Positions 1 to 64,000 of a DNA stretch of 64,000 nucleotides are shown here, one piece after another. The position numbers and the translations under genes are program-made. The DNA lies in the IMG/VR virus record IMGVR_UViG_2767802123_000001, positions 31,727 through 95,726 of that record; one strand, written 5' to 3'. The DNA is from a virus (lineage: Duplodnaviria; Caudoviricetes). The notes under the pieces are model-generated. The model was not told where the DNA came from, made no database searches, and worked only from the letters and a program-made list of their open reading frames with translations. How positions within the stretch are numbered: the stretch's first letter is position 1; every line of letters begins with the position of its first letter.

Positions 1-525
1 CTGGATCTGCATGGTGGAGCGGCCGTTCTCCACCGTGTACGAGCCGATACGCGTGGAGCCCACGTTGGGCCACGCGTTGTAGATGTACCGCTGCGCTCCG
101 GACGGATCGCACGAGCCGGACCCGGCCACGCGCTGCCAGACCTCCAGGCTGTACCGGTTCGACGGCGAGCCCTCCGCGAAGGCGAAGCCCGTGCCGGTGA
201 CGCCGGCGCCGTTGACGGTCAGCTCCCGCGCGCTCGCGAGGTAGGCGACCCCTGTCGTATTGATCTCACAGAAGTCGATGGTGAGCTGCATGCGCTTGAG
301 AACCGGATCGTCCTTCTGGTTCACGCACGGCGTGCCGTCAGCAGTCCTTTCGAAGAACTCCTCACCGTCCTCGTACTGCGGTTCCATCTGAACCTGAACA
401 AATCCCTTGGTCACCACGACCAGGGAACCGGTTCCGGTGACCGGGTTGCCGCAGGCGTCCACGCGGACGATCCGGGCGTGCGTGCCCTTGATCGCGGTGG
501 CGGCCGAAGCCACGGTTGCTACCAC
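1..525 (-). CDS. Probable major tail (tube) protein, runs off the left edge
   Basis: GTG at 525 after AAGGGG; reads VVATVASAATAIKGTHARIVRVDACGNPV...GFVQVQMEPQYEDGEEFFERTADG; follows the capsid genes. Confidence 0.6.
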   Translation of the reverse strand, partial: MVATVASAATAIKGTHARIVRVDACGNPVTGTGSLVVVTKGFVQVQMEPQYEDGEEFFERTADGTPCVNQKDDPVLKRMQLTIDFCEINTTGVAYLASARELTVNGAGVTGTGFAFAEGSPSNRYSLEVWQRVAGSGSCDPSGAQRYIYNAWPNVGSTRIGSYTVENGRSTMQIQ

Positions 526-535
526 TGTTCACCCC

Positions 536-1426
536 TTACGTGGGTACGCCGAGAGTCATCAAGGCTGCGAGGTGCGCGCACTCCCAGCCGAACAGGTACG
601 TGCGGGAAGCCTGCTTGCGGACGGTGTTGGTGGACCGGTCGAACGTGCCGGGGAAGTCGCGCACGGCGACGTCCGACCGGTAGCCGAACAGGGCGCCGGT
701 CGCGTAGATCCACGCCGAGCCGGCCGGAGCGGCCGACCCGTCGGGACCTGTCCCGGTGTACCCGGCCGCCGCGACGATGCGATGCCCGCCCGGTGTGCGC
801 AGCACCCCGTCCGCGTCGTCCGTACGGAGCAGGCTCCGGGACTTCAGCGTGGCCAGCGCGGCCACCGGAACGTGGACCACGCCGACACCGCCGTACTGCT
901 CGGCGAGCGCACCGTCCAGACGGCCGATCGCCACGGCGGCGTCGTCCGTCGTCGCCACCACGGCGTTTGCGGCCGTCTGAAGCCGGATGCCTTGTGGGTC
1001 GTCCAGCGGGTCATCGGCGGCCAGGTGCGGCCACACGGTGGACTGCCCGCCGGCTTGGCCGGTCCAGAACGCCCTGCTGACCTGGAACGCCTCACTGCGC
1101 GCGAGAGCTTCGGCAGCCTGGTCCACGTCCGGCAGACCGATGAGCGAGCAGTCGAACGCGGCGTAGACTGTGAAGGCGGTCGCCCCACGGTCTACACCCT
1201 CGGCCGTGGGCTCGATCGGCGGTGCGGCGGGGACGGAACCGTCCGTGCCGGTGACGGCGATGCACTCGTCCGCGTACGTCGTCTGCGCCCCACCGCACCA
1301 GTCGGTCCAGGTCACTCCCTGCTGCCAGTGCGGCCCCGGCGCGGCCGGATGCTGCGCCGCGTCCCACAAGTCGTTCGGGAGCGCGACGAAGTCCGGCCCG
1401 TCGACTATGCCCCGGATACCGGCCAC
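536..1426 (-). CDS. Second capsid protein (pentamer-type/minor capsid)
   Basis: 296 aa with GGAG RBS, directly downstream of the major capsid; arrangement like actinophage hexamer+pentamer pairs. Confidence 0.6.
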   Translation of the reverse strand: MAGIRGIVDGPDFVALPNDLWDAAQHPAAPGPHWQQGVTWTDWCGGAQTTYADECIAVTGTDGSVPAAPPIEPTAEGVDRGATAFTVYAAFDCSLIGLPDVDQAAEALARSEAFQVSRAFWTGQAGGQSTVWPHLAADDPLDDPQGIRLQTAANAVVATTDDAAVAIGRLDGALAEQYGGVGVVHVPVAALATLKSRSLLRTDDADGVLRTPGGHRIVAAAGYTGTGPDGSAAPAGSAWIYATGALFGYRSDVAVRDFPGTFDRSTNTVRKQASRTYLFGWECAHLAALMTLGVPT

Positions 1427-1460
1427 GTCGCGCTCCCTCCGTTGTCGGTACGGTCAGGGC

Positions 1461-3251
1461 TCAGAGCTGGTGCCCGAGAGTCTGGTCCGCGCTGCCCGAC
1501 CCGTTGACCGCGAGCGTTGCCCGGTACAGGCGGGACTCGTGGCCGACCCTGGCGACCAGGTGCGCCTCCTCCGCCCACAGGGCGGTGTGGTCGTTCTCCG
1601 CGTTCAGCGCGCTGTCGCGGATCACACCGAGGTCGAGCTGGAGGCCGTTGCCGTGCAGGAAGGTGCCGGCGGCGTACATCATGAAGTCGACGCTGGTCGG
1701 CCAGGCCGTCATGTTGGTGTCCACGCGGCCGAACTGGCCGGAGCCGCGCACCTGCCAGTCGGAGACGAACTGCGGGCGCACCGACCTGTCCGTGAACCAC
1801 GCGGTGATCTGCGCGTCCGACACGCTCTCGCGCTCGACCTTCGTCCGCCAGGCGAGGTCGGCCCGGATGACCGCGAGCGTCCAGCGCGGCAGGACGACCT
1901 CCAGTACCGCGTCCTCGCGCATGGCGAACTTCGCGCGGTAGTCGATCGCTGCCAGCTCCACGCCGTTGAGCAGCGTCTGGGCGGCAGGCTTGTTCGCCGC
2001 GCCAAGAGCGATGGCCGAGGTGGACCGGGCGACCATGAGGGAGATCAGCCGGGCGTTGATGACGTGCGCGTAGGCCGCCCGCAGCAGCCGGATGAAGTTC
2101 TGCGTCGCCTCCGGGTACGCGTCGTCGGTGAGGTTACCGGCGGTGAGGCTGACGCCGTACGCCTCCAGCCGCGTCTCGTCGAACGTCGGGCACGGCACGC
2201 GCAAGGTCGGCTTGTTCACCGAGCCGGTGACGGTGGCGATGTCGTCGGCCTCAGTCCACAGCCACGGGTCGCTCGCGTTGGAGAACGGGAAGGCGAACCC
2301 GCCGAAGCCCGAAGCCGGGTTGGAGCCCGCGTTCTGGAAGAACACGTCACCGATGGACGGGGACACCGGGTAACGGATGCCGCCCCGGGAGACACCGACG
2401 GTCGGCAGGTCGATGAGGCCGACCGGAGTGTCCGCGATGTTGAAGAAGTCGTAGGTGACCTCCGACGGGGCGCACCACCCACCGCCGGCCAGCAGGGCGT
2501 CGGCCTGGCCGCGCTGCTGCGTCATCGAGTGCCACAGCTCCTCTACCGTGGAGGCAGAGGTGCGGTCGTCCACCGTGTGCTCGAACTGGTTGCGCAGCGA
2601 CGCGACCAGGTGGCGCGGGGCGCCCCGGTCGCCGTACTGCGTGGTCGGCACGGCCTTCGCCTTGGCGCGGAACGCCTCGCTCAGGGCCTCCAGCGTCGGC
2701 AGGGACTGCCCGGCACCCACGCCGGGGATGTCCACGCTCGCGGTGACGGCCATGGTCTGCGCATTCGGTGCCTTGGCCTGCGGGGCACGCTCGCGTACCT
2801 GCGACAGGGAGGCCACCCGGCGCTGCACGGCCTCGGGGGCCTGGTCGCCGAAGAGGATGGAGGCCACACCCTTGGCCGTGGCCTCAGTCAGTGCCGCGAG
2901 GTCGACACGGCCGCCGGCGGTGACGGGGGCGGCGCCCTCGCCTCCGTCACCGCCTTCGCCGCCCTCACCGACGTGCACGGACTGACGCAGCAGCGCCATG
3001 CGCCGGGTCGCCTCCTGCTGTGCGGTGGCGGCCTCTTCCTCCGCGCGGACCGCGCGCACGCGCAGCTCCGCGCGGATGCGGTCCAGGTCACGCGTGAGAC
3101 GTTCGCTGTAGCTGATGTGTTCGGGGAGGATCTGCTGAAGTCCGGCGACGCGGTCGAACTCCGCGACCGCGTTCGTCTCCAGCTCGCGCAGCTCCGACTC
3201 TCCCACGAGTGAGAGGTCGTCGGGCGCGGTGAACAGTTCGGGTTCCGGCAC
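1461..3251 (-). CDS. Major capsid (hexamer-type) protein
   Basis: GGAGG RBS before GTG 3251; coiled-coil N-terminus, then LLAGGGWCAPSEVTYDF and LDLGVIRDSALNAEND motifs. Confidence 0.8.
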   Translation of the reverse strand: MPEPELFTAPDDLSLVGESELRELETNAVAEFDRVAGLQQILPEHISYSERLTRDLDRIRAELRVRAVRAEEEAATAQQEATRRMALLRQSVHVGEGGEGGDGGEGAAPVTAGGRVDLAALTEATAKGVASILFGDQAPEAVQRRVASLSQVRERAPQAKAPNAQTMAVTASVDIPGVGAGQSLPTLEALSEAFRAKAKAVPTTQYGDRGAPRHLVASLRNQFEHTVDDRTSASTVEELWHSMTQQRGQADALLAGGGWCAPSEVTYDFFNIADTPVGLIDLPTVGVSRGGIRYPVSPSIGDVFFQNAGSNPASGFGGFAFPFSNASDPWLWTEADDIATVTGSVNKPTLRVPCPTFDETRLEAYGVSLTAGNLTDDAYPEATQNFIRLLRAAYAHVINARLISLMVARSTSAIALGAANKPAAQTLLNGVELAAIDYRAKFAMREDAVLEVVLPRWTLAVIRADLAWRTKVERESVSDAQITAWFTDRSVRPQFVSDWQVRGSGQFGRVDTNMTAWPTSVDFMMYAAGTFLHGNGLQLDLGVIRDSALNAENDHTALWAEEAHLVARVGHESRLYRATLAVNGSGSADQTLGHQL

Positions 3252-3291
3252 GTCAACCTCCGGGAGAGCGGCCGAGATCAAGTCGGCGCGC

Positions 3292-3318
3292 ACGGTACAT
3301 ACAAACGGCCGAATCGCC
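3292..3318 (-). promoter_or_regulatory. Late-type promoter GCGATTC-N13-TACCGT (one of 7 copies)
   Basis: Same motif and 13-nt spacing upstream of six other genes. Confidence 0.6.
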
Positions 3319-3359
3319 AAAAGTCACAAAGACTCTGACGATTCGGCCGTTGTCGCTGC

Positions 3360-3422
3360 TCAGCCGCCGATCGGGGGCGGCGGAGGCGGCGGGGGCGGGG
3401 CCGGTCGGTTACAGCCGCACAT
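3360..3422 (-). CDS. 20-aa peptide MCGCNRPAPPPPPPPPPIGG
   Basis: GAGGAG RBS overlapping the protease stop; lies between protease and capsid genes. Confidence 0.45.
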   Translation of the reverse strand: MCGCNRPAPPPPPPPPPIGG

Positions 3423-3427
3423 ACGGA

Positions 3428-6400
3428 TCACTCCTCTCGGTGGACTTGGCGGGACAGGGCGGCGAGGACGCGGCGGTATGCCCACTGGTCCAACTCGTCC
3501 TCGGTCAGACCCTCGGAGAGCTGCGGGATACCCGCTGCGACGAGGGCGAGCTGCTGGCCGGACGTCAGGTGCGTCTTCAGCTTCGGGACCGGGAAGCCGG
3601 GGATGTTCACGGCGAGCAGGCCGACCAGGCGCAGCGACCCGCCGATGCGGCGCCAGTCGCCGGACACCTGCCCGGCCGCGCGCAGCTCGTGGATGCGCGA
3701 CTCGGGCGTGCCGGGCCGGATGGAGCCCGCGACCCAGATGCCGTGAGCGTCGTTGCCGACGGCGACGTCCGCCACGGCGGCGCCGGTGTTGTCGTAGTGG
3801 TCGGCTGCCGCGCGGTAGCCGTAGGACAGGGGCGCATGTCCGGTGCCGACGGTGATCTGTCCGACGCCTACCGATGAGCCGTCCTCCGTCCAGACGTTGC
3901 CCGTCATGAAGTACGGGTGTGCCTCCTCGTGCGGTGGGGTGACGCACACACCCTCCTGCCCGATGTGGCAGGTGCCCCACAACGCGGCGTGCCCGTACAC
4001 CCGGCCCTCCGGCGTGACCGTGATCCCGGTGGGCACCGACAGGCCCGGGTTGGAGAACCAGCTGGCCGGCGGGCGCACCGGCGCCTCCACCGTCCGAGCC
4101 GGAGCCGTACGGACCTTCGTCTCACGCACCGCGCCGATCGGTTCGCCGCCGGCGACGACGGCCCCGGCCTCGTCCAGCAGGGCGATGTACGCCTCGGCGA
4201 AAGCGGGGATGTCCACCAGGGTCGCCGCGCGGATACGGCCCTTGTTGAACACGACTTTCTCCGGCGACGCGAACAGCATGTCGAACGGGGAGCCTTCACC
4301 GTCCGCGTCCGGGTCGGCAGGCCACACCAGTTCCATGTCGGCGTCTTTGATGGAGTCGACATCCACCGACACACCGCGCAGGAACTGACCCTTGATCTTG
4401 CCGTGGACCGTGCGGCCGTCCTCGGTGGACAGGTCCAGAACGCCCTCACCCATGATGAGGCCGCCGTCTTCCCGCCACACCCGGTCGATGCGGCCGACGT
4501 TCACCGCTACGGTGTGCGGCTCCCCGCCGTGGCTGTCTTCCTTGTTCCAGCGCAGCGGGAGCGGCAGGTCGGCCCAGGTGAGCGCCTCCGGCTTGAACTC
4601 CCGGCCGTCGCCGGTCTCGATACCCTCCACGGTCAGCGGGCCACGCCACGGCGCGGTGTCGCCGGAGCCCATCTCGCTGACCGGCGGCCCCGCCACCTCC
4701 TCGGCGTCGGCCGCCGCGCCGTGCGCCAGGGTCTCGGGGCCGTGCTCGCCCCGCAGCGTCTGCGCACCCCCGACCGCCTTCTCCCCGACCTCCACGCACT
4801 CGCCGGAAGCCTTGTCCAGCTCCATGCCGGGCGGGCACTGCTTCTCCTCGGAGGCGGACTGTTTGTTCTCCTTCAACCGCTTGTCCTTCGGCGTACCGGG
4901 GTTCGGCTCACCCTTACTCAGAACCTCGGTCGCTTCGGTCGCTGCTTCGGTCGTCATGGACTGATCTCCTTCCGCCGCGTCCTGTGCGGCCGGTTGGGTG
5001 TCGGCACTCGCCGTGGTTGCCGGGCTCCGCACTTCCTGCCAGACGGCGATGAGGAAACCCCGGCACGCGTTGCCGTAGCGGGCGCCGGTGCAGTCCCGGT
5101 AACCCATGACCGGGTACTCCGCCATGGCTGCGTCCAGGGTGGTGAACGTGCGGCCGTCGATCGCTTTGCAGGGGTCGCACGTACGGCGGTCCAGAATCTC
5201 GGAGGCGGTGTACGAGGATGCAGGCGGCGCGGCCTCCATCACCGCGTGACGTCCGGCGTTCTGCGCGGCCGTCATCGCCTGTCCGACGGCGGCCCGCACT
5301 GAGGTGTCGTCCACCGTGGCCAGCTCCCGGTCGACCTCAGCAGCCACCTGCTCCGACGGCCGGCTGGAGCGCAGCAACCCGGACAGCTTCCGCTTGGCGG
5401 CCGTCAGTAGCGCCCCCGACATGAGGTCGCTGGACAACTCCGCGACGGAAGACAGCAGCCGCCGTCCGGTGAGCGCGGCCGTGACCGCGTCCTCGTCGCC
5501 GTCGGGCAGCGACCAGTCCGGGACGGCGATGCCCTGCCGTTCGGCCTCACGCTGGCACGCCCGGCCCGCTTTGACCGCGTACTCCTCCATGAGATTCAGC
5601 AGAGTGGACGTCGCAGCCCGGCTGTCCAGGGTCAGCTCAGGCACCGACTCCAGGCGGTCGTCGGCGAGGTCCCGGGTGATCTGCTCGCGCACGTCCAGGC
5701 GCCACGCGGCCGTGACCGACTTGAGGGCCTTCAGCGCCCCGGCTGTCGCGGACTCCCACTCCGCGTGCACCCCGGCGAAGTCGACGCGCGAGGCCACCTC
5801 CAGCTCGGTCGGCTCCCGGCGCAGCGGTCCGGCGGCGGCCGTCACCGCGTCGCCGGTCAGGGGTATGTCGTGGTCCTCGTCGCCGAAGGACAGCCGAATG
5901 CGGTCGAACGTCACCGTGCCCAGCCGCTGTTCCAGTTCCTTCAGCAGGGCGGGGTCGTCGCTGTACGCGGCGCAGATGTGCGCAGCCCAGGGGCTGTGCT
6001 GCGGGGGCATCTCGGGACGCCCGTGCGTGGACTCCAGAGCTTCCGTGACGCAGGCCCGGACCCGCAGCAGGCCGTCCGGTGGAACGTGCTCGCCGGGTTC
6101 GGCGTCGCCCACGTTCCAGACCCAGCAGGGGTAGTCTCCACCTCCGTTCCAGTGCGCGGCGCCGAACGCCTTGGCCCGCACGGGCCCGAGCCCGTACAGC
6201 TCCGCCAGCGGGCGCAGGATCCCCTCCAGCTCGTCGCGCTGCCCCTCGGTCCACTCGGAGCTGTCGTCACCAAGGAAGAACAGCGTGCAGTGCAGCTCCT
6301 CGGCCGGCTCGCCGCCGGGTATTGCGAGGCGTTCGGCATCCTCGGCCGTCGGCATGAGGGCGACCATGCAGCCCTGCGTGTGCGAGCCGTCGGCGGCGGC

Positions 6401-6442
6401 CGTGAGCGCCGGCGGGTGCTGGTGGTCAGTGCGCGGGGGCAT
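3428..6442 (-). CDS. 2H-phosphoesterase + MuF-like + capsid maturation protease fusion
   Basis: N-terminal LHCTLFFLG and AAHICAAY (2H-like pair); central ILDRRTCDPC...NACRG (MuF); C-terminal GIETGDGR protease-like region; between portal and capsid. Confidence 0.7.
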   Translation of the reverse strand: MPPRTDHQHPPALTAAADGSHTQGCMVALMPTAEDAERLAIPGGEPAEELHCTLFFLGDDSSEWTEGQRDELEGILRPLAELYGLGPVRAKAFGAAHWNGGGDYPCWVWNVGDAEPGEHVPPDGLLRVRACVTEALESTHGRPEMPPQHSPWAAHICAAYSDDPALLKELEQRLGTVTFDRIRLSFGDEDHDIPLTGDAVTAAAGPLRREPTELEVASRVDFAGVHAEWESATAGALKALKSVTAAWRLDVREQITRDLADDRLESVPELTLDSRAATSTLLNLMEEYAVKAGRACQREAERQGIAVPDWSLPDGDEDAVTAALTGRRLLSSVAELSSDLMSGALLTAAKRKLSGLLRSSRPSEQVAAEVDRELATVDDTSVRAAVGQAMTAAQNAGRHAVMEAAPPASSYTASEILDRRTCDPCKAIDGRTFTTLDAAMAEYPVMGYRDCTGARYGNACRGFLIAVWQEVRSPATTASADTQPAAQDAAEGDQSMTTEAATEATEVLSKGEPNPGTPKDKRLKENKQSASEEKQCPPGMELDKASGECVEVGEKAVGGAQTLRGEHGPETLAHGAAADAEEVAGPPVSEMGSGDTAPWRGPLTVEGIETGDGREFKPEALTWADLPLPLRWNKEDSHGGEPHTVAVNVGRIDRVWREDGGLIMGEGVLDLSTEDGRTVHGKIKGQFLRGVSVDVDSIKDADMELVWPADPDADGEGSPFDMLFASPEKVVFNKGRIRAATLVDIPAFAEAYIALLDEAGAVVAGGEPIGAVRETKVRTAPARTVEAPVRPPASWFSNPGLSVPTGITVTPEGRVYGHAALWGTCHIGQEGVCVTPPHEEAHPYFMTGNVWTEDGSSVGVGQITVGTGHAPLSYGYRAAADHYDNTGAAVADVAVGNDAHGIWVAGSIRPGTPESRIHELRAAGQVSGDWRRIGGSLRLVGLLAVNIPGFPVPKLKTHLTSGQQLALVAAGIPQLSEGLTEDELDQWAYRRVLAALSRQVHREE

Positions 6443-8276
6443 GGCCGTTCACCGCCCTCGGTACGAGCGAGGTGGAGATCATGGCCGTGGTGTCGGCGTA
6501 GGGGCTGCGGCCGTCGATGACGAGCCGGCCGAACGTGTCCAGGTGGCACAGGTACGTCCCGGACGAGCCGGGCCGTACGGACGGGGCCGCCGTGGCGACC
6601 GCGTGCGTGAACGGGCACGAGTACTCGTACTCACCGCACAGAGGCGGGTGCAGCAGGTCCCACCGGTTGCCCGCTCCGACGCGGAGCATGTGCTGCGTCC
6701 GGGCCTGCTGCACGAGAAGCTGCGCCCGCTCCACCGTGGCCTGCTGCTCCCGCGCGGGCGGGCCGGTCTCGTCCTGCGTCGGGGGTGGTTCCTCACCCGG
6801 CGTGGCCGCGCGTCCGGTGTCCTCGGCCGGGGCCTGCTGCGCTCCTCCGGGCGGCGGGGTGTCGCCTTGCTGGACGGCTTCGGCCGTGCCGGGGTCCTGC
6901 GGGGAGACGGGGACGATCTGCGGGACGTCCTCGCCGAGCAGTTGCGCCAGGGCGGACGCGGCGCCCGTCGGCAGGGTGCGGATGATGGTCTTGAGGGACT
7001 GTACCCGCAGCTCTTCGTCGTCCGGTGCGTCGTCCTCGTCGAACCCCAGCTCCCGGCGGTACGCCTCGCCGGACAGCTCCAGCCGGTCGTAGGCCAGTGT
7101 CGCGTTGCCGCTGCGGTCCGGGCTCAGTGCCAGCTCGCTCATGTCGTACCAGACGACCCACGCGGCCGGGTCCTCGCCGGACAGCTCCAGCCGGGGCTGG
7201 AGGTAGCCGCGCGTCAGTGCGTCGCAGATCAGCTCCGCGACGGGGGCTATGTGGGTCTTGAGAGCACCTTCTTCCAACTGCCAGGCGGACCAGTGGTTCA
7301 CGTCACCCATGCCCAGTAGCACGTCGGCAGGCATGTCCAGCTTGGTGGCCAGACGCTTGATCGCGCTGTCCCGCTTCGCGATGATCTTCTCGTCGATCTT
7401 CAGCGTGAAGTCGACGTGCTTCACCTTGTCGATCGCCTCGGCCGGGCCGACCAGCGGGATCGGCACCACGGCGGACGCGGTACCGGGGTTCTGAATGGCG
7501 GTCGCCGCGACGGCGATCCACTCGGACATCAGCGGGTTGGGGTCTTCCTCGAACTCCTCCCTGACTGGGAAGCTCAGCTCATCCGGGAGCAGCAGGAGTC
7601 CGGCGGAGGCCAGCCGGGACAGGTACTCTGCCGTGATCTTCCGGTTGACCAGCTCCAGCTCCCGCATGATCTCCCGGGCGGACCGGGCCGGGGAGTCGGC
7701 CATGTGGAAGAACCGGTCATGCGGCCGCCAGACACGGACGACGTGGTGCTCCGGGGCGAGGTCGCGCCAGTCCTGGCCGGTGGTCGCGCTCTCCTCGTCC
7801 ATCACCTGGTACTTGCCGGACTGCACGCGGACCTCGTCCACGGACCGGACCTGCCAGCGCTCAGTCTTGCCGTCCTGCTCCCCGACCAGGTACCCCTCGC
7901 CGGGGAGGGAGAGTTGCACCGTCAGCCGCCTCAGAATCTGCGACTGGCCGGCGACGCCTCCGCCGAAGAGCATCATGAGGTCAGCGGCCGTGCCGCTGGT
8001 GACGATCTCGGGTTCGTCAGAGCCCGGCTTCAGCCGGCCCGCCCGGAGGCGGACCCTGCTCAGCATGTTGGCCAGCCACCCGACGCCGAAATTGAACTCG
8101 CCGAGGGTGTCGTGGAACTGCCAGACCTCTTCCTGCCATTTCTCTGTCCGGCGCAGGAACTTGGTCTCAGGCCCAGGCGGTGAGGCAGCGGCGGCCGTCA
8201 GCGACTCGGGCGGAGACTGCGGCAGCGGGGCGGGCTCCCGGGCCACACGTCCCCGGAATGCGTCGTACCACGGCAC
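6426..8276 (-). CDS. Portal protein
   Basis: GGAGG RBS; LASAGLLLLPDE and LLGMGDVNHWSAW motifs; size and position upstream of the protease. Confidence 0.8.
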   Translation of the reverse strand: MPWYDAFRGRVAREPAPLPQSPPESLTAAAASPPGPETKFLRRTEKWQEEVWQFHDTLGEFNFGVGWLANMLSRVRLRAGRLKPGSDEPEIVTSGTAADLMMLFGGGVAGQSQILRRLTVQLSLPGEGYLVGEQDGKTERWQVRSVDEVRVQSGKYQVMDEESATTGQDWRDLAPEHHVVRVWRPHDRFFHMADSPARSAREIMRELELVNRKITAEYLSRLASAGLLLLPDELSFPVREEFEEDPNPLMSEWIAVAATAIQNPGTASAVVPIPLVGPAEAIDKVKHVDFTLKIDEKIIAKRDSAIKRLATKLDMPADVLLGMGDVNHWSAWQLEEGALKTHIAPVAELICDALTRGYLQPRLELSGEDPAAWVVWYDMSELALSPDRSGNATLAYDRLELSGEAYRRELGFDEDDAPDDEELRVQSLKTIIRTLPTGAASALAQLLGEDVPQIVPVSPQDPGTAEAVQQGDTPPPGGAQQAPAEDTGRAATPGEEPPPTQDETGPPAREQQATVERAQLLVQQARTQHMLRVGAGNRWDLLHPPLCGEYEYSCPFTHAVATAAPSVRPGSSGTYLCHLDTFGRLVIDGRSPYADTTAMISTSLVPRAVNGHAPAH

Positions 8277-8526
8277 GGCATACCTCCCCGGTTCGGATCG
8301 AGGGGCATGGTAGCTGCGATCATCCAAATGGCCGTTTTCACGGCATACCGGCTGCGCGCACGTGAGCCCCGCCGGCCACCACACCGGCGGGGCTCACGCA
8401 TCCCTGTGCACCCTGACCCGAGGAAGCCGGATGAACGCGGGGCACCATACGACGGAAGGTCAATTTCACCTACTCCCGCACGAAAACCCCGGAGCGGAGA
8501 TGCTCCGGGGCCAGTGGGGCGAACGG

Positions 8527-8739
8527 TCAGAGCCTTCCGGCCTTGAGCAGCGTGCGGACGGCCTGCCGGAACTCGCCCTTCAGCTCATCGGCTGCCAGCG
8601 CGTCGCGCAGAAACTCGCCGGCCGTGGGGTGGGTCGCCGCCCGACGGGCCGCCCAGCGGAGGTCCGGGGTGACTCCGTGATCGCCCCGGGCGACCTCGGC
8701 GAGAATTTCCTGGGCGTCTGCGATGTGGCTGGAGTTCAT
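8527..8739 (-). CDS. Small hypothetical protein in its own promoter-terminator cassette
   Basis: Preceded by operator/promoter and GACCAAGGAA leader; hairpin at about 8483-8512. Confidence 0.7.
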   Translation of the reverse strand: MNSSHIADAQEILAEVARGDHGVTPDLRWAARRAATHPTAGEFLRDALAADELKGEFRQAVRTLLKAGRL

Positions 8740-8787
8740 GGTCGGTTCCTTCTTTCCTTGGTCTGTCGGTCCGGCACTCCGTCCCGA

Positions 8788-8803
8788 TGAATTAATTAAA
8801 CCA
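8788..8803. promoter_or_regulatory. 16-bp operator-like palindrome overlapping a -10 box
   Basis: TGAATTAATTAAACCA; about 20 related copies in the window. Confidence 0.7.
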
Positions 8804-8837
8804 CACTCTGTGCGGCCGGGGCAACCCCGAGCACGAC

Positions 8838-8872
8838 GAAGCCCCGGAGCCGTACGCGCTCCGGGGCTTCGC
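8838..8872. terminator. Terminator-like hairpin of the AAGCCCCGG...CCGGGGCTT family
   Basis: Inverted repeat after the ATP-grasp gene; many similar copies. Confidence 0.65.
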
Positions 8873-8888
8873 GGGGTGTTGCAGTGCG

Positions 8889-9896
8889 CTACACGTCGGC
8901 GGACCCTCGCTGCCAGGGCGCCCCCGAGGACGCGCGGTGACCACCGCCGGGGGTGTAGACGTGGGTGGCCAGTGCCGTCTGGACGAGGTGGTCAGCGATG
9001 GCCCGTGAGATGACCATCCCGGTAGACGTTTCCACGAAGCCGAACTGGCCCGCCGGGTTCGCCTCCAGGAACCACCACGTGCCGCCCTGGTCGACGGCGA
9101 AGTCCAGGGCGGCGTACTCCAGCCCCAGCGTCTGCATGAGCTTCTGGACTTTCTGCGTCAGCGGCAGACTGGCACTCACAGCCTCGAAGCCCAGGTCGTT
9201 CTCCGGGGCCGCCCTCCAGTCGAACGCCCCGTCGGCGGTGACCTTGCACGGGAACATCCGGTCGCCGATCACCGTCAGCCGGATGTCGTGTGTCTTGTCC
9301 ACAGGCCGCTGGAGGTAACACATGGTCTGCCGCACGTGGTCGGCGCCGGCCAGGATCTCCTCGGGGGACACCAGCCGGGCCTGGACGAACCGGTCCGGGT
9401 GCGCGGTGAGGGTCTTGCACACCACCCTTCCGCCCTGTTCCGTGGCGAACGCGGCGGCCCGGTCGGGATCGTTGGTGAACAGTGCTGGAGGAGTCCGCAG
9501 GCCGAGAGACGAGGCGAGATGCAGTTGTCGTGGGCCGGGCCGGGCAGCCTGCGCCCGGAGCGGGTGGTTCACCCACAACGTCCCGTCAAGGCCGTACAGG
9601 AAGTCCTCCAGGATGGCTCGGGACTCCCGCTGTCCCCACCCACCGGGCAGGCCAGGGTGCCACCAGAAGACGGAGACAACCGACTGCGAGAGCGTGGAGC
9701 GGTGGTCGTCTTCGATGGTGAACCGTAACGGCTCCCCGTCCGAGACGCCGGTCATCCGCAACGCCCCCGGGCGCGCGAGGTCGGCGGGGTCGATGCGGTG
9801 GATGGCGACCCCACGCGCCTGAATCTGCCGTATCACGAGGTCAGCCCCGAGATCGTCAGGTGCGGTGACGACAAGCACGGTGGGTGGGAGCGGCAT
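8889..9896 (-). CDS. ATP-grasp RiPP maturase (graspetide ligase)
   Basis: WVNHP, VVCKTL, DIRLTVIG, FDWR, YAALDF and WWFLEANPAGQFGF motifs; TGATG overlap with the precursor. Confidence 0.85.
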   Translation of the reverse strand: MPLPPTVLVVTAPDDLGADLVIRQIQARGVAIHRIDPADLARPGALRMTGVSDGEPLRFTIEDDHRSTLSQSVVSVFWWHPGLPGGWGQRESRAILEDFLYGLDGTLWVNHPLRAQAARPGPRQLHLASSLGLRTPPALFTNDPDRAAAFATEQGGRVVCKTLTAHPDRFVQARLVSPEEILAGADHVRQTMCYLQRPVDKTHDIRLTVIGDRMFPCKVTADGAFDWRAAPENDLGFEAVSASLPLTQKVQKLMQTLGLEYAALDFAVDQGGTWWFLEANPAGQFGFVETSTGMVISRAIADHLVQTALATHVYTPGGGHRASSGAPWQRGSADV

Positions 9897-10168
9897 CAGT
9901 CGTCGTCCTTCTTGTGCTCTTTGCTGTTGTGGGTCATGGTCGGCCCGAACAGGGCGTGCGGAACGTGGGCGAAGTCGTCGTCCTTCTTGAACCCCTTGTG
10001 GTTGTGGGTCATCGTCGTGGCCTGGACGTCGGCGACGTCGACCACGGCGTCCCCGTCCGAGGTCACGTTGAGCTGGCGGAGGCGGTCGAACGTGAACTCC
10101 GGGGTCCGGTCGACGGGCGGGGTCGGGACCTCGACGAGGAGTGCAAAGGGGGTACACGTGGCGGTCAC
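9896..10168 (-). CDS. Graspetide precursor peptide with two core repeats
   Basis: Leader with PFAL and FDRLRQLNV; cores TMTHNHKGFKKDDD and TMTHNSKEHKKDDD. Confidence 0.8.
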   Translation of the reverse strand: MTATCTPFALLVEVPTPPVDRTPEFTFDRLRQLNVTSDGDAVVDVADVQATTMTHNHKGFKKDDDFAHVPHALFGPTMTHNSKEHKKDDD

Positions 10169-10371
10169 GGTGCCATCCTTCGGTTGTGGGGCCGTGCTCT
10201 GACGGCCCGTTCCTGTGTTCCTGGTTCCTTGCTCTTGATCCGCGCCCTGGGAGACCAGCACCCGTAGTCGCCGATCATGGATTAATTAAACCTTAGTTGT
10301 GTGACGCACGCAACCCTCAGACACGACAAAACCCCGGAGCGTGAAGGCTCCGGGGTTCAACCGCGCGGCAT

Positions 10372-11049
10372 TCAGGACAGAGTGAGCGGGTGGCCCGGCG
10401 CGTAGACGGCCTCACCGACACCGATCACCGTGTTGCCGGTGACGTAGACGCTGCGCACCGTCAGCACCCCCCGGTCGTTGTCCAGGCCGAACTCCGCACG
10501 CTCTTCGTCCGTGGTGGTGCGGACGTCCGCTGTCTTGGACGCCACGCGGACCTCGTTGCCGGAACGGTCCTGGTAGAGAGCCTGCCAGGTGGGATCGCAG
10601 GCCCGGGGTTCGTCGATCTCGGGGACGTACTCGGCAACGTCCACGCGCACCCACGACTGCGATGCCTGGACGACGTCGCCTCCTCGGGCCACGGTGCGCA
10701 CGCGGTTCACGCACTCGCCCTCCCCGAGGAGTTCGGCGACCCAGTCGGGCGCCTGCACCCGCTCGCTGCGCTTGTGGTTGATCGTCTCGCCGGCCTGCGT
10801 GATGCCCTGAATGCGCTTCTCGCCCACGATGAGCCGGCGCCGGTCAGCGACGAACACCCCACGCCCCTGCTGGGAGGTGACGTACCCCTCGGCCTTCAGC
10901 AGCGCGATGCCACGATAGACCGCATTGTCGCTGATCATGAACTGCTTCATCAGTGCTGCGGTGGGCGGCAGTTGGTCTCCCGGCTTCAGAGTTCCCAGGT
11001 CAATGCGTGCCCTCAGGTACGAGACCATGCGCGCGACGGTGCCAGCCAT
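10372..11049 (-). CDS. GntR/HutC-family regulator (KorSA/TraR-like)
   Basis: LKPGDQLP...LKAEGYVTSQQGRGVFV wHTH plus UTRA-like C-terminus; GAGGAG RBS. Confidence 0.85.
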   Translation of the reverse strand: MAGTVARMVSYLRARIDLGTLKPGDQLPPTAALMKQFMISDNAVYRGIALLKAEGYVTSQQGRGVFVADRRRLIVGEKRIQGITQAGETINHKRSERVQAPDWVAELLGEGECVNRVRTVARGGDVVQASQSWVRVDVAEYVPEIDEPRACDPTWQALYQDRSGNEVRVASKTADVRTTTDEERAEFGLDNDRGVLTVRSVYVTGNTVIGVGEAVYAPGHPLTLS

Positions 11050-11183
11050 CAGTTTCTCCTCGGGTCTTCCTATCGGATGTGGTTGACGGTACATCAGCTG
11101 TGCCTTAGCTTCCTAGGAGGGTTCCTGTAGGAAGTCCCCCAGGGCATTCCCCTGAATTCGATAAATCACACACGGAGGACCGC

Positions 11184-11573
11184 ATGGCCGCCACCAGCAC
11201 TCTGTCCGACGTCAAGACGACCGCCCCGACTGCCCGTCGCGCGGCAGAGATCCACGCAGTGTGGATGGCCGACCCAGAGATGCCGGACGTGGCCGGGAGC
11301 ATGGCTGACGCCGTGCGTGTGCTGGCCGTACGGGCCGCCGTGCACGAGCGGACAGGCGACGCGCGGGCCGCCGCCCTGCCCGCTCCGGCGGCCGTGGAGC
11401 TGTCGGCGAGGGTGCTGGAGCGTCAGTTCCCCGAGCTGCGCTGGATCGCGGAGCGCACCGGGCACGTCCTGGTGCACGGGGCCGACGACGCCCGCTGGGC
11501 CCCCGGCGACTACACGCAGCAGGTGTACGTCGGTGCCTTCGGCGCGGTCGGCGGCCGACACTGGTCTGTGTGA
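11184..11573 (+). CDS. Hypothetical protein divergent from the GntR gene
   Basis: GGAGG RBS; hairpin at about 11586-11631. Confidence 0.65.
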   Translation: MAATSTLSDVKTTAPTARRAAEIHAVWMADPEMPDVAGSMADAVRVLAVRAAVHERTGDARAAALPAPAAVELSARVLERQFPELRWIAERTGHVLVHGADDARWAPGDYTQQVYVGAFGAVGGRHWSV

Positions 11574-11638
11574 CGATTTCGGGCACGACGAAGCCCCGGG
11601 ACCTGTGGTGGAGTCCCGGGGCTTCGTCGTGCCTGCGA

Positions 11639-11884
11639 TCAGTCGGAGAACCCAACGCCGAAAGGCATGGAGTCCGAGGGCAGCGCCCCGTCAGGTACCT
11701 CGGCGGTGAACGTCGCAGACGCCCCGTCCTCCGCGACCTCAACGGCGATGATCTTGCACCCACCCTCAATCGGCTGGCCCTCGATGTTCATCGGAACCGT
11801 CTTCCCGATTTGACTGTCAAAGACGTCCGGAGCGAAACGAGACCCCGGGTCGGCGGGCTGGCTGAACTGGACTTGTCGGCTCAC
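11639..11884 (-). CDS. Hypothetical protein
   Basis: GGGAG RBS; operator copy at 11907-11922. Confidence 0.6.
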   Translation of the reverse strand: MSRQVQFSQPADPGSRFAPDVFDSQIGKTVPMNIEGQPIEGGCKIIAVEVAEDGASATFTAEVPDGALPSDSMPFGVGFSD

Positions 11885-11925
11885 GGGTACTCCCTGCTTA
11901 GACGGGTGACTTGATTAAACCAGTG

Positions 11926-12441
11926 TCAGTGGGTGTTGCGGCCGGCCTCGGCGCAGGCGCCGCACGGGCGGCGGTGGCAGTCACCGCAGACGGCCGGCGG
12001 GTAGAAGCTGCGGGTCTCCTGACGCAGGTACCCGTTCTCGCAGGTGCAGGTGTGCACGCACGGAGCGGCCACGGCCTCCACCGGCCCGGCCGCCGGGATG
12101 ACGGCGATCATCTCGTCGGGGCGCACCGGGCAGTGCGGGTACAGCGTGATCCACGGGCCGTCGGCCCCGGCCGTCCACGCCTTGCAGCTCGGGCAGTCAA
12201 CCTCAAACGCGGCCGGCCGGGCAACGTAGGCGGCGTTCAGGTAGCTCACCCAGTTCAGACGGCTGCCGCGCCGCAGCGGCTGGTCCGCGTCCCCGACTAC
12301 GAGGTCTCCGGGCTGCACCTGGTCGGCGCGGACGATGGTCAGGCGGTCCAGGCTGTAGCCCTCGGGGAGGGGACGCAGGCCCCAGTCCTCATCGCGGACG
12401 CAGGCGACAGCGGGGGTCAGTTCGACGGCTACAGCGGTCAT
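11926..12441 (-). CDS. Cys-rich hypothetical protein
   Basis: Operator 12484-12499 and leader motif upstream; CxxC pairs. Confidence 0.65.
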   Translation of the reverse strand: MTAVAVELTPAVACVRDEDWGLRPLPEGYSLDRLTIVRADQVQPGDLVVGDADQPLRRGSRLNWVSYLNAAYVARPAAFEVDCPSCKAWTAGADGPWITLYPHCPVRPDEMIAVIPAAGPVEAVAAPCVHTCTCENGYLRQETRSFYPPAVCGDCHRRPCGACAEAGRNTH

Positions 12442-12537
12442 GGTCGGTTCCTTCTTTCCTTGGTCTGCCGGGCCCCTGCCCGATGACTTAATTAAATCAC
12501 AGTCCGGGCGGGGGTGCAACCTCGCACGCAGTAGGGG

Positions 12538-12714
12538 TCAGAGTGCGTGCACTCGCATAACCAGAACCTTCGCGGGTGCCGGGTTCGCGGTAACCAGGTC
12601 GGCACGCACGCTTTCGTGGGCGTCGACCGGACCCTTCGCTCGAACCACCCGCTGCCCGGTGCACCGTTCTCCATTGGGGCCGAGGATCAGGTACTTCGTC
12701 AGGTAGTTCTTCAC
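12538..12714 (-). CDS. Small hypothetical protein
   Basis: GGAGG RBS; GTGA overlap with the upstream gene. Confidence 0.55.
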   Translation of the reverse strand: MKNYLTKYLILGPNGERCTGQRVVRAKGPVDAHESVRADLVTANPAPAKVLVMRVHAL

Positions 12715-13244
12715 AGATCCTCCCCCGCGCCCGGGTCGGTGATGGTGACGCCGTCCCGGACGCGGGACAGGACCCGGTCGTACTCGCAGCGGGGGTCGTC
12801 CCAACCGCCTCCGCCGCCGTCCAGCGTCAGCGTCTTGGCGTTGACCCTCTTCACCCGGTAGGTGTCTTGGCAGGTCTCGAACGTGCGCACCGTGACGATG
12901 TCGCCGACCCGGAAGTCCGCCCGCTCCCACGGCCGGGACCGGGTGGCCACCTTCTCGGCTATCGCGTCCTTGGCGTCCGCCTTGGCCTTGGCGTGCTTCG
13001 CGTTGGCCTGCGCCTGCTTCGCCTTGGTGTACGCGACCAGCGCGCGGTCGGACGCCGCGTCCGCACGGTCCTTGGTACGCCGGGCGGAGCGGTAGGAGTG
13101 GTGGCCGGCGAGCAGCGGCTGCCCGCCGGCGAACCGGCCGTACATGCCGTCCGCCCGCTCACGCATCCCCTCGGCCTTGGCCGTAAGCCGGTCGGCCTGT
13201 TCCTGGAGTCGGTCAGCCCGGCGGCGCTCGGGTGAGGCGCCCAT
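12711..13244 (-). CDS. DUF3560-like protein
   Basis: GQPLLAGHHS motif; VKRVNAKTLTL. Confidence 0.6.
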   Translation of the reverse strand: MGASPERRRADRLQEQADRLTAKAEGMRERADGMYGRFAGGQPLLAGHHSYRSARRTKDRADAASDRALVAYTKAKQAQANAKHAKAKADAKDAIAEKVATRSRPWERADFRVGDIVTVRTFETCQDTYRVKRVNAKTLTLDGGGGGWDDPRCEYDRVLSRVRDGVTITDPGAGEDL

Positions 13245-13510
13245 CAGACGGCCCGACGCTTCGGCGCTCGGCGGACGTTCTGGACGACGTAGTCCTCCGG
13301 GTTCTCGGAGTCGAGCGCCCAGGTCTGGCCGGTACGCTCCATCTCCGCACGATGCTTGGCGTTCTTCTCCTTGCGGAAGGCCACCGTCTCGGCGACCGCG
13401 ACCCGCACGGCCTCGTCCTTGTCCGCCGCCTGCACCACGCGGGTGCCGGCTCCGATCCGGCCGCCCTTCGGGTGGCGGATCTCGATCAGGACCCGGAAGG
13501 TCTCGCTCAT
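13244..13510 (-). CDS. Hypothetical protein
   Basis: Operator 13558-13573 and leader upstream. Confidence 0.65.
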   Translation of the reverse strand: MSETFRVLIEIRHPKGGRIGAGTRVVQAADKDEAVRVAVAETVAFRKEKNAKHRAEMERTGQTWALDSENPEDYVVQNVRRAPKRRAV

Positions 13511-13639
13511 GCTGGGTTCCTCTTTCCTTGGTCTGTCGGGCCGTTCGTCCTGCCCGATGACTTAATTAAATCATAGGTCTGTGAGGTGAACAACCCGGAG
13601 GATGCCACGGAACAGGGTTCCCGCAGAATCGCTCTAGGC

Positions 13640-13667
13640 GAAGCGCAAAACGTGTGTTTTGAGCACG
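13640..13667. other. Candidate tyrosine-recombinase core site
   Basis: GCGCAAAA-CGTGTG-TTTTGAGC: inverted arms (7/8 match) with a 6-bp spacer just upstream of the recombinase. Confidence 0.45.
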
Positions 13668-13698
13668 CCCGAACCGGCCTCCGGATAGGCTCAGCGAT

Positions 13699-14784
13699 GT
13701 GACGATCATGACGGCGGCAGGGGCCGGCACGATCGCGGCCGACGGGAACGTGGCGCTGCGCACCGTGCTGGGCCTGCGCGAGAAACTGGGCACGGTCGCT
13801 CCGCGCGACCCGAAGAACCGCCGGCTCGGACCGCGCGTCCACCGGCTCGACCTCCTCCACGAGCTGTGCGCGCCGGAGACGTTCGAGCACGTCGTGGGGT
13901 GGCTGAACTCCGAACGGCTCACCAGCAACGGCACCCGGCGCGAGTACGCCGACGACGTCCGCCACTGGGCACGTGCTGCCCGGGAGCTGGTTGGCACCGA
14001 GCCCTTCTACCTCGGGGCGATCACCTCCGATGTGATCCCGGCGTGGCGCGCGTGGACCGGGGACATCGGGCTCGGGCCACGGCGGGTCAACCGCCTGGCT
14101 TCGTCGCTGACTTCGCTCATCGAGTACACCAAGTTCCGCACCCGGCTGGAGATCATCAACCCGATCACCAGGTACGACCGGCCGGTGATCGACCCGCACG
14201 ACGAGACGTCCATGACGCCGATCCTTGAAGTGCCGGAATTCCAGGCCGTGGTGGAGCAGGCGCAGACCCCACGTCAGGCCCTCGTGCCGGTGCTCATCTA
14301 CACCCTGGCCGGCCGTGTCTCGGAGTGCTGCGCGGCCGGCATGCACCACATGAAGCCGTCCGGCGGGGAGTGCAAGCTGGACCTGACCCGCAAGGGCGGC
14401 AAGGGCCGCGTGTTCACTCTCCCGCCGAAGCTGTGTGAACTCGGGGCCGTGTGCTGGCAGGGCCGGACCTCCGGGCCGCTGCTGCTCGATGACGACGACC
14501 GGCCGATGGACCGGCACGCGGTGGACCGGCTGTTGAACCGCCTCGGCCGCGCGGCCGGTGTGCTGCCGGGCCGGGACCTCACTCCGCATGTCCTGCGGGC
14601 CAGCAAGCTCACCCACATGTACGACCAGGGTGTGAAGCCCGACGACATCCGCCGGTTCGCCGACCACAGCCAGGTCGCCACGACCATGCGGTACATCAGG
14701 CGCCGGGACGATGAGGCGCTGAAGCGGACACACGCAGCGGCGGCCGTGAAGGTCTACGAGGGTTTGGTCGACCGGTTCTTGTGA
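13699..14784 (+). CDS. Tyrosine recombinase (integrase/resolvase)
   Basis: Catalytic set GRVSE, RKGGK, HVLR, DHS, TMRY. Confidence 0.9.
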   Translation: MTIMTAAGAGTIAADGNVALRTVLGLREKLGTVAPRDPKNRRLGPRVHRLDLLHELCAPETFEHVVGWLNSERLTSNGTRREYADDVRHWARAARELVGTEPFYLGAITSDVIPAWRAWTGDIGLGPRRVNRLASSLTSLIEYTKFRTRLEIINPITRYDRPVIDPHDETSMTPILEVPEFQAVVEQAQTPRQALVPVLIYTLAGRVSECCAAGMHHMKPSGGECKLDLTRKGGKGRVFTLPPKLCELGAVCWQGRTSGPLLLDDDDRPMDRHAVDRLLNRLGRAAGVLPGRDLTPHVLRASKLTHMYDQGVKPDDIRRFADHSQVATTMRYIRRRDDEALKRTHAAAAVKVYEGLVDRFL

Positions 14785-14838
14785 CACGACGAAGCCCCGG
14801 AGTCACGGGACTCCGGGGCTGGTCTACGGGTGTGAGTG

Positions 14839-15012
14839 TCAGTCCTCGTCACCGTCGCAGGTGTGTCCGTAGACGACTCGTCGGACGTCCGACTCGTTGG
14901 TGATCAGGTCGTACGCCATGCCGGAGCGCCAGCCGCACGGCGTGTGGGTCAGGTGGTGGAGAGACCACCAGCCGGACGCCTTGTCAGCTTCCCAGTCCGC
15001 AGGGAGTCGCAT
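14839..15012 (-). CDS. 57-aa hypothetical protein
   Basis: MRLPADWEADKASGWWSLHH...; GACCAAGGAGGG leader and operator 15041-15056. Confidence 0.6.
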   Translation of the reverse strand: MRLPADWEADKASGWWSLHHLTHTPCGWRSGMAYDLITNESDVRRVVYGHTCDGDED

Positions 15013-15087
15013 GGTCAGTTCCCTCCTTGGTCAGTGTTCCTGATTTGATTAAATCATACCCCGGCCCGGGCCGACAACCCTTCCGCG

Positions 15088-15487
15088 TCATCTGCCAGGC
15101 GCGCTGAAGACGACCGTGCACCCGGCGGTGTCCAGTGCGGCGCCGATCTGGTCCCGCTCGGCGGCCGTCAGCGGGCGAGTGCTGTCCCACTCATTGCGCG
15201 GGTCCCAGCCGAATAGGGCGATGGGGTCCTCGCGTCTCGGGCGCCGCCTCGACAGGGACGCCAGCGACTCGGGCCAGGACTGCGGCGGCGTACGGGTTCG
15301 GCGCGTAGACGCCGGGGAGGATCAGCGCGCAGTCGGACATGGCGATGCGCAGGCGCGAGCCGTCGGTGAGGAACGCACGACCGACGCCGTGCGGGCCCAG
15401 GGCTTTCTCCGCCGTGGCGATCCGGTCACCCCACTCCGCGCGGCCGTCGGGGTGGATCAGGACGTAGACGGGTTCCGTGGTCGTCAT
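15088..15487 (-). pseudogene. Hypothetical gene with apparent frameshift near 15225
   Basis: The frame stops at 15191, but a protein-like continuation (IALFGWDPRNEWDSTRPL...) runs in the next frame after GGACCCC. Confidence 0.45.
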
Positions 15488-15524
15488 GGTCCGCACGCTA
15501 CCGTGACGCACTGACAGCGGGCGG

Positions 15525-16133
15525 TCACTTGAGCAATTGAGCCACGATCGGGCCGGCGGCATCGTTGACGTGCTGCGCGACGACGGCAACCGTCAGCATG
15601 GCCTCGGTGACCAGCGTCGGCCCCTCGTATGCAGTAGGGGTCACCAGGCCAGACCACTCACGTCCGGAAACGCGGACGACGGCCGATGCGAGAACTGCGG
15701 GCCGCTTGGTGTCGTCGGGCTCCCGTACACCGGGGTACTCGCCGCTGTCGCCCCAGCCTCGGTCCTCAGTCCAGTCCTGCCAGGAGTGCGGGAACCGCTT
15801 CGCTCCACCGCCGATCTGGTGGTGATCGAGGGGTATGCGGATCTCGGCATACAGGCCGTGGTCGTCCTCGTCGCGGTGCAGCGAGATGCCGCGAAGGTCC
15901 GGGCGGGTCCGCACGTACCCCGGGGCCATGATGGGCCCAGAGGCCACTGTCCAGGCGTGCACTGCGAACTCTGCCGGGTCATCGACCGGGGCAGGTTCGT
16001 CGGTCCAACTGCTCCGGAACAGCCCGTTGTTCAGGCGCAGGTATTCCGCGTACCGGGAGTACCCGTTGCTGGCGTGCTCCCGGTCGTAGACGTCGTCGAC
16101 AGCGGCCAGTGTCGTCTCGTTCCAGGAGGTCAT
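15525..16133 (-). CDS. Hypothetical protein
   Basis: 202 aa, GGAGG RBS, ATGA overlap. Confidence 0.7.
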   Translation of the reverse strand: MTSWNETTLAAVDDVYDREHASNGYSRYAEYLRLNNGLFRSSWTDEPAPVDDPAEFAVHAWTVASGPIMAPGYVRTRPDLRGISLHRDEDDHGLYAEIRIPLDHHQIGGGAKRFPHSWQDWTEDRGWGDSGEYPGVREPDDTKRPAVLASAVVRVSGREWSGLVTPTAYEGPTLVTEAMLTVAVVAQHVNDAAGPIVAQLLK

Positions 16134-16381
16134 CGCCGGGCCTCCCGCGCACCGACCTGGACACCGTCCAGAAAGGCGTACGCGTTGGCGAGGCTCATGG
16201 GCGTCAGCCCACTGCTTCCGACATGGACCGCGTACTGGCCTTCTTCCAGGTCACTCACGTAGATGCGCAGCCCGGTCTCCGCAGCAACGACACCGGCGGA
16301 CCATTCGAGCTGCACGTGAGGCGGCCAGCTCTCGTTGTACGGGGGCTCGTGGCTGCCGTCAGGGTTCCTCGTAACGTTCAC
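16130..16381 (-). CDS. Hypothetical protein
   Basis: Coupled to the downstream gene. Confidence 0.55.
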   Translation of the reverse strand: MNVTRNPDGSHEPPYNESWPPHVQLEWSAGVVAAETGLRIYVSDLEEGQYAVHVGSSGLTPMSLANAYAFLDGVQVGAREARR

Positions 16382-16426
16382 GGTCGCAGGCTATCGCCCA
16401 GCAGCAGTCGTCCGGGGCGGTTCCGG

Positions 16427-16858
16427 TCAGGCCCACTCGCGCGAAGCGAGCAGTGCGGCACCGGCCCACACCGCACCCCAGACGAGCACCGGCGCCGGGA
16501 CGCCGACGGTGAGGGCAACGGCGACCGTCACGGCGGCGGACAGCCACCCGGACACGCACCACGGGCAGGTGATCAGCTCGGCGAGCCAGTACGGCGACCA
16601 CTTCGCCCGGCGCACGTACCGGTTCGTCCGGCCGTCGATGAGCGTCAGCGTGCCGAGGGCCGGGTGGCGGACGAACGGCTCGTCATCGGACGGCTGAGGG
16701 ACCGCGTGCCGCTCCTGCTCTTTGTCCGTCAGTGGGCGCCATCCGCCGGCGAGGCGGTCGCGCAGCCAGAGCACCGGCGGGAACGTGTCTTTCATGGCGA
16801 GCCGGGAAGCGCGGTAGCTCGCGAGGATCATGCAGGCGATGAGCAGCCAGGTGGGCAC
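16427..16858 (-). CDS. DUF1360-like membrane protein
   Basis: YRASRL...DTFP and ELITCPWCVSGW motifs; hydrophobic ends. Confidence 0.7.
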   Translation of the reverse strand: MPTWLLIACMILASYRASRLAMKDTFPPVLWLRDRLAGGWRPLTDKEQERHAVPQPSDDEPFVRHPALGTLTLIDGRTNRYVRRAKWSPYWLAELITCPWCVSGWLSAAVTVAVALTVGVPAPVLVWGAVWAGAALLASREWA

Positions 16859-16972
16859 GGTCTTGGCTCCATGGTCCGTGGACGGGACGCCCTGTCGGGC
16901 GACGATTGGAGGTGGTCACCAGGCCGAGCGCCCCGCCGTAGGTGAGACGTTGCGCCCGGTGGCCTGGTTGCG

Positions 16973-17338
16973 TCAAGCGACGAGCTTCCCCGGAGGGGAC
17001 ACGTCTGCGGGCTGCGGCGCGATGACGTTCGGCCGGGTCACGAACCAGGCGACGAGCAGCATGATTGCGCCGACGAGCTGCGCCTGCGTTTCGGTGCTCC
17101 AGTCGAACCCGAAGTACGCGACGAGCGACACCCCGGCGACTATGAGGCCGTTGACGGCCGCGATGATCCCGTCCCCGACCTGGACGGCGACGATGATGCC
17201 GAGCACGGCCGCAACGGTGGCCGTGATGATGGACTGGAGCTTGGGGTCGAACCCGAGGCCGAAGGCGCTCAGGATCTGCCACACCGCTCCGACGGCCGCC
17301 AGCCACACGGCCGGCTCCCGCCCGTACACCTTGCCCAT
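16973..17338 (-). CDS. Holin
   Basis: 121 aa, about 4 TM segments, GREPAVW N-terminus, GGAGG RBS, late promoter. Confidence 0.7.
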   Translation of the reverse strand: MGKVYGREPAVWLAAVGAVWQILSAFGLGFDPKLQSIITATVAAVLGIIVAVQVGDGIIAAVNGLIVAGVSLVAYFGFDWSTETQAQLVGAIMLLVAWFVTRPNVIAPQPADVSPPGKLVA

Positions 17339-17455
17339 GATTCCTCCCGAGGAAGAGACCCGGGCAGGGTAGGGCAGATCCGCCGATTCACCATCTCAGA
17401 GCACGACAAAGCCCCGGGCCGCGAGGGCGCCGGGGCTTCGGTGTTGGACGTCGGG

Positions 17456-18370
17456 TCAGTGCGCCCGAACGACTTGACCCACAGCCCACGCGAGAGCAGC
17501 GCGCAGGGCCTCGGTCTCCTTCAGGCGGGGTCGCAGGCTCGGGTCCGGATCGGTCAGCTCTTCGAACTCGATGGGGTTCAAGCGCCGCCGGGTACCTTCG
17601 TCCAGCTCCCGGTCGTCGTGCGGTCCTGTCACCAGGGCCAGACTGTGTGACGGCTTGAACTCGAAGGGGTTTCGGTGAAGGTGCCTCGTGACGATCGTGC
17701 TCTCAGTGAGCAGGAGCTTCAACTTCCCGGTGTTGATGCGCCCAATCTCTTCAGCCACGACGAAGCGGACGCCGCGCAGGTCCCCAGCCAGGGGCCAATT
17801 GACCGAGTACAGCGCGTGGCTCCCGAGGGCATCGCACAGCGGCCGAAGGAACGTCGACTTCCCGGACGACCCCGGGCCGTGCAGGACGGCGGCCGAATCG
17901 GCAGGTTCTCCGGTTACGGCCCTCGCGACGAAGGACCCGAGCGGGGAGGACGCGCCGGACGGCAGGCTTGCGAGCACTTGGTCCCAGGCAGGGCTCTGAG
18001 CGTCGGGGTTGTAGTCGACGGCTGCCACCTTGGTCAGTCGCAAGGTGGGGTCGTGCGGGTGCAGCGTTCCGGTGAAGAGGTCCACCACACCGTTCTGCAC
18101 GTTGAGCAGACCCGGGTGGCTGTCCAGGGTCTGCACGTCAATCTCCAGAACAACCTGGAGCTGACGGAGGATCGTACGGACGTGCCTGTCAGAGAGTCGG
18201 CGGTGCCCGTGCGCTTCCCGCCACTGGTTCACCCTGTCGGCCGCCTCGTCCGCGCCGAACTGCGTCACCCAGACCTTGCCGTCCCAGTACAGCCATCCGA
18301 GGCCCGGGTTCCAGGCGAGTTCGCTTTCAAGGTCGTCCGCCATCTCACGGAGGTTGGGGTCAAGGTCCAT
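17456..18370 (-). CDS. Short D5/P4-family primase-helicase-like ATPase
   Basis: WLYWDGKVW, LNVQNGVVDL, Walker A GPGSSGKST. Confidence 0.75.
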   Translation of the reverse strand: MDLDPNLREMADDLESELAWNPGLGWLYWDGKVWVTQFGADEAADRVNQWREAHGHRRLSDRHVRTILRQLQVVLEIDVQTLDSHPGLLNVQNGVVDLFTGTLHPHDPTLRLTKVAAVDYNPDAQSPAWDQVLASLPSGASSPLGSFVARAVTGEPADSAAVLHGPGSSGKSTFLRPLCDALGSHALYSVNWPLAGDLRGVRFVVAEEIGRINTGKLKLLLTESTIVTRHLHRNPFEFKPSHSLALVTGPHDDRELDEGTRRRLNPIEFEELTDPDPSLRPRLKETEALRAALAWAVGQVVRAH

Positions 18371-18449
18371 GGTCTGCTCCTCTGTTCCGTGGTCGGGATG
18401 AATTTACTAAACCATGCTTCCGTCAGCCGGACAACCCCGCGTCACCCGA

Positions 18450-18726
18450 TCAGGGCTGAACCCGCTCCAGGGCGCGGTCCAGCTTGGCCTCGATGCGCTC
18501 CAGGTCCCGGGCGTCGGCCTTGAACATGACGTGCTTGGCGCCGAGCAGAAGCACAGCCTGGAACACGAGTTGCAGCCACTCGGACTGCCAATTCTCGAAC
18601 GTCGCCGCCCAGAACTCCGACCAGCCCTCTTGGTCGATCTTGGGCTGCATGGCGATGAGCTGTCCGGCCCACGAGCCTAGGAACAGCAGGGCGAGGATGT
18701 AGACCGCGCCCCAGCGGCGGAAGTGA
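18450..18726 (-). CDS. DUF6766-like small membrane protein
   Basis: TFENWQSEWLQ motif; late promoter upstream. Confidence 0.6.
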
Positions 18727-18842
18727 CGCACCGACCCTCCCGAGGTAGACCCGGGCAGGGTAAGGCAGGTCAGTCGATTCGCCGACTCGCCGTCAGGCAC
18801 GGCGAAGCCCCGGACCGCGAGGGCGCCGGGGCTTCAGGTGGA

Positions 18843-19322
18843 TCAGTGGCTGCGCTCGGCGGTCCACTGCTCGCGACGGCGGCGCAACTCGTCCTTGGCC
18901 GACTCCAGCCATGCGGCCTCGGCCTCGGCGCTGCCCAGGTCGGTGGTCAGCATGACCCGGCTGAAGACCCGGGTGTCCTCGAACGTCGGCGGGACGCGGC
19001 CGGCCAGGGCCTCGCGGGCGGCCTGCGCCTTGGCCGGGTCCGGCTCGGCCGGTCGCAGCTCGGGGCTGTTGCGGCTGGTAACGTCGCCCGGCTCCAGCAG
19101 CGGGACCGAGCCGTCGGTGGCCTTGTCGTACCAGTGGCTGGACGGTTCGCCGGTGACGTCGTCGTCTGCGATGAGCAGGGGCACGGCGTCCAGGCTCACC
19201 GGGTCCACGTAATAGGCGACCAGCGTGAAGTGGTCGTTCTCATCGACGAAGCGTGTACCGAGCGGCTGCCGGTCAGCGAACGGATACGGGCCGTCCTCGG
19301 TGATGGGCCTGGGCGCGGTCAT
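18843..19322 (-). CDS. Hypothetical protein
   Basis: Operator 19350-19365 and leader upstream. Confidence 0.65.
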   Translation of the reverse strand: MTAPRPITEDGPYPFADRQPLGTRFVDENDHFTLVAYYVDPVSLDAVPLLIADDDVTGEPSSHWYDKATDGSVPLLEPGDVTSRNSPELRPAEPDPAKAQAAREALAGRVPPTFEDTRVFSRVMLTTDLGSAEAEAAWLESAKDELRRRREQWTAERSH

Positions 19323-19392
19323 CTGACTCTCCTCGTTCCGTGGTCACTATGAATTAACTAAACCATAGCCCGTGTGCCCGCACAACCCCGCG

Positions 19393-21387
19393 TCACCCGA
19401 TCGTGCGGGCCGCCGTGGCGAGACCCTTGGACGACGTCGTGCCGGTCATCGTCGGCTTCACGATCCGCTGGTGCCAGGCCGGCCACACCATCGCGTCCAG
19501 CCGGTCCGGTGACCAGTCCAGCTCGTCGTACCAGGTGCACATCTGGTCCTCCAGCTCCGGGAATTCACCCACCATGTGCCACCGGCCCTGCTCGGACAGG
19601 GCCGATACCGGCTCCGCGCGCACCTTCTTCCCCCGCGTCGCGCGCACGGTCTTGATGGGGATGCGTACGCCCATCGCGTCGGCGGCGGCCCGAATCGTGT
19701 TGACGGCCATGTCCCCGCCGAAGTTGACCTCTACGCAGATGTCGTCCGCGTCGTAGTCGACGGCTGCCTGAACTGCGCGCCGGCCCCACCCGTCCGGGGA
19801 CAGGTGGCACGAGCGGTCGGCGAGGACATGGCCGTGGGCGAGCTGCGCCGGGCGGCCGTCGGACCGGACATGCTCCCGCATCGCCTTGCCCACGACGACA
19901 ATGCCTTGTTCGCCCCGGCCGCCCGAGGGGTCCACGCCGACGGAAATCCGTGCAAGGTCTGGAAGATCGGCTGGGCGCAGCCGGTGGGCGTCGATCACCG
20001 CGCGGGTCCACAGCGCGTTCTCGTCCTGGTCGATGATCTCGGCGTGCAGCTCCTGGCGGCCGATCTGCGTGCTGCCGTAGGCGTCCTCCAGCGCGGCCTT
20101 GATGTCCTCGGGCAGGTGCGGGTTGTCGTACATCGACGCCCGGGTGCGCACCACGTTCTCGACCCCGCCGGACGCGAGTTTCTTGATCAGCGCCCGGGGC
20201 TTCGGCGTGGTGGAAGCCACCCAGTGCGGCCGGGGGCCGGTGCGCAGACCGAAACGCATCTGGTCCCACGTGTCGTCCAGGTACCGCCAGGCCGCCAACT
20301 CCTCCAGCCACGAGAGGCAGTTGGAGACGAGCAGGTCACCCGCGAAGAACTCGTGATCGTGCTCAACCGTCAGGTCGTACACGCGCGCGGCGCGACTGAT
20401 ACGCGAGGACCGAAGTGCACCGGCGCGAACAGGCGCGGGTCGGCTTACGGACTTGGCACTCAAACGTGTCGCCGCACACGCAGCACACCCGTTCCTCCCG
20501 TGCTCGTGACGCATCCGCACGGCACTTCGGAGAGCAGTACCGCGCTGCGACCGTGCCCCGGGACTGGAAGGAGGCCCCGCAGCGCTCACACTCGAAACTT
20601 CGGTAGACCGCGCGGGCCCACTTTGTCTGGCCGCCCCGGCTGCGCTCCTCGGGGGTGAGATTACCCCCTCGCTTGCTCCCGTCTTGTTCCATGTGAGAAC
20701 ACTATCAAGTGGCCCGACGAGTAAAGCGGGCTTCCAGCCGTCGGCCGTCGCTACCTTGTGATCCGGGGTGAGCCACGTGAACCCCGCGCCGTGGTCGTAG
20801 CGCACCACGTCCTTCACACCGTTGTCCCAGACCTCCAGTACGGTGCGCAGTCCGTTGCGGGTCCACACGCGGTCCCCGGGCCGGACGGTCTCGATGTGCC
20901 GCTCCCCGTGCTCGGTGCGCACCAGCGTGCCCTCAGCCACGCACCTGTTACCGCCGGACCGCAGGCGCTCGACGCTGCCAGGGCTGTCGGCGCCGAACAG
21001 CTTCGCCTCCGAGCCGTTGGGCCAGCGGATGACCGTGCCGCCCTGGACGGTCATCATCCGCGCCTCGGGGCTGTGCACCCGGAGCCCGGAGGGACCGGCG
21101 TAGCAGGACGTCGCCGCGTCGCCGAGGGTCGGCGCGATGATGCCTATCCAGTGCGGGGTGGGGCCGGGCAGACACGGCGGGCCCATGACGTGCTCGTGGA
21201 CGTACCGTGCGCAGGCGTCCGTCTTGCCGGCGCCACGGCCGGCGAGGAGCAACCAGCCGTACCAGTCGCCCTCAGGCGGGACCTGGTGGGGCAGTGGAGT
21301 CCAGCGCGGTTCGGACAGCGTGCGCGCGTGCATCAGCAGACGTTCGGCCGCCGCGCGGCTCAGCATCCGGTCCACCATGGAGGTCAT
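19393..21387 (-). CDS. Terminase large subunit, intein-containing (start uncertain: 21378/21387)
   Basis: Walker A GRGAGKT, Walker B WLEE, VGVDPS nuclease motif, SPDRLDA. Confidence 0.9.
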   Translation of the reverse strand: MTSMVDRMLSRAAAERLLMHARTLSEPRWTPLPHQVPPEGDWYGWLLLAGRGAGKTDACARYVHEHVMGPPCLPGPTPHWIGIIAPTLGDAATSCYAGPSGLRVHSPEARMMTVQGGTVIRWPNGSEAKLFGADSPGSVERLRSGGNRCVAEGTLVRTEHGERHIETVRPGDRVWTRNGLRTVLEVWDNGVKDVVRYDHGAGFTWLTPDHKVATADGWKPALLVGPLDSVLTWNKTGASEGVISPPRSAAGAARQSGPARSTEVSSVSAAGPPSSPGARSQRGTALRSAVRMRHEHGRNGCAACAATRLSAKSVSRPAPVRAGALRSSRISRAARVYDLTVEHDHEFFAGDLLVSNCLSWLEELAAWRYLDDTWDQMRFGLRTGPRPHWVASTTPKPRALIKKLASGGVENVVRTRASMYDNPHLPEDIKAALEDAYGSTQIGRQELHAEIIDQDENALWTRAVIDAHRLRPADLPDLARISVGVDPSGGRGEQGIVVVGKAMREHVRSDGRPAQLAHGHVLADRSCHLSPDGWGRRAVQAAVDYDADDICVEVNFGGDMAVNTIRAAADAMGVRIPIKTVRATRGKKVRAEPVSALSEQGRWHMVGEFPELEDQMCTWYDELDWSPDRLDAMVWPAWHQRIVKPTMTGTTSSKGLATAARTIG
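20320..20943 (-). mobile_element. Intein (208 aa) in the terminase
   Basis: Starts CVAEGTLV, block B TPDH, ends VYDLTVEHDHEFFAGDLLVSN followed by Cys. Confidence 0.9.
20363..20692 (-). CDS. Nested out-of-frame zinc-finger ORF inside the intein
   Basis: Two CxxC...CSxxC units (CERCG..YCSPKC; CCVCG..ACSRRC). Confidence 0.65.
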   Translation of the reverse strand: MEQDGSKRGGNLTPEERSRGGQTKWARAVYRSFECERCGASFQSRGTVAARYCSPKCRADASRAREERVCCVCGDTFECQVRKPTRACSRRCTSVLAYQSRRARVRPDG

Positions 21388-21537
21388 TGTCGGTGGAGCT
21401 GCGGCCGTTGCTTTCCGGAGCGCCACGGAGCCCGTGCCAACTGGTGATCGGCACGGGCTCCGTGGTTGCGGACTACGGGGTAAGGCGGTCCCCGCTCCGG
21501 TCCTTGGCGCCGGCCCGCGCGGCCGTCTGCGGGGCGC

Positions 21538-22644
<1,107 letters not shown>

Positions 22645-23466
22645 TCAGGTCGTGGCGGGTTCGGGGAGCAGGCCGAGAGCGCGGGCCTTGCGCAGGGCCG
22701 CGTCCTTGCGCTGGGGCTTGTCCACCCAGTCCACCCCGAGGCGCTTGTACGCCTCGGAGACCCGTGAGGAGAAGGTTCCCGGGTGCATCTTCAGCCGGTC
22801 GGCGGCGACTGAGAAACTGACCCCGGTCTCCAGCTCCCGTAGGATCTTCACGTGCGTGTCCGAGAGGCGGATCTGACGATCCGTCGGTGTCGGCGGGTCG
22901 GGCCTGCACACCCCGAGCAGGCCGCGCATCCGGGCCTCCCGTAGTGCGGCCTCCCGGCGGACCACCTGTGGGAGATGCGAGACTCCGAGGGCCGCATACA
23001 CGGAGGTGGTGAGGTTCTTGACGACGTGGTGGCGGACGCCCCACGCGGCGCACACCTGGGCCACGGTGCGCCCGGCGTCGAACGCGCGCAGCAGCCGGAC
23101 CTCCGCCGGGTTGAGTTGCACGCGACGGTTGCGCAGGGCGGCCTCGGTCTCCGCGCGCTCACGGTTGCCGCGCTTACAGGCCGGGCAGGTCGGCTCCTCG
23201 CGCTTGATGTGGCGGCGGTAAGCGGCCAGGGTGCCGCAGTCCTCGTACGGGCCTATGTGTCCGCCGAGGAGCCCGTTACGGACGGCCTGTGCGGCCGTGT
23301 CGGCATTGAGCAGTTGGAGGATGCGGGCGCGCGTTCCCTTGATGCTCCCGAAGGTCTCCCCGGGCATGGCCCGCACGATGTCCTGGCGGTCCTTCCCCAT
23401 GGACAGCAGCCACAGCACGCGGCGTTGACGTTCGGTCAGGACGACAGGTTGCGGCTCGCTGTCCAT
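22645..23466 (-). CDS. Triple LuxR-like HTH regulator with Cys/His motif
   Basis: Three repeats (LTERQ.., LNPAE.., LSDTH..) and CGTLAAYRRH...CPACK. Confidence 0.7.
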   Translation of the reverse strand: MDSEPQPVVLTERQRRVLWLLSMGKDRQDIVRAMPGETFGSIKGTRARILQLLNADTAAQAVRNGLLGGHIGPYEDCGTLAAYRRHIKREEPTCPACKRGNRERAETEAALRNRRVQLNPAEVRLLRAFDAGRTVAQVCAAWGVRHHVVKNLTTSVYAALGVSHLPQVVRREAALREARMRGLLGVCRPDPPTPTDRQIRLSDTHVKILRELETGVSFSVAADRLKMHPGTFSSRVSEAYKRLGVDWVDKPQRKDAALRKARALGLLPEPATT

Positions 23467-23626
23467 GCGGGTGTCTCCCTCCGTAGATTGGGGCGGGCCC
23501 CGGGTCACGTCCACTGACCCGGGGCCCTTGTCGACCGGCGACGTCCCGGGACGGATCACCGGGTCTGCCAGGACACTCTCATTTAGTTAAATCCCCGATT
23601 GATGGTTTTGTTAAACCATCCTGGCG

Positions 23627-24709
23627 TCACAACTCCAGCCACAGCGGGTTATCGAGAGACCAGCGCACGGTGGTCTCTATGGACTGCTCCAGCGGCACCG
23701 GGGGCTTCCAGCCGAGGGAGGCGAGCCGCGCGCCGTCCAGGGCGTAGCGCAGGTCGTGGCCCGGCCGCGAGGCGTGGAAGGAGATGGGTTCGATGAGGTC
23801 GTCCACCCCGGCGGAGTCCATGCCCATCGCGGCGCCGACCAGATGCACTAGCTCGATGTTGTCCACCTCGCGCTCGCCGACGATGTTGTACCGCTCGGGC
23901 CGGGTGAACGCGCCGTCCCGGTACTGCGCCGGGCCCATGGCGATACGTATGTGCTCGCCGCTCAGCGTGGTCACGTCGGGCTCGTCTTCGGTGTACCGGC
24001 GCGTCAGGAACAGCCAGGCGTCGGCCAGGTTGCGCGCGTGCAGGTAGAACCGGGAGCCCGGGGTTCCGTCGGGCGCGGTGTGCACCATGATGGACCGGCC
24101 CGCCCGCAAACTCTTGATGATCTTCGGCAGAAACTTCTCCCCGTCCTGCATTTCTCCGATCACGTTCATCGTGTTGGTGAGGACGACCGGCACGCCGTAG
24201 GTACGCCAGTAGCTGACGGCGATGGACTCCTGCGCCGCCTTGCTCGCCGAGTACGGGTTCGACGGCACAGCTGGCTCCCACTCCGTGTGCCGGTGCTCGC
24301 CGTAGGCCGGGCCGTACACCTCGTCCGTGGACATCTGGAGGAACAGCCGGGGCTCGATGGCCCGCGCGACCTCCAGGACGTTCAGCATCAGAGCGACGTT
24401 GTTCTGCACGAACGGCACCGGATGGGATATCGAGCGGTCCACGTGCGACTCGCTCGCCACGTTCATGACGACGTCGCAGCCGCCGAACTGGTGCAGCGTC
24501 AGCGGGTCGGCCGGGGACCGCATGTCCCAGTGCACGATGTCCACGCGGTGCGACCAGTCGGTGTCGCACACGGCCGAGGCGATCCGGGCCGGCAAACCCT
24601 TGTGGTGGAAGGAAACCGGGCAGACGATCTCCCAGTCGGTGTGCGTCAGCAGGTGGCGCAGGACGTGGCTGCCGACGAACCCCGACGCACCCGTGAGCAG
24701 AACGCGCAT
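23627..24709 (-). CDS. dTDP-glucose 4,6-dehydratase-like SDR
   Basis: TGASGFVG, ESHVDRSI, STDEVYG, YSASK, RPGHDLRY. Confidence 0.85.
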   Translation of the reverse strand: MRVLLTGASGFVGSHVLRHLLTHTDWEIVCPVSFHHKGLPARIASAVCDTDWSHRVDIVHWDMRSPADPLTLHQFGGCDVVMNVASESHVDRSISHPVPFVQNNVALMLNVLEVARAIEPRLFLQMSTDEVYGPAYGEHRHTEWEPAVPSNPYSASKAAQESIAVSYWRTYGVPVVLTNTMNVIGEMQDGEKFLPKIIKSLRAGRSIMVHTAPDGTPGSRFYLHARNLADAWLFLTRRYTEDEPDVTTLSGEHIRIAMGPAQYRDGAFTRPERYNIVGEREVDNIELVHLVGAAMGMDSAGVDDLIEPISFHASRPGHDLRYALDGARLASLGWKPPVPLEQSIETTVRWSLDNPLWLEL

Positions 24710-24875
24710 GGCCACCCATTTCCTCGGTCCCTGATCCGTGGGCCGGATGGTAGCCAGGGGCGGGGAAATCGCCGAACACGCAGGAACCGCCCGGTGCGGC
24801 GCCGGGCGGTTCCTCAAGCCGAGGCGGTGCGAGCGCACCAGCCGTCCCAGGTGTCGTACCCAGACGGCCGGCCGG

Positions 24876-25130
24876 TTACTCGGTGGCGAGCTGGTCCTGC
24901 ATGGCCGCACTGTAGGCGCGCTCGATGTAGAGCACCTCCTGCTCGGTGCCGTTGGCGTAGTCGTTGCGGAGCTGGTTCAGGGCCGCCTCCAGGTACGGCT
25001 GGAACAGCTCGAACGCCTCGCGCCGCCCCGCGTTGTCCGTCCGTACGGTGATGCTCACGGGCAGGTTGTCGCTGGTGGCGAGCGAGTAGGTGACGCTCGC
25101 CGTGGTGAAGCCATCGGTGGGAAGGGGCAC
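24876..25130 (-). CDS. Hypothetical protein
   Basis: AGGAGG RBS. Confidence 0.6.
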   Translation of the reverse strand: MPLPTDGFTTASVTYSLATSDNLPVSITVRTDNAGRREAFELFQPYLEAALNQLRNDYANGTEQEVLYIERAYSAAMQDQLATE

Positions 25131-25197
25131 GTCTGCCTCCTGTGTCGTGGGTCGGGCCCCGGATGATGTCACCGAATGCCGTGACCACCTACCGTCG

Positions 25198-25839
25198 TCA
25201 CTCCGGCTCCTCGGTCTCGCCGACGACCTCGCCCTCCACAACGCGCAGGTGCGCGCCGGCCGCCTCCAGCATTCGCTGCCGCTGCGCGGGCTCCAACTCC
25301 ACGGCGTTCGCGCCGGCCAGGATCGCCTCCACGACCACCGTCGTCTCCTCCTCCACCCGGCGGTCCAGCGCGATGGTCAGCTTCTCACTGGAGTCCGTGC
25401 CGTCGATCTTCGCCTGCCGCTCCTCGATGCGTTGCAGACGGTCGATGCACGCGAGGACCACCCCGTCGTCGCGCAGCGGCTGGCCGTCAGGACCGTGGAC
25501 GATCTGCCCGGCGTGCAGCACGTAGTGCGGTCGGGCGAGGACCGCGTGGACCTGACGGCGCATTCCGTCCAGCCGCATCCGGGCCGCCTCACGGTACTCC
25601 TCCAGGCCCATCGACAGCTCTTTGTTGGCCTGCTTCAGCGCACGGGAAACGTCCACGCACGCGTACGCGGCCGACGCGATGCCCTCACCGTCCAGATACT
25701 CCGGATAGTCCGAAGCCATCTGATCGGCGACCTGCTGCCAGGTCAGACCCCGGTTCTTCAGCTCGATGGCCCGAGCCCTGCGCTTCGCCACATAGGCCCG
25801 GTGACTGGGCTGACGGTGCGGAGGATCACCCCTCGCCAT
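25198..25839 (-). CDS. Probable terminase small subunit
   Basis: N-terminal HTH (RAIELKNRGLTWQQVA), IDRLQRIEERQAKIDG; upstream of the large terminase. Confidence 0.65.
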   Translation of the reverse strand: MARGDPPHRQPSHRAYVAKRRARAIELKNRGLTWQQVADQMASDYPEYLDGEGIASAAYACVDVSRALKQANKELSMGLEEYREAARMRLDGMRRQVHAVLARPHYVLHAGQIVHGPDGQPLRDDGVVLACIDRLQRIEERQAKIDGTDSSEKLTIALDRRVEEETTVVVEAILAGANAVELEPAQRQRMLEAAGAHLRVVEGEVVGETEEPE

Positions 25840-25870
25840 GACTTAACCCTCCCTATCCTTTAACGGACAT

Positions 25871-26641
25871 CTACAGTCCGCAGCGCGTGGCGAACGCCCC
25901 GACCACGACCCACTGGTGCCAGCGGAACAGGATCTCCGGGTCGTGCCATCCGGCCGCTGTGATCGAGTGAATGAGCGTGTCCTGCGGGTGCGGTATGAGG
26001 ACCCCGCGCAGCGCCCGGGACTTGGCCCGGATGCCGTCCGGGGAGATGCCGTGCGAGGCCTTCCAGTCATGCGAGGAGTCGGTGCTGATCTCATGCCACC
26101 GGGAGTCCAGCGGGCGGACCTTCTCCGCGACGACGAGCGCCCCCGTCTCACGGGCAGACATCCGCGCCAGGTGCAGTGCCCCGACCCGCTCACGTAGCGG
26201 CAGGAACTGGAGCGTGAACAGGCACAGCGTCAGGTCCGCGTCCGTGTGCTGGAGCGGCGGTTCCTGAATCGGCGCGTGCACGTAGTCGATGCGCCGTGCC
26301 GGCACCCCGGCCAGATTCTCAGCGGCCCGGTCCAGCATCGGTTTCTCGATGTCGTACAGCACGGCCGACAAGTCCCGGTGCGCCTGGCGCTGGAGGATGG
26401 CGCCTACCGTGGTGCCAGTAGCTGCCCCGAGGTCCGCCACCAGGCCGCCCTGTGGTACGAGCCAGTCCGACAGGCCCGCCACCAGGTCCTGAATCGCGTC
26501 GTAGAACGGAACGGACGCGCGCACGTGGCTGTCGAACGCGTCGACCACGTCCGGGGTGAACGCCCAGGCGCCAGCGGTGAAGGACTCAGCCACGTCCCGG
26601 TACACAGGTGTCTCAGCCGTAGAGTCGTCGGTGTTCGGCAC
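25871..26641 (-). CDS. cmoA: CmoA-like carboxy-SAM synthase
   Basis: WAF..V..FD.HVRASVPFY, DLGAATG, FTLQFL, GALVVAEK, HDWKASHG; collinear with E. coli CmoA as recalled. Confidence 0.75.
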   Translation of the reverse strand: MPNTDDSTAETPVYRDVAESFTAGAWAFTPDVVDAFDSHVRASVPFYDAIQDLVAGLSDWLVPQGGLVADLGAATGTTVGAILQRQAHRDLSAVLYDIEKPMLDRAAENLAGVPARRIDYVHAPIQEPPLQHTDADLTLCLFTLQFLPLRERVGALHLARMSARETGALVVAEKVRPLDSRWHEISTDSSHDWKASHGISPDGIRAKSRALRGVLIPHPQDTLIHSITAAGWHDPEILFRWHQWVVVGAFATRCGL

Positions 26642-28019
26642 GGTAGTACCTCGCAGGGTCTGGAAGGGTTTCACTGATCACGGTCTTGAGGCCCAGGCCG
26701 TCCTGGAACGCGACCTTGGCCCGGGTGGTGACGGACTCGGGGAGCCGGCCCCGGTACGCGCGCTGGAGCACAGCCTTCGGCCGGGCCTTACCGTCCTGAA
26801 CGGCGTGCCGGGGCAGAGACAGCGCGAGGTCTACGACGTCCGGGTCCAGAAACGGCAGGCGACCCTCCACGCCGTGAGCCATGAACGCCTTGTTGACACG
26901 GGGGAAGTTGCGCCGGGCCTGTGCAGCGATCAGGTCCCGGCGGTAGGCGTACCAGTCGGCTTTCGCCAGCCCGTGGTAGGCGAACCCGTAGCTGGCCCAC
27001 AGCTCGTCACTGCCCTCGCCGCTGTACGTGACCTTGAAGCCGTCGGAGCGGATGGCCCGCGCGAGGGCGAGGCACGGCCACGCGATCTCGACCTGGGCCT
27101 TGTACTCCAGCTCCACCTGCGCGACGACGCGCGAGAGGTCGTCCGCCGTCGGCGGCGGGATGTCGACCTCCACCAACTTGGCGCCGATCATCTCGGCCGT
27201 TTCCCGGGCGCAGCGCAGGTCTCGTGACTTCGGGTCCAGGCGAGCGGTGTAGCAGACCAGGTCCGGGTAATGCCGCTTCAGCTCCAGCGCGATGGCGGCG
27301 GAGTCGATGCCGCCGGACAGCAGGGAGCACACCGGAACATCTGCGATAGCCCGCCGGTCCACGGCCCGCTCCAGCGCCCCGGCGAGAGCGTCGGCCGCGT
27401 TGTCCAGGGTCCAGTCGGCCGGGTGCGCGGTGAGCCGGTGGAAGGCCCGCCGGGAGGTGGCGCCGCTGGTTGCGTCCGTGCTCCACCACTCCCCTGGGCC
27501 GACGTCCATCACGGCCGGGCCGCAGCGACGACCGAGTGCGGTGAACGCCTTCAGCTCCGAGGCGTAGAGCACCGGCCGGGCCCGGTGGACGTGCAACGGG
27601 ATCTCCCCGTGCCGGTCACGCGCCGCGTGCAACACGCCAGGCTCCCGGTCGTCCGTCCACACCAGGGCGAACATGCCGTCCAGGACGGGCAGCGCGCGAG
27701 CAGGGCCGAGGACAGCCAGGGCTGCCGCCACGACCTCCGTGTCGCCGGATGTCTGCCAGGTGCGGCCCGGCTCCGCACGTTCGACCATTCGCCGCACGGC
27801 GCCCGCGTTGAACAGCTCCCCGTTGTAGACGAGCAGCACCGGGCCGTCGCGGTACGGCTGGTCGGACCGTTCCTGCGGGTCCTGGACCGCCAGCCGAGTG
27901 TGCCCGAGGGTGCAGCCGCCGGACTCCGCGACGGCTGACGCGTCCGGGCCCCGGTGTGCGAGAGCGGTAACCGCCCGGCCGAGGTCGAGATGCCCGGCGG
28001 CGGCGACCAGACCGCACAT
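26613..28019 (-). CDS. Asparagine synthetase B-like glutamine amidotransferase
   Basis: MCGL N-terminal Cys, HTRL, NGEL, SGGIDS, SGEGSDE, RLPFLD. Confidence 0.9.
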   Translation of the reverse strand: MCGLVAAAGHLDLGRAVTALAHRGPDASAVAESGGCTLGHTRLAVQDPQERSDQPYRDGPVLLVYNGELFNAGAVRRMVERAEPGRTWQTSGDTEVVAAALAVLGPARALPVLDGMFALVWTDDREPGVLHAARDRHGEIPLHVHRARPVLYASELKAFTALGRRCGPAVMDVGPGEWWSTDATSGATSRRAFHRLTAHPADWTLDNAADALAGALERAVDRRAIADVPVCSLLSGGIDSAAIALELKRHYPDLVCYTARLDPKSRDLRCARETAEMIGAKLVEVDIPPPTADDLSRVVAQVELEYKAQVEIAWPCLALARAIRSDGFKVTYSGEGSDELWASYGFAYHGLAKADWYAYRRDLIAAQARRNFPRVNKAFMAHGVEGRLPFLDPDVVDLALSLPRHAVQDGKARPKAVLQRAYRGRLPESVTTRAKVAFQDGLGLKTVISETLPDPARYYRAEHRRLYG

Positions 28020-29362
28020 CAGATCGCCCCTGCCTCACGCAGCGGCACGAGGATCCGGTCCCGCACTGTGGCGGCGATGTGGGACATCATCACTGGCGGC
28101 ACGGCCCGGCCGATGCGCTCCCAGCGCTGCGCGTACGTCCCGGTGAGCACGAAGTCGGCCGGGAACCCGCCGATAGCGCGCAGCTCCTGAAGCGTCAGCT
28201 TCCGGGCCTCGGTCCAGTGTGTCGGACCTGTGAAACCCGGGCCGCCTTGCCCCTGTGCAGCCATCACCGTGTCGTACGGCCGGTCCGGGTGCTGACGTCG
28301 GACGTGAAAGTACCTCTGCGATTTCTCGCCGGGCCGTAGCTTCTCCCAGTCGTCCCCGATGGCGTACCCCTTGATGGACAAGGCCTGGCCGGTCTCCGGG
28401 TCGTGGGTGACCGGTTCCGCCTCGCCGCGCACTTGGTAGTGGCATGCGCTCGTGGCTGTTCCGCCTACCGTGATCGCTGGTGACGGTTTGTCCGTCACGT
28501 CACCTGCGCTGAACTGGCCGGACGTGTCGTGGAACACGCGGGGCTCCGCGATGACCCGAGACGGCGGGAAGTTGCCGTTCCCGGTGCCGGGGTCCGCACC
28601 GATGGTCGGGGACGGCTGGTCAGCCGCGCGCATGGACCCGCCGCCGAACCCGCCGTTGTCTCCCTGCGCGAGGATCCACGGCAGTGCGTCCCGCACGGTG
28701 TACTGGTACGGCAGCGGGCCAGGGTGCACCGGGTCCATGCCGAGGTCTTCGCGCACGCCCACGAAGATGAGCCGGTTGCGAGACTGCGGGACGCCGAGCC
28801 ACGAGGCGTCCAGCACCCGGGCGGACACGCGGTACCCGCACGCGCGCAGCCGGGCCAAGATCAGCTTGAAGTATCCCTTGGCCGTGCCCCGGACCAGCCC
28901 GGCGACATTCTCAGCGACGAACACCCGGGGCTGCGTCTCCTCGATGAGTCGGGCGTACTCAAAGAACAAGTCGTCCGTACGTTGCTGGGTGTCGCTGTAC
29001 TTCTTCACCTGGCCCCAGCCGGCCTCACGCTTGCCGGCCGTGGAGAACGAGGCGCACGGCGGTGACCCGTCGAACAGGTCGATCTCCCCGACGCCGAGGC
29101 CGCACGCGTCCAAGACGTCCTGCCCCTTGACCTCCCGGATGTCCCGGGTGTCCAGCACGGTATGCGGCGCTGCATTGGCACGGTAAGTGTCCTGCGCGGC
29201 GGGGACGAACTCAGAGGCCCACAGCATTCTGAAGCCGGCCATGCGGTAGCCGAGGGACGACCCGCCGCACCCGCTGAAAGTCGACACGGCGTTGAAGCCG
29301 TTCCACGACAGCGCCCGGATCTCCTCCATGGACGGGACGCGGTACGGGGGCTTGTCGGTCAC
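28019..29362 (-). CDS. C5-cytosine DNA methyltransferase-family enzyme, probable carboxymethyltransferase
   Basis: FSGCGG, GSPPC, ENV, QSRNR; motif X reads GRAVPP instead of GNAVPP. Confidence 0.85.
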   Translation of the reverse strand: MTDKPPYRVPSMEEIRALSWNGFNAVSTFSGCGGSSLGYRMAGFRMLWASEFVPAAQDTYRANAAPHTVLDTRDIREVKGQDVLDACGLGVGEIDLFDGSPPCASFSTAGKREAGWGQVKKYSDTQQRTDDLFFEYARLIEETQPRVFVAENVAGLVRGTAKGYFKLILARLRACGYRVSARVLDASWLGVPQSRNRLIFVGVREDLGMDPVHPGPLPYQYTVRDALPWILAQGDNGGFGGGSMRAADQPSPTIGADPGTGNGNFPPSRVIAEPRVFHDTSGQFSAGDVTDKPSPAITVGGTATSACHYQVRGEAEPVTHDPETGQALSIKGYAIGDDWEKLRPGEKSQRYFHVRRQHPDRPYDTVMAAQGQGGPGFTGPTHWTEARKLTLQELRAIGGFPADFVLTGTYAQRWERIGRAVPPVMMSHIAATVRDRILVPLREAGAI

Positions 29363-29973
29363 CGGGACTTCCCCGACCACTCGTACCCGCACTTGGGGCA
29401 CCGGTGCTCGGTCTCGATGTCCTCGTCATAGGACGGGAACTCCGTAGGTGGCACCGAGGCGGGGACGGCGGTCGCGTCGAACTCGGGTGTCTCCGCCTGC
29501 TGGCCGAACAGGTCGGCCTCGCTCACCTCGTAGCCTGTGCCCACCAGGTCGTCGTCCAGGGAAGCGAGCAGGGCCGCCAGGGCCTCGTCGTCGTAGTCGC
29601 CGTCGTCGGCCGACTTGTTGTCCACCAGGTTGATGCGCGTGGCGGTGTCGTCGTCGCACTCGATGAGGTGCGCGAGAGCGGTCGGGTCGTCGGCGTCCAC
29701 GTTGATGCAGAGCTGGCACGGCCGGTTGTGCGTCAGCTCCCAGTCCTGGCACGCCTCACGGCCGGACTCCTCGTGCCGCAGCAACGCGAGGTACGTGTGG
29801 TTCCCGGCGAGGATCGTCAGCTCCTCGCCCTGCCGGCGCACGGTGAGCGGCTTGTACTGGCCGTTGGCCCGGAGGCTGTCCAGGATCACGTCCACGTTGC
29901 CCCGGCGCGCGTTACCGGGGAACGGGGTGAGATCTTCCAGCGAAACCTGTTCGGTTCCGACGGTCGTGGTCAT
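29359..29973 (-). CDS. ParB/Srx N-terminal-domain protein with C-terminal CxxC
   Basis: PFPGNARRG, GQYKPL, ILAGNH, CPKCGYEW. Confidence 0.75.
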   Translation of the reverse strand: MTTTVGTEQVSLEDLTPFPGNARRGNVDVILDSLRANGQYKPLTVRRQGEELTILAGNHTYLALLRHEESGREACQDWELTHNRPCQLCINVDADDPTALAHLIECDDDTATRINLVDNKSADDGDYDDEALAALLASLDDDLVGTGYEVSEADLFGQQAETPEFDATAVPASVPPTEFPSYDEDIETEHRCPKCGYEWSGKSR

Positions 29974-30095
29974 CGCGGCCCCTTCGCCTGGTCGACGGAC
30001 GCGGCGATGTTAAGACCGGAGCAGCCCATGATCATTCCGGAGTACGACGAAGCCCCGGGCCGTGAGGCTCCGGGGCTCGGTGGTTCATCGGGCGG

Positions 30096-30581
30096 TCAGT
30101 CGTCGGTCGGTGCACTCGACTCGGTGAGCGGGGCCAGGTGCTCTTTGCAGTTGCTGCACCGCTGGACCGCCATACGTGGATGGGGTTCGAGGGTGACCGG
30201 GCCGCACGTAGGGCAGACGGCTTGGATTGCACCGTCCACGTCGCCGCACTCGTCCACGTCGCCGGGCGCACCCGGCATCGTCAGTTCTCGGCACGGCTTG
30301 CTGTGAGCCGCGTGGCCGCAACCCCGGCAGACTCCTGCCGCCGTGGTCCCGCCCGGGATGGCGACGCCCCGCATGAACGCGAACAGGTCCGCCTTGCACC
30401 CGGGGCACAGCTCCCGCTCGTCGGCGGAGCCGTCCTCGTTGGGGAGCCGGGGCCGCGTCCAGCCGTTCGGCAGCTCGGGCCGGGCCACCGGGATCCCGGG
30501 ACCGCAGGTGCCGGCGAACAGCATCACGGAACCCGTCTGTTCCTGGAACCCGCAGCGGTCACACTCCAGATGGACGCTCAC
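30096..30581 (-). CDS. Cys-rich hypothetical protein
   Basis: Several CxxC; GTGA coupling. Confidence 0.6.
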   Translation of the reverse strand: MSVHLECDRCGFQEQTGSVMLFAGTCGPGIPVARPELPNGWTRPRLPNEDGSADERELCPGCKADLFAFMRGVAIPGGTTAAGVCRGCGHAAHSKPCRELTMPGAPGDVDECGDVDGAIQAVCPTCGPVTLEPHPRMAVQRCSNCKEHLAPLTESSAPTDD

Positions 30582-30880
30582 GCCCCGGCCCTCGCTTCCT
30601 CGGTGACGATCAGCACGCGGTGCCCAGCCGGGAACTCACCCGTCAGCGTCGCCCCGGTCTGGCTGCGCGCCGTGATGCGCTTGCCCTTCCGGGCCGTGAC
30701 GGTCCACGCAACGCCCTCCATCGGCATCGCGTGCGCGATCCCGGCGCCGCTCACGCGGCCGTCCTTGCCGACGAGATACGCGGCCCCGGTGCCGGGGTTG
30801 ACCCACGTGTCCCCGACGGCCAGGTCATCAGCGGGGCGGCTGCGTACGTCGTCCCAGGTGTACGGGTGATCTGTGCTCAT
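30578..30880 (-). CDS. Hypothetical protein
   Basis: GAGGAA RBS, ATGA overlap. Confidence 0.6.
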   Translation of the reverse strand: MSTDHPYTWDDVRSRPADDLAVGDTWVNPGTGAAYLVGKDGRVSGAGIAHAMPMEGVAWTVTARKGKRITARSQTGATLTGEFPAGHRVLIVTEEARAGA

Positions 30881-31260
30881 TCCTCGTTCCTCGCTTCCTT
30901 GATCAACGCCCGGCATCCCGGACGCCGGCACAGCAGCCGGCTGTCTACCTTCCTCAGCTCGACGAGGCACGACAACTCCGCCGACTCCCCCAGCTCCATC
31001 GAACCGTCGCAAGCGGCCACCGACGTGCCGTAGGCGTATCCGGAGCCCGTGACTGCCACGTGCACCGTGACGTTCCGGCGAGGAGTCCAGTCACCGTGCC
31101 CCTCACCGTTGTTCGCACCGCCGAGCGCCTCGCCGTTCCAGGTCAGGATCCGGCGCGGCTCGTCGGCCGTAGCCGGGTGGTAGTCGTCGGGCCGGTCCTG
31201 CTCGTTGCGGGCCACCTCGTCGCGGTAGTCCGCAACGTCGATGGAGCCGGGCGCTTTCAC
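30877..31260 (-). CDS. Hypothetical protein
   Basis: GAGGGG RBS, GTGA overlap. Confidence 0.6.
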   Translation of the reverse strand: MKAPGSIDVADYRDEVARNEQDRPDDYHPATADEPRRILTWNGEALGGANNGEGHGDWTPRRNVTVHVAVTGSGYAYGTSVAACDGSMELGESAELSCLVELRKVDSRLLCRRPGCRALIKEARNEE

Positions 31261-31619
31261 CCCTCGTTCCTCGCTTCCTTGATCGGCAGTTGCAGCGGCG
31301 GCCGGATGCAGTGCACCCACCGCGCCGGCGCGCACTTGCCCGCGCGTTCGACGGGCCAGGGCTTCGCCTCCCGGCCGCACCGGGGGCAGACGTACAGCCA
31401 CGTCCCGTCCTCGTTGCGCTGCGGGTGACGTCCGGCGTCCTTGTTGGCGCGCATCCGCTGCGCAACCCCGAACAGGACACCCGCCGCGCGGCACTCCACG
31501 CGGCCCGCCGCGACCAGCTTCGGCACGTTGCCCTTGTGCCGGTACAACTTCCCCGTGGCGGTGAACGAGGCGTAGTTGCCGCACAGCGGGCACGTCCCGC
31601 CGCTGCTCGCCCGGCCCAC
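31257..31619 (-). CDS. Cys-rich hypothetical protein
   Basis: CPLCG, CPRCG. Confidence 0.6.
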   Translation of the reverse strand: MGRASSGGTCPLCGNYASFTATGKLYRHKGNVPKLVAAGRVECRAAGVLFGVAQRMRANKDAGRHPQRNEDGTWLYVCPRCGREAKPWPVERAGKCAPARWVHCIRPPLQLPIKEARNEG

Positions 31620-31622
31620 CGC

Positions 31623-31868
31623 TCAGCCCTCCGCCGGTGCCGGGTGCTGCTCGATGACGGCTCGAATCGCCTTCACCGACGAGGCCCTGACGAGCCGGAG
31701 AATCTCCGCGTAGTCGCCGGCCTGCTCCTCGATGGCCTTGATGCGCTTGCCGAGGGTGCTGGCCCGGGGCCCGGCGGGCAGGGTCAGCCACTCCTCGCGC
31801 AGCGTCTCGGCCTTGGCGGCGAGCTGCGCCCGGCGCAGATCCAGCTCGGCTATCGTTCGTGCGTTCAC
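31623..31868 (-). CDS. Hypothetical coiled-coil protein
   Basis: GGAGG RBS, GTGA overlap. Confidence 0.55.
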   Translation of the reverse strand: MNARTIAELDLRRAQLAAKAETLREEWLTLPAGPRASTLGKRIKAIEEQAGDYAEILRLVRASSVKAIRAVIEQHPAPAEG

Positions 31869-32050
31869 CGGTCGGCCTCCGTCTCTTTGCACCCCGGGCA
31901 GTAGTCCCGTCCGCCACGCTTGCTGACCCAGCCTGCGCGCTTCGCGTCTCGGCGAGCCTCCGTCACGGTGGCGGCCGACGGAACGGTGCTGCTGTCGAAC
32001 ATCTCGTGACAGCCGTTGCAGCGCAGGAATGCCCTTACGAACACGGTCAC
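31865..32050 (-). CDS. Small zinc-finger protein
   Basis: CNGC...AKRAGW...DYCPGC. Confidence 0.6.
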   Translation of the reverse strand: MTVFVRAFLRCNGCHEMFDSSTVPSAATVTEARRDAKRAGWVSKRGGRDYCPGCKETEADR

Positions 32051-32415
32051 CGTGCGGCCCTCCGCTCCCGGTAGATCTCGTACGCGTCCGCGTAGGAGTC
32101 CGTGCGGTCGGTCTCGATGTACCACCGGGCGAAGCCCCGGCCCACGAAGATGCCGCTCCGTTCGGCCCACCGTTCGATCTTGGCGGGCGACACCAGCCAC
32201 GCGGCGTACGCCTCGGCGTAGCTGTCCGTCCGACCGGTGTCCTCGTACCACTTGGGGAAGCCGGCGTCCGGCTTGCCCTGCGCGGTCTCCCACTGCCGGG
32301 CCGCCGCGATGCGCTTGTTCCGCTCGGCCGCTTCCTTCTGCTTCCAGTCCACGGGTCCCGCCTTCCTTGATCGTGGCCCGGGGCCGGGTGGTTCTCCCGG
32401 CCCCGGTTCTGTCAT
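32047..32415 (-). CDS. Hypothetical protein with internal repeat
   Basis: GFPKWYEDTGRTDSYAEAY / GFARWYIETDRTDSYADAY. Confidence 0.6.
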   Translation of the reverse strand: MTEPGPGEPPGPGPRSRKAGPVDWKQKEAAERNKRIAAARQWETAQGKPDAGFPKWYEDTGRTDSYAEAYAAWLVSPAKIERWAERSGIFVGRGFARWYIETDRTDSYADAYEIYRERRAAR

Positions 32416-32418
32416 CGG

Positions 32419-33168
32419 TCAGTACGGGCGTGGGACAACCGCGATGACGGTCCGCACGCCGGTCCCCGACTCCTTGAAGGCGTTGTCCGGCAGAGTGACC
32501 GTCCATCCGTCCACGTCCTTGAGCAGCGCCCAGAACCGGCGGGTGAGGGCCGTCTCCCGGAAAGCGACGCCTGCCGACATGACCGACACCAGACGGCCTC
32601 CCGGCCGCAGGTGCTCGTACGCGTGCAGGATGTGGGTGATGTCGGCCTGCCTGGCGAACGGCGGGTTCATCACCACCCGGTCATACGCACCCTGTGGGTC
32701 GGTAGTGAGGAAGTCGCCGACGGTCACGGTGATGTCCGGGTGGTGCTCATCCCTCAGCGCCTCGGCATGTTCGGGCTGGATCTCCACGCAGTCCACGACC
32801 GCACCGGCCCGGACAGCGGCGAGGGCGAGAGCGCCCCTGCCAGCTGACGGCTCCAGCACGCGCATGCCCGGCTCGATGCGGGCCAGGTCGATGACCTGCT
32901 GAACGACGGGCGCCGGGGTCGGGAAATACCCGAACTGCTGCTTGGCGCTGACGACTTCTCCGGTGAGGATGACGGGCTCTATGGCGTCGGCCGCGTCACC
33001 GTCGAACAAGTGGGCGCGCTTGCTTCGGTTCCACTTACCGCCAGCCGCCTTGAGCACCTTGTCGGTGTCGAGATACAGCTTCCGGTCGAGCTGCCCGGTC
33101 AGCCGCAGGGCGTTGCCGTCGGTCTCGGCACGGTCCAGCACCGCGAGGACGTCGACAGAAACCCTCAT
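32419..33168 (-). CDS. N6-adenine DNA methyltransferase-like protein
   Basis: YFPTP, VLEPSAGRG, MNPPF; operator at 33240-33255. Confidence 0.85.
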   Translation of the reverse strand: MRVSVDVLAVLDRAETDGNALRLTGQLDRKLYLDTDKVLKAAGGKWNRSKRAHLFDGDAADAIEPVILTGEVVSAKQQFGYFPTPAPVVQQVIDLARIEPGMRVLEPSAGRGALALAAVRAGAVVDCVEIQPEHAEALRDEHHPDITVTVGDFLTTDPQGAYDRVVMNPPFARQADITHILHAYEHLRPGGRLVSVMSAGVAFRETALTRRFWALLKDVDGWTVTLPDNAFKESGTGVRTVIAVVPRPY

Positions 33169-33301
33169 GGGAACTCCATTCCTTGATTCCTTGGTCATGA
33201 GACCAGCCGGGGCGTGGATCGCCGAACGGCCCGCTCATTCGATTTAATTAAACCAGGGTTGGGGTGCCGAGACAACCCCTTGGAGCTGCCCCGGCGCCTC
33301 T

Positions 33302-33511
33302 TCACGGGTGAGCCGCCAGACGCAGGCGCTCGCCGCCCTCTGCCCGCAGGATGGCTATGGCCAGGGCCTCATCGACCAGCAGGCCCGACGCCTCGCACAG
33401 CCGCCACCCGCCGGGCCCGTGCGCCGGGACGTGCGAGCCCTTGAGCGAGTCGTCCATCAGACCCGGGTCCACCTGGCCCCCGCACAGGGGGCACTCGATC
33501 ACGTCGTCCAT
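33302..33511 (-). CDS. Small Cys/His protein
   Basis: MDDVIECPLCG; AAGGA RBS. Confidence 0.55.
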   Translation of the reverse strand: MDDVIECPLCGGQVDPGLMDDSLKGSHVPAHGPGGWRLCEASGLLVDEALAIAILRAEGGERLRLAAHP

Positions 33512-33516
33512 GGCCG

Positions 33517-36500
33517 TCAGTCCTTCGCGTAGCACGCATCCCACGACACGGCCGCCTTGCTCGCGCCGGCCGTGATCGGCACGCCCTTGAAAGCGAACGT
33601 GAACGCGTCCAGCACGGTGGCCGTGATCTCCTCCACGCGGTTCTCGGGGACGCACAGGACGACCTCGTCGTGCACGACGCAGCGCAACCATTCCGTCGCC
33701 TCCGGGGCCCGGTCGACGAGCCGCAGCAGCGCCTCGCACATGATGTCCCGGGCGCCGCCCTGGCCCATGAGGGCCGGGGCCTGCGTCCAGGCCCGGTCCG
33801 GGTTGCAGCGCATGAGCCGGCCGAAGCCGTTGTCCAGCAGCTCGCCAGCCTTGCCCCGCTCGCGGACCTCGGTCCTCCAGGCGCACAGCCCCGGGAACTG
33901 GCTGTTCATCTGGTCGTCGAACTGCTGCGCCACCGCCCGCTCGACGCCCTGGCGGAGGACAAGGCTGTCCACGCCCATCCCGTAGTTCCAGCCGTGGCCG
34001 GACGCCTTGGACTTGTCCCGCCACTCACAGGTGTGCTTCGGCCCGGTGCACCCGCAGTTGTCCCGGCCGAACACGGCGTCGGTGACCATGCTGTGCGCGT
34101 CCATGCCCGGACCGAACAGGGCCATGTACGCCTCGTCCTGGCTGTGTCCGGCCACGGCGCGCATGTCGACCTGGTCCAGGTCGAACGCAATCAGCAGCAT
34201 GCCGTCGTCGGCGATCATCGGGCGCCGTTGGTGGACCTTGCCGCCACGCTTGCCCATGTTGGTCACCGACGGGTTGATGTACGCCCACCGGCCGGACGCC
34301 TGGAGGTCACCGACCTTCGGGTGCACCCGGTCTCCGATGAGGTGCTTCTGGATCTCCGCGTACTTCTGCACCGAGGACGTCACGGTGACGATGTGGCCTG
34401 CCATTTCCTCGATCGCGGCCCAGTCCGCGTCGGGGTGGAACGGGCGACGGTTCGGGTTGAGCAGGGCGGGCAGCTCGCGGGTCTCTTTGCCCTTGCCCAC
34501 CAGGTAGGCGCCCTCGCCCAGCGCGTCCTTGCTGGTGGCGAGTGTCCCGGAAGCCGTCTTGAGGTAGTACGGCAGACCCCGATCGGCGAACGCCCGAACG
34601 AGAGCGCCCCGACCCTCCTTGGTGGACAGGGGGGCCAGCACCGGCTCGTCCGTGAAGACACGGTTCTTGCCCCGACCCCTGCCGACCGACTTGGTCAACG
34701 GCACACCGCAGTTCTCGTGCAGCCACTCCAGCGACTCCTGCCGCTTGTCGGCCTCAGCCTTCACCAACCGGGTCAGCTCGGGGACGTCCACGCGCCAGCC
34801 GTTGTAGGTCATACGGTGCTGGAGGTGGGCTACACGCATCTCGCGCCGGACGTAATCCGAAGGCTCACCCAGAGCGCGCCGCACGCCCCGGGTGGCCTTC
34901 AGGTCGCCGCTGAAGTACGCGCGGTACTCGGGATCGTCCTCGGGGATCCTGCCGTATCCGATCTCGGCCCGCTCGTCGTCGGTCAGCTTGCGCCCGTCGA
35001 TCTCTTCCGGGGCGTGCTTGATGGCGAGGGCCCGGAGGTTGTCCGTCTTGCCGGGCATGCCGAGCCGGGCCGCCAGGCCGTCCAGGCTGTAGTAGCCCTT
35101 GGCGGACCAAGGCTTCTCACCCTTGGCGCCGGGCGGGTCCACGGTCATCGCCCACCGCATGGTGTCCACCGTCTTGGCGGCCAGCTTGTCGTAGTCGGCG
35201 CCGTGGTGGCGGGCGAGGGCCATGAGGTCGAACCCGAGCAGGTTGTGGCCGTAGATCTCGTCGGCGTCCTCCAGCCGCTTGATCAGCTCCTGCACGGAGT
35301 TGACGACGACCTCCGTGCCGTCCTCGGTGACGTAGCCGGACAGCTTGGTGTACGGGTCGCCGCCGAGGTCGGTGTGGGTGAACAGCCGCTTGGCCGAATG
35401 AGACTCGATGTCGAACCCGATCACGCCGCCGGCGCGCGACGGGACGCTTTCGGCCTCGGGAGCCGGGGACGGGGCGGGGACGGTGACCGCGCGGGCCGCG
35501 TGATCGGCTTCCGCTTCGCCGAATGGATCTTCTCCGAACGGGTCCGCATCGGGGGCCGTCTGAGGAGGTGTACCGCCTGTACCCCCTACTCCGGTAACTC
35601 CTATACGTGAAGAGATTTCACGGTTATGAGGTGAAGAGGGTACAGGGGGTACACCTTCGTCTCCACCGGCGTTGACCGGGTCTTTTCCGTTCGGGTCCTG
35701 GAAGCGCACTCCGAGCCACGCCTGGTAGTTGACGCCCTTGGGCTCGTGACCGCCCAGCGTCGACCGTCCGTCACGAGCCCGGATCTTCTTCCGCTGCACG
35801 CCGTTCCGCGCGCACTCGTCGTGGCCTCCGAATCGGGAGACGAACGTGCGGTCCGTCCACTCCCGGTGGCCCTTGTCCTCCAGGTACTTGTTGAAGACCT
35901 CGTGCAGCTCCCGGGCGAGGATGTGGCTGTTCCAGTCGAACGTCAGGACGTCCCCGATGAACGACAGGATCAGGTCCGACTCCCGGCGCCAGCTCAGCGT
36001 GTCGTCCTCCACCCGCTTCGGAGCGGGCGGCATGATCTGCCCCGCCGCGTACCACTTGCGGGCCCCCTCGACGAGCCACGCCAGGGCGGCCTCCGTACGC
36101 GGCCCGTCGTCCGTCCGCAGCCGCTGACGGAGCATCTGGTCACCGGGCTTGTCGTAGGGCCCTGTGCACGCCTCCCCGGGCTTCCTGAACGTGAACGGGA
36201 AGCACAGCATCTGGAGCCGGCGCCACGTGCCGTGGTCGGACTCCTCCACGAGCGGCCGGTGGTTGGTGTTGATGATCAGGGTGTGGGTCGTCCGGAAGGT
36301 CACGCTGTCCTGACGCATCTTGCGCGCCTTGATTTGCTCGGTGCCTGCGAGCTGCTTGACCCGGTTGACGTCCAGCTTCTTCGCCTCGGGCGTCTCCTCC
36401 AGCACCGCGAGCCGGGCCCCGAGGAAGTCCATCATCTCGGTGGGGTGGTTCTCACTCGCGTTGCCGAGCAGGGCCCGGTGAGCGACGGCCGTGTGGTACC

Positions 36501-37896
36501 CGCCGCGCGTGCCGGCCGCCTTGGCAAGCGTGTCCATGATCGAAGACTTGCCGTTGGACCCTCCTCCCTGGCAGATGAGGATGACGTCGTCCGGCGGGGT
36601 GTGGCCGGTGATGCCCTGGCCGTTGCGGATCTGGAGGTAGTCCACCGAATCATCGGGGACGGCCTCCAGCGCGGTGTCCCAGTCGGGGTGCGTGGCGCCG
36701 GGGACGTAGTCACACCCGGTGATCTTCGTCATGAGCCGGTCAGGGTCGTGCGGGGTGAGCACACCCGTCTTCAGGTCCAGGATGCCGTTCTGGCAGTTGA
36801 GCGCGTCCGGGTCGTAGTCGAAGTCCGTCGCGTCGGACAGGATGCCGTTGACACCTTTGGCCAGCTTGAGCAAGTTGCCCAGCTTGGATGCGGCCAGCGC
36901 TCCGCGCCAGCCGTCCATCTCGGTGCGGTAGTCCTTGCCCGGCTCGGCGCGCTGCTTGTCGAGTGCCCGCTGGAAGCCCGCGAGGGCCCACTGCCGGATC
37001 TCCTCCAGCACCTGGGCGTCGGTGCACTCGGTCCACACCTTGCCGTCCCAGCGCATCCACCCGAGCCCGGAGGCCCACCGGTAGCGACCCTCAAGGGCCT
37101 CCATGCACACAGCGTCCGCCAGCACGGCGTCGGAGAACGCGGCGTCCCGTGTGTTGTCGCTCGGCTTCTCGGTGGTGGCCGCGTCGCGCAGCCCCTCCAG
37201 CGTGCCCCCCGCGTGGAAGTAGTCGTCCACGCCCTTGACCTGCGTCCCGTTGACCTCCTCGGGGACGATCAGGTACCGGATGTCGGCAGCGCCCTTGGAC
37301 TCCAACCAGGTGCCAAGGCGACGCATAGCTTGCAGCACTTGGCGGTTGTGCCGGGCGTCCGAGTCAAAGCAGATGACGACTGTTCGGCCCTTGAGCTGGA
37401 TGTCCTCCCAGTCTCCGAGCGTGCCGCCCCGCCTCTTCCAGTTCCAGACTCCGGAGAGCGCCACCGCCGCGATCCCGTGGGATGCCAGGGAGTCGGCCTT
37501 CTTCACGCCCTCCGTGATCCACAAAGGAGTCGTGACGAGGCGTACAGAGTTTGCGACGAGCGGCGGGACGTCGAGACGCGACGCCTTGCCCTGAGCTGTC
37601 GCGTACTTCACGGGCTTGTCGCCCATCGCTTGCGGAACACCGGGCTTGAACTGCGCACCGATGCGCTCGCCGGTCACCCGGTAGATGGGGATGAACAGTC
37701 CGGGAAAGGCACTTTCCTCGCGCCAGGCCCACACCGGGATGGACTCCTCGCGCAGCCGTGCGCGGTCCTCGTCGGTGCCGTAGAGGGTCTCGTAGCCGCG
37801 AGCGTCCCGGTGTTCCGGCGCGATCTCGCTCGCGTCCAGTTCCGCCCGGTGGTGATCGGACAACTGCCCCGCGTTCGCTTCCACGTAGGTGGTCAT
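33517..37896 (-). CDS. Primase (DUF3854/Toprim) - SF3 helicase - family A DNA polymerase fusion
   Basis: WITEGVKKADS, CFDSD; GGGSNGKS; exonuclease FDIES, GHNLLGFD; pol motifs DLDQVDMR, RDKSK..YG, VHDEV. Confidence 0.9.
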   Translation of the reverse strand: MTTYVEANAGQLSDHHRAELDASEIAPEHRDARGYETLYGTDEDRARLREESIPVWAWREESAFPGLFIPIYRVTGERIGAQFKPGVPQAMGDKPVKYATAQGKASRLDVPPLVANSVRLVTTPLWITEGVKKADSLASHGIAAVALSGVWNWKRRGGTLGDWEDIQLKGRTVVICFDSDARHNRQVLQAMRRLGTWLESKGAADIRYLIVPEEVNGTQVKGVDDYFHAGGTLEGLRDAATTEKPSDNTRDAAFSDAVLADAVCMEALEGRYRWASGLGWMRWDGKVWTECTDAQVLEEIRQWALAGFQRALDKQRAEPGKDYRTEMDGWRGALAASKLGNLLKLAKGVNGILSDATDFDYDPDALNCQNGILDLKTGVLTPHDPDRLMTKITGCDYVPGATHPDWDTALEAVPDDSVDYLQIRNGQGITGHTPPDDVILICQGGGSNGKSSIMDTLAKAAGTRGGYHTAVAHRALLGNASENHPTEMMDFLGARLAVLEETPEAKKLDVNRVKQLAGTEQIKARKMRQDSVTFRTTHTLIINTNHRPLVEESDHGTWRRLQMLCFPFTFRKPGEACTGPYDKPGDQMLRQRLRTDDGPRTEAALAWLVEGARKWYAAGQIMPPAPKRVEDDTLSWRRESDLILSFIGDVLTFDWNSHILARELHEVFNKYLEDKGHREWTDRTFVSRFGGHDECARNGVQRKKIRARDGRSTLGGHEPKGVNYQAWLGVRFQDPNGKDPVNAGGDEGVPPVPSSPHNREISSRIGVTGVGGTGGTPPQTAPDADPFGEDPFGEAEADHAARAVTVPAPSPAPEAESVPSRAGGVIGFDIESHSAKRLFTHTDLGGDPYTKLSGYVTEDGTEVVVNSVQELIKRLEDADEIYGHNLLGFDLMALARHHGADYDKLAAKTVDTMRWAMTVDPPGAKGEKPWSAKGYYSLDGLAARLGMPGKTDNLRALAIKHAPEEIDGRKLTDDERAEIGYGRIPEDDPEYRAYFSGDLKATRGVRRALGEPSDYVRREMRVAHLQHRMTYNGWRVDVPELTRLVKAEADKRQESLEWLHENCGVPLTKSVGRGRGKNRVFTDEPVLAPLSTKEGRGALVRAFADRGLPYYLKTASGTLATSKDALGEGAYLVGKGKETRELPALLNPNRRPFHPDADWAAIEEMAGHIVTVTSSVQKYAEIQKHLIGDRVHPKVGDLQASGRWAYINPSVTNMGKRGGKVHQRRPMIADDGMLLIAFDLDQVDMRAVAGHSQDEAYMALFGPGMDAHSMVTDAVFGRDNCGCTGPKHTCEWRDKSKASGHGWNYGMGVDSLVLRQGVERAVAQQFDDQMNSQFPGLCAWRTEVRERGKAGELLDNGFGRLMRCNPDRAWTQAPALMGQGGARDIMCEALLRLVDRAPEATEWLRCVVHDEVVLCVPENRVEEITATVLDAFTFAFKGVPITAGASKAAVSWDACYAKD

Positions 37897-37949
37897 CGGT
37901 TCCTCGATTCCTTGGTCAGTGCTTCCTTGGTCTGCGGGGGTGTGGGCAC

Positions 37950-38435
37950 TTACTCTCTCCTCCCCTTCCGGCCGGCCGGGCGCCGACGATCGAACCGGGC
38001 CGCAGAAGCGGCGTCCCACGCCGTCCGGAACTCGGGGCCGGTCCACATGCGGTGGACGTCGGCGACCATGCCGCTCGGGTGCCAGACGCGGACGGTGTGA
38101 TCCCGCCCGCAGACGTCACCCCTGCGGTGCAGGCCGCGCACCGTGAACAGCATCAGGCCGGTGACGGTGACGAGGCCCTTCCAGCGTGGGTCGTCAAAGG
38201 TATCCGCGAGCGGCTTTATCTCCATCCACGCCTGGTCAGCGCCACGATGGGGCCGGATACGGAAGTCCGGCAGGTACCCCCGGCCGTCGCCGACGCGGTA
38301 CGCCTGCGGCTCGTACTCCCACGGGATGCCCGCGCGTTCGAAGAACACGATCCAGCGGGCTTCCAGCCGCGAGCGTGTGGTGACCCCGTGCACGGTGGTG
38401 GGGATCGGCTTGACGGCCTGGTACAGGCTGGTCAT
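37950..38435 (-). CDS. PD-(D/E)XK nuclease-like protein
   Basis: RSRLEARW, WEYEP, YLPDF, MEIK. Confidence 0.7.
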   Translation of the reverse strand: MTSLYQAVKPIPTTVHGVTTRSRLEARWIVFFERAGIPWEYEPQAYRVGDGRGYLPDFRIRPHRGADQAWMEIKPLADTFDDPRWKGLVTVTGLMLFTVRGLHRRGDVCGRDHTVRVWHPSGMVADVHRMWTGPEFRTAWDAASAARFDRRRPAGRKGRRE

Positions 38436-38665
38436 CCCGCACCGACGCCCGTGACGACCGGAGATGCGGCGGGGACGGAGACGACGATGGGGGTGTTGCG
38501 CAGCTTCACCCACGCCTCGGCCTCGGCCCGGGGGATGCGCACACGGCCGTTGGCCGTCTTGTGCTTGGTCAGCGGCACGTCCGGGTCGTCCAGCCACCGG
38601 TACACGGACCCCGGATGCACCTCCGCGAGGCTTGCGACCTGGGCGACCGTCAGGAACTCCTGCAC
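38432..38665 (-). CDS. Excisionase/MerR-like HTH protein
   Basis: FLTVAQVASLAEVHPGSVYRW; AAGGAGG RBS. Confidence 0.75.
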   Translation of the reverse strand: MQEFLTVAQVASLAEVHPGSVYRWLDDPDVPLTKHKTANGRVRIPRAEAEAWVKLRNTPIVVSVPAASPVVTGVGAG

Positions 38666-38894
38666 TGCTCCTCCTTGATGGTGCGTAAGTACGTGCAACA
38701 ACGATACCCGCGTTTACACACACTTACACGGTGGGTACCATAACGGACAGAGGGCCCGACGGAGCCCCGCCGACCACTGACCAAGGAACACCCGGGACGC
38801 CGGGCGCGGATGGGGTGACGTCACAGATCCCCGCAACCCCCTCGTGAAGTGCGGGTTCGGTGATTGTGCACCCCGCTGGGAGGATCACGGACTC

Positions 38895-39206
38895 ATGACC
38901 AAGGAACAGGCCGCCTACGCGGCAGCGCTGAACCGCGTCGGCTCCGACGTAGAGGACGGCTTGCTGTTCTCCGAAACGCTCGGCCGGTGGAGTGCAACGC
39001 CCCGCGCCGCAACCGGCCCGCACGTCGACTGCCCGCACTGCTGGTGGACGACCCCGTGCGGCGGGCCGGACGACGGTGAGCACTTCGCCGACCTGTGGGA
39101 GCACCTGATCGCCCGCCACGGGATCGACACGTGGGTAGCGGCGGCGCTCGCGCAGACGGCGTGGGTCCGTGCGGTGGAAGAGTTCGAAGGAGCGCAGGCC
39201 GCATGA
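38895..39206 (+). CDS. Hypothetical protein
   Basis: GGAGG upstream; CPHC...HLIARH. Confidence 0.6.
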   Translation: MTKEQAAYAAALNRVGSDVEDGLLFSETLGRWSATPRAATGPHVDCPHCWWTTPCGGPDDGEHFADLWEHLIARHGIDTWVAAALAQTAWVRAVEEFEGAQAA

Positions 39207-39583
39207 GCGACGACACCGACCGCAAGCTGCTAGGCATGCTCGACTCGCTCAGCCCCGACCACGTGCAGCGGCTGAAGACCCTCACCGACGCGCGCACAGC
39301 TACCCCGCCGGCGTCGCCGACCGACGGCCCGGAGACGTACCGGGGCGTGACCGTCCCCGAGACCCTGCGGCCCAACTGGGACCAGCCGGAGGCGCACTTC
39401 TGGCGGGCTGGAGTCAGCTCCACGCTGGACGTCGCCGTGCCGCTGGTGGACGACTTCATCGACCCCGGGGCCTGCTCCCTGGACCACCACGGCTACTGCC
39501 AGGAACACGGCTGGTTCGGTGAGAACGACTGCCCGAACGAGCGCGCTCAGGAGTTCATCAAGTCGGCGGAGGCAGGCCAATGA
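39203..39583 (+). CDS. Hypothetical protein
   Basis: ATGA overlaps; CSLDHHGYCQEH. Confidence 0.6.
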   Translation: MSDDTDRKLLGMLDSLSPDHVQRLKTLTDARTATPPASPTDGPETYRGVTVPETLRPNWDQPEAHFWRAGVSSTLDVAVPLVDDFIDPGACSLDHHGYCQEHGWFGENDCPNERAQEFIKSAEAGQ

Positions 39584-41229
39584 GCCAGACCCTCCAGCTC
39601 CGCGAGTATCAGCGCGAGGCCATCGACGCCGTGCAGGCCGCGTGGGCCGACGGGATGCAGCGGCCCGCCGTCGTGCTCCCGACCGGCGCCGGCAAGACGG
39701 TCATCTTCTCCCGCATGGCGTCTGAGCACATCGCGGCCGAGGGCACCCGCGTGGTCATACTCGTGCACCGCGACGAGCTGGCCGACCAGACGCTCAACAA
39801 GCTGAAGCAGACCGAGCCGGGCCTGTTCACGGGCAAGGTGAAGGCTTCGGCCGACAACGTCGCGGCCGACGTGATGGTCTGCTCGGTGCAGACCCTCGCC
39901 CGGGAGAAGCGGTTCAACCGCCTGGTGGACTCGCAGGAGAAGTGCGGCAAGGTCGGCCTGGTGATCGTTGACGAATGCCACCACGCGGCGGCCGTCAGCT
40001 ACCGGAACATCCTCGCCGGCCTCGGCTGCTACAGCGGGATGCCCGGAACCCGGGCCGTGGGGTTCACGGCGACGATGGCGCGCGGGGACGGCCAGGGCCT
40101 CGGGAGCGTGTGGGAGGACGCGGTCTACACCCGCTCCCCGCTGTGGATGATGTCCCGGGGCCACCTCGTGGACGTCCAGTCCAAGCTGATCGACGTCGAC
40201 ACCCTCCACCTCGGCGACGTGAAGAAGTCCCGGGGCGACTACACCGCTTCCTCTCTGGGCGACGCGCTGATGGAGGCCGGCGGCCCGCAGATCATCGCCA
40301 AGGTGCTGGAGGAGCATGCAGCCGGCCGACGCAGCCCGATCGTCTTCACCCCGACGGTGGAGGTCGCACGGGCGACGGCCGAGGCCCTGCCGGACGCCGC
40401 GTACGTGCACGGCGGAACGCCCCGCGAGGAGCGGTTGAACATCTACCGCCGGTTCCGCACCGGCGAGGTGCGCACGCTGGTCAACTGCATGGTGCTCACC
40501 GAGGGCGCGGACTTCCCGTTCGCGGACTGCGCGGTGATCGCCCGGCCGACGAAGTCGGAGCCCCTGTTCATTCAGATGGTCGGCCGCGTGCTGCGGCCGA
40601 GCCCGGCCACCGGCAAGCAGGACGCGCTGGTGCTCATCCTCGCCGGTGAGGGCGGGTCGTTGTGCACGCTGGTGGACCTGGAGCCCGGGGCGGAGATCCG
40701 GGAGGTGAAGGACGGCGAGACGCTGGCCGAAGCCTACGAGCGCGAGGAGTCCTACAAGGACGAGGTCGTGCCGGCTGGCTCGCTGCGGTTCGAGCTGAAG
40801 CACCGCGACCTGGACCTGTTCAAGGCGTCGGCCGCCTACTCGTGGCTGCGCACCCACGGCGGTATCCAGTTCATCCCGCTGGGCGACAACGGGGAGATCC
40901 TGCTGTGGCCATCGCGGGAGGAGACGGAGAAGTGGGACGTCGCCTACGCGCCGGCGCGCGGTACGTGGGAGCGGCTGCACGAAGGCCTGGACCTCGGCAT
41001 GGCGATGGCCTGGGCGGAGACCGAGGCCATGGACCGCTCCGCGCTGAACATGACCAAGTCGGCCGCGTGGCGTAAGAAGCCGGCCTCCCCGAAGCTGGTC
41101 GGCCTGCTGCGGTACGCCGGTCACACCGTGCCGGACGGGATCCGGGCGGGCCTCGCCTCGGACCTCTACGCGGTCACCATCGCTTCGCGCAAGCTGGACC
41201 GTTTCCTCCCCCGGACGTCCGGGGTATGA
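39580..41229 (+). CDS. SF2 DEAD/DEAH-box helicase
   Basis: LREYQ, PTGAGKT, DECHH, TAT, QMVGR. Confidence 0.9.
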   Translation: MSQTLQLREYQREAIDAVQAAWADGMQRPAVVLPTGAGKTVIFSRMASEHIAAEGTRVVILVHRDELADQTLNKLKQTEPGLFTGKVKASADNVAADVMVCSVQTLAREKRFNRLVDSQEKCGKVGLVIVDECHHAAAVSYRNILAGLGCYSGMPGTRAVGFTATMARGDGQGLGSVWEDAVYTRSPLWMMSRGHLVDVQSKLIDVDTLHLGDVKKSRGDYTASSLGDALMEAGGPQIIAKVLEEHAAGRRSPIVFTPTVEVARATAEALPDAAYVHGGTPREERLNIYRRFRTGEVRTLVNCMVLTEGADFPFADCAVIARPTKSEPLFIQMVGRVLRPSPATGKQDALVLILAGEGGSLCTLVDLEPGAEIREVKDGETLAEAYEREESYKDEVVPAGSLRFELKHRDLDLFKASAAYSWLRTHGGIQFIPLGDNGEILLWPSREETEKWDVAYAPARGTWERLHEGLDLGMAMAWAETEAMDRSALNMTKSAAWRKKPASPKLVGLLRYAGHTVPDGIRAGLASDLYAVTIASRKLDRFLPRTSGV

Positions 41230-41261
41230 TTTAGCTAAACCACAGGAACGGGGACCAAGAA

Positions 41262-41669
41262 ATGGACGAGGCACGGGTTCGGACGGTCATCCGCGAGGAG
41301 ATCGCCCTGGCCATGAAGGCGCTCAAGGAGGCGGCCGACCGGGCGGACATGCCGTACGAGACCGGGGAGCTGGAGTCCTCCGCCCTGCGGGCCATCGGCA
41401 GCGCCGTCGACCACTTCCAGACCGAGTACAAGACGATGTGCGAATGGACGGACAGTGAGCGCAAGCGACTCACTGACCCCTTCACAGGCGAGGCGCCGGA
41501 CGTCGCGACCTGCGAGCACTTCTACCCGTACGACCTTGCGACCAAGACCCAGGCAGGCATCTGCGAGGGCTGTGACGCCCGGCGCCCCCACCGACACGAG
41601 TACGCGTGGTCCCGGGAAGCTGGCGAAATGCGTTGCGTGCACTGCGAGCAGCCGGACTCCAACGAATGA
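41262..41669 (+). CDS. Hypothetical protein
   Basis: Operator copy at 41227-41242 upstream. Confidence 0.65.
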   Translation: MDEARVRTVIREEIALAMKALKEAADRADMPYETGELESSALRAIGSAVDHFQTEYKTMCEWTDSERKRLTDPFTGEAPDVATCEHFYPYDLATKTQAGICEGCDARRPHRHEYAWSREAGEMRCVHCEQPDSNE

Positions 41670-41743
41670 TCCCGGGGAGGGTTGCGGCGGCCCTCCCCAC
41701 CTGGCCGTTAGGCCATTGACCAAGGAAGCAGGAAGGTACCGCA

Positions 41744-44700
41744 ATGACTCAGACGACCCCTGAGCGGAAGCCGTGCTCCGTGTGCGGCAACGAGTACACC
41801 GTGACGGCGAACAAGACGATCCGTCACCACTTCACCGAGAACCCCGACTTCCAGGCCGGGCCCGACAGCCGCAAGTGCAAGGGCGTCGGACAGCCCCCGG
41901 CCGGCGCGGCGGGCGTCGCTCTCGCCGAGGACATGGAGGCCGGCCGGTCTCAGTGCCGCCTGTGCAAGCATCCGGCGCAGCTCACCGGCAACGGCCGGGT
42001 TCGGTCTCACCTCACCCCCGAGCAGACGCCCCGTCAGTGCCCGGGCGGCAGCGACTTCCCGCTGGGCACCTACCCGGACCTCATCGGCACGACGGACGGT
42101 CTCGTGGCCACCCTCGCGGCCGACTGCGAGCACGTTCCGGTCGGCCAGTGCTACGGCTGCCACGGCGCTGCCGGGAAGCCGGTCAGCGACGCTGAGCTGG
42201 ACGCCATGGCGGAGACCGAGGGCACCGGCGCGGCTCCGTGGGGCGTGGACCCGGCGACGGTGACGCAGCGGACCATGGCCGACCAGTTCAAAACTGTGGA
42301 GACTGACGACTTCGGTCAGCCGGTCCGTACGTGCTTCAACTGCGACGCTGTGGCGTGCCCGGGCTGCGACGGACCGGCGAACGATGAGGCCCGCTCACAG
42401 GCTGAGCGGTTCATGGACGCGGCGCCAGCCACGCACACCGGGCGGCCGTCGATGCACAGCGGCGGCGGCGGACTGTCGGCTGCGGAGCAGGAGCGCTTGG
42501 CGGCCGTCGTTGCCACGGACTACCGCACCGGCGAGCAGAAGGCTGCCGACGCTCGGATGTCCCGGCTGACGGACGAGGCCATCAAGGTGCTAGAGCAGCG
42601 CAGCCCGGAGGAGAAAGCGGAGACGACGGCCCGCATGGACCGCACCGCGTCGGCCGCCCTCGGCGTCCCGCTCGACCCGGCGCTGAACCACAACTACACC
42701 GACCCGTCCGGGGTGGAGTGGATCCACCCGGGGCCGGAGGAAACGTACCAGGCGCCGGACTGCACGGTGCTGAGGGAGGCCGGTAACGACGTCCCGACGA
42801 TGGACCAATACGGTCGGATCAAGGGAGGCGGGGTCTACTGCGAGAAGTGCGACACCGACGACCACCGGTGCCCGGGCTGCGGCACGGACGTCCCGCACGG
42901 CACCGTGGCCTGCGCCGCGTGCACCGCCCGCGTGGACGCCGAGGACGCGGAGCGGCTGGGCACCTGCACCCGTTGCGGGAAACCCCGCGACGGACACGCG
43001 CACGACGTCGGCCCCGACCCCGAGCTGCCCAACTGCCCGCACCCGGAGACGCACCGCGCGGGCTGCGGCTGCCCGGACGACGACAGCGCCCCCGGGCAGT
43101 ACAACCCGGAGGACGACCCCCAGACGCGTCTCGGTGAGCTGGACGAGGGCGACTACTTCCTCCGGAAGGGCACGCTCATGCGCCTGACCGAACGGGAGTC
43201 GAGTAGCTCGGTGCTGGCCGAGGTGATGGACGGCCCGCATAAAGGCCGCACCGGCGAGCTGACGAACCTGAACGAGGTGGTTCAGCGGGCGCCCGCACCG
43301 CAGGACGCGACGTCCGGCCCGGTCCGCGTCGGCGAGCTGGAGGAGGGCGACCACTTCACCCGGCGCGGCACGCTCATGCGCGTGACGAGCGCGGGCTACG
43401 GCCTGGTGGAGGCCGTCGTCGTGGACGGCCCGCACAAGGGACGCACCGGCGAGCTGAAGAACCCGGACGAGCTGGTGGACCGCGAGCCGTGCCGCCACAG
43501 CTACGCCTGGGGTGACGACGGCAAGTTCGGGCACAGCGGGTCATTCTGCGAATACTGCGGCGCTGGGGACCCGGCGACCGAGGTGACCACGGAACAGGAG
43601 ACCAAGGAATGCACGGACGACAGGACGCTGATCGCGTCGCCTCGTTCTTCGGCGGCATCCGCAACGAGTTCAACGGCCACGGCTACGCCGACGAGCCCGG
43701 CCCATGGTTCCCCGCAGGGTACGAAGGCGAGTGCGCCGGCTGTTTCGCCGAAATCGGAATCGGTGACATCATCCGCGCCGACGGCGAAGGCGGCTGGGAA
43801 CGGCAGGAGTGCTGCGGTGACGACTGACCAGAGCGCGGCAGCAGCGGCCTTCCTCGGCAGCGGCCGGCCGGCGGCCCCTGCATCGAACGGGACGCAGAAC
43901 CAGGCCGATGCGGCGGCGCAGTTCCTCGCCGGTGGCTCGGGGTCGCACGGGGAGAAGGAGACCAAGCGCGACCGGTACGGCAGGTACCTGATCCCGCACC
44001 CGGACACCGGCAAGGAGAAGGCCTGGACCCGGGCAACGACGTTCGCCAAGTCCATCAGCGACACGTACGCCCTGTCCCAGTGGGGCCTGCGGATGGCATT
44101 GCTCGGGGCGACGATGCGTCCGGACATCGTGGCGCGGGCGCACGGCAAGCACGTCCGGGCGGACAAGGCCCTGCTGGACGAGCTGACGGCGGAGCTGAAG
44201 AACGCCGCCGGGGACAAGGTCGCGGCCAACCTCGGCACCGCGATGCACTCCTTCACGGAGATGGCGGACCGGGCATGGCACTCCCCCGGCGGCCCGCGCA
44301 GCATCCTGGACCAGGTCCCGGCGGATTGCCGGGGGATGGTGGAGACGTACATCCGCCTGCTGGAGGAGACCGGTCTCGAACCGGTGCCGCACCTCATCGA
44401 GTTCACGACGGTCGTCAAGCAGTACGGCGTCGCCGGGACCTCGGACAACTGCTACAAGGTCACCAAGCCACTCGTGCTGAAGATCGGCCGGGCCGAAGTC
44501 CGGTTCCAGCCGGGCGAGTACGTGATCGGCGACAAGAAGACCGGCCGGGACCTGGACTACGGCTGGCAGGAGATCGCAATCCAGCTCGGCACGTACGCAC
44601 AGGGCATCAACACGGCCGGGGTGTGGGACCGGCACGACGAGGTCTGGGAGCCGGACCCGCTGAGCCGGTTCGACAAGCCGGGGACGAAAGTCCGCACGGA

Positions 44701-45133
44701 TGCCGGGATCGTCATTCACCTGCCGGTGGACAAGGAATCCGAGAAGACGCCGACCGTCTACGGCGTCGACCTGGAGAGCGGCTGGAACGCGGCCGTGCTG
44801 TGCGAACGGGTGAGGGCCTGGCGCAACGTCCGTACCCTCGCCTCCCCGGTCATGGTCTCCGAGGCTGGGGACACGTTCGCCCCGTCCCGGGCGGCTGCGG
44901 TGGTCAAGGCCGCCCCGATGGCCGGCGACCACGACCCGGACACCGGCGTCACCACGCGGACCACGGTCCGGCCGCCGTCCCTCAAGGACAAGGCCCTAGC
45001 GGTCACGTCCAAGGGCGACGCGTCGGCGGTGTGGAAGGAGGCGAAGGCGGCCGGCCTGCCCGACACGAAGGTGGACGAGCTGGTGGCCGTCATGCAGAAC
45101 CGACTCAAGGAACTCGCCGAACCCGGTGGCTGA
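41744..45133 (+). CDS. Large Cys-rich protein with C-terminal PD-(D/E)XK (RecE/Cas4-like) exonuclease
   Basis: Many CxxC; RDRYGRY, GTAMH, AGTSD, IGDKKTG, IQLGTY. Confidence 0.75.
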   Translation: MTQTTPERKPCSVCGNEYTVTANKTIRHHFTENPDFQAGPDSRKCKGVGQPPAGAAGVALAEDMEAGRSQCRLCKHPAQLTGNGRVRSHLTPEQTPRQCPGGSDFPLGTYPDLIGTTDGLVATLAADCEHVPVGQCYGCHGAAGKPVSDAELDAMAETEGTGAAPWGVDPATVTQRTMADQFKTVETDDFGQPVRTCFNCDAVACPGCDGPANDEARSQAERFMDAAPATHTGRPSMHSGGGGLSAAEQERLAAVVATDYRTGEQKAADARMSRLTDEAIKVLEQRSPEEKAETTARMDRTASAALGVPLDPALNHNYTDPSGVEWIHPGPEETYQAPDCTVLREAGNDVPTMDQYGRIKGGGVYCEKCDTDDHRCPGCGTDVPHGTVACAACTARVDAEDAERLGTCTRCGKPRDGHAHDVGPDPELPNCPHPETHRAGCGCPDDDSAPGQYNPEDDPQTRLGELDEGDYFLRKGTLMRLTERESSSSVLAEVMDGPHKGRTGELTNLNEVVQRAPAPQDATSGPVRVGELEEGDHFTRRGTLMRVTSAGYGLVEAVVVDGPHKGRTGELKNPDELVDREPCRHSYAWGDDGKFGHSGSFCEYCGAGDPATEVTTEQETKECTDDRTLIASPRSSAASATSSTATATPTSPAHGSPQGTKASAPAVSPKSESVTSSAPTAKAAGNGRSAAVTTDQSAAAAAFLGSGRPAAPASNGTQNQADAAAQFLAGGSGSHGEKETKRDRYGRYLIPHPDTGKEKAWTRATTFAKSISDTYALSQWGLRMALLGATMRPDIVARAHGKHVRADKALLDELTAELKNAAGDKVAANLGTAMHSFTEMADRAWHSPGGPRSILDQVPADCRGMVETYIRLLEETGLEPVPHLIEFTTVVKQYGVAGTSDNCYKVTKPLVLKIGRAEVRFQPGEYVIGDKKTGRDLDYGWQEIAIQLGTYAQGINTAGVWDRHDEVWEPDPLSRFDKPGTKVRTDAGIVIHLPVDKESEKTPTVYGVDLESGWNAAVLCERVRAWRNVRTLASPVMVSEAGDTFAPSRAAAVVKAAPMAGDHDPDTGVTTRTTVRPPSLKDKALAVTSKGDASAVWKEAKAAGLPDTKVDELVAVMQNRLKELAEPGG
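43609..43827 (+). CDS. Nested 72-aa ORF in an alternative frame
   Basis: GACCAAGGA leader immediately before ATG; FPAGYEGECAGC motif; host frame is S/A/T-rich here. Confidence 0.55.
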   Translation: MHGRQDADRVASFFGGIRNEFNGHGYADEPGPWFPAGYEGECAGCFAEIGIGDIIRADGEGGWERQECCGDD

Positions 45134-45391
45134 GTAGGGTTTAACTAAATCAGCTTCCGGGGTATCATAAAAGCATACGGAGCACAGCAAGTCCGGGCGG
45201 AACAAGCATTCGTGACATAGCGTCATAGATCCTCCCGGAACAACTCCACAGAGACCGCCCCGGGGCTCAACCCCACCGGCTCCGGGGCCTTGAGAGACCC
45301 AACGACGCGCCGTCGTAGCGACACAGCCCCCTGGGCGACACGCAACATCGGCGGGCGGCTCGGGGTCTGGCGGCGGCCGTAAAACGCTGGT

Positions 45392-45503
45392 CGCGCGGTA
45401 GCTCAACTGGAGCAGCCCTCACAGGCTCAGAGCCCCTACAGGACAACGGTTCCCCCGAGCCGTCTGTCCGGGGAGATTCGGGTTCGAGACCCGGCCGCGC
45501 ACC
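45392..45503 (+). ncRNA. tRNA-like RNA with non-canonical D and anticodon arms
   Basis: Acceptor GCGCGG/CCGCGC, TAGCTCAACTGG..AGAGC, T arm TCGGG-TTCGAGA-CCCGG. Confidence 0.65.
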
Positions 45504-45590
45504 GGAGCCACGTTCCACCGGCTCCCCTCCCTCGCCACCGGCGGCGGGAACACCCAAGGAACACACGAACCCAAGGAAAGCAGGGCACAC

Positions 45591-46193
45591 ATGACCACGA
45601 TGACGGACCCGTTCAGCGCGGACGCGGTGAAGGCCGTTCGCTTCCTCTCGGGAGAGAAGAAGGTCGGGGCCAAGTTCCCCAAGGTCGGCCACGTCGTCGC
45701 CGGCACCATCACCGACTGGCGGATGGCGCAGCAGACCGACAACGAGACCCGCGAGCTGCTGTTCTGGCAGGGGAAGAAGCCCACCCCGCAGTCCCAGCTC
45801 ACCATCCCGACGGAGTCGGCCCGGCCCGTGGAGATGATGGTCATCGAGCTTCAGTGCGAGCCCACCGGCGTCACCTGGGAGGGCAAGGACTACGAGGAGG
45901 TCCAGCTTCCCGAGGACGACGGCAAGCGCACGCTGTACGTCAGCAACACGAAGATCAAGGCGCTCGCCGACGCGCTGAAGCAGGCGGGTATGCAGCTCCC
46001 GGAGGTCGGCGGGTACCTGGAGATGGCCCGGGGCAAGAGCGTCAAGGCGCCGGGGGCCAAGTTCCCCAGCCAGTCGTTCACCGCGCGGTACACCCCGGCC
46101 GACAAGAACACCCGTCGGGAGCAGGATCTGCCGGTGCACACCTCCACGTCCGTCAGTGAGGACGGCGAGGCGGCGGACCCGTTCGGCGGCTGA
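45591..46193 (+). CDS. Probable ssDNA-binding protein
   Basis: Follows the exonuclease; acidic tail ending DPFGG. Confidence 0.65.
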   Translation: MTTMTDPFSADAVKAVRFLSGEKKVGAKFPKVGHVVAGTITDWRMAQQTDNETRELLFWQGKKPTPQSQLTIPTESARPVEMMVIELQCEPTGVTWEGKDYEEVQLPEDDGKRTLYVSNTKIKALADALKQAGMQLPEVGGYLEMARGKSVKAPGAKFPSQSFTARYTPADKNTRREQDLPVHTSTSVSEDGEAADPFGG

Positions 46194-46265
46194 ACGGATC
46201 TACGGCACAATGAGGAAACCCCCGGGAAGGGCGCTCCCGGGGGTTTCCCCTTGTCCGGCATCATG

Positions 46266-46847
46266 TCAGGCCGCCACCTTCCGCCGGCGGCGGGGCTGCT
46301 TCGGGAGTGGCGGAGCGAAGACCGGGACGGTGTCGCCGAGGACCGGCCAGGCGACCGCGCGCAGGGCGTCCATGTTGTGCTGCGGCATCCGGACCACCGG
46401 CTCGCCGTACGCGGCGTGACCGGCCGCCCGCAGCCACCACGCGTCGCACTGATCCCCGCCCTTGTCGCCGGGGAACTTCCGTCCGGCGCGAGTGAGCGCG
46501 GCCAGGGCCATGGAGTCTTTGTCCGCCCCGCCGCCGTAGCCCGTGGCGTACAGCTTCAACGTCTTCGTGTTGACCAGGACGTAGGGGACGCCTGAGCGCA
46601 TGACGGCGAGCCGGACGGTGGCGTGCACCATCGGGATGACCTTGGCGGACGCACCCCGGAAAAGCCCGGGGTCGTCCTCGATGACGACGAGGTCGGGGCG
46701 GGCCACACGCAGGGCCGCCGTCATGCGTTCCTCGATGCTCAGCAAGCGCCGGTCGCCCTTACCGCGCGGCTTGATGACGGCGGTGGAGTCGTCCGGGAAG
46801 CACAGTCCCGTGCACTTCATCGACAGGTCCGCTCCCATGATGCGCAT
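46266..46847 (-). CDS. RuvC-like Holliday junction resolvase
   Basis: GADLS..TG, VVIED, LKLYATG, DQCDA. Confidence 0.8.
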   Translation of the reverse strand: MRIMGADLSMKCTGLCFPDDSTAVIKPRGKGDRRLLSIEERMTAALRVARPDLVVIEDDPGLFRGASAKVIPMVHATVRLAVMRSGVPYVLVNTKTLKLYATGYGGGADKDSMALAALTRAGRKFPGDKGGDQCDAWWLRAAGHAAYGEPVVRMPQHNMDALRAVAWPVLGDTVPVFAPPLPKQPRRRRKVAA

Positions 46848-47005
46848 TCCTTGGTCCTCCGAATCTGGGCGCACTCATTTCGTTAAATCAGATGTACCCG
46901 ATACGCTGATCGGCCACGCTCCCGACGCGGCCTGGACTCGGCTACGCGCAGGTTTACCCAGTGGGTACGCTCGGAGCAGGACCACGGACTGAGGAGAGCA
47001 GACCA

Positions 47006-47476
47006 ATGACAAGCTCTACACCCCTGCCCGGACTGGACTCCGTCGGCAAGTCGGGAACCTGGACGATCGCCGACCAGCACGGCCAGACGATCACGATTAC
47101 CGGGGAGCTGCTGGGCCTCGGCTCCAGCTACCGGCCCCGGCACCAGAACCACCCTGACACCGAGTTCGCCCCGCCGCGCACCCACTGCTCCACCTGCCGG
47201 TGGACGGAGATCCGCATCTTCGCCGTGGACTCCGAAGAGGGCAACCCCGGACCGCTGCCGTACCTGGTGGTCAAGCGTGGTGCGTCGGCCATCCCCGGGG
47301 AGAAGGACTTCGTTGAGTGGGAGGGTCTGGTCACCGGGGACGAGGTGCTGGAGAAGCTGACCACCCGCCGGGGCACGGACGCGTTCCTGACCGCGCCGGC
47401 CTCCCGGGCCGCGTCGCAGGCCGCCGCGTTCGACCCCGGGGTGAGGGACGCCTGGCAGAACCGCGCGGTGAAGTAA
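47006..47476 (+). CDS. Hypothetical protein
   Basis: GAGGAG RBS; CSTCRWTE. Confidence 0.65.
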   Translation: MTSSTPLPGLDSVGKSGTWTIADQHGQTITITGELLGLGSSYRPRHQNHPDTEFAPPRTHCSTCRWTEIRIFAVDSEEGNPGPLPYLVVKRGASAIPGEKDFVEWEGLVTGDEVLEKLTTRRGTDAFLTAPASRAASQAAAFDPGVRDAWQNRAVK

Positions 47477-47550
47477 ACCCCGTTCGGCGGCCACGCTGAT
47501 CGCTGGTACCGTCCCCGGCTTTGACCGAGCCGGACGGAGGGACGGACGAC

Positions 47551-47838
47551 ATGGGCAGGCACAGCGCGGAACGAATCCCCACCCGGGACCTGCGGCGCTC
47601 GTACTCCCGGCTGCGCGAAGCGTACGAGCGCCTGCTACGAGACCACCTGGAACTGAAGAGCACCGCCCACGGCCTGCCGGCCCCCGAGTCCGGCGGGCCG
47701 TTGTCGTCCGGGGCCGAGGTCGTGCTGTGGCAGCCTCCCCGCCACCTGGCCACCGGCGCGGAGCCGCTGGGCGTGGATGCCGCCTGCGAGCTGGTCCGGT
47801 CCACCGGTCTGCTGACATCGCCGGGGCTTGAGGCGTGA
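47551..47838 (+). CDS. Hypothetical protein
   Basis: GGAGG upstream; MGRHS start. Confidence 0.55.
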   Translation: MGRHSAERIPTRDLRRSYSRLREAYERLLRDHLELKSTAHGLPAPESGGPLSSGAEVVLWQPPRHLATGAEPLGVDAACELVRSTGLLTSPGLEA

Positions 47839-47898
47839 CAGGCGAGGGTATACCGATTAAGATAAATCATCGACCCCCTGATCACCGAGGAAGGAACC

Positions 47899-48165
47899 AT
47901 GACCGTGACCGCGCCCCAGCGCCCCCCGCGTGGACGCCCGAGGCCCGCAGAGACCATCGAGCGCGACCGGAAGATCCTGACCCTGCTCAAGGATCACCCC
48001 GACGGCCTGGCCCGTAACGCCATCGCCGAGGCGATGGGCTTGAACAAGTCCCGCACGTACCTGTCCCTGGACCGGCTGCGCCGGCAGGGCCTGGCCGAGA
48101 TGGTCAAGTCCGAGGAATCACAGGCCGACAAGGACGCCCTGTGGGTGGCCGTCCAGGAGGACTGA
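47899..48165 (+). CDS. Winged-HTH DNA-binding protein
   Basis: RGRPRP hook; ARNAIAEAMGLNKSRTYLSL; operator-like site near 47854. Confidence 0.75.
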   Translation: MTVTAPQRPPRGRPRPAETIERDRKILTLLKDHPDGLARNAIAEAMGLNKSRTYLSLDRLRRQGLAEMVKSEESQADKDALWVAVQED

Positions 48166-48482
48166 TGCCATCGGACCGCACACCCGCCGCCACGGAGCCC
48201 GCACCCGGCGCAGACGCCGAAAGTGCGGGCTCCGTAGTTGTCGGCGTTGACCCGTCGACGTCGGACGGTGTGGCCATCGTCTCAGTGAATCCCGAACGTG
48301 TGGAGGCGTTGAGGCAGCGTCTCCAAGAGGCAGGTGAGGGGTTCCAGCGGATGCGTGGGAGTCTGGCTGCCGCATCATCAGCCTTCCGGCAGTACGACCC
48401 GCGCTACGCACCGCCGGTCAGGGACGCGATGCGCTGGAGCCCGCCGGCCGACGGAGAGGAGATACCCCCGTGCCCCGCATGA
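48165..48482 (+). CDS. Hypothetical protein
   Basis: TGATG coupling, AGGAGG RBS. Confidence 0.55.
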   Translation: MPSDRTPAATEPAPGADAESAGSVVVGVDPSTSDGVAIVSVNPERVEALRQRLQEAGEGFQRMRGSLAAASSAFRQYDPRYAPPVRDAMRWSPPADGEEIPPCPA

Positions 48483-49120
48483 GTGTTGCCGTGGTCATCC
48501 CGACGATCCCGGGCCGGGAGGATCTGCTGGAGCGCGCCCTGGCCTCCGTACGGGCGCAGCGGCGCCGGCCGGACCAGGTCGTCGTCGAACGCGACTCGCT
48601 GCGCACCGGAGCCGACCAGGCTCGCAACCGCGCGCTGCAACGGGTGACCACGGACGTGATTGCCTGGCTTGACGATGACGACGAAATCAAGCCCAACCAC
48701 CTTATGGCCTGCATGCGTGTAATGGAGCAGTCCTCGGAGAAGCCTGACCTGGTGTACCCGGCACCGGTAGTGCGCGGGGGCGAGGACCCCACAGCCGTGT
48801 CGGTGCAGGGCCAGTGGAGGCTTCCGTGGGGTGTCCGTTTCGGTGCGGAGCAGGAGGCCCATCTGCGACGGTTCGGGTCATTCATCCCGATGACGCACCT
48901 GGTGCGCACCGAGCTGGTCCGCACCATCGGCGGGTTCCGTCCTGGCCAGAACGTAACGACAGATGGCCTAGGTCGCCGCTACCGTGGCGAGGACGAGGAC
49001 TATCTGGTGCGCCTGCTCGACACAGGGGCCACGTTCGAGCACCTGGACGCTCGGACGTGGGTCTGGCACGTGCACCGTGGCAATACCGCCGGGCGGGGTC
49101 TCGCCCCGGCGGATATCTGA
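48479..49120 (+). CDS. GT2-family glycosyltransferase
   Basis: VAVVIPT, ARN, WLDDDD, GEDED. Confidence 0.85.
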   Translation: MSVAVVIPTIPGREDLLERALASVRAQRRRPDQVVVERDSLRTGADQARNRALQRVTTDVIAWLDDDDEIKPNHLMACMRVMEQSSEKPDLVYPAPVVRGGEDPTAVSVQGQWRLPWGVRFGAEQEAHLRRFGSFIPMTHLVRTELVRTIGGFRPGQNVTTDGLGRRYRGEDEDYLVRLLDTGATFEHLDARTWVWHVHRGNTAGRGLAPADI

Positions 49121-49400
49121 ACACGGAAACGGAGGAGTCGTACCGACCACCACAGCCACGACCGGACCACCCCCCACCCTCGCCGATGCCGTACGGCGGC
49201 GCATCGGCGAGATGACCGCCCGGGGCCAGAAGACGTTCACCGTCGCGGATTTTCCCGGCGTCGCCCGACGCGCAGGCCGGCCAGGACCCTGGCTGGAGGA
49301 CCACCTGCTCGTCCTGGAAGGCATCGGCGTGCTACGGGCCGTCAACCGACCCGGGCCGCGCACCTGGGCCGTCCGCCCCGGTGCGGAGTACCTACGGTGA
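49117..49400 (+). CDS. Small wHTH-like protein (start uncertain)
   Basis: FTVADF...GRPGPWLEDHL..L...GVL resembles the TraB C-terminus. Confidence 0.45.
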
Positions 49401-49729
49401 GCCGGCGAGTGATGAGGTTCGGGTACGTCTACGGAGGAACGGCCCGCTTCAAGGGGCAGAAATACATGCTGGACGGGACGGCCTACTCACTGGGCCGGTG
49501 TGACGAGGTGCGGCTTCGCGCGGCAGCCGTACGGGACTTGTCCCAGTCACAGAACGTTCCGCTTGCCGGTATCGAGATCACGGACTTCTGGTTCAGCGAG
49601 ATCGTCACCGAGAACGACATCCGGGACACGTCGGCGGGTACGGCGAGTGCCGACCCTTTCCGTCCCCACGCCGACCCCGGTCCGGACCCGTTCCGCCCCT
49701 GCGATGTCCCTGACGGCTGGGACACGTAA
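49397..49729 (+). CDS. Hypothetical protein
   Basis: GGAG RBS, GTGA overlap. Confidence 0.55.
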   Translation: MSRRVMRFGYVYGGTARFKGQKYMLDGTAYSLGRCDEVRLRAAAVRDLSQSQNVPLAGIEITDFWFSEIVTENDIRDTSAGTASADPFRPHADPGPDPFRPCDVPDGWDT

Positions 49730-49856
49730 ATGCGGGACACGGACAACGAGGGGCCCCGGGACATCGGGGCCCCTTTCGCGTACTTCACGGTTGCACGCCC
49801 GGGGCGACGGGTACGATGATTTAGGGAAATCATCCTGACCAAGGAACGAGGAAGTC

Positions 49857-50315
49857 ATGACCAAGCAGACCGAAGCGGCGGCCGTGGACGTTCTCACCGC
49901 CGTCACCCGGGACGACCCGGCGGCGGCACGGGCGCACATCCGGGAACTGTCCTTCCAGGGACGCGCCCTGCTCATGGCCTGGGCCGTGGAGCTGAGCCGG
50001 CTCATCCAGGACGAGCAGTACGCCTACGACGCCAAGGAGCGCCGGATCGCCCGGGAAACCCGCGAGACCGAGGCAGACGCCTCCACATGCCAGAAGATTC
50101 TGCGCGCCCGCGTCCGACGCCTCGCGCAGAGGACGGATGCGGAAGCGCTGACAGTGCGTGCTCTCGAATTTCTCGACCTCGGACGCAGCCGGCCGTGGAT
50201 CGCCGGGGAGCTGGAGAAGCTCACCGACGAGGGTGTGCTGAAGCCGGACCCCAGTGACCCGGGGCGGTACTTCATCCTGCGGGCGCCGGACGGGGACACG
50301 ACGGCCGACGTCTGA
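49857..50315 (+). CDS. Hypothetical protein with TraB-like wHTH C-terminus
   Basis: GRSRPWIAGELEKLTDEGVL; operator and leader upstream. Confidence 0.65.
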   Translation: MTKQTEAAAVDVLTAVTRDDPAAARAHIRELSFQGRALLMAWAVELSRLIQDEQYAYDAKERRIARETRETEADASTCQKILRARVRRLAQRTDAEALTVRALEFLDLGRSRPWIAGELEKLTDEGVLKPDPSDPGRYFILRAPDGDTTADV

Positions 50316-50522
50316 CGGGACATCGCGGTAGCGGGACAACGAGCCCTCACGGGACAAGACCGTGGGGGCTTCGTCGTGTCCCGGGACATCCGGCGCCGGG
50401 ACACAGGAGGTGTCCCGCACGGGACAGGGACAGCGGGACACAGCAGCCGGGACAAACACTCTGTCCCTGGTGGGACATGTCCCGGGACAAAGGTTTGCCG
50501 GGACACGGGACATGGGGACAAG
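50290..50522. repeat. Dense GGGACA/TGTCCC hexamer array
   Basis: About 19 copies counted by eye, including the palindrome GGGACATGTCCC. Confidence 0.85.
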
Positions 50523-50592
50523 TAGCGTGTACGATGATTTAAGAAAATCAGCACCGACCAAGGAATCGTGACCAAGGAAGAGAGGGCAGACG

Positions 50593-51810
50593 ATGTCCCG
50601 CATGTCCCGCACTCAGGCAGCCACCTACGGTCTGCTTGTCCCGGCCGCACTGGCCCTGGCCATGTCCGCCGACACCTCGTACCGCTTCATGGAGACCGCG
50701 CTTCAGATCTCCGACGAGACCGAGCGCATGATTCTGTGCGGCGTCGCCGAGGCCGCCATCGTCGCCCTCACGGTCTACGCCTGGGCCACCCGGACCAAGG
50801 GCCCCGCCTATCTCGCCTATGCGGCCGTGCTGGTGCAAGGCATCCCCGCCTTCACGGTCTCCGGGAGCGTCGGCGGCCCAGTGCGGGTCGTCCTCGGCCC
50901 GGTGCTGCTGGCCGTTCTCCTGCACCTGCTGCTCGGCCTGGAACTGCGCATGTCAGGGGCTAAGTCGGACAGCCTGCTCGCCTCCGCCCTGCGGGAGCTG
51001 AAGGAGCGTCTGACGGCCTTCCTGGGCATCGGCCGACGGGGCGCCGACTCCGCCGCCATCGCCCGCAGCCGCGCCGCCGACAAGGCCGTGGACCTGGCGG
51101 ACCGTCTGGCTGCCGCCCAGCCCGGCAAGCGCAAGCACACTCGCCTGGTAGGCCGTCTCGCGAAGCAGATCGACGCGGCCCGCCACGGGCTGAACGAGAC
51201 GGAGGCCGCGCAGGCGGAGGCCGCCATCGTCGCCCGCGTCGTCCGGCGTAAGTCGGTCAAGGCTCTCGCCAACATCAGTACGCGGCACGACTGGTCGCTG
51301 TCCCTTGTCCCGGCGCCGGCTGTCCCGGTCGGGGACACGGGACAGAGCGATGTCCCGACGTTCGTGTCCCCCGAGGCGGCTGTCCCCCGGGACACGGCCG
51401 ATGTCCCGGCCCCTGTTGTCCCGCAGCGGGACATGTCCCGTGTCCCGCAGGACGTTGTCCCGGCGCCCGAGCCGGTTGTCCCGGCGGCCGTGTCCCGCCC
51501 TCGGGCCGCTGTCCCGGCGACGATGTCCCGGCCGCGTCCCACCGTCCGTATCTCTCTGGACAAGACGCCCGAGGAGATCAGCGCCGAGCGGGACATGTCC
51601 CGGAGCGCGGGACAGGCGAGCGTCGATGTCCCCGAGGACGTCCGGGACAACCTGACTGGCATCGTCCGCTTTCTGATGGAGACGGGACACGACAAGGCCG
51701 AGGTCCGCGCGATTGTCCCGACTCTGCCGGGACACGGGGACACGAAGCCGGGCGGCCCGAAGTCGGAGAGCCTGCGCAAGGCGATCCAGCGGACGTTCCC
51801 CAAGGAGTAA
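50593..51810 (+). CDS. Spd-like membrane protein (plasmid spread family)
   Basis: About 4 N-terminal TM helices, coiled coil, Val-Pro repeat linker; upstream of traA/traB. Confidence 0.65.
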   Translation: MSRMSRTQAATYGLLVPAALALAMSADTSYRFMETALQISDETERMILCGVAEAAIVALTVYAWATRTKGPAYLAYAAVLVQGIPAFTVSGSVGGPVRVVLGPVLLAVLLHLLLGLELRMSGAKSDSLLASALRELKERLTAFLGIGRRGADSAAIARSRAADKAVDLADRLAAAQPGKRKHTRLVGRLAKQIDAARHGLNETEAAQAEAAIVARVVRRKSVKALANISTRHDWSLSLVPAPAVPVGDTGQSDVPTFVSPEAAVPRDTADVPAPVVPQRDMSRVPQDVVPAPEPVVPAAVSRPRAAVPATMSRPRPTVRISLDKTPEEISAERDMSRSAGQASVDVPEDVRDNLTGIVRFLMETGHDKAEVRAIVPTLPGHGDTKPGGPKSESLRKAIQRTFPKE

Positions 51811-51885
51811 CCGACGTAGAAGGCACTTGCGGCCCGGGACAGACGGGCGCACCCTTGATTTAGGTAAAGCCCTACCGGGGACAAC
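51299..51885. repeat. TGTCCC/GGGACA array mostly inside the spd-like gene
   Basis: About 30 copies by eye. Confidence 0.85.
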
Positions 51886-51936
51886 CCTGGTAGGGCTTTC
51901 GCCTTCGGAACCAGGAATCAGGAAGAGGAACCAGGA

Positions 51937-52515
51937 ATGAATCACATCGGGCAAAACCACCCTGACAACCCGTTCAGCCCGGCTGGCCGGGCCAACGGGC
52001 AGACGAACGGACAGCTCCGCGCTCGGGGCCTGGACGGCCAGGGCAACCCCCTCCCGTCGAACGGCAGCAGCGCCAAAACCGCAGGTCAGAAGGGATTCTC
52101 CCGACCGGGCGGCACACGGGGTCAGGGCATCGCACAACTCGCCCAGTCCATCGGCTCGATGGAGCTGTCCAACCAGGACGATCTGCACGCGTTCTGCGAG
52201 GCGTACCGGGCGATCCTCAACTACCTGGCCGTGTCCGCGAAGATGGCCGAAGGCCAGCTCAAGGCGGCTGCCAGGGCCAACGCACGGCAGGCGAAAGACG
52301 GGTGGATGACGCCCGCTCAGGCAGCCAAGCTGGCGCTGACGTTGCGTTCGGTTGGCAAGGATCTCGACCGCATGGCCAACTCCTGCGTAGACGGGTCCGC
52401 AAGCGCGGTCAAGGCGTGGCGCCGGTTCGAAGGCCTGCTGGACGAGCTGGAGAACGACCGCAAGGGTGTCCGTCGTCCCGGGGGCCGTCGTGGCGGCTCC
52501 TTCACCGTGGTGTAG
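51937..52515 (+). CDS. TraA-like plasmid transfer protein
   Basis: Gly/Asn-rich N-terminus then helical domain; directly upstream of traB. Confidence 0.5.
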   Translation: MNHIGQNHPDNPFSPAGRANGQTNGQLRARGLDGQGNPLPSNGSSAKTAGQKGFSRPGGTRGQGIAQLAQSIGSMELSNQDDLHAFCEAYRAILNYLAVSAKMAEGQLKAAARANARQAKDGWMTPAQAAKLALTLRSVGKDLDRMANSCVDGSASAVKAWRRFEGLLDELENDRKGVRRPGGRRGGSFTVV

Positions 52516-52529
52516 GGGCGGTGGGCGAC

Positions 52530-54518
52530 GTGTCGAACAGTCACCGCGTACGCGGATACGCCCTGTTCAGGGTGTCTGAACGCATCACTTCGTACGTCCT
52601 GCCCTGGGCCATCACCATGGCCGCGTGGCCTCTGGCTCTGGTGCTCCACCTCGTCATCGGGGACAGCCCGTTGTGGATGTCCTTTCTCGCCCTCGGGTTC
52701 GCGTATCTCGCATACGTGACCTGGTCGACCTGGGCGGTGCGCCGCCAGGAGACCCGGGTCATGGTCACGGTGTTCGTCAGCGCCGTCCTGACCTGGGAAC
52801 TCTTCGCCATCACCGTCCGTCCCTGGCAGGCCGACGTGGCCAAGGCGTGGGCGCTCGGCGGACTCGTTCTGTCGGTTGCCTGGTGCGTCCGGCACGCGGC
52901 TCTGTCGGGTGTGCGGGACTCCGACAAGTCGCCGGAGACCAGCGGAAACGACGGTTTGCTGGCCAAGGTCCGGGCGTTCAAGGACGCCAGGGTCGGCAAG
53001 GTTACGGAGTCCGAGCAGGAGCTGCGCGCCCGGGTCCACCTGGACGCCCCGACCACGGCGAAGGAGGCGCAGGACGCCCGGGAGCAGATTGCGGCCGTCG
53101 CCGGGGTCGGCGCCGACCAGGTGAAGGTGCTCAAAGTCGCAGGTCACGAGGGTCAGGTGGACGTGGCGTTCACCCGTGGGCAGGACGCCCTCAAGCCGGC
53201 CGTCTGGACCGGCCCACGCCACCTCGGGGCGTCCATCGCGGACTACCCGATCTGGCTCGGCAAGCGCACCGACGGCAGCGACATCAACTGGTGGATCGTC
53301 GGTTCCGACGACGAGGAAAACCCCAGGCCACTGGCCCACACGAAGTGCACCGGGGTGTCCGGCGCGGGCAAGACGGAGACCCTTTGCACCGCCATCCTCC
53401 AGATGCGCGAGCGCGTGGACGTCGTCCCCGTGGTCGGCGACCCGGCGAAGTACTCGCAGTCCTTCGGCGACATCTCAGAGGCGATCGGCCTGGCCGCGAC
53501 GACCCGTGAGACCACGGAGCAGCTCGTGCGGAACCTCATCCCGCTCATCGAGTACCGCGCGGGACTGTTCGGCACGCTGACCCGGGCTGATGGCGGCAAG
53601 GGCTACAAGCAGTGGGTGCCGGAGCTGTGGACGCTGCACCGCATCCCGGCGATCTTCCTGGACATCGAGGAGGCCACCGACGTGCTGATGGTGGTGGACG
53701 AGGAAGCCGACGAGGCGCTGCGCAAGCTGCGGTCGGTCGGCGTGCACTTCTGCGCGTCTACGCAGACCATGCCGCACGACAACATCAACCGGAAAACCCG
53801 TGGTCAGTTCACCCAGTCCCTGGCCCACGGGCAGAAGGAGAACCAGGACGCCAAGTACGCCCTGGAGGCGGAGACGCTGGAGGCCGGGGCCGACCCGACC
53901 AAGTGGGCCAACAACGCCCCTGGTTCGCTGTATGCCGAGGTCACGGGCACGGACAAGGTCCATTGGCCGGTCGACGGCCGGGTGCCGCGCATGAGGGCGG
54001 CCGACCGTGCGGAGATGATCGAGCGCACTCGACCGTACTGGGCTGAGCTGGACGCGGGCAGTTACCGCATCCTCGCCGAGGGCGTCGTGGACGAGCAGGC
54101 CGAGGCCGTGGAGACGGCCGGCGACGAGCCCCTGGAGGGCACCGTGGACGACGATTTCGCGCAGGTCAGCGACCTGGACCTGACCTCGGACGGCATCGAC
54201 ACGAGCGAGCCTCTGTCCGCCCCGCGCGGCGCCGGCGTCACCTTCGCCGACCCGCTGAACACCAGCCGGATGTCGACGGAGGACGCCCGCGCGGAGCTGC
54301 TGAACCGCATGCACATCCTGGTCAGCAGCGGTCAGACGGACGTCACGTTCGAGGACCTGGCCGACCTCCCGGACCTCGTCGGCCGGCCCCGTGGCTGGGT
54401 GTACGACGAGCTGGAGCAACTGGCCGACGACGGCGTGCTGCGCCGCGTCAACCCGCCCAACAAGCGGGCCGTCTACGAGGTCGCCGGGAACGTGTTCGCC
54501 GAGGCGGCGGCCATGTGA
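52530..54518 (+). CDS. traB: TraB-like FtsK/SpoIIIE conjugative DNA translocase
   Basis: N-terminal TM helices, Walker A GVSGAGKT, Walker B FLDIEEA, C-terminal wHTH GRPRGWVYDEL. Confidence 0.8.
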   Translation: MSNSHRVRGYALFRVSERITSYVLPWAITMAAWPLALVLHLVIGDSPLWMSFLALGFAYLAYVTWSTWAVRRQETRVMVTVFVSAVLTWELFAITVRPWQADVAKAWALGGLVLSVAWCVRHAALSGVRDSDKSPETSGNDGLLAKVRAFKDARVGKVTESEQELRARVHLDAPTTAKEAQDAREQIAAVAGVGADQVKVLKVAGHEGQVDVAFTRGQDALKPAVWTGPRHLGASIADYPIWLGKRTDGSDINWWIVGSDDEENPRPLAHTKCTGVSGAGKTETLCTAILQMRERVDVVPVVGDPAKYSQSFGDISEAIGLAATTRETTEQLVRNLIPLIEYRAGLFGTLTRADGGKGYKQWVPELWTLHRIPAIFLDIEEATDVLMVVDEEADEALRKLRSVGVHFCASTQTMPHDNINRKTRGQFTQSLAHGQKENQDAKYALEAETLEAGADPTKWANNAPGSLYAEVTGTDKVHWPVDGRVPRMRAADRAEMIERTRPYWAELDAGSYRILAEGVVDEQAEAVETAGDEPLEGTVDDDFAQVSDLDLTSDGIDTSEPLSAPRGAGVTFADPLNTSRMSTEDARAELLNRMHILVSSGQTDVTFEDLADLPDLVGRPRGWVYDELEQLADDGVLRRVNPPNKRAVYEVAGNVFAEAAAM

Positions 54519-54540
54519 CGGACCGGCGATTGGCGCACAC

Positions 54541-54577
54541 TCAGGGCGGGCATCTCATGTCAGAGATGCCCGCCCTG
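54541..54577. terminator. Long hairpin after traB
   Basis: TCAGGGCGGGCATCTC...GAGATGCCCGCCCTGA. Confidence 0.7.
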
Positions 54578-54766
54578 ACACGTCTCTGACGGCCCGTGGT
54601 GGCACCTCTGACGCGTCAGCAGACGCCGCCGGACTGTCCGTGACTCCAGCCATTACACGGGTCTGACAGGGGCGCTGACGGCCTCGGCGGCGCTGCGACC
54701 TAGAACTCTCTCCCGCTCGGCCCGGCCGGCGCGGACAACGACCGATGACGCAAGGACTGATGACAG

Positions 54767-55162
54767 ATGACCAAGGAACTGAACTGCACCGGATGCGGCG
54801 GCCAGGCGGTCCACACGAAGACGGTCCCGCTGTGCTCGCGGTGCGCTCTGGCCGTTGCCGAGGAGTCGTTGGGCTTCGTGTTCGACGGGCTGCGCAGCGA
54901 CGCCGGAGTGATCCAGCTCCCGGCCGCGCCGGAAGACCGGATGAGCCCGGCGGAGGCCGACGACGTGGCGTACCAGCGGCTGTCCGCGCTGCGCCGACAG
55001 GGTGCGAAGCGGGTCACGTTCGAGGACTTCAAGGATCTGCAAGAGATCACCGGCCGGTCCCGGCCGTGGGTGTACCGGTGGCTGGACGCCCGGGTGAAGG
55101 ACGGCGACCTGGTCAAGGACACGGCGGGCGAGCGCGTGGGTTACGTCTACGCCCCGGACTGA
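54767..55162 (+). CDS. Zinc finger + TraB-like wHTH protein
   Basis: CTGC..CSRC; VTFEDF..GRSRPWVYRWL. Confidence 0.65.
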   Translation: MTKELNCTGCGGQAVHTKTVPLCSRCALAVAEESLGFVFDGLRSDAGVIQLPAAPEDRMSPAEADDVAYQRLSALRRQGAKRVTFEDFKDLQEITGRSRPWVYRWLDARVKDGDLVKDTAGERVGYVYAPD

Positions 55163-55236
55163 CGCGGGCCGGGGGTTGTGCAGTCACAGGGCCTATGGTT
55201 TAGTTAATTCATCGAGACCGACCGCTGGAGGAACTG

Positions 55237-55428
55237 ATGAACTGGACCACCGAGACGCTCCGCTCCGGGATCGCGCTGGAGGTCGCCTCCGACGACCACG
55301 GGACCATGGGCGTACCGGGCACGTGGTACCGAGTCCGCCGGGGCGCTCGTGTCTCGGTGGCCACTCGCAACCGGGGTGACGCGCTCCGTCTGTTCCAGCG
55401 TCGGGTGCGGGTGGCCTCCAAGGCCTGA
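55237..55428 (+). CDS. Small hypothetical protein
   Basis: Operator 55196-55211, GGAGGA RBS. Confidence 0.6.
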   Translation: MNWTTETLRSGIALEVASDDHGTMGVPGTWYRVRRGARVSVATRNRGDALRLFQRRVRVASKA

Positions 55429-55483
55429 CCGCACCGCCCGACACCGACAGCCCCGGCGCCGACCACGGAACGAGGAACTGACC

Positions 55484-55570
55484 ATGGGTGAACGCTTCTG
55501 GAATGGACTGGGCATCCTCGCCCTCATCGCGGCAGGTGTGTTCGCCGTGACGTGGATGTCCCTGCACTGA
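55484..55570 (+). CDS. 28-aa single-TM peptide
   Basis: Leader GACCACGGAACGAGGAA; MGERFWNGLGILALIAAGVFAVTWMSLH. Confidence 0.55.
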   Translation: MGERFWNGLGILALIAAGVFAVTWMSLH

Positions 55571-55715
55571 CCGCACCACCCGACACCGACAGCCCCGGAG
55601 CCGCTACGGCCCGGGGCTTCGCCGTTTGCTGCCCGATTGGCCAGGCTGCCGCCGTGGTACAACTAATTCAGGGTCGCGGCAGCGGCTCCTGACCTAGGAA
55701 TCAAGGAATCTGACC

Positions 55716-56129
55716 ATGGAGATAGAGCGGAGGCATGCCCCGGTCCCCGGGGAGTTGCTGGAGTACCTGAAGGCCAACCCGACCGCCGCGCAGCAGGCGG
55801 CCGACGGCGGCGTCCACGTCCACGTGCACCACCACTACGCGGCCCCGGAGCCGGCTGTCCCCGCCGGGGCGATCGTGCATCAGGGCCCGGAGAAGACGGT
55901 GGCGGAGAAGGTGATCCCGTGGCTGTGGGTCGCGCTGCTGTCCTGCGTCGTCCTGACGCTGTGTGCGCTGGTGTTCGCCATGGTGGCCGTCGTCGCGGTG
56001 GCCGTCCTGGCGGCGGTGATCGTGCTCGGCCTGGTGGTCGCGCACGTCATCAACTCCCACGCCGGCGCGGCCGAGGCGAAGGCCAAGGCGGCGGAGGCGC
56101 TGAACAAGGGCAAGCACAAGAGGCGGTGA
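55716..56129 (+). CDS. Membrane protein (Spd-like)
   Basis: HVHVHHHY motif followed by a long hydrophobic hairpin. Confidence 0.6.
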   Translation: MEIERRHAPVPGELLEYLKANPTAAQQAADGGVHVHVHHHYAAPEPAVPAGAIVHQGPEKTVAEKVIPWLWVALLSCVVLTLCALVFAMVAVVAVAVLAAVIVLGLVVAHVINSHAGAAEAKAKAAEALNKGKHKRR

Positions 56130-56439
56130 GGCTCATGGCACCGCCGACCCGGAGAACCCCGGACCCGATGAGGGCCGGGGTTCTTTGCGTTGAGGGGTTG
56201 TGCGGTCGCCAGACCCATGGTTTAATTAAATCAGTCGGGAGGGATCCCGGCGGACAACTCCACAGAGAGCAGGCCTCCCGTACGTGCTGGCTGTACGGGC
56301 GTAACCATGGGACTGACGACGCCGAAGAGGGCGCGGAGAGCACCCGCGACACTGGGCAGACCCCCTCAAGGATCACGTAGCACCCGCCATGGCAGCTCTG
56401 CTCTCTGTGGGACCTGACCCACCGAACCCGGAGGATCCG

Positions 56440-56757
56440 ATGCAGCGCACGAGCGCGGACGAGGAAGACCGGCAGTCTGTCGCGCAGTTCGGCTGCACCG
56501 TGCAGGGCGCCTACGACCGGTTCAGTGATGTTCTTGACGAACGAGGTGTCCGGGCCAAACGGTACGGACCGAACCGTGGGGGCCCTGCGACGGACCGTCA
56601 GAAGGCTTACCTCCGGTCGCTGCTCGCGCAGCACGCTGGCTCGGAGACGGCAGAGGCGATTCGGAACTACTTCAACTGCTGCCGTTTGGTCCGCCGTCCG
56701 ATCAGCTTCGGCGACGTGGCAGAAGCCATCGAGGCGCTGCGCAGCCTTTCCGACTGA
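56440..56757 (+). CDS. Hypothetical protein
   Basis: GGAGG RBS; PATDRQKAYLRSL. Confidence 0.6.
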   Translation: MQRTSADEEDRQSVAQFGCTVQGAYDRFSDVLDERGVRAKRYGPNRGGPATDRQKAYLRSLLAQHAGSETAEAIRNYFNCCRLVRRPISFGDVAEAIEALRSLSD

Positions 56758-56783
56758 CCAGTCGACCACGGAACGAGGAAGCT

Positions 56784-56984
56784 ATGAACTCGGGACAGCC
56801 CCGGCTCATACGACACCCGGAAGGCGGGTACGTCTCGCCTTCCGGCAGGTACCGCATCACCGCCAAGAGGGGCGAAACCGGGCTACTGCTGTTCTGGAAG
56901 GTCCGCGACACTTCGGACCCGTCCCGGAACCTGCCGCCCTGTCACTACCTGGCGCACGCCCGAAACCGGTACGGCACCGACTGA
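56784..56984 (+). CDS. Small hypothetical protein
   Basis: Leader motif upstream. Confidence 0.55.
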   Translation: MNSGQPRLIRHPEGGYVSPSGRYRITAKRGETGLLLFWKVRDTSDPSRNLPPCHYLAHARNRYGTD

Positions 56985-57015
56985 CCCGCCCTACTGACCA
57001 CGGAACGAGGAACCC

Positions 57016-57393
57016 ATGACCGCAGCGAACCCCGCGCCCGTGCGCGTCGTCTCTTTCGGCTACGGCCACGGCGACGCCCCGGCCGCCCACCTGACCCTGG
57101 ACCTGCGCCACCACTTCCCCGGTGCGGGTGCAGACCCGGAGATGCGCGGCCGGACTATCATCCGCCAGACCGGAGGCCGCCGGGGCATCCTCGGCACCCC
57201 GGGTCTCCGGACCTTGCTGGCCGCCACGGTGCGCGCGGTCCGGGCGTACGACTCCGGGCCGTACAACCGGGCCATCGTCGTCGCGGTCGGCGGAGGACGG
57301 ATCCGCGCCGTCGTGGCCGCCGAAGCGCTCGCGCGGCGCCTGCGCCGCCGGGGCCACGACGTCCTGGTGGAGCACCACCCTGCCGCCCGCTGA
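57016..57393 (+). CDS. RapZ C-terminal-domain-like protein, possibly degenerate
   Basis: VVSFGYGHG..LDLR; the usual GCxGGxHRSV reads VGGGRIRAV. Confidence 0.6.
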   Translation: MTAANPAPVRVVSFGYGHGDAPAAHLTLDLRHHFPGAGADPEMRGRTIIRQTGGRRGILGTPGLRTLLAATVRAVRAYDSGPYNRAIVVAVGGGRIRAVVAAEALARRLRRRGHDVLVEHHPAAR

Positions 57394-57466
57394 CCCATCA
57401 ACTCCTCGGCCCCGGAGCACCCCCGCTCCGGGGCTTTGTCGACCAAGGAACGAGGAAACTGCGACC

Positions 57467-57943
57467 ATGACCGACACAGCAGGTACCTTCGCCGCCGCCT
57501 TCGCGGCCCTGTTCGTCGCGCACTCCGTCGGTGACCACTGGGTTCAGACGTCGTGGCAGGCGGCCCGCAAGGGCGACCGTTCGCGCCCCGGGCACATAGC
57601 CTGCGGCCGTCACGTCTTCGGCCTGACCGTGACCAAGGCGCTCGCGCTGCTGCTCGCCGTGCTTGTGCTCGGTCTGGAGGTCAGCGCCCTCGGGGTGGTC
57701 CTCGGCCTCGGCCTGGACGCAGGCACGCACTACTGGGCCGACCGCCGGCACACGCTGACCAGCCTCGCCCGAGTCTGCGGGAAGACGGAGTTCCACACCC
57801 TCGGCACCCCGGCGCACCCGGGCCACCCGGTGGCCGCTGACGGCGAGTACGCCCCGACCCTGGGCACCGGGGCCTATGCGCTGGACCAGTCGTTCCACCA
57901 CTTCTGGCTGTTCGTCGCTGCGCTCATCATCGCGGCCGTCTGA
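57467..57943 (+). CDS. DUF3307-like membrane protein
   Basis: AHSVGDHWVQT, HYWADRR, LDQSFH. Confidence 0.7.
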   Translation: MTDTAGTFAAAFAALFVAHSVGDHWVQTSWQAARKGDRSRPGHIACGRHVFGLTVTKALALLLAVLVLGLEVSALGVVLGLGLDAGTHYWADRRHTLTSLARVCGKTEFHTLGTPAHPGHPVAADGEYAPTLGTGAYALDQSFHHFWLFVAALIIAAV

Positions 57944-58065
57944 GCCAGTTGGAACGGAAGCCCCGGAGCCATGCGGCCCGGGGCTTCGCCGTGCCCGGGG
58001 TTGCTTGCCCAACGGGCATAGGATTTAATTAAGTCATCCCGGACCGACCAAGGAACGAGGAACAC

Positions 58066-58791
58066 ATGGACCGCCGCAACGTCACTGGCCACGACGGAAC
58101 CGTCCACCAGGCCCTGCTCAACTCCCACACCGGCGACTTCATCGACCTCGCGTGCGACGCCGGCCGCTACGCCGTCGTCCACCACGGCGAGGCGTTCGAC
58201 CAGGCACGCCTCACCGACGCCGCGCTGACCTGCCCCGGCTGCACGGCCGCCGCCACCGGCGCCGTGCCCCACCCAGCAGATGAGGCCCGCGAGTACGCCG
58301 CTGCCGTCCTCGCCGAGGCCGACCGGCGCGGATACCCGCCGGCGCTGGACGACGAGGGTATGCGTCTGGCGTTCGAGCGCCTTGCTCTGGACAGTGGCGC
58401 GGCCCACCCCGTTTACGCGCGCCTCGCACGGGGCGAATACGACCCCGAGAACTCTTACCGGAAGGTGCGGGAGTACGGCCTGGCCCGGGGTTACCTGGAC
58501 GACATGCTCACCGAACGGGCGCTGGATGTAGCGGAGCCGATCCCTGGAGCGACGGCCGAGTACAGGAGGTTCACTGGCGGGACAGTCACGGCCCCGCTCT
58601 CCGTCGGCGACCGCGTGATGCGCACCGCCTACGCCTCGGGCCTGTGGTGGTTCGGGAACATCGCCGGGACCGACGGCCGGTACGTCCTCGTGTACCGGGA
58701 CGGGTCCGAGATTCCGTCCCGGTACACGGCGTGCGAGATGCACCGGCTGTTCGCCAAGCTGGACCGTGCGCCGCAGCCGGCTGCCGTCTAA
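58066..58791 (+). CDS. Hypothetical protein
   Basis: Operator 58021-58036 and leader upstream. Confidence 0.65.
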   Translation: MDRRNVTGHDGTVHQALLNSHTGDFIDLACDAGRYAVVHHGEAFDQARLTDAALTCPGCTAAATGAVPHPADEAREYAAAVLAEADRRGYPPALDDEGMRLAFERLALDSGAAHPVYARLARGEYDPENSYRKVREYGLARGYLDDMLTERALDVAEPIPGATAEYRRFTGGTVTAPLSVGDRVMRTAYASGLWWFGNIAGTDGRYVLVYRDGSEIPSRYTACEMHRLFAKLDRAPQPAAV

Positions 58792-58901
58792 CGGCCTGTT
58801 CACCCGGAGCCCCGGCGCCCTCACGGCCCGGGGTTTCGTCGTACCCCGTGAGCGAAGGGAGCCGTGCGGCGATTCGACGATTCCTCGGTACCTTCCGGCG
58901 C

Positions 58902-59615
58902 ATGACGCAGACCACGGAACCCCTTGCGGTCATCGTCCCCACGCGCGGACGACCGCAGAACGCGACCCGGCTCCAGCAGGCCTTCCGCAACACCGACTCC
59001 CTGAACGCCACGCTGGTCTTCGTAGTCGACGCCGACGACCCCGAACTGCCCGCCTACCGCGAGGCCCTGAGCGGAGCCATGCTGATGGTCTTCGGAGGCG
59101 AGACGGGCACCGGCATGGTGGCCGCTCTGAACCGGGCCGCCGACCTGCTCGCCCCGCAGTACGGCGCACTGGGATTCATGGGCGACGATCACCTGCCACG
59201 CACGGCCGGGTGGGACGCGCACGTGCTCGGGGCGCTGCGCTCCCCTTGGCCGCAGATCGTCTACGGCAACGACTTGTTCCAGGGCGAGCGGCTGCCGACG
59301 GCCGCCTTCCTGCCGTCCCGAGTGGTGCAGGCGCTGGGGTACATGGCGCCGCCGGTGCTGCGGCACCTGTACGTCGACAACTTCTGGCTGGAGCTGGGCC
59401 AGCAGCTCGGAGGCCTCACCTACCTGCCGGACGTCGTCATCGAGCACGTCCACCCAGCGGCCGGGAAGACCGCGATGGACGCCGGCTACGCGGCGGTCAA
59501 CGCCCCCGAGGCCGACGTGGCCGACCGGCTCGCGTGGCTGGAGTTCCGCGACGGCGGCGGGTTCGACGAGGCCGTGCGCAGGGTGCGTACCGAGTACGCG
59601 CGGGCGGCGGCGTGA
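58902..59615 (+). CDS. GT2-like glycosyltransferase
   Basis: VIVPTRGRP, FMGDDH, HLYVDN; late promoter directly before ATG (likely leaderless). Confidence 0.8.
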   Translation: MTQTTEPLAVIVPTRGRPQNATRLQQAFRNTDSLNATLVFVVDADDPELPAYREALSGAMLMVFGGETGTGMVAALNRAADLLAPQYGALGFMGDDHLPRTAGWDAHVLGALRSPWPQIVYGNDLFQGERLPTAAFLPSRVVQALGYMAPPVLRHLYVDNFWLELGQQLGGLTYLPDVVIEHVHPAAGKTAMDAGYAAVNAPEADVADRLAWLEFRDGGGFDEAVRRVRTEYARAAA

Positions 59616-60520
59616 GCACGCCCCGGGCGCTGGTGACCGGCGACCGTGGGTTCCTCGGCCGGCACTTCAAGGCTGAGCTGCGCCGGCGCGGGTACGAGGT
59701 GCACGGCCTGGACGTGAAGGCGTCCCCGGCGCAGGACTGCCGGCTGTTCTTCCGCGAGTGCCTGAGCAAGGGTTCGGTGCCGGGGCTGTGGGACCTCGTC
59801 GTGCACTGCGCGGCCGTGGTCGGCGGCCGGGCGACGATCGACGGCGATCCGCTCGCCACGGCGGAGTCGCTGAGCATCGACGCGGAGATGTTCCGGTGGG
59901 CGGCCGTCGCGCGGCCGGGCAGGGTGCTGTACTTCAGCTCCAGCGCGGCGTACCCGGTGGCGTACCAGACCGGGACATGGCGGGGCGAGACACTGCGCGA
60001 AGACGATCTCTGGCTTTCCCGCACGGTCGGCATGCCGGACCAGGTGTACGGCTGGACCAAGGTGACCGGCGAACTCCTCGCGGCCCGCCTCCGCGACAGC
60101 GGAGTGCCGGTCACCGTCGTGCGGCCGTTCTCCGGGTACGGCGAGGACCAGGACGATACGTACCCGTTCCGCGCGATCCTCGGCCGGGTGCTGCGCCGCG
60201 AGGACCCGCTGGAGGTCTGGGGCACCGGCGAGCAGGTGCGCGACTGGATCCACGTGGACGACCTCGTCGCCGGGGCGCTCGCCGTCGCCGAATCGGGCAC
60301 CGAGGACCCGGTGAACCTGTGCACTGGCCGGGCGACGTCGTTCCTGGACCTGGCCCGGATGATGGCCGACGTCGCTGAGTACAGCCCGGAGATCAAGCCG
60401 CTGGCGGACAAGCCGGCCGGCGTGGCGTACCGCGTGGGCGACCCTGCCCGGATGCGCCGCTTCTACGAGCCGAAGGTGGACCTGATGGACGGGATCCTGC
60501 GGGCGCTGAACGTGATCTGA
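59612..60520 (+). CDS. NAD-dependent nucleotide-sugar epimerase/dehydratase
   Basis: TGDRGFLG, SSSAAY, YGWTK, RDWIHVDD. Confidence 0.85.
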   Translation: MSTPRALVTGDRGFLGRHFKAELRRRGYEVHGLDVKASPAQDCRLFFRECLSKGSVPGLWDLVVHCAAVVGGRATIDGDPLATAESLSIDAEMFRWAAVARPGRVLYFSSSAAYPVAYQTGTWRGETLREDDLWLSRTVGMPDQVYGWTKVTGELLAARLRDSGVPVTVVRPFSGYGEDQDDTYPFRAILGRVLRREDPLEVWGTGEQVRDWIHVDDLVAGALAVAESGTEDPVNLCTGRATSFLDLARMMADVAEYSPEIKPLADKPAGVAYRVGDPARMRRFYEPKVDLMDGILRALNVI

Positions 60521-60598
60521 CATCAGGGGTTGTGCCTCCCTCGGGACTATGATTTAATTAAGTCATCGAGAGGGACCGACCAAGGAAAGCAGGACATC

Positions 60599-61033
60599 AT
60601 GGGCGAGCAGGCCAAGGTCTACGAGCGGACCGAGAACGGCACCGTCACCCACGTCTCCATCCGCGAGGGCCTGGCCGAGATCAACCACGCGATGCTGGAC
60701 GGCAAGCGCGAGGTCCGGACGATGTCCTCCATCACCCGCACCGACTTCGCCATCGAGTACAAGGACGGCCGTAAGGTCCGCCTGGTCCGCGTGGACGCCA
60801 CCGCCGAGCAGCCGGCCGAGACCGACGAGCGCCCCGACGCGTGGACCGTGGCCAGCCACAGGACCCTGCTGCACCGCTTCACGCAGGCGGACGAGGACGG
60901 CCGGGCCCTGTGCAACAAGAGCTTCCGCCCCTACCGCTACGGCAACGGCTACGACTTCAAGACGAAGGCCGAACAGCAGGCGGACAAGTACGCGCACCTG
61001 TACACCTTCTGCCCCCGCTGCGAGGCGAAGTAG
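60599..61033 (+). CDS. Hypothetical protein
   Basis: Operator 60550-60565 and leader upstream. Confidence 0.65.
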   Translation: MGEQAKVYERTENGTVTHVSIREGLAEINHAMLDGKREVRTMSSITRTDFAIEYKDGRKVRLVRVDATAEQPAETDERPDAWTVASHRTLLHRFTQADEDGRALCNKSFRPYRYGNGYDFKTKAEQQADKYAHLYTFCPRCEAK

Positions 61034-61090
61034 GAACCCCGCCCGGGAGCCCCACCGGCTCCCGGGCCTGACCACGGAATCGAGGAACGG

Positions 61091-61285
61091 ATGAGCGCCC
61101 GCTGCTTGGCCACCACGTCAAACGGCTACGGCTGCATCAATTCAGTGCAGCCCGGCCGGACGGTGTGCCCAGCCCATGACCCGGCCCGCCAGTGCGGCGC
61201 CCCCACGCGGAGCGGCGGGAAGTGCAAGCGGATGAAGATGCAGGGGCACCTCCGGTGCTCGAAGCACACCACGACGAACGGCTGA
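61091..61285 (+). CDS. Small Cys/His zinc-finger protein
   Basis: Two C-x8-C...CxxH units. Confidence 0.6.
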   Translation: MSARCLATTSNGYGCINSVQPGRTVCPAHDPARQCGAPTRSGGKCKRMKMQGHLRCSKHTTTNG

Positions 61286-61303
61286 CCAAGGAACGAGGAC
61301 CGC

Positions 61304-61648
61304 ATGACCGACATGAACCCCCGGCCGCTGCTGGCGCACGCGCACGAAGAGGCCGACGCGTACCTGATGCGCAAGGCGATGGAAGGCTCCATGACGCCCG
61401 GCGTCGCCAAGGACATGGCGACCACCGGCTTCACCGCCGTGACCCGCACGCTCTCCTACCTGCGCACGCGGGACGGCCTGAGCGAGCAGGCCATCGTGGA
61501 CAGCTTCCAGCGACAGCTCGGCAAGGCCCGCGAGGCTGGCGACGAGCAGCGCGTCATCGCGGCGGAGTTCACCCTGGCCGTGTGGGACGGCATGCAGCGC
61601 GACCTCGCCGAGTACCTGCGCGACGCCGGGGCGGAGGCGCAACGGTGA
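61304..61648 (+). CDS. Hypothetical protein
   Basis: Leader motif upstream. Confidence 0.6.
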   Translation: MTDMNPRPLLAHAHEEADAYLMRKAMEGSMTPGVAKDMATTGFTAVTRTLSYLRTRDGLSEQAIVDSFQRQLGKAREAGDEQRVIAAEFTLAVWDGMQRDLAEYLRDAGAEAQR

Positions 61649-61947
61649 ACGCCAAGAGGTATCGCGTCCAGTGCCTCAATCCGCAGTGCGGGTGGGTCGG
61701 GTATCGCAGCAACGCCTACGAGTGCGAGTGCTACGACTACCCGTGCCGCCCCACGGCGCCCGGATCAGGGTGCCCCAACGGCGCTAACCTGCGTGCTCGC
61801 TGCCCGCGATGCAAGAGCGACTGGACTCCGGCCCGCCGGGACCTGTTCCGGTCGGAGTACTTCACCGTGCGCGAGACCTGGAGCCGCGAGTACGCGGCGC
61901 AGATCCTTCGTGGCCGGGCCAAGCTGCGGAAGGAGGCACGGCAATGA
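61645..61947 (+). CDS. Cys-rich hypothetical protein
   Basis: GGAGG RBS, GTGA overlap. Confidence 0.55.
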   Translation: MNAKRYRVQCLNPQCGWVGYRSNAYECECYDYPCRPTAPGSGCPNGANLRARCPRCKSDWTPARRDLFRSEYFTVRETWSREYAAQILRGRAKLRKEARQ

Positions 61948-62255
61948 GCCGAAGCGCCGGCCCGCCCTGCGGCAACAACCCGGCCTTCCGCATGAGCCCA
62001 GGGGACCGGGCCGCCGTGGCGGAGTTCATGGATTACCTGGACGACCGACGGCTGGCCGACGCGGAGCCCGAGCCGATCCGGGACGAGGACCCGTTCGGCC
62101 CGTGGGAGTTCGTGGAGATCTGGAACCAGTGCGCGGGCCACGGCGACGAGTGCATGTTCAACCGCTGCACCGGCCGGGAGTCCACCTGCCGGTGTATGTG
62201 CCCGGTCTGCCTCGGCGAGACCCCGCAGGACTACGGCTTTGACGGCGACTACTGA
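61944..62255 (+). CDS. Cys-rich hypothetical protein
   Basis: AGGAGG RBS, ATGA overlap. Confidence 0.55.
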   Translation: MSRSAGPPCGNNPAFRMSPGDRAAVAEFMDYLDDRRLADAEPEPIRDEDPFGPWEFVEIWNQCAGHGDECMFNRCTGRESTCRCMCPVCLGETPQDYGFDGDY

Positions 62256-62274
62256 TCAAGGAATCGAGGAACCC

Positions 62275-62700
62275 GTGACCTCTCAGCAAGAGCCGATGGA
62301 CGTCGAGCAGGCCGTGCAGAACCTCGACCGCGCCCTGCACGACCCGGCGCGGCGGAGCGACGCCGTGGGTGATCTGTTCTCCGCTCTCGGGGCCGCCGCT
62401 CAGCAGATGGCAGACCAGCGGCGTGCCGCCCGTGCGGTTCTGCGAGAGGCTCGCCGCAACAACCCCGTGACGCGCGCCAACCGCGCCGCCGGTGCCCGCA
62501 AGGGCTGGGAGACGCGCCGGTCCCGGGAGGAACGGGAACGCCTCCTCGATTCGATCGGGGACGACCCGCGCCGTTCCGGCCCCGTATGCGACGAGATGAA
62601 CCACAACTCCGTTGGCTCCGAGGTGTTCTGCCAGCTCGAACCGGGTCACGACGAGGATCACGACGACGATTGCGGAACCACCTGGGAGCGCGAGGACTAG
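62275..62700 (+). CDS. Hypothetical protein
   Basis: Leader motif; ARKGWETRR. Confidence 0.6.
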   Translation: MTSQQEPMDVEQAVQNLDRALHDPARRSDAVGDLFSALGAAAQQMADQRRAARAVLREARRNNPVTRANRAAGARKGWETRRSREERERLLDSIGDDPRRSGPVCDEMNHNSVGSEVFCQLEPGHDEDHDDDCGTTWERED

Positions 62701-62730
62701 CCCGACCCGACCAAGGAATGAGGAACCCCG

Positions 62731-62961
62731 ATGAAGTACTCCCTGACCCGCACGCTCCCCGACGGCACCGAGCGGACAAACCCGACGGCCCTGCACACGC
62801 TGCGCGAGGTGGAGGTGGCCGTCGCGTACTGCCTGATGGACAACTCCCGCGTGCCGCGCGGCGAGGCGCGGACGTTCGCCGCCGGTTTCGTCGGCCGGCC
62901 GCTCGGCGAGGCGGTCAAGCACGAGTCGTCCGGCTACGCGTTCCGCGTGGACCGTGCCTGA
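62731..62961 (+). CDS. Hypothetical protein
   Basis: Leader motif; hairpin at about 62987-63017. Confidence 0.6.
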   Translation: MKYSLTRTLPDGTERTNPTALHTLREVEVAVAYCLMDNSRVPRGEARTFAAGFVGRPLGEAVKHESSGYAFRVDRA

Positions 62962-63098
62962 CCGCGTGTAGAAAATTTTCGACATGGAGCCCCGGAGCCC
63001 TGCGGCCCGGGGCTTCGTTGCGTCCCGGGGTTGTCCGGTCGGCAGACCTATGATTTAATTAAGTCATCGGGAGAGACCGACCAGGGAACGAGGAAGTC

Positions 63099-63482
63099 AT
63101 GGCCACGGCATACCGGGTGATCGGCACCACGGACGAGTCCACCGAGTGCGACCTGTGCGGCAAGGTGGAGCTGAAGGCCACGGTCATGCTCGTCCCGCTC
63201 GACGCCGACGGCAACGACGACGGCGACGTCTGCTACTTCGGGACGTCCTGCGCCGCCAAGGCGGCCGGCTGGACCGTTCGCGAAGTCCGCGCCGGCATCC
63301 GGCGCGCGGCGGCCGAGGAGCTGGCGGCCGAACGGTCCCGGCGTATCGCCGAGCGCGAGGCGGAGACGAAGGCGTACAACGCCTGGGTGGCCGAGACTTA
63401 CGGCACCTGCGTGAAGGACGCGATTCAGAAGCACGGCGTAGCCGGTCTCTGGGCTCAGTTCCGCGCCGCGCAGTCGGCCTGA
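63099..63482 (+). CDS. Hypothetical zinc-binding protein
   Basis: CDLCGK..YFGTSCA; operator 63051-63066. Confidence 0.65.
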   Translation: MATAYRVIGTTDESTECDLCGKVELKATVMLVPLDADGNDDGDVCYFGTSCAAKAAGWTVREVRAGIRRAAAEELAAERSRRIAEREAETKAYNAWVAETYGTCVKDAIQKHGVAGLWAQFRAAQSA

Positions 63483-63561
63483 CCACCCGGGCCCCTGAGC
63501 CAGTTGGTGATTCCGGGGCCCTGCACCACCCTGACCAAGGAACTGAGGAATCGAGGACGCC

Positions 63562-63810
63562 ATGCGAGCCAAGACGCCCGAGGGCCAGCGACTGGAAGCT
63601 GCCGCACGGGAGAAGCTGAGCCGTCTGACGGACGAGAAGCTGTCCGTGACGTGGCTGCTCACCGGGACCATGCCGATGAGCGAGGAACTGGCCGTGACGC
63701 GGGGCTGGCTGATGGACGAGCTGGAGGCCCGCATGGGCGAGGAGAAGTTCGACGCGTGGCTGTGGACCGACGGTGACGCCGTGGACCCACTCCCGTTCCT
63801 GGCCGGCTGA
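63562..63810 (+). CDS. Hypothetical protein
   Basis: Leader motif upstream. Confidence 0.6.
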   Translation: MRAKTPEGQRLEAAAREKLSRLTDEKLSVTWLLTGTMPMSEELAVTRGWLMDELEARMGEEKFDAWLWTDGDAVDPLPFLAG

Positions 63811-63812
63811 CC

Positions 63813-64000
63813 ATGGACCGCATCTGGCGGGACGTCCGCAGCATCGACGAACTCGGCGCGGCGATGGCAGGGTGGCTGGAGGGACGCATCGCCTCACAGC
63901 CAGGCTGCTCGGTCGGCCCCGACGAGGAGACCGCGCACCTGGTGCCGGTGCTCGCCCGGCTTAACCGACGCGGCTGGGTCACCACCTGCTCGCAGCCCGG
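63813..64000 (+). CDS. DUF6919-like protein, partial
   Basis: WLEGRIASQPG..DEET..LNRRGWVTTCSQP. Confidence 0.55.
   Translation, partial: MDRIWRDVRSIDELGAAMAGWLEGRIASQPGCSVGPDEETAHLVPVLARLNRRGWVTTCSQP

Follow-up and report, generated by a model that had tools for sequence, protein, structure and literature searches.

A candidate graspetide cassette with a duplicated core on the genome of a Streptomyces phage

Graspetides are well-studied ribosomal natural products, known from bacterial chromosomes. Prunipeptin, which is made by the Streptomyces PruA/PruB system (group 11), was reportedly found by Unno and Kodani in 2021 to have two rings, one closed by an ester and the other by an isopeptide bond. 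Where a precursor carries several cores, all of them are expected to be cyclised by a single ligase. The leaders of the class carry a recognition motif, P-h-h-x(1,2)-h, and repeated cores have been described (Makarova et al. 2022, PMC8939145). The cores of the graspimiditides have their Thr donors first and their Asp acceptors last, with stem-loop topologies, and clusters outside the microviridins often hold only biosynthetic genes (10.1101/2023.06.21.545981). A published similarity network of graspetides uses an alignment score of 70 as its threshold (PMC13097080). RiPPs also ride on mobile elements, as the prophage-borne bacteriocins (Dragos et al., 10.1101/2020.10.01.322628) and the ICE-borne graspetides of Porphyromonas gingivalis, which place the class on conjugative elements (10.64898/2026.08.04.741601).

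The two genes considered here lie in a 64,000-nucleotide stretch of phage DNA (the window, by which we mean the whole of the stretch analysed), in which an earlier note had proposed a phage-encoded graspetide with a two-core precursor. That assignment is well supported: a RiPP ATP-grasp maturase and a two-core precursor stand side by side on a phage genome, and by their sequences they probably constitute a working graspetide cassette of two genes, which has diverged from the actinobacterial Strep_pep/prunipeptin type (group 11) and is carried as autonomous phage cargo (a 'moron'). The chemistry is of a known kind; neither a graspetide on a tailed phage nor this core sequence is described in the literature searched.

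Precursor and ligase

Table 1. Features of the cassette and its surroundings, in window coordinates (parts of the precursor in residues)
Feature	Position	Strand	Remarks
Portal gene	8384-6426
Terminator-like GC-rich hairpin	8837..8871	minus	14-bp stem, 18 nt past the ligase stop
ATP-grasp graspetide maturase gene	8889..9896	minus	335 aa; start overlaps precursor stop
Graspetide precursor gene	9896..10168	minus	90 aa + stop; translation
Precursor leader	residues 1-51		carries PFALL and FDRLRQLNV motifs
Core 1, TMTHNHKGFKKDDD	residues 52-65
Linker between cores	residues 66-76
Core 2, TMTHNSKEHKKDDD	residues 77-90		C-terminal DDD
5' leader, ~100 nt	10169..10280	minus	stem-loop GGGCCG-N8-CGGCCC 10208-10189, before RBS AAGGA 10180-10176
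Promoter-like motif GGTTTAATTAAT	10292-10281	minus	contains TTTAAT
Promoter-like site	10281..10316	minus	GGGTTG/TTGCGT box 10316-10308, 17-nt spacer, TTTAAT 10290-10285
Terminator-like hairpin	10329..10358	minus	between GntR stop (10372) and the promoter-like site of the cassette
GntR/UTRA (HutC-type) regulator gene	10372..11094	minus	PF00392 1.1e-13, PF07702 3.1e-5; directly upstream neighbour
Large terminase gene	21426-19393

Translation returns the precursor that the earlier note had read, 90 residues with a PFAL/FDRLRQLNV leader and two cores, and the TGATG that it had taken to couple precursor and ligase is indeed present as the overlap of the precursor stop with the ATG of the ligase. 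The Shine-Dalgarno element of the ligase, GAAGGA, lies 9 nt upstream and is formed by the AAG AAG GAC codons of the precursor's KKD; judging from this arrangement, the two genes are translationally coupled. The precursor itself starts with GTG, 7 nt downstream of AAGGA, and its relatives have ATG at that position. Both genes show a coding signal in their third-position GC, which reaches 0.93 in the precursor and 0.87 in the ligase.

The precursor is a small ORF adjoining the ligase, with a leader motif and with cores that offer Thr and Lys donors and Asp acceptors. Its leader (TPFALL...FTFDRLRQLNV) has a PFALL that conforms to the class-typical P-h-h-x(1,2)-h, and it matches PF14404 (Strep_pep) weakly, over residues 7-50 and thus in the leader only (1.5e-3, 19 bits, short of the 25-bit cut-off); TIGR04186 is likewise matched in the leader only (9e-3). 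Twenty of the 24 precursors of the family match PF14404 at E<0.01 (best 3.9e-5) and no other family is matched, and on sequence grounds the leader is homologous to Strep_pep leaders. Both T-x-T-H-N-x-x-G-x-K-K-D-D-D cores are kept in 23 of the 24.

The best NCBIfam match of the ligase is to TIGR04187, over its full length (3.8e-73, 246 bits, below that model's 350-bit cut-off), followed by MvdC (6e-37) and MvdD (4e-27). Its PDB sequence matches are graspetide ligases only, PruB (9bou) being the best (1.5e-38, ~34% identity) and MdnB (7e-32), AMdnB, MdnC, CdnC and PsnB the next. A Foldseek search with the AF2 model of the ligase (pLDDT 88.6) returns PruB at the top (9.5e-29), with AMdnB and MdnC also among the top matches. 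K161, R206, D226, R228, D265, E278 and N280 are invariant across 28 ligase homologs. Pfam yields no match to the ligase, the MvdD pre-ATP-grasp model PF21068 included, a model that does mark its 30-47% identical relatives. By sequence and predicted structure, then, the protein has the fold, the nearest relatives and the conserved ATP/Mg residues of the RiPP ATP-grasp macrocyclases: it falls in the MvdC/MvdD/PsnB/PruB clade, with its ATP/Mg residues intact.

Genome, transcription signals and relatives

The carrier is a Streptomyces phage that assembles as a separate circle of 95.6 kb, its contig ends identical over 99 bp; it is probably best described as a circularly assembling phage or phage-plasmid, and a tyrosine recombinase is encoded on the element. 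Major head, MuF/protease, portal and TerL genes are present in the window. As the earlier note had it, the pair sits between portal and terminase; the interval, 11 kb long, is an island holding about a dozen small units, in which the immediate neighbours are the GntR/UTRA regulator and a 70-aa ORF, and no methyltransferase, peptidase or transporter was found adjoining the pair. Among isolated phages this one has only distant relatives (portal at most 37% identical). In 50,697 phage records, megablast found no match to the 4 kb surrounding the pair, and tblastn with the ligase gave two distant matches only (26-28% identity), in Leptospira phage LE1 and a faecal phage. PADLOC found nothing in the pair and eight neighbours. 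The GntR regulator was considered as a component of the system and left out: it also lies upstream in L003 and L016, but is absent upstream in L014 and L017. A structural role in the head, suggested by proximity to the portal, was rejected, since in L001 the pair adjoins lysis genes and elsewhere it is found in other settings.

The signals around the pair are more a matter of pattern. The GGTTTAATTAAT motif, allowing up to 2 mismatches, occurs in 17 copies in the window against 0.06 expected; 14 oriented copies point at gene starts and have a common leader and a GGGTTG box ~17 nt upstream, and the contig has ~22 full promoter-like copies, on both arms. From this we infer that the site in front of the precursor functions as a promoter. 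A simple sigma-70 scan of 8300-11300 called no promoter there, because TTTAAT fails the rule that requires A at position 2 of the -10 hexamer; the 'terminators' of the same scan are weak and distinct from the strong hairpins of Table 1. The hairpin beyond the ligase (-39 kcal/mol, z -3.66) and that beyond the regulator gene (-30.9 kcal/mol, z -5.2) were each matched by 0 of 200 shuffles; both are without a clear U-tract. The second, as a predicted terminator, would insulate the pair from transcription upstream. The next promoter-like copy after the first is at 8802-8791, ahead of the 70-aa ORF and the portal operon. In the 5' leader, the GGGCCG/CGGCCC stem is kept, with differing loops, in L014, L016, L017 and L001. 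The promoter/operator and terminator that the earlier note had assigned to the pair stand as a promoter-like motif with flanking hairpins. With hairpins and a promoter copy on both sides, and with neighbours that vary between relatives (L001, L014 and L017 differ), the cassette appears autonomous. Co-regulation with early phage genes, also proposed, does not follow from the motif, since this type of promoter is common to the portal operon and ~22 units on both arms, and since in L003, L001, L021 and L022 the DNA upstream of the pair is unrelated.

Four IMG/VR viral contigs of 92.6-95.7 kb encode ligases 78-93% identical to this one together with two-core precursors. The family has ~24-30 members, with both genes intact in all those found; related pairs also occur in prophage-like DNA, and the context of three (L004, G042 and G308) is ambiguous, not clearly phage. 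The last two are the nearest matches among 400 Streptomyces species genomes, 288 of which have ligase homologs; this clade is in only one of them besides the window's own genome. Values of dN/dS are 0.21 for the ligase, 0.32 and 0.36 for cores 1 and 2, and 0.81 for the linker; the ligase and both cores are under purifying selection. In a quick tree, a branch of length 0.72 (SH-aLRT 100) separates the ligases at least 62% identical from the rest, and through it the clade joins ligases that adjoin bona fide Strep_pep precursors (C20 and C21 of the host, and P0034; SH-aLRT 95). The host genome has three chromosomal graspetide loci of its own, whose ligases score 359-408 bits against TIGR04187 and whose Strep_pep precursors score 106-126 bits against PF14404. 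The phage ligase is not a recent capture from the host, as it shares just 38% identity with the host ligases.

What the pair may make, and for whom

If the assignment is right, the cassette would be expressed from its host-type promoter and the ligase would dock on the precursor leader, using ATP to activate the terminal Asp-Asp-Asp carboxylates of each core as acyl phosphates. Rings would then close with Thr hydroxyls, as esters, and possibly with a Lys amine, as an isopeptide, for two to three rings per core and up to six water losses per 90-mer; number and kind of these cross-links are predictions from the sequence. A Lys-Asp lactam may not form, because the K-K-D-D-D spacing differs from the host's canonical K-T-H-F-D-D. 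Trimming and release, if any, would fall to host enzymes or lysis. The product is pictured as a hairpin peptide, compact and resistant to proteases, which like the graspetides characterised so far would most likely inhibit a protease.

Two readings would deny the pair this activity. One makes the ligase a RimK/glutathione-synthetase-type enzyme acting on another substrate, the small ORF not being its substrate. The family that gives the sole PHROGs match (3e-13) bears the label 'ribosomal protein S6 glutaminyl transferase', which we judge misleading, and database entries for the homologs say 'hypothetical' or 'RimK-type'. The NCBIfam RimK model, however, scores 37 bits (2e-9; cut-off 143) and LysX 22 bits, against 246 for the RiPP maturase model; RimK and GshB are absent from the PDB sequence matches; and by fold, ranks 1-29 among the matches listed are graspetide macrocyclases, with RimK and LysX appearing from rank 33 on. 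The earlier note had named grouping with RimK/glutathione synthetase-type enzymes as grounds for giving up its proposal, and the ligase groups with the MvdC/MvdD/PruB/PsnB-type maturases instead. Besides, the small ORF invariably accompanies the ligase and overlaps its start, its leader resembles those of Strep_pep precursors, and purifying selection acts on it; we give this reading hardly any credence. Scarcely better is the chance that the pair is decaying passenger DNA from a Streptomyces chromosome, functionless on the phage. In its favour, one relative (P0121/L021) has a degenerate first core and another (L004) a single-core precursor, but both genes are intact in all family members found, the catalytic residues do not vary, dN/dS stays well under 1, and the distance to the host copies shows that the capture was not recent.

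A functional cassette of phage cargo being the preferred reading, it remains to be asked whom its product serves. The cassette may act in lysogenic conversion: a resident prophage or phage-plasmid expresses the pair, whose peptide is of use to the host, for instance as an inhibitor of extracellular or developmental proteases or of enzymes of competitors, and the phage does no more than spread the pair. A self-contained unit with its own promoter-like site and flanking hairpins suits this, as do the recombinase and the separate circle, which fit a temperate or plasmid-like life style; chromosomal relatives have DUF5753/DUF397 regulator pairs next to them, an association reported for group 11, and the host's three loci imply that the bacterium uses the chemistry itself. 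Yet there is no export route, and the promoter motif is common to many phage genes that are probably off in a lysogen; we hold conversion possible but doubtful. Counter-defence or host takeover, in which the cross-linked peptide stays intracellular and during lytic growth blocks a protease of the host, or a defence system that depends on one, seems less likely still. The lack of an adjoining exporter or peptidase has been taken to favour it, as it led the earlier note to propose an intracellular peptide, but says little, because clusters of the class other than those of the microviridins are often made up of biosynthetic genes alone. The promoter-like site resembles host-type sigma-70 and could fire early, but the number of units behind the same promoter type makes it no marker of early expression. 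The concentration of the clade on phages and prophage-like DNA counts for this reading, and all functionally characterised graspetides are protease inhibitors (2026 preprint, 10.64898/2026.08.04.741601); against it stand the promoter-to-terminator unit, which is the classic layout of prophage-expressed morons, and the failure of PADLOC to match a known defence or anti-defence family.

Inhibition of a protease or a defence protein, as first suggested for the product, is a reasonable guess from the graspetide class. A more specific conjecture, that a phage-specialised graspetide branch makes a multi-ring peptide in infected or lysogenised Streptomyces that inhibits a protease of the host or an anti-phage system dependent on a protease, we think improbable. 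Were it true, this would be the first RiPP shown to be a phage counter-defence or host-takeover factor, and the duplicated core would make a bivalent inhibitor. Should the product be a protease inhibitor at all, this would mark proteolysis as a contested step between Streptomyces and its phages, and the pair would offer a new bicyclic or tricyclic scaffold from just two easily expressed genes. What can be said in any case is that an intact, selected minimal pair with a new duplicated core motif is present on complete 92-96 kb Streptomyces phage genomes. Such cargo has been overlooked because standard annotation labels both genes 'hypothetical'.

Comparison with known graspetide systems

The prunipeptin system comes closest. 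It has the same two-gene layout, precursor then ATP-grasp ligase, and PruB is the closest solved structure by sequence as well as by fold. As in group 11, a Strep_pep-type leader carries P-F-A-L and Y/F-D-x-x-x-Q-L-N-V motifs, the core has C-terminal Asp residues with Thr and Lys donors before them, and DUF5753/DUF397 regulators adjoin some chromosomal relatives of the phage pair. In contrast, the phage core, T-x-T-H-N-x-x-G-x-K-K-D-D-D, is set apart from the host's canonical G-T-T-x-S-T-A-G-S-K-T-H-F-D-D by its sequence, by three terminal Asp rather than two and by its duplication; both phage proteins score below the curated cut-offs, the ligase is on a long separate branch and the pair is carried on phage genomes.

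Several core copies behind one leader are also found in plesiocin (group 2) and thuringinin (group 3), although these belong to other ligase branches, core motifs and taxa (myxobacteria, Bacillus), in chromosomal or conjugative-element contexts. The graspimiditides (group 13: fuscimiditide, amycolimiditide, albusimiditide) share the actinobacterial ligase branch of the phage pair, and their leader is related to its own, but they require an adjacent O-methyltransferase (TIGR04188), and the phage pair has no linked one: this PIMT-type enzyme is absent from the window, and the best match in the genome, on contig C8, is below the cut-off. The prophage bacteriocins and the P. gingivalis systems involve RiPPs of other classes, or clusters of the grasp-with-SPASM kind that come with secretion systems and reside on conjugative elements; what the phage pair has in common with them is a RiPP pathway carried as accessory cargo of a mobile element.

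The enzyme-substrate pair

Read from the sequence, this phage carries an intact, selected enzyme-substrate pair of the graspetide type. What the earlier note had described, a precursor with a leader and two cores that is coupled by TGATG to an ATP-grasp ligase, is all found. The precursor consists of the leader TPFALLVEVPTPPVDRTPEFTFDRLRQLNVTSDGDAVVDVADVQAT, core 1 TMTHNHKGFKKDDD, the linker FAHVPHALFGP and, as its C-terminal end, core 2 TMTHNSKEHKKDDD, whose Lys-Lys-Asp codons double as a GAAGGA Shine-Dalgarno sequence 9 nt 5' of the ligase start. The precursor's own GTG has AAGGA 7 nt 5' of it; a longer in-frame alternative (GTG at 10261) is without a ribosome-binding site, and in six relatives the corresponding start position is set by ATG, or by a stop just before it. 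Third-position GC (0.93 for the precursor, 0.87 for the ligase) is that of real genes in this ~70% GC DNA. The stem-loop GGGCCG-N8-CGGCCC just 5' of the precursor's ribosome-binding site is kept, with differing loop sequences, at the related loci L014, L016, L017 and L001; a role in mRNA stability or translation control is possible.

Features of the window bearing on the cassette and its carrier
Feature	Window position	Strand	Remark
MuF/protease fusion, 1,004 aa	3428-6442	-
Ligase gene, 335 codons	ATG within TGATG, 9896, to 8889	-	translation
Ligase tail, residues 313-335	8889-8960
Precursor ORF, 90 codons	GTG 10168 to TGA 9898-9896	-	translation
Stem-loop	10189-10208	-
GntR/UTRA (HutC-type) regulator gene	10372-11094	-	directly upstream of cassette
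D5_N/DUF5906 primase-helicase-like gene	17456-18370	-	within 11-kb cassette island
Lysin, three domains (transglycosylase, NlpC/P60, LysM)	21538-22587	-	just past terminase

The 24 precursor relatives (82-91 aa, all unnamed) found in a 5.8-billion-protein collection keep both cores in all but one, in which the first has decayed. T-x-T-H-N-x-x-G-x-K-K-D-D-D marks the positions that are invariant or nearly so in both cores of this family. PF14404 is matched at E<0.01 by 20 of the 24, and no other family by any of them. Remoter pairs have a single core, DSMTINSSGSKKDDD in L004 and PTMTDSSGNGGTGPKKDDD in L019; the latter aligns only in part, and the former aligns with core 2 together with the preceding LFG motif, so that core 1 looks like the later addition. 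Pairwise Nei-Gojobori comparison of seven family members (small samples, in which the pairs are not independent) gives dN/dS of 0.21 for the ligase, 0.40 for the leader, 0.32 for core 1, 0.81 for the linker and 0.36 for core 2. A functional two-core substrate would be expected to show this contrast of cores with linker.

The ligase matches TIGR04187 ('ATP-grasp ribosomal peptide maturase') over its full length (3.8e-73), followed among NCBIfam models by MvdC (6e-37) and MvdD (4e-27), as against 37 bits for RimK and 22 bits for LysX. Its only real matches among all PDB sequences are graspetide macrocyclases: PruB of S. coelicolor, the prunipeptin enzyme (9bou, 1.5e-38), MdnB, AMdnB, MdnC, CdnC and PsnB. 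An AlphaFold model built with 28 homologs (pLDDT 88.6, pTM 0.84) is confident save for the last 23 residues; a Foldseek search with it puts PruB at the top (9.5e-29), the matches listed to rank 29 are all graspetide ligases, and RimK and LysX appear from rank 33. Because family, PDB and fold matches all favour graspetide macrocyclases, the identity proposed in the earlier note stands against a grouping with RimK/glutathione synthetase. K161, Q196, R206, D226, R228, D265, E278 and N280, invariant in the 28-sequence alignment, would fit the residues that bind nucleotide and Mg in an active ATP-grasp enzyme. Disorder is predicted for the C-terminal tail (pLDDT below 50); its GGH-x-ASS...PWQR pattern recurs across the phage-clade sequences, and it may serve in docking.

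Promoter-like repeats around the cassette

With at most two mismatches allowed, the window has 17 copies of GGTTTAATTAAT, against an expectation of 0.06. Fourteen oriented copies, spread from 8791 to 63063, align as GGGTTG(T/C)-N-(T/C)AT-G(G/A)TTTAATTAA-(G/T)TCATC, followed by a common leader and a start codon. The family is made up of a GGGTTG box, a 17-nt spacer, TG(G/A)TTTAAT within the palindrome TTAATTAA, and then TCATC with the common leader GACCAAGGAAAGAGGAAC; a GC-rich hairpin usually precedes it. TTGnnn and TG(G/A)TTTAAT, 17 nt apart, would make it a promoter of sigma-70-like type whose -10 element is extended, and its palindrome could be an operator too. In the copy that precedes the precursor, AGG takes the place of TGG.

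The proposal that the pair has its own promoter/operator and terminator survives in part: the promoter-like copy is there, and the pair is flanked on either side by strong hairpins that close the units. The promoter itself is common to L014, L016 and L017, while L003, L001, L021 and L022 have unrelated upstream DNA; it belongs to the phage backbone and not to the cassette. Co-regulation with early phage genes cannot be read from the motif. The whole 95,726-bp phage contig has ~22 full copies on both arms, one of them at 8802 before a 70-aa ORF and the portal, and the motif is consequently no marker of 'early' genes.

The carrier phage and other phage-borne pairs

The window encodes a major head protein, the MuF/protease fusion, portal, large terminase, a 1,509-aa primase-polymerase, lysin and tyrosine recombinase. 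Near its N-terminus (residues 11-196) the fusion matches PHROG families that carry the label RNA ligase (3.5e-24). The contig, which ends where the window does (64000), has the same 99 bp at both of its ends, implying that it assembles apart from the chromosome, as a circle or a genome with terminal redundancy, 95,627 bp long. Three IMG/VR viral contigs (94,961, 95,700 and 92,595 bp) each carry a two-core precursor with a ligase 78-93% identical to that of the window; such pairs also occur on an S. africanus contig of 92,743 bp and, in a region present in two copies, on a GenBank record filed as a 'plasmid'. Remoter copies have CHAP or LysM lysins, Lsr2, a tail-spike-like beta-helix protein or small terminase as neighbours; the contexts of L004 and of the copies in two Streptomyces species genomes (G042, G308) are not clearly phage. 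Ligase homologs are present in 288 of 400 Streptomyces species genomes, the phage clade in only one (64% identity), with one intermediate (43%). The literature searched describes prophage-borne RiPPs and graspetides of conjugative elements; a graspetide carried by a tailed phage was not found in it.

A second, different pair lies at 5699-6960 of a 139,799-bp IMG/VR contig (L018); its ligase is 35% identical, and its precursor combines an LFAL leader with a core that ends in ...GTGTATGQVRPDHDTD. What looks like another graspetide pair, unannotated and on an unrelated phage, is found at 2365-3439 of the isolated Leptospira plasmid-prophage LE1 (KF114876.1): the product of its 'RimK-like ATP-grasp' gene has 26% identity to the ligase of the window, and a small ORF (37 aa, with many Thr, Lys, Asp and Glu residues) overlaps the start of that gene.

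Possible roles and relation to group 11

In the reaction that the pair suggests, the terminal Asp side chains would be activated at the expense of ATP and rings closed by Thr, possibly also by Lys, with up to three rings per core; the product might resemble a protease inhibitor. It could benefit the host when expressed in the lysogen, it could be an intracellular inhibitor during infection, or it could have some other role; all three are possible, and we rate each of them below the molecular reading, that of a graspetide pair. The regulator gene upstream of the cassette, found there in some relatives only, belongs to a class whose members act in Streptomyces as sensors of small sugars or metabolites.

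Prunipeptin typifies graspetide group 11 (3,324 clusters with PF14404 precursors), and DUF397/DUF5753 regulators lie near 15-19% of its clusters (Carter et al. 2026, PMC13097080). PF14404 (Strep_pep; Pfam) and TIGR04186 (NCBIfam) match only the leader of the phage precursor (residues 6-52), both under cut-off. Since the pair falls short of both curated thresholds and has another core motif, we file it as one that probably works like a group-11 graspetide, not as a certified member. In a quick maximum-likelihood tree, to be taken as an indication only, 30 proteins at least 62% identical to the phage ligase, a group set by identity and not by context, are set apart by a branch of length 0.72 (SH-aLRT 100); their sister is one further homologue (P0032), with which they join the Strep_pep-linked ligases (SH-aLRT 95).

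The window's own genome has three chromosomal TIGR04187 ligases above cut-off (graspetide loci C20:65455-66585, C21:185998-187112 and C30:16699-17625), to which the phage ligase is only ~38% identical. The third of these loci has a Ser/Asp-rich precursor ending in ...SDSSSDSDHD. The other two ligases sit behind textbook Strep_pep precursors ending in ...GTT(T/A)STAGSKTHFDD: the host's Strep_pep cores are of the form GTTxSTAGSKTHFDD, whereas those of the phage are T-x-T-H-N-x-x-G-x-K-K-D-D-D.

Follow-up and report, generated by a model that had tools for sequence, protein, structure and literature searches.

Within the window analysed here, a 64,000-nt stretch of Streptomyces phage DNA, the packaging gene terL is interrupted by an intein, and the centre of that intein carries a second, out-of-frame reading frame that, judging from its sequence, derives from an HNH_3 homing endonuclease gene but has lost the nuclease part. 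We put the probability at roughly two in three that this truncated gene is under purifying selection, is translated, and yields a zinc-dependent binding protein that does not cut DNA. The out-of-frame arrangement of intein and endonuclease has already been described in preprints from 2025-2026; what is new here is a nuclease-less derivative that is apparently selected, as judged by comparison with a second phage that shares the truncation.

The terL intein

The gene for the large terminase subunit, terL, occupies positions 19393..21426 in the ORF list of the window, on the minus strand like all features described below, and its product matches the Pfam models Terminase_6N, Terminase_6C and Hint_2. 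The precursor is 677 aa long if translation begins at the GTG at 21426. Initiation at the ATG at 21378 would shorten it to 661 aa; this is the start chosen by gene callers and by the homologues, and the gene-caller product (P0156) is 661 aa. Removal of the intein is predicted to leave a TerL of 469 or 453 aa, and intein-less homologues are 448-456 aa.

A first-pass annotation, made from the sequence alone, had described a 208-aa intein bounded by C...SN/C and lacking a penultimate His, and this description proved exact at 20320..20943. The intein is of the class-1 type, with Cys1, a TPDH block B and a terminal VSN followed by Cys+1, and it lies between GGNR and CLSWLEE of the exteins. Cys1, T59-P-D-H62 and N208 with the Cys that follows are invariant in 8 relatives. 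The penultimate position of block G is Ser207 rather than His in the window and in all relatives; a penultimate His is common in inteins, yet not obligatory, and its absence is no bar to membership. The junction GGNR/CL(S/V)WLEE runs uninterrupted through the intein-less TerLs of mu1/6, OnionKnight and P0160, the last of which is 94% identical to the TerL of the window in the best BLASTP alignment, covering the C-extein. Placement of the intein just before Walker B is plausible, given that CLSWLEE reads as a hydrophobic run ending in EE.

An AF2 model of the intein has pLDDT values of 84-96 at residues 1-88 and 170-208, which form the HINT fold, and in Foldseek it matches the Mtu RecA mini-intein with a TM-score of 0.81-0.82, an rmsd of ~2 A and an E-value of 1e-7. 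The N-terminal splicing part (residues 1-85, 20689..20943) has a pLDDT of 87-96 and a TerL-frame omega of 0.18 across relatives. The C-terminal splicing part (about residues 170-208, 20320..20436; pLDDT 84-96, with strands from residue 172) has invariant columns in both frames, and over the last 23 codons of the intein the TerL-frame omega is 0.05. These low values on the splicing parts (0.05-0.18), together with the essential nature of the host gene, suggest that the intein splices. Between the two parts lies a linker (about residues 89-165, 20449..20679) that is rich in S/A/R and of low complexity, as had been noted at first pass; residues 89-151 are predicted to be disordered, with pLDDT below 50. 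In this linker the TerL-frame omega is 1.33 across the family and 1.5-2.7 against the second truncated phage, L040, introduced below. The linker is the by-product of the nested gene read in the wrong frame.

The nested reading frame

The nested ORF (20363..20692) is offset by +2 from TerL and encodes 109 aa, from an ATG at 20690-20692 to a stop codon at 20363-20365. Its ATG is embedded in the Thr-Trp codons (ACA TGG) that end the N-terminal splicing part, and in a GC3 frame plot the coding signal moves to the +2 frame, away from that of TerL, between ~20766 and 20436. Reading the cysteines from the translation bore out the two CxxC...CSxxC units recorded in the first-pass annotation: zinc ribbon 1 (C35xxC38...C53SxxC57, 20522..20590) is a fast-evolving unit, with a nucleotide distance of ~0.3 among all lineages and an omega of 0.21 against L040, and zinc ribbon 2 (C70xxC73...C88SxxC92, 20417..20485) is nearly invariant, its second half overlapping the C-terminal HINT strands of the intein. 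Because the first ~20 codons of the C-terminal splicing part overlap the end of the nested ORF, this segment is truly dual-coding. In an overprinting test, both frames were constrained at the protein level only in these last ~20 ORF codons and at the ATG; over most of the overlap the nested frame alone is constrained, and the TerL frame has an omega of at least 1.3.

As the first-pass annotation had stated, no HNH core is present: Pfam gave no HNH match to the 109-aa ORF, and the region that encodes the catalytic beta-beta-alpha-metal motif has been deleted. By catalytic criteria, then, the window protein is a derivative and not a member of HNH_3. Pfam has no model for the zinc ribbons, and neither protein has one in NCBIfam. 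Structural comparison of the ribbons with VIA-align found weak similarity only, to an FCS finger (Z 2.5) and to YacG (Z 2.1). Searches of the ESM Atlas gave leads only, in the form of small clusters of YacG, MYND and FCS-type zinc fingers.

Full-length relatives

The origin of the nested ORF is apparent from its relatives. It is 58-73% identical, over 85-99% of its length, to the C-terminal half of six HNH_3 proteins of 172-182 aa, which agrees with the earlier remark that such Cys units accompany HNH homing endonucleases; homologues are found at E-values of 1e-25 to 1e-37, and matches in PHROGs fall on the C-terminal parts of the HNH endonuclease families phrog_1271 and phrog_15471. The first-pass annotation had proposed a search for relatives with a full HNH in that frame, and at least 12 distinct related loci carry a whole HNH_3 gene inside the same TerL intein, always at +2, and in each the TerL frame is open. 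The full-length gene uses the same frame and the same start codon position as the window ORF in every related locus examined. These proteins score 48-55 bits against HNH_3 (PF13392; cut-off 24.8), and at E <= 0.1 HNH_3 is their only Pfam match, with none to Endonuclease_7. HNH_3 and endonuclease VII-like nucleases both belong to the His-Me finger group. With VIA-align, the HNH core of the relatives aligns with I-HmuI at a Z of 7.6 and an rmsd of 2.7 A over 74 residues; Foldseek with the whole HNH model returned no significant PDB match.

Frame-specific dN/dS across the homologous inteins, another of the checks proposed at first pass, gave the HNH frame an omega of 0.30, compared with 1.26 for the frame of TerL and 1.32 for the remaining one. 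Divided by part, the TerL-frame values are 0.18 and 0.05 for the splicing parts and 1.33 for the centre, and on this comparison the intein frame across the HNH gene is merely kept free of stops. The alternative frame is free of stops in homologous inteins, and none of the eight zinc-ribbon Cys varies, the reverse of the stops and unconserved Cys pattern that had been named as evidence against a nested gene. The openness of the host frame is not due to chance, because stops are absent from that frame in only 0.7% of 180-codon windows taken from this phage's ordinary genes, free-standing HNH relatives have the equivalent host frame closed, and in low-GC phages with the same layout the probability of an open frame is 0.0006-0.003.

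Several searches for related arrangements were negative. Two scans of GTDB species-representative genomes for the nuclease found none, and 60 relatives of the host contained no close copy of it; none of the conclusions draws on the unpublished genome G057. In a search for in-frame fusions, the best 150 of 10,014 profile matches included no protein longer than 514 aa, and the exact 18-nt junction pattern had no match in IMG/VR.

Complete intein-less sister phages lack the nested gene altogether, so it is dispensable, and no HNH partner was found elsewhere in this phage. Extein and intein identities largely co-vary, and in their tracking of each other we saw no evidence of recent horizontal transfer. 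What points to mobility of the element is presence/absence polymorphism among close phages.

Loss of the HNH core

The window copy has undergone a net in-frame loss of 210 nt (~70 codons), and with it the HNH catalytic core is gone. The scar region, codons 2-17 of the nested ORF (20642..20689), was delimited by DNA alignment against four full-length loci (L006, L007, L003 and L004) and by protein alignments, and is not confidently alignable to the full-length genes. Because a 25-nt island within the deletion is only ~44% identical to those genes, we do not claim two separate deletions.

A second phage of ~95.6 kb (L040) carries the same deletion. Its intein is also 208 aa and aligns without gaps to that of the window, its nested ORF is intact at 105 aa, and all 10 Cys are kept between the two ORFs; the two form a clade with a support of 0.96. 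A further locus, L052, has an independently truncated ORF of 75 aa that is also intact. The same intein site thus includes an empty allele (P0160), the full gene, two truncations (that of the window and L040, and that of L052) and mini-inteins of ~120-127 aa (P0162 and P0251).

Initiation and the reality of the reading frame

All loci keep an ATG or GTG at the nested start position, and free-standing relatives begin at the equivalent residue. No Shine-Dalgarno sequence precedes the nested ATG. Six nt upstream of it lies the hexamer TAGTGT (20699..20704), a candidate signal of the -10-like form TANNNT, which recurs at the same spacing in 7 of 11 loci. Around the hexamer the TerL-frame GC3 drops from 0.91 to 0.60, a drop seen in all nine of nine loci. 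A scan of 19300-21600 for promoters and terminators, with an E. coli-type consensus (the host is a Streptomyces), found none, and it is the hexamer and the GC3 dip that suggest an internal promoter. We infer that the nested gene is initiated independently, possibly as a leaderless message from such an internal -10-like element.

A different route to the same codons would be programmed -1 ribosomal frameshifting, which would produce a fusion of N-extein, N-terminal intein and zinc ribbons instead of a separate protein. The nested frame is indeed -1 relative to TerL, and the missing Shine-Dalgarno sequence would fit. We regard this as highly improbable, however, given the conserved start codon and the equivalent start of the free-standing relatives; moreover, nested-frame stops lie 4-5 codons upstream of the start in the window (TGA TAG), L011 and L013, and therefore leave no room for a slippery site. 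We also considered whether the ORF is a chance open frame in DNA of 69% GC, or an in-frame endonuclease thrown off by sequencing errors. High-GC genomes do contain many long spurious ORFs, but the strength of the homologues' matches and their invariant Cys, the ORF's own start and stop, the GC3 switch, and the recurrence of the same frame relation in GenBank phages as well as in separately assembled sequences from many samples leave such an artefact with next to no likelihood. Homology, the frame layout of the relatives and frame-specific omega refute it.

Evidence of selection on the truncated gene and the case for a relic

Compared with L040 in its own frame, the window ORF has an NG86 omega of 0.24, from 34 synonymous and 34 non-synonymous differences, and maximum-likelihood estimates are 0.18-0.23 (LRT p ~1e-6); permutation gave P = 5e-5 for the whole ORF and, with codons 1-80 taken by themselves, P = 0.0002. 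Earlier three-point branch estimates of the window against full-length genes (omega 0.4-0.67) were superseded by this comparison. As the truncated form occurs in two sequences only, the selection test consists of one pair.

These values have to be weighed against the view that the ORF is a plain decaying relic, functionless and held open by the essential intein codons at its start, by its C-terminal overlap and by the survival of 3n indels only, with a low omega that arises from recombination or scant data. An intact ORF is by itself no proof of function, because both of its ends are pinned by the needs of the intein and only 3n indels survive. The alleles at this one site do make up a decay series, from empty and full through two truncations to mini-inteins; the truncated L052 ORF is likewise intact, and sister phages do without the element. 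In addition, ribbon-1 distances are star-like: the window and L040 differ by 0.33, and the distances to full-length alleles are 0.29-0.33. Since these distances are alike, gene conversion from functional full-length alleles could have brought in variation that was already filtered by selection. In the data compared, however, neither ribbon 1 has a close donor among full-length alleles. Against decay, too, stands the difference between the own frame and the other two, in which omega is 1.1-2.7, and the low omega appears in each sub-region; it extends to the N-terminus formed after the deletion (P = 0.005) and to the part outside the intein fold, codons 1-80. Under neutrality, the probability that all Cys would be kept is 0.0016, and that of the ORF remaining open is 0.067. 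We therefore consider a mere relic unlikely and, because omega is ~0.2 and 10 Cys are kept, favour a maintained zinc-ribbon protein without a nuclease.

The first-pass annotation had offered two alternatives, a remnant of an alternate-frame homing endonuclease or a separate DNA-binding protein, and each is partly right. The full HNH_3 genes in the same frame and intein bear out the remnant, and the omega of ~0.2 against L040 argues for the separate protein, for which DNA binding itself is a prediction.

A model for the locus

The favoured reading, a selected and translated zinc-ribbon protein, suggests the following history. The 208-aa TerL intein would be a splicing-competent HINT domain whose centre was formerly a full HNH_3-type gene of ~180 codons in frame +2 (frame 3). 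In the intact relatives, the TerL precursor would be translated through the HNH gene, producing a disordered, stop-free linker that is then spliced out, and the endonuclease would be made separately from the ATG or GTG in the Thr-Trp codons that end the N-terminal splicing domain. This endonuclease would combine an I-HmuI-like HNH core with two FCS/YacG-like zinc ribbons. In the window phage, the net 210-nt in-frame deletion would have spared the start codon and the two ribbons and created a short new N-terminus, for a product of 109 aa. Since then the ORF appears to have been held by purifying selection in its own frame and is most likely still translated, into a small zinc-dependent binding protein unable to cut DNA.

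What such a protein would do is a matter for more tentative suggestion. It may bind DNA near the terL homing site, and its retention may benefit the phage or the intein. A possible, though doubtful, extension is that the protein has been co-opted: expressed internally and perhaps without a leader, it could bind DNA without cutting and, by covering the region of the terL homing site or a similar site, shield the genome from active relatives of its ancestor, or it could regulate late or packaging genes.

Comparison with known systems

The closest counterparts are non-canonical inteins of actinobacteriophages, often hosted by TerL, in which an endonuclease VII-like homing endonuclease is encoded in 'reading frame 3'; they were proposed to have arisen when a free-standing endonuclease gene invaded an intein (Gosselin, Arsenault & Gogarten, bioRxiv 10.1101/2025.01.02.630785). 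The same authors predict that such ORFs decay fast, with decay relics yet to be sought. As in their system, the nested gene of the window shares the strand of the intein and occupies frame 3 (+2) between the splicing blocks, with an open host frame and a structureless read in the intein frame. The nuclease here, in contrast, is HNH_3/I-HmuI-like with two zinc ribbons, where theirs is endonuclease VII-like (IPR004211), as compared by description. The intein lineage is also different, in that tblastn of intein and nuclease against GenBank phages returned none of the phages named there, and the window copy lacks the nuclease core yet is apparently selected. In another published case, as far as the available part of the account describes it, an endonuclease ORF overlaps an intein in a different frame, as here, but the host gene is cellular and both intein and nuclease are different.

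A 'hidden' out-of-frame HNH in a DNA methylase of mycobacteriophage ShiLan, for which leaderless initiation was proposed (Arsenault et al., Genes 2025, PMC11855218), resembles our case in its open host frame and in having no detectable ribosome-binding site. The ShiLan insertion has no splicing domains and is kept in the host protein, whereas here the wrong-frame read leaves with the intein. Fractured genes with split inteins, in the part of that report available (Dassa et al., NAR 2009, PMC2677866), likewise have the two intein halves separated by a free-standing endonuclease gene; there, however, two ORFs make up the broken host gene and are rejoined by trans-splicing, and here a single ORF is kept open by stop avoidance.

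At the structural level, the HNH core of the full-length relatives is matched best by I-HmuI (PDB 1U3E), an HNH homing endonuclease from Bacillus phage SPO1. I-HmuI differs in its C-terminal DNA-binding part, where the present family has the two zinc ribbons, and the window protein lacks the matched region. LAGLIDADG maturases and the autorepressor I-TevI are homing endonucleases retained for a second job; they are intron-encoded, and their functions have been demonstrated. The selection for nucleic-acid binding over cleavage would be the same here, with function in our case read from omega only.

Significance

Inteins with out-of-frame endonucleases have been taken as snapshots of free-standing homing endonuclease genes colonising inteins. 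The present locus shows the opposite end of that story, in that the empty site, the full gene, two independent in-frame truncations and mini-inteins are all found at one well-sampled site. In practical terms, gene callers split or miss terminase genes of this kind. The window truncation departs from the drift predicted by the homing cycle, with a zinc-ribbon ORF that in both of two diverged phages appears to be held by purifying selection. Should that selection prove real, it would mean that the legacy of a selfish nuclease gene can be a binding protein that is useful, or preserves itself, and is hidden in the disposable linker frame of an intein. Co-option of the protein, if it has also occurred, would make it the first domesticated remnant of a homing endonuclease to be encoded out of frame within an intein.

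An intein in the terminase gene and its nested open reading frame

The large terminase subunit (TerL) is encoded on the minus strand of the window in an ORF at 19393-21426 (677 aa; Pfam Terminase_6N, Terminase_6C and Hint_2), for which gene callers and homologues place the start at the ATG at 21378, giving a protein of 661 aa. TerL residues 162-369 form a 208-aa intein (20943-20320, minus strand) with Cys1, TPDH in block B and a C-terminal end of ...LLVSN followed by Cys. The sequence GGNR-CL(S/V)WLEE is unbroken in the intein-less TerLs of Streptomyces phages mu1/6 and OnionKnight (42-46% identity) and in the metagenomic allele P0160 (456 aa; 94% identical in the best BLASTP alignment, with the C-extein covered); the intein has therefore been inserted precisely, and the +1 Cys belongs to the host sequence. 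In an AlphaFold model of the intein, pLDDT is 87-96 over residues 1-88 and 84-96 over residues 170-208, and it stays under 50 between residues 89 and 151; the ordered part matches the Mtu RecA mini-intein (TM 0.81-0.82, rmsd ~2 A, E 1e-7).

Within the intein, at an offset of +2 from TerL on the same strand, is a 109-aa ORF (20692-20363, minus strand) with two zinc-ribbon units, C35xxC38...C53SxxC57 and C70xxC73...C88SxxC92. The window has a GC content of 69%, and in frame plots the TerL-frame GC3 is at least 0.9 throughout except at ~20766-20436, where it drops to ~0.6 while the +2 frame climbs to 0.7-0.87; the coding signature in this interval is therefore that of the nested frame. A second, smaller anomaly in the C-extein (~19930-20050, minus strand; TerL-frame GC3 down to 0.67-0.77, frame +1 up to 0.83-0.87) is located around the variable stretch that separates the ATPase and nuclease parts of TerL.

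Related loci encode a complete nested HNH protein

Six Pfam HNH_3 proteins of 172-182 aa share 58-73% identity with the nested ORF (E 1e-25 to 1e-37), which matches only their C-terminal half. The contigs of these homologues and further loci, drawn from IMG/VR, JGI metagenomes and Logan, make up at least 12 distinct loci. In each, a complete HNH gene lies within this TerL intein, which is inserted at an unchanged site; the gene is always at offset +2 and starts at an ATG or GTG within the Thr/Ser-Trp codons that close the N-terminal splicing part, and the TerL frame stays open across it, reading as a T/R/S/A/G/C-rich string. The full-length nested proteins score 48-55 bits against HNH_3 (cut-off 24.8), and I-HmuI is the best structural match to a model of one of them (Z 7.6). 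Full-length inteins measure 274-279 aa, apart from that of the more distant locus L036 (293 aa). The window intein is 70 codons shorter, the loss falling between nested codon 2 and the ERG...GGxxxW segment and taking the entire HNH motif with it.

We found no second copy of the nested ORF elsewhere in the window phage's own genome, and no HNH or HNH_3 gene on its contig, a 95,726-bp sequence whose final 64 kb make up the window and whose length is close to that of related complete phage genomes (92.7-95.7 kb, some with direct terminal repeats). A sister phage with the full intein has a single homologue, the nested one, and two sister phages with an empty terL site, G061 and G062 (CheckV 100% complete), have no homologue anywhere in their genomes. 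The nuclease is thus a dispensable passenger of the intein, as expected of a homing endonuclease, and not a packaging factor.

The family of the nested nuclease is large (10,014 representatives at E <= 1e-3), and in other phages free-standing members adjoin terminase or portal genes. HNH_3-plus-two-ribbon ORFs at offset +2 also occur in TerL inteins at another insertion site in four GenBank phage records (Tetrasphaera phage TJE1, Rhodobacteraceae phage LS06-2018-MD07, Acinetobacter phage Highwayman and gut phage record MT838676), so the layout reaches beyond actinophages. HNH/zinc-ribbon homologues under GenBank terL or "hint domain protein" features in Clostridium, Vibrio and Brochothrix phages (phiCDHM19, phi CD119, Vibrio 1.245.O/1.238.A/B and Brochothrix BL3) are probably more nested layouts, in Firmicutes and Vibrio phages. 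Such inteins are invisible in annotations because automatic calls break up the terminase: in four related loci (L003, L004, L005 and L036) there are calls for the HNH gene and for a 330-354-aa C-terminal "terminase", and none for the N-extein or the N-terminal part of the intein.

One frame codes and the other is kept readable

Across the whole HNH region of full-length genes, omega (dN/dS) is 0.30 in the HNH frame, 1.26 in the TerL frame and 1.32 in the third frame. Read in the TerL frame, the intein has an omega of 0.18 in its N-terminal splicing part, 1.33 in the centre and 0.05 in its C-terminal splicing part. The host frame across the nested gene is nevertheless maintained stop-free despite omega >1. 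When 30 ordinary high-GC3 genes of the window were read in 180-codon segments, the equivalent relative frame was open in only 0.7% of the segments; the TerL-equivalent frame is closed in three free-standing relatives; and in two low-GC phages with the nested layout, synonymous shuffles rarely leave the host frame open (P = 0.0006 and 0.0034). Since the nested frame is constrained and the TerL frame simply stop-free, the two do not form an overprinted pair in the classical sense: coding is confined to one frame, and the other need only be readable, its product then presumably being removed by splicing.

Relic or gene

An intact nested ORF is by itself little proof of function, because essential intein codons fix its start, strands of the splicing (HINT) domain are encoded across its last ~20 codons, and TerL accepts only 3n indels. 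A second phage from a different sample, L040 (95,646-bp contig; TerL P0158), allows a pairwise comparison. Its 208-aa intein aligns gap-free to that of the window and therefore shares the deletion, the +2 ORF of L040 remains intact (105 aa, 10/10 Cys retained), and the two form one clade (support 0.96), so all differences between them post-date loss of the nuclease. By NG86, the nested frame has dN 0.159, dS 0.653 (extein dS 0.49-0.67) and omega 0.24, with 34 synonymous and 34 nonsynonymous changes; substitutions at nested codon positions 1, 2 and 3 number 15, 18 and 35. When the observed substitutions were re-placed on same-base sites with the TerL frame held open, the probability of at least 34 synonymous changes was 5e-5, of all Cys being kept 0.0016 and of the ORF staying open 0.067. 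The signal is also present when the analysis is limited to nested codons 1-80, which are not part of the intein fold (omega 0.21, P = 0.0002), or to the 25 codons of the new N-terminus (omega 0.17, P = 0.005). An ML codon model gave omega 0.18-0.23 for the nested frame (LRT against omega = 1, p ~1e-6), 2.7 for the TerL frame and 1.1 for the third frame.

From these sequence comparisons, L040 provides stronger evidence than openness that the remnant may behave as a gene. The main caveat is that ribbon 1, the first zinc-ribbon unit, may contain conversion tracts from functional alleles: its distance between the window and L040 (0.33) is like that of either from full-length alleles (0.29-0.33). 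There is no close full-length donor for ribbon 1 in our data set.

Neither a Shine-Dalgarno sequence before the nested ATG nor an E. coli-type promoter was found. In 7 of 11 loci the nested start is preceded, at a distance of 6 nt, by a TANNNT hexamer (TAGTGT at 20699-20704, minus strand, in the window), TerL-frame GC3 falls across the 20 codons up to the start in 9/9 loci (from 0.91 to 0.60 in the window), and the window and L040 do not differ in the 19 nt that end with the ATG. By analogy with the ShiLan element, for which a leaderless message has been proposed for an out-of-frame HNH gene without an intein (PMC11855218), these features would fit a candidate internal signal for a message of that kind, a reading confounded by the conserved intein residues encoded in the same stretch. 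Frameshifting into the nested frame is unlikely, because nested-frame stops lie only 4-5 codons upstream of the ATG.

Other alleles and relation to previously described systems

Gosselin, Arsenault & Gogarten (bioRxiv 10.1101/2025.01.02.630785) described out-of-frame and antisense endonuclease genes in inteins, including actinophage inteins, some of them in TerL, whose "frame 3" encodes an endonuclease VII-like protein. They propose that free-standing genes invaded inteins, and predict rapid decay after homing ends, with relics still to be sought. A 2026 preprint describes an out-of-frame endonuclease within a cyanobacterial dnaX intein.

A decay series at the TerL intein site includes the alleles L052, P0162 and P0251. 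In L052 the intein measures 179 aa, and its +2 frame retains a 75-aa ORF that includes half of ribbon 1 and the whole of ribbon 2; the L052 phage has ~50% GC, and its nested truncation is independent of that in the window. P0162 and P0251 have mini-inteins of ~120-127 aa at the same site (P0162 ~127 aa). The called N-terminus of the P0162 TerL resembles the end of another intein, this one in the P-loop, and its upstream neighbour on the opposite strand has HNH_3 and HTH matches. In the TerL relative P0266 (691 aa) the GGNR|CISWLEE site is empty. A different intein is inserted close to the C-terminal end of this protein (...EDQLC|V...VHN|CTWYPELDW); its centre is of low complexity, rich in G/T/S/P, and may represent a further endonuclease gene read out of frame. 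Two further relatives at 53-54% identity, P0172 (998 aa) and P0182 (1106 aa, LAGLIDADG_3), contain far bigger insertions in which Hint/Vint and LAGLIDADG domains occur, so canonical inteins are present in this TerL family as well.

The present locus differs from the inteins of Gosselin et al. in both nuclease family and intein lineage. What is new here is that the truncated nested derivative in the window appears, from its pattern of substitution, to behave as a gene, and L052 and its relatives would offer a second test of selection on nuclease-less remnants.

Follow-up and report, generated by a model that had tools for sequence, protein, structure and literature searches.

A TraB-type DNA-transfer module, probably native to a Streptomyces phage-plasmid

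The stretch of DNA analysed here (the window, 64,000 nucleotides) carries virion genes and, at 50593-57943, a block of genes of the kind that Streptomyces plasmids use for conjugation. We asked whether this block belongs to the phage and serves the movement of its DNA between hyphae, or whether it has another origin or another role. The reading that we favour, with a probability of about 0.7, is that the block would be native to a phage-plasmid, a temperate tailed phage maintained as a circular plasmid of ~95.6 kb, and would serve this element for DNA transfer and spread. A preliminary description had proposed a conjugative phage or phage-plasmid, and this proposal is supported, as a native TraB module fits the in-silico evidence.

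The window comes from a contig of 95,726 bp (C29) of a Streptomyces-type genome. Since the first 99 bp of C29 are identical to its last 99 bp, forming an end overlap, and no match to the other contigs of the 8.2-Mb assembly was found, C29 is a replicon that is circular and separate from the chromosome, on evidence from the assembly rather than from read depth. The features that characterize the element as a whole are the following.

1-8384, minus strand: virion genes (PHROG matches), including a phrog_779 protein
1-525, minus strand: major tail protein, cut at the window start (PHROG match)
1461-3320, minus strand: major capsid protein (PHROG match)
3428-6442, minus strand: MuF/protease fusion (PHROG match)
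6426-8384, minus strand: portal (PHROG match)
10372-11094, minus strand: GntR/UTRA (HutC-type) regulator (Pfam GntR 1e-13, UTRA 3e-5)
13699-14784, plus strand: tyrosine integrase of the element (PF00589 at 1.8e-16)
19393-21426, minus strand: TerL with a Hint (intein) insertion (Terminase_6N, Hint_2, Terminase_6C; phrog_2)
29359-29973, minus strand: ParB-like protein (phrog_723 at 2e-38)
11356-12150 of C29, outside the window: ParA ATPase (phrog_164 at 1.5e-43; AAA_31 at 1e-36)

The genes for a whole siphovirus-type particle are present on C29, together with those for an integrase and for partition proteins. The virion genes of the window have PHROG matches from 1e-33 to 1e-132, and the morphogenesis and lysis set is full (TerL, portal, MuF/protease, capsid, adaptor, major tail protein, tape measure, tail fibre and endolysin), with the tape measure, head-tail adaptor, tail fibre and endolysin encoded by the rest of C29. 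The TerL, portal, capsid and tail genes bear out the earlier statement that the module lies in a genome with virion genes. The traits of a phage-plasmid, namely a virion and lysis set, partition genes and an extrachromosomal replicon, were all found at the level of genes and assembly, and a homologue of C29, pS1D4-14.2, is deposited as a plasmid.

No cultured phage is close to the virion module, the best capsid identity among 50,697 phage records being ~33%, and hence particle production by C29 is assumed here. The same distance would suit a conjugative plasmid with a defective or domesticated prophage, yielding no infectious particles or only GTA- or tailocin-like ones, so that TraB would be the sole route of spread. 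The intein that interrupts TerL, the annotation of the terminase region of pS1D4-14.2 as separate HNH and "terminase family" ORFs, and the origin of all isolate-derived copies so far from bacterial genome assemblies point in this direction as well. However, inteins are compatible with function, and the morphogenesis genes are without exception intact and keep their order in relatives with a capsid identity as low as 63%. None of the endolysin, portal, protease, tape measure and tail genes is missing, and five metagenome-derived relatives have terminal repeats and a CheckV completeness of 100%. We consider such a defective element quite improbable.

The block and its surroundings contain the following features.

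48984-49400, plus strand: TraB-like winged-helix paralogue 1 (maximal ORF; winged helix-turn-helix at ~49212-49397, start uncertain; shared motif)
49539-49763: small GGGACA cluster, 6 copies, upstream of paralogue 2
49857-50315, plus strand: TraB-like winged-helix paralogue 2, 152 aa (motif alignment)
50293-50520: GGGACA array 1, 19 copies, 15 of them on the plus strand (motif count)
50526-50592, plus strand: variant of the element-wide promoter/operator (GTACGATGATTTAAGAAAATCA), then the GACCAAGGAA leader (motif counts)
50593-51810, plus strand: SpdB/DUF2637-like membrane protein (language-model features, four transmembrane segments, homology to pZL12.73c)
51299-51878: GGGACA array 2, 30 copies, within the linker-coding part of the SpdB-like gene
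51937-52515, plus strand: traA-like gene, 192 aa (NF041213, E = 8e-5; positioned as the PF28214 gene in an AICE)
52530-54518, plus strand: traB, predicted membrane-anchored dsDNA translocase of the FtsK/SpoIIIE type, 662 aa (NF041214 at 4e-87)
54767-55162, plus strand: TraB-like winged-helix paralogue 3, 131 aa (NF041214 positions 557-625, E = 3.6e-8)
55484-56129, plus strand: two small single-TM proteins of 28 aa (55484-55570) and 137 aa (55716-56129), by hydrophobicity
57016-57393, plus strand: RapZ C-terminal-domain (PapZ_C) protein (PF22740)
57467-57943, plus strand: DUF3307-like membrane protein, 158 aa (PF11750 at 0.0023; phrog_2470)

The spd-like, traA-like, traB, RapZ-C-like and DUF3307-like genes named in the preliminary description are thus present, as judged by profile matches, architecture and homology. 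The central one, traB, was listed as an ORF at 52302-54518, but its true start is most likely at 52530, which gives a protein of 662 aa, equal in length to the pS1D4-14.2 orthologue. It matches the NCBIfam model NF041214 (plasmid_TraB; profile positions 3-626 of 639) and phrog_24831 (4e-51). As its score of 293 bits lies below the NF041214 equivalogue cut-off of 800, the protein belongs to a divergent subfamily and is filed as TraB-type rather than as the plasmid equivalogue. Both motor motifs are present, GVSGAGKT (Walker A) and IFLDIEEA (Walker B), and the Walker A residues G280 and K281 and the Walker B residue E381 are invariant among 61 TraB homologues. The family profile matches the FtsK structures 2ius and 2iuu at ~1e-15 (2ius 8.5e-16), PF01580 is matched by 23 of the 61 family members, and an AlphaFold2 model of TraB (pLDDT 87.5) has FtsK motor domains as its best Foldseek matches (~1e-14).

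Residues 26-120 of TraB include four hydrophobic segments, and in the model residues 11-125 form four long helices (pLDDT ~90); the N-terminus is therefore predicted to be a four-helix membrane anchor. At the other end, a disordered stretch (529-575) is followed in the model by an H-H-H-beta-beta fold at 583-651 with the conserved motif GRxRxWVY...L, a predicted winged helix-turn-helix behind a flexible linker. The gene is intact in all relatives; its dN/dS is 0.31-0.47 in comparisons with eight close relatives, and L019, a relative of 50% identity, gives 0.67. Values of 0.3-0.5 do not indicate strong constraint. Transfer activity of TraB is assumed here.

The traA-like gene ends 15 bp upstream of traB; its match to NF041213 is weak (22.7 bits, below the cut-off of 80), and it is 50-79% identical in relatives. 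The product of 50593-51810 consists of a conserved N-terminal part of ~240 aa with four hydrophobic segments, a Pro/Val/Arg-rich linker encoded by repeats, and a conserved C-terminal part of ~60 aa. HMM searches gave no match for it, and none in Pfam at E<=1, PF10935 and PF27080/PF27079 included. Its language-model features are nearest to DUF2637 clusters (0.93) and SpdB_N clusters (0.85), pZL12.73c aligns with the first 223 residues of this protein at 41% identity (E = 5e-32), and only the N-terminal part of the protein aligns with the pS1D4-14.2 orthologue (58% identity). By architecture and position, we regard it as SpdB-like, not as a family member. Downstream, the two small single-TM proteins had no family match in the profile search and are possible Spd-type spread proteins, the 137-aa one being kept in all close relatives and in L019. 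The RapZ-C gene, found in five relatives, exceeds the PF22740 cut-off (8.6e-9; 36 bits, cut-off 27), and the DUF3307-like ORF, whose real extent is 57467-57943, stays under that of PF11750 (18.4 bits, cut-off 23); the latter matches the membrane protein family phrog_2470 at 1.8e-14 and is 46% identical to a pZL12 ORF.

If the block were a separate AICE or small plasmid recently inserted in the phage genome, or an assembly chimera, its content would be no surprise, as the TraA-like, TraB, PapZ_C and membrane proteins match that of an AICE, and a GntR gene and an integrase lie elsewhere on the contig. An AICE bounded by att sites, which the preliminary description had named as evidence against its own reading, was looked for: no att-like direct repeats bound the block, and profile searches of the block ORFs revealed no integrase, excisionase or replicase. 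A pSAM2-type AICE was rejected on these grounds, the integrase of the element being 36 kb from traB; its pS1D4-14.2 copy is 83% identical, and it is kept along with the phage backbone in relatives. In GC content the block does not differ from the remainder of the element, and phage promoters and leaders are found inside the block.

It had also been suggested to check whether related elements share the block, and they do. The whole contig, block included, is collinear with pS1D4-14.2, and the gene order of the block is kept in all relatives that were compared (pS1D4-14.2, a further two contigs from Streptomyces and several IMG/VR genomes of ~84-98 kb), with TraB identities of 34-86% across 11 relatives. 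The IMG/VR relatives have direct terminal repeats and an estimated completeness of 100% at 84-98 kb. The capsid gene is on the same contig in 8 of the 9 searchable relative records, and TraB and capsid identities (84/94, 80/91, 82/89, 73/87, 79/84, 74/82, 75/81 and 50/63% for eight relatives) co-vary, with a Spearman coefficient of ~0.8 calculated by hand. Even on a 90.6-kb contig with a 36%-identical TraB the order helicase...GT...TraB...MTase-GT-epimerase is kept. With the block in the same place in at least ten relatives diverged to 36-86% TraB identity, its conserved synteny refutes a recent insertion or chimera, which we consider next to impossible. The comparisons indicate that the TraB block is an old, conserved native part of the element, not an inserted AICE, and that, throughout a large lineage, the module has been passed on jointly with the capsid.

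Regulatory signals were compared over the window and the contig. The preliminary description had placed a phage operator and leader before the spd-like gene, at 50535-50580; the signal is real and extends over 50526-50592, directly 5' of this gene. The operator motif GATGATTTAAGAAAATC occurs in nine copies in the window (<=3 mismatches; 0 expected), the leader GACCAAGGAA..GAGG in 14 (0.46 expected), and the contig as a whole has >25 copies in which the GGGGTTG-N17-TATGAT geometry is constant. The variant operator and leader have a sister copy (49808-49862) in front of paralogue 2, and element-wide promoters or leaders inside the block were observed at 49808, 50526, 55172, 56194 and 57997. Thus, the promoter/operator and leader signals over the transfer module are the element's own. 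The gene at 10372, described earlier as a KorSA/TraR-like GntR, is a genuine GntR/UTRA gene, but the partnership with the module did not hold: as it is found in only two of the five complete relatives and is missing from pS1D4-14.2, it is an accessory gene rather than a conserved KorSA/TraR-type partner. In the relatives compared, no KorA/TraR-type repressor conserved with the module was found.

The hexamer GGGACA occurs 58 times in 2.4 kb, compared with 39 times in the remaining 61.6 kb of the window. Their consensus is CCGGGACA; they are located 0.65-3 kb upstream of traB and flank and enter the SpdB-like gene, the first gene of the module. Array 1 ends at the -35 position of the promoter, and in array 2 the first 19 copies are mostly on the minus strand, hence inverted relative to array 1. 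At array 2 there are 17.6 copies of CGGGACA per kb; for the remainder of the 8.1-Mb genome the density is 0.22 per kb, and no second cluster of this kind was found there. The GGGACA cluster is conserved in relatives, and pS1D4-14.2 and all GGGACA-type relatives have CCGGGAC repeats in place of array 1. This core differs by one base of seven from TCCGGGTC, the reverse complement of GACCCGGA, which is the recognition sequence (TRS) of pSVH1 TraB (PMC5133688). We consider the arrays a candidate clt, with putative binding of TraB.

In size, these repeat arrays exceed known clt sites about tenfold, and part of them falls within a coding region.

In place of array 2, the relative L016 and pS1D4-14.2 have CGAAAGC/CGAGAGC repeats. 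As the motif of array 2 changes there while the TraB recognition helix does not, array 2, at least, may be there for a protein other than TraB, such as a stand-alone winged-helix paralogue, of which there are three. Paralogue 1 and the TraB C-terminus have the motif GRxxPW...L..L...GVLR in common, and paralogue 3 was also recovered in a self-search of the genome (4e-5).

The combination of phage and conjugation is not new, its precedent being pZL12. This plasmid and phage ZL12 are said to have been described by Zhong et al. 2010 (J Bacteriol 192:3747), pSLE1 reportedly being a relative. According to two reports, pZL12 is a plasmid-phage with a lytic phage cycle and a conjugal transfer locus (PMC3583192, PMC4487206), and its transfer depends on a major tra gene together with two genes next to it (PMC3583192). 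Like C29, it is a circular replicon of ~90 kb (GQ919031, 90.4 kb) with tailed-phage genes, ParA/ParB, an integrase and, next to membrane genes, the gene for an FtsK-like Tra protein. This protein, pZL12.71c, shows remote homology to TraB (99.1% probability in hhalign) and could not be aligned with C29 TraB by BLASTP; since pZL12.73c lies two genes from it, we infer that pZL12.73c belongs to the traA-traC locus. Only 9 of the 112 C29 ORFs match pZL12 (28-46% identity), capsid and portal not among them, and in pZL12 no GGGACA-type array was found; pZL12 belongs to a different phage lineage. Its transfer and lytic cycle are reported, whereas C29 is known here from sequence alone.

The TraB proteins of pSVH1, pIJ101, pSN22 and pJV1 follow the same order of transmembrane anchor, FtsK motor and winged helix-turn-helix, although they are only 24-27% identical to C29 TraB. 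Streptomyces plasmid systems likewise have a traA-like gene upstream and small membrane genes downstream, and the short repeats clustered near the C29 module resemble the pSVH1 TRS. A plasmid clt contains a handful of repeats and C29 58 copies; moreover, C29 differs in its three extra winged-helix paralogues and in having a phage genome as the host replicon. In a pSAM2-type AICE (the island around P0150, L024; TraB 32% identical) the order is GntR-NUDIX...TraA-like-TraB-x-PapZ_C...replicase-Xis-Int, and the succession TraA-like, TraB, small gene, PapZ_C is that of C29, with PapZ_C two genes downstream of TraB in this classical chromosomal AICE. Its GntR/UTRA protein is of the same family as the non-conserved one of C29, but C29 has neither int/xis/rep beside the module nor att borders.

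Phage-plasmids such as P1, N15 and SSU5 are, like C29, temperate phages kept as plasmids with partition genes. PLSDB typing of pS1D4-14.2 gave "non-mobilizable". To our knowledge, CONJscan cannot see relaxase-free TraB systems. The survey of Pfeifer et al. 2021 used CONJscan, which seeks relaxase and mating-pair-formation genes, and does not mention Streptomyces (PMC7969092). FtsK and SpoIIIE, guided by KOPS/SRS, have the motor fold of C29 TraB, and their winged helix reads short oriented 8-bp words; these are spread with a skew over the chromosome, whereas the C29 words are packed in a 2.4-kb locus, with the two main arrays in opposite polarity. A role of the arrays in directionality is speculative.

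A native module could also serve the phage life cycle inside a single mycelium only, with TraB and the Spd-like proteins moving replicating or prophage DNA across cross-walls or into spore compartments in the manner of SpoIIIE/FtsK, and with no true conjugation to foreign recipients. Plasmid TraB with Spd also drives intramycelial spread through septa (PMC5133688), the tra genes bear the variant phage operator and leader, a sign that the phage programme may control them, the module has several small membrane proteins, and the host chromosome has no GGGACA clusters for chromosome mobilisation. On the other hand, in every studied plasmid one TraB performs both inter-mycelial transfer and spread, and pZL12, with which C29 has the SpdB-like protein in common, is reported to transfer conjugally (PMC3583192); nor do the two roles come apart at the level of sequence. 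We find a purely intramycelial function unlikely, and two routes of spread, by virions and between hyphae, are probable for the element.

For the favoured reading, conjugative transfer of a native phage-plasmid, we propose the following mechanism. TraB hexamers would be anchored in the hyphal membrane, and the C-terminal winged helix would recognise the repeated CCGGGACA words beside the first tra gene, a clt-like site. The plasmid prophage would next be driven by TraB, as double-stranded DNA, into an adjoining hypha, where the SpdB-like and small membrane proteins may aid septum crossing inside the recipient mycelium. This would provide a capsid-free route of spread beside virions, as is described in the reports on pZL12, the one experimental precedent for both routes, from a different lineage.

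Tentatively, a wider role may be considered. TraB-driven capsid-free movement, from one hyphal compartment or one mycelium to another, could be a core, phage-regulated trait in the life cycle of a large, as yet unannotated lineage of ~75-107-kb Streptomyces phage-plasmids, in which the opposed CCGGGACA arrays load TraB and the winged-helix paralogues, by covering or clearing the arrays, turn the element from mating to virion production or back. If this is true, the module would be a bacterial-virus counterpart of the movement proteins of plant viruses.

The window belongs to an 8.23-Mb assembly of 120 contigs with about 71% GC, where it covers positions 31,727-95,726 of contig C29 (95,726 bp, 69.4% GC). 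The 99 bp at the start of this contig are identical to the 99 bp at its end, which is the usual mark of a circular or concatemeric molecule, here of 95,627 bp, and no similarity between C29 and the other contigs of the assembly was observed at E 1e-20. As assembled here, C29 is therefore a replicon in its own right and not a prophage joined to the chromosome.

Features of C29 (window coordinates; strand where assigned)
1-525, minus: major tail protein (PHROG match)
virion region of the window, minus: phrog_779 protein (PHROG match)
1461-3320, minus: major capsid protein (phrog_777, 1e-122)
3428-6442, minus: MuF/protease fusion
6426-8384, minus: portal (phrog_776, 8.5e-132)
13699-14784: tyrosine integrase
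19393-21426, minus: TerL, Hint-interrupted (Hint_2 between the N-terminal part and the Terminase_6N match)
29359-29973: ParB-like gene
in the window: DNA methyltransferases, 1509-aa primase-helicase-polymerase fusion, helicase, exonuclease
C29 outside the window: head-tail adaptor, tail-fibre N-terminus, 1163-aa tape measure, endolysin, ParA
48984-49400, 49857-50315 and 54767-55162: stand-alone TraB-like winged-helix proteins, the last downstream of traB
upstream of the traA-like gene: SpdB-like gene, 405 aa, four hydrophobic segments
52530-54518: traB, 662 aa (ORF as called, 738 aa)
downstream of traB: two small single-TM proteins
downstream of traB: RapZ-C-domain protein (exceeds the Pfam cut-off)
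57467-57943: DUF3307-like membrane protein (weak match)

Judging by these matches, C29 carries a complete siphovirus-type genome together with plasmid partition functions; no tRNA was found within the window. The position of the Hint_2 match points to an intein within the ATPase domain of TerL. At the TerL position of pS1D4-14.2, a sister plasmid from Streptomyces sp. S1D4-14, HNH and terminase are annotated as separate ORFs.

Comparison with the pS1D4-14.2 orthologue places the start of traB most likely at 52530. The NCBIfam model plasmid_TraB covers the product end to end (E 4e-87, 293 bits, cut-off 800), and the protein also matches phrog_24831. A Pfam search with the single sequence gave no FtsK match, and phmmer against PDB returned nothing; an alignment was needed to bring out the relationship to FtsK from sequence. 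Among 61 aligned homologues the Walker A G-K and the Walker B E are invariant, 23 members match PF01580, and the profile of the alignment matches FtsK motor structures at 8.5e-16. In the AlphaFold2 model (pLDDT 87.5) four N-terminal helices precede a small beta domain and the motor, from which a disordered linker (529-575) leads to the winged helix at the C-terminus, and in a Foldseek search with this model FtsK motor domains rank first (1e-14). The gene is intact in all relatives, with dN/dS of 0.31-0.47 for eight close relatives and 0.67 for the 50%-identical L019.

The preliminary description had named the genes of the block (50593-57943) one by one, and of these labels traB stands, while "spd-like" and "DUF3307-like" are based on weak evidence. 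The gene 15 bp upstream of traB gives a weak TraA match. HMM searches of the 405-aa SpdB-like protein yielded no match; its features are close to those of DUF2637/SpdB clusters, and over 217 residues it shares 41% identity with pZL12.73c, the counterpart in the Streptomyces plasmid-phage pZL12. In pS1D4-14.2 the SpdB-like gene is broken at 10131-10718, where the ORF that follows the repeat region starts with a Cys-rich, HNH/endonuclease-VII-like part, while its last ~45 residues correspond to the conserved C-terminus of the C29 protein; an insertion or fusion of the homing-endonuclease type would give this picture. At 54546-54576, 28 bp past the traB stop codon, lies an inverted repeat rich in GC (GGCGGGCATCTC...GAGATGCCCGCC), where transcripts of the spdB-like/traA/traB unit probably end; the repeat lacks a T tract, hence the consensus terminator scan missed it.

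The block could have been a separate AICE inserted into a phage genome, in which case it should be bounded by att sites. A TraB 32% identical to the present one does reside in a textbook chromosomal AICE, in the order GntR/UTRA, NUDIX, TraA-like, TraB, small gene, PapZ_C, DnaB/DUF3987 replicase, HTH_17 and integrase. However, no att sites bound the block: the region around 45-62 kb, when searched for att-like direct repeats, yielded promoter and leader families only. The block also contains no integrase, excisionase or replicase gene, the GC content is uniform, and the block is collinear in relatives, so the insertion was rejected. C29, including the block, is collinear along its full length with pS1D4-14.2 (98.8 kb) at a nucleotide identity of 68-83%. 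The same TraB occurs on 92-kb contigs of S. africanus and Streptomyces sp. NPDC017936 (79-80% identity) and on nine IMG/VR genomes of 60-98 kb (34-86% identity), and a 36%-identical TraB lies on a 90.6-kb contig with the gene order of C29 (helicase ... glycosyltransferase, 432-aa protein, 134-aa protein, TraB ... methyltransferase, glycosyltransferase, epimerase). The proposed check, whether related phages share the block, was positive, both by this collinearity and by the presence of a capsid gene on the TraB contig in eight of the nine searchable records (a count that leaves out L015 and L022). Five relatives have terminal repeats and 100% estimated completeness. The identities of TraB and capsid drop in parallel, from 84/94 to 50/63, with a hand-computed rank correlation of about 0.8. 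The AICE relative, set against the conserved phage-plasmid synteny, points to common ancestry with AICE/plasmid tra modules and to capture long ago. On this comparative evidence, the block is native to a Streptomyces phage-plasmid and forms a conserved module of the TraB type, putatively for transfer and spread.

The TraB subfamily comprises at least 210 clusters at 90% clustering and 405 representatives at 50% clustering (E<=1e-3). Among the matches listed (120 of 210), all are unnamed or "hypothetical", none has a Pfam domain, and the longest contigs of the clusters are concentrated at 75-107 kb.

The regulatory signals likewise connect the module with the rest of the element. The phage's own operator and leader had been claimed ahead of the spd-like gene, and the counts agree: the operator core GATGATTTAAGAAAATC has nine relatives in the window (0 expected), and the leader GACCAAGGAA..GAGG occurs 14 times (0.46 expected). 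An exact operator query of 28 bases retrieved only the query copy, and the motif was revealed by the shorter core; in DNA of such high GC, scanning for consensus promoters and terminators gave no useful information. The arrangement GGGGTTG-N17-TATGATTTAATTAAGTCATC, with the leader and then a start codon behind it, occurs more than 25 times on both strands of the whole contig. Within the block, promoters lie at 55172, 56194 and 57997, and leaders at 55459, 56762, 56994, 57439 and 58044. These signals are direct sequence evidence that places the module, as we read it, within the regulon of the element. The promoters at 49808 and 50526, with which the module opens, make up a subclass of their own, GTACGATGATTTA(GGG/AGA)AAATCA, with the operator centre GATTTA(GGG/AGA)AAATC (49808-49832 and 50526-50550) instead of GATTTAATTAAATC. 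In pS1D4-14.2 the variant-operator subclass (GATTTAAGGAAATC) is found at both equivalent sites. These two promoters may constitute a separately regulated class.

The gene at 10372-11094, which encodes GntR and UTRA domains, had been put forward as a KorSA/TraR-like regulator of the module. It is present in only two of the five complete relatives and missing from pS1D4-14.2, and was therefore rejected as a conserved partner. The segment 8889-11094 (minus strand), from the portal gene to 11.1 kb, contains this gene and an ATP-grasp-like ORF, neither kept in pS1D4-14.2, where an XRE regulator and a PH-domain protein are found instead. The segment is a variable accessory slot.

The region 49.5-51.9 kb (49539-51878) contains 58 copies of GGGACA/TGTCCC in 2.4 kb (consensus CCGGGACA), as against 39 in the other 61.6 kb; the density of CGGGACA is 17.6 per kb in this region and 0.22 per kb in the remaining genome, and no further CGGGACA clusters were found in 8.1 Mb. 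The two main arrays have opposite polarity and flank the 5' portion of the SpdB-like gene, which is conserved. Array 1 (50293-50520; 19 copies, 15 on the plus strand) reaches the -35 position of the promoter of this gene. Array 2 is situated in the part coding for a Pro/Val/Arg-rich linker, and most of the first 19 copies in it have minus-strand orientation. The protein across array 2 is of low complexity (VP.. and MSR.. repeats), and DNA-level repeats appear to be superimposed here on a coding linker.

The arrays are kept in relatives L010-L015, L018 and L019. In L016 and pS1D4-14.2, CGAAAGC/CGAGAGC repeats take the place of array 2, and CCGGGAC repeats remain where array 1 lies. The distant L020 (IMGVR_UViG_3300036805_000098; TraB 34% identical) has 62 copies of CGGACA/CCGGAC upstream of traB, at ~8000-9900, with a unit one base shorter than CCGGGACA; a homologue of the C29 capsid was not found on this 60-kb fragment. 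The core CCGGGAC differs in one of seven bases from TCCGGGTC, the reverse complement of the pSVH1 TraB recognition sequence GACCCGGA (PMC5133688). If array 2 were the TraB site, its motif would be expected to co-vary with the TraB recognition helix; however, the helix of L016 is that of the GGGACA-type relatives, and array 2 is hence not assignable to TraB. For the same reason array 1 is the better candidate for the TraB site (clt). By a further step of inference, the protein to which array 2 belongs may be one of the three stand-alone TraB-like winged-helix proteins.

A direct precedent for the element is pZL12 (phage ZL12, GQ919031), a 90.4-kb circular Streptomyces "plasmid-phage"; PMC4487206 presents it as a well-characterised plasmid that has ParAB as well as phage particle proteins. 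In its annotation the FtsK-like gene 71c adjoins 72c and 73c. The two are different lineages: only nine of the 112 ORFs of C29 match pZL12, capsid and portal not among them. A tblastn search with TraB against 50,697 phage records found nothing; as pZL12 is included in this collection, it contains no BLAST-level relative of TraB, and pZL12.71c (BLASTP E 1.1) is linked to it by profile comparison only. The element adds a new lineage to a kind that, although on record, is little known.

The phage-plasmid survey by Pfeifer et al. relied on CONJscan, and Streptomyces is not mentioned in it (PMC7969092). In PLSDB, pS1D4-14.2 (NZ_CP041606.1) is typed "non-mobilizable", and its TraB is annotated as "hypothetical protein"; the record is marked linear, with both ends within the region collinear with C29 and with neither end overlap nor terminal inverted repeats. 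Our literature search found no paper describing TraB in the present lineage. To our knowledge, phage-plasmid surveys target relaxase and mating-pore genes, and hence relaxase-free TraB systems escape them.

We consider the genomic part of the claim secure, and dual transmission a well-founded inference. The DNA pump and the capsid are retained together across the whole lineage over long divergence, suggesting that the use of two transmission routes is stable as a strategy in mycelial hosts; contact transfer may be favoured there by septa and by the limited diffusion of virions. This bears on estimates of gene flow in Streptomyces and alters the reading of "plasmids" and "prophages" in their genomes, and pS1D4-14.2 or the present strain offers a tractable system for the question of how one replicon picks between mating and lysis.
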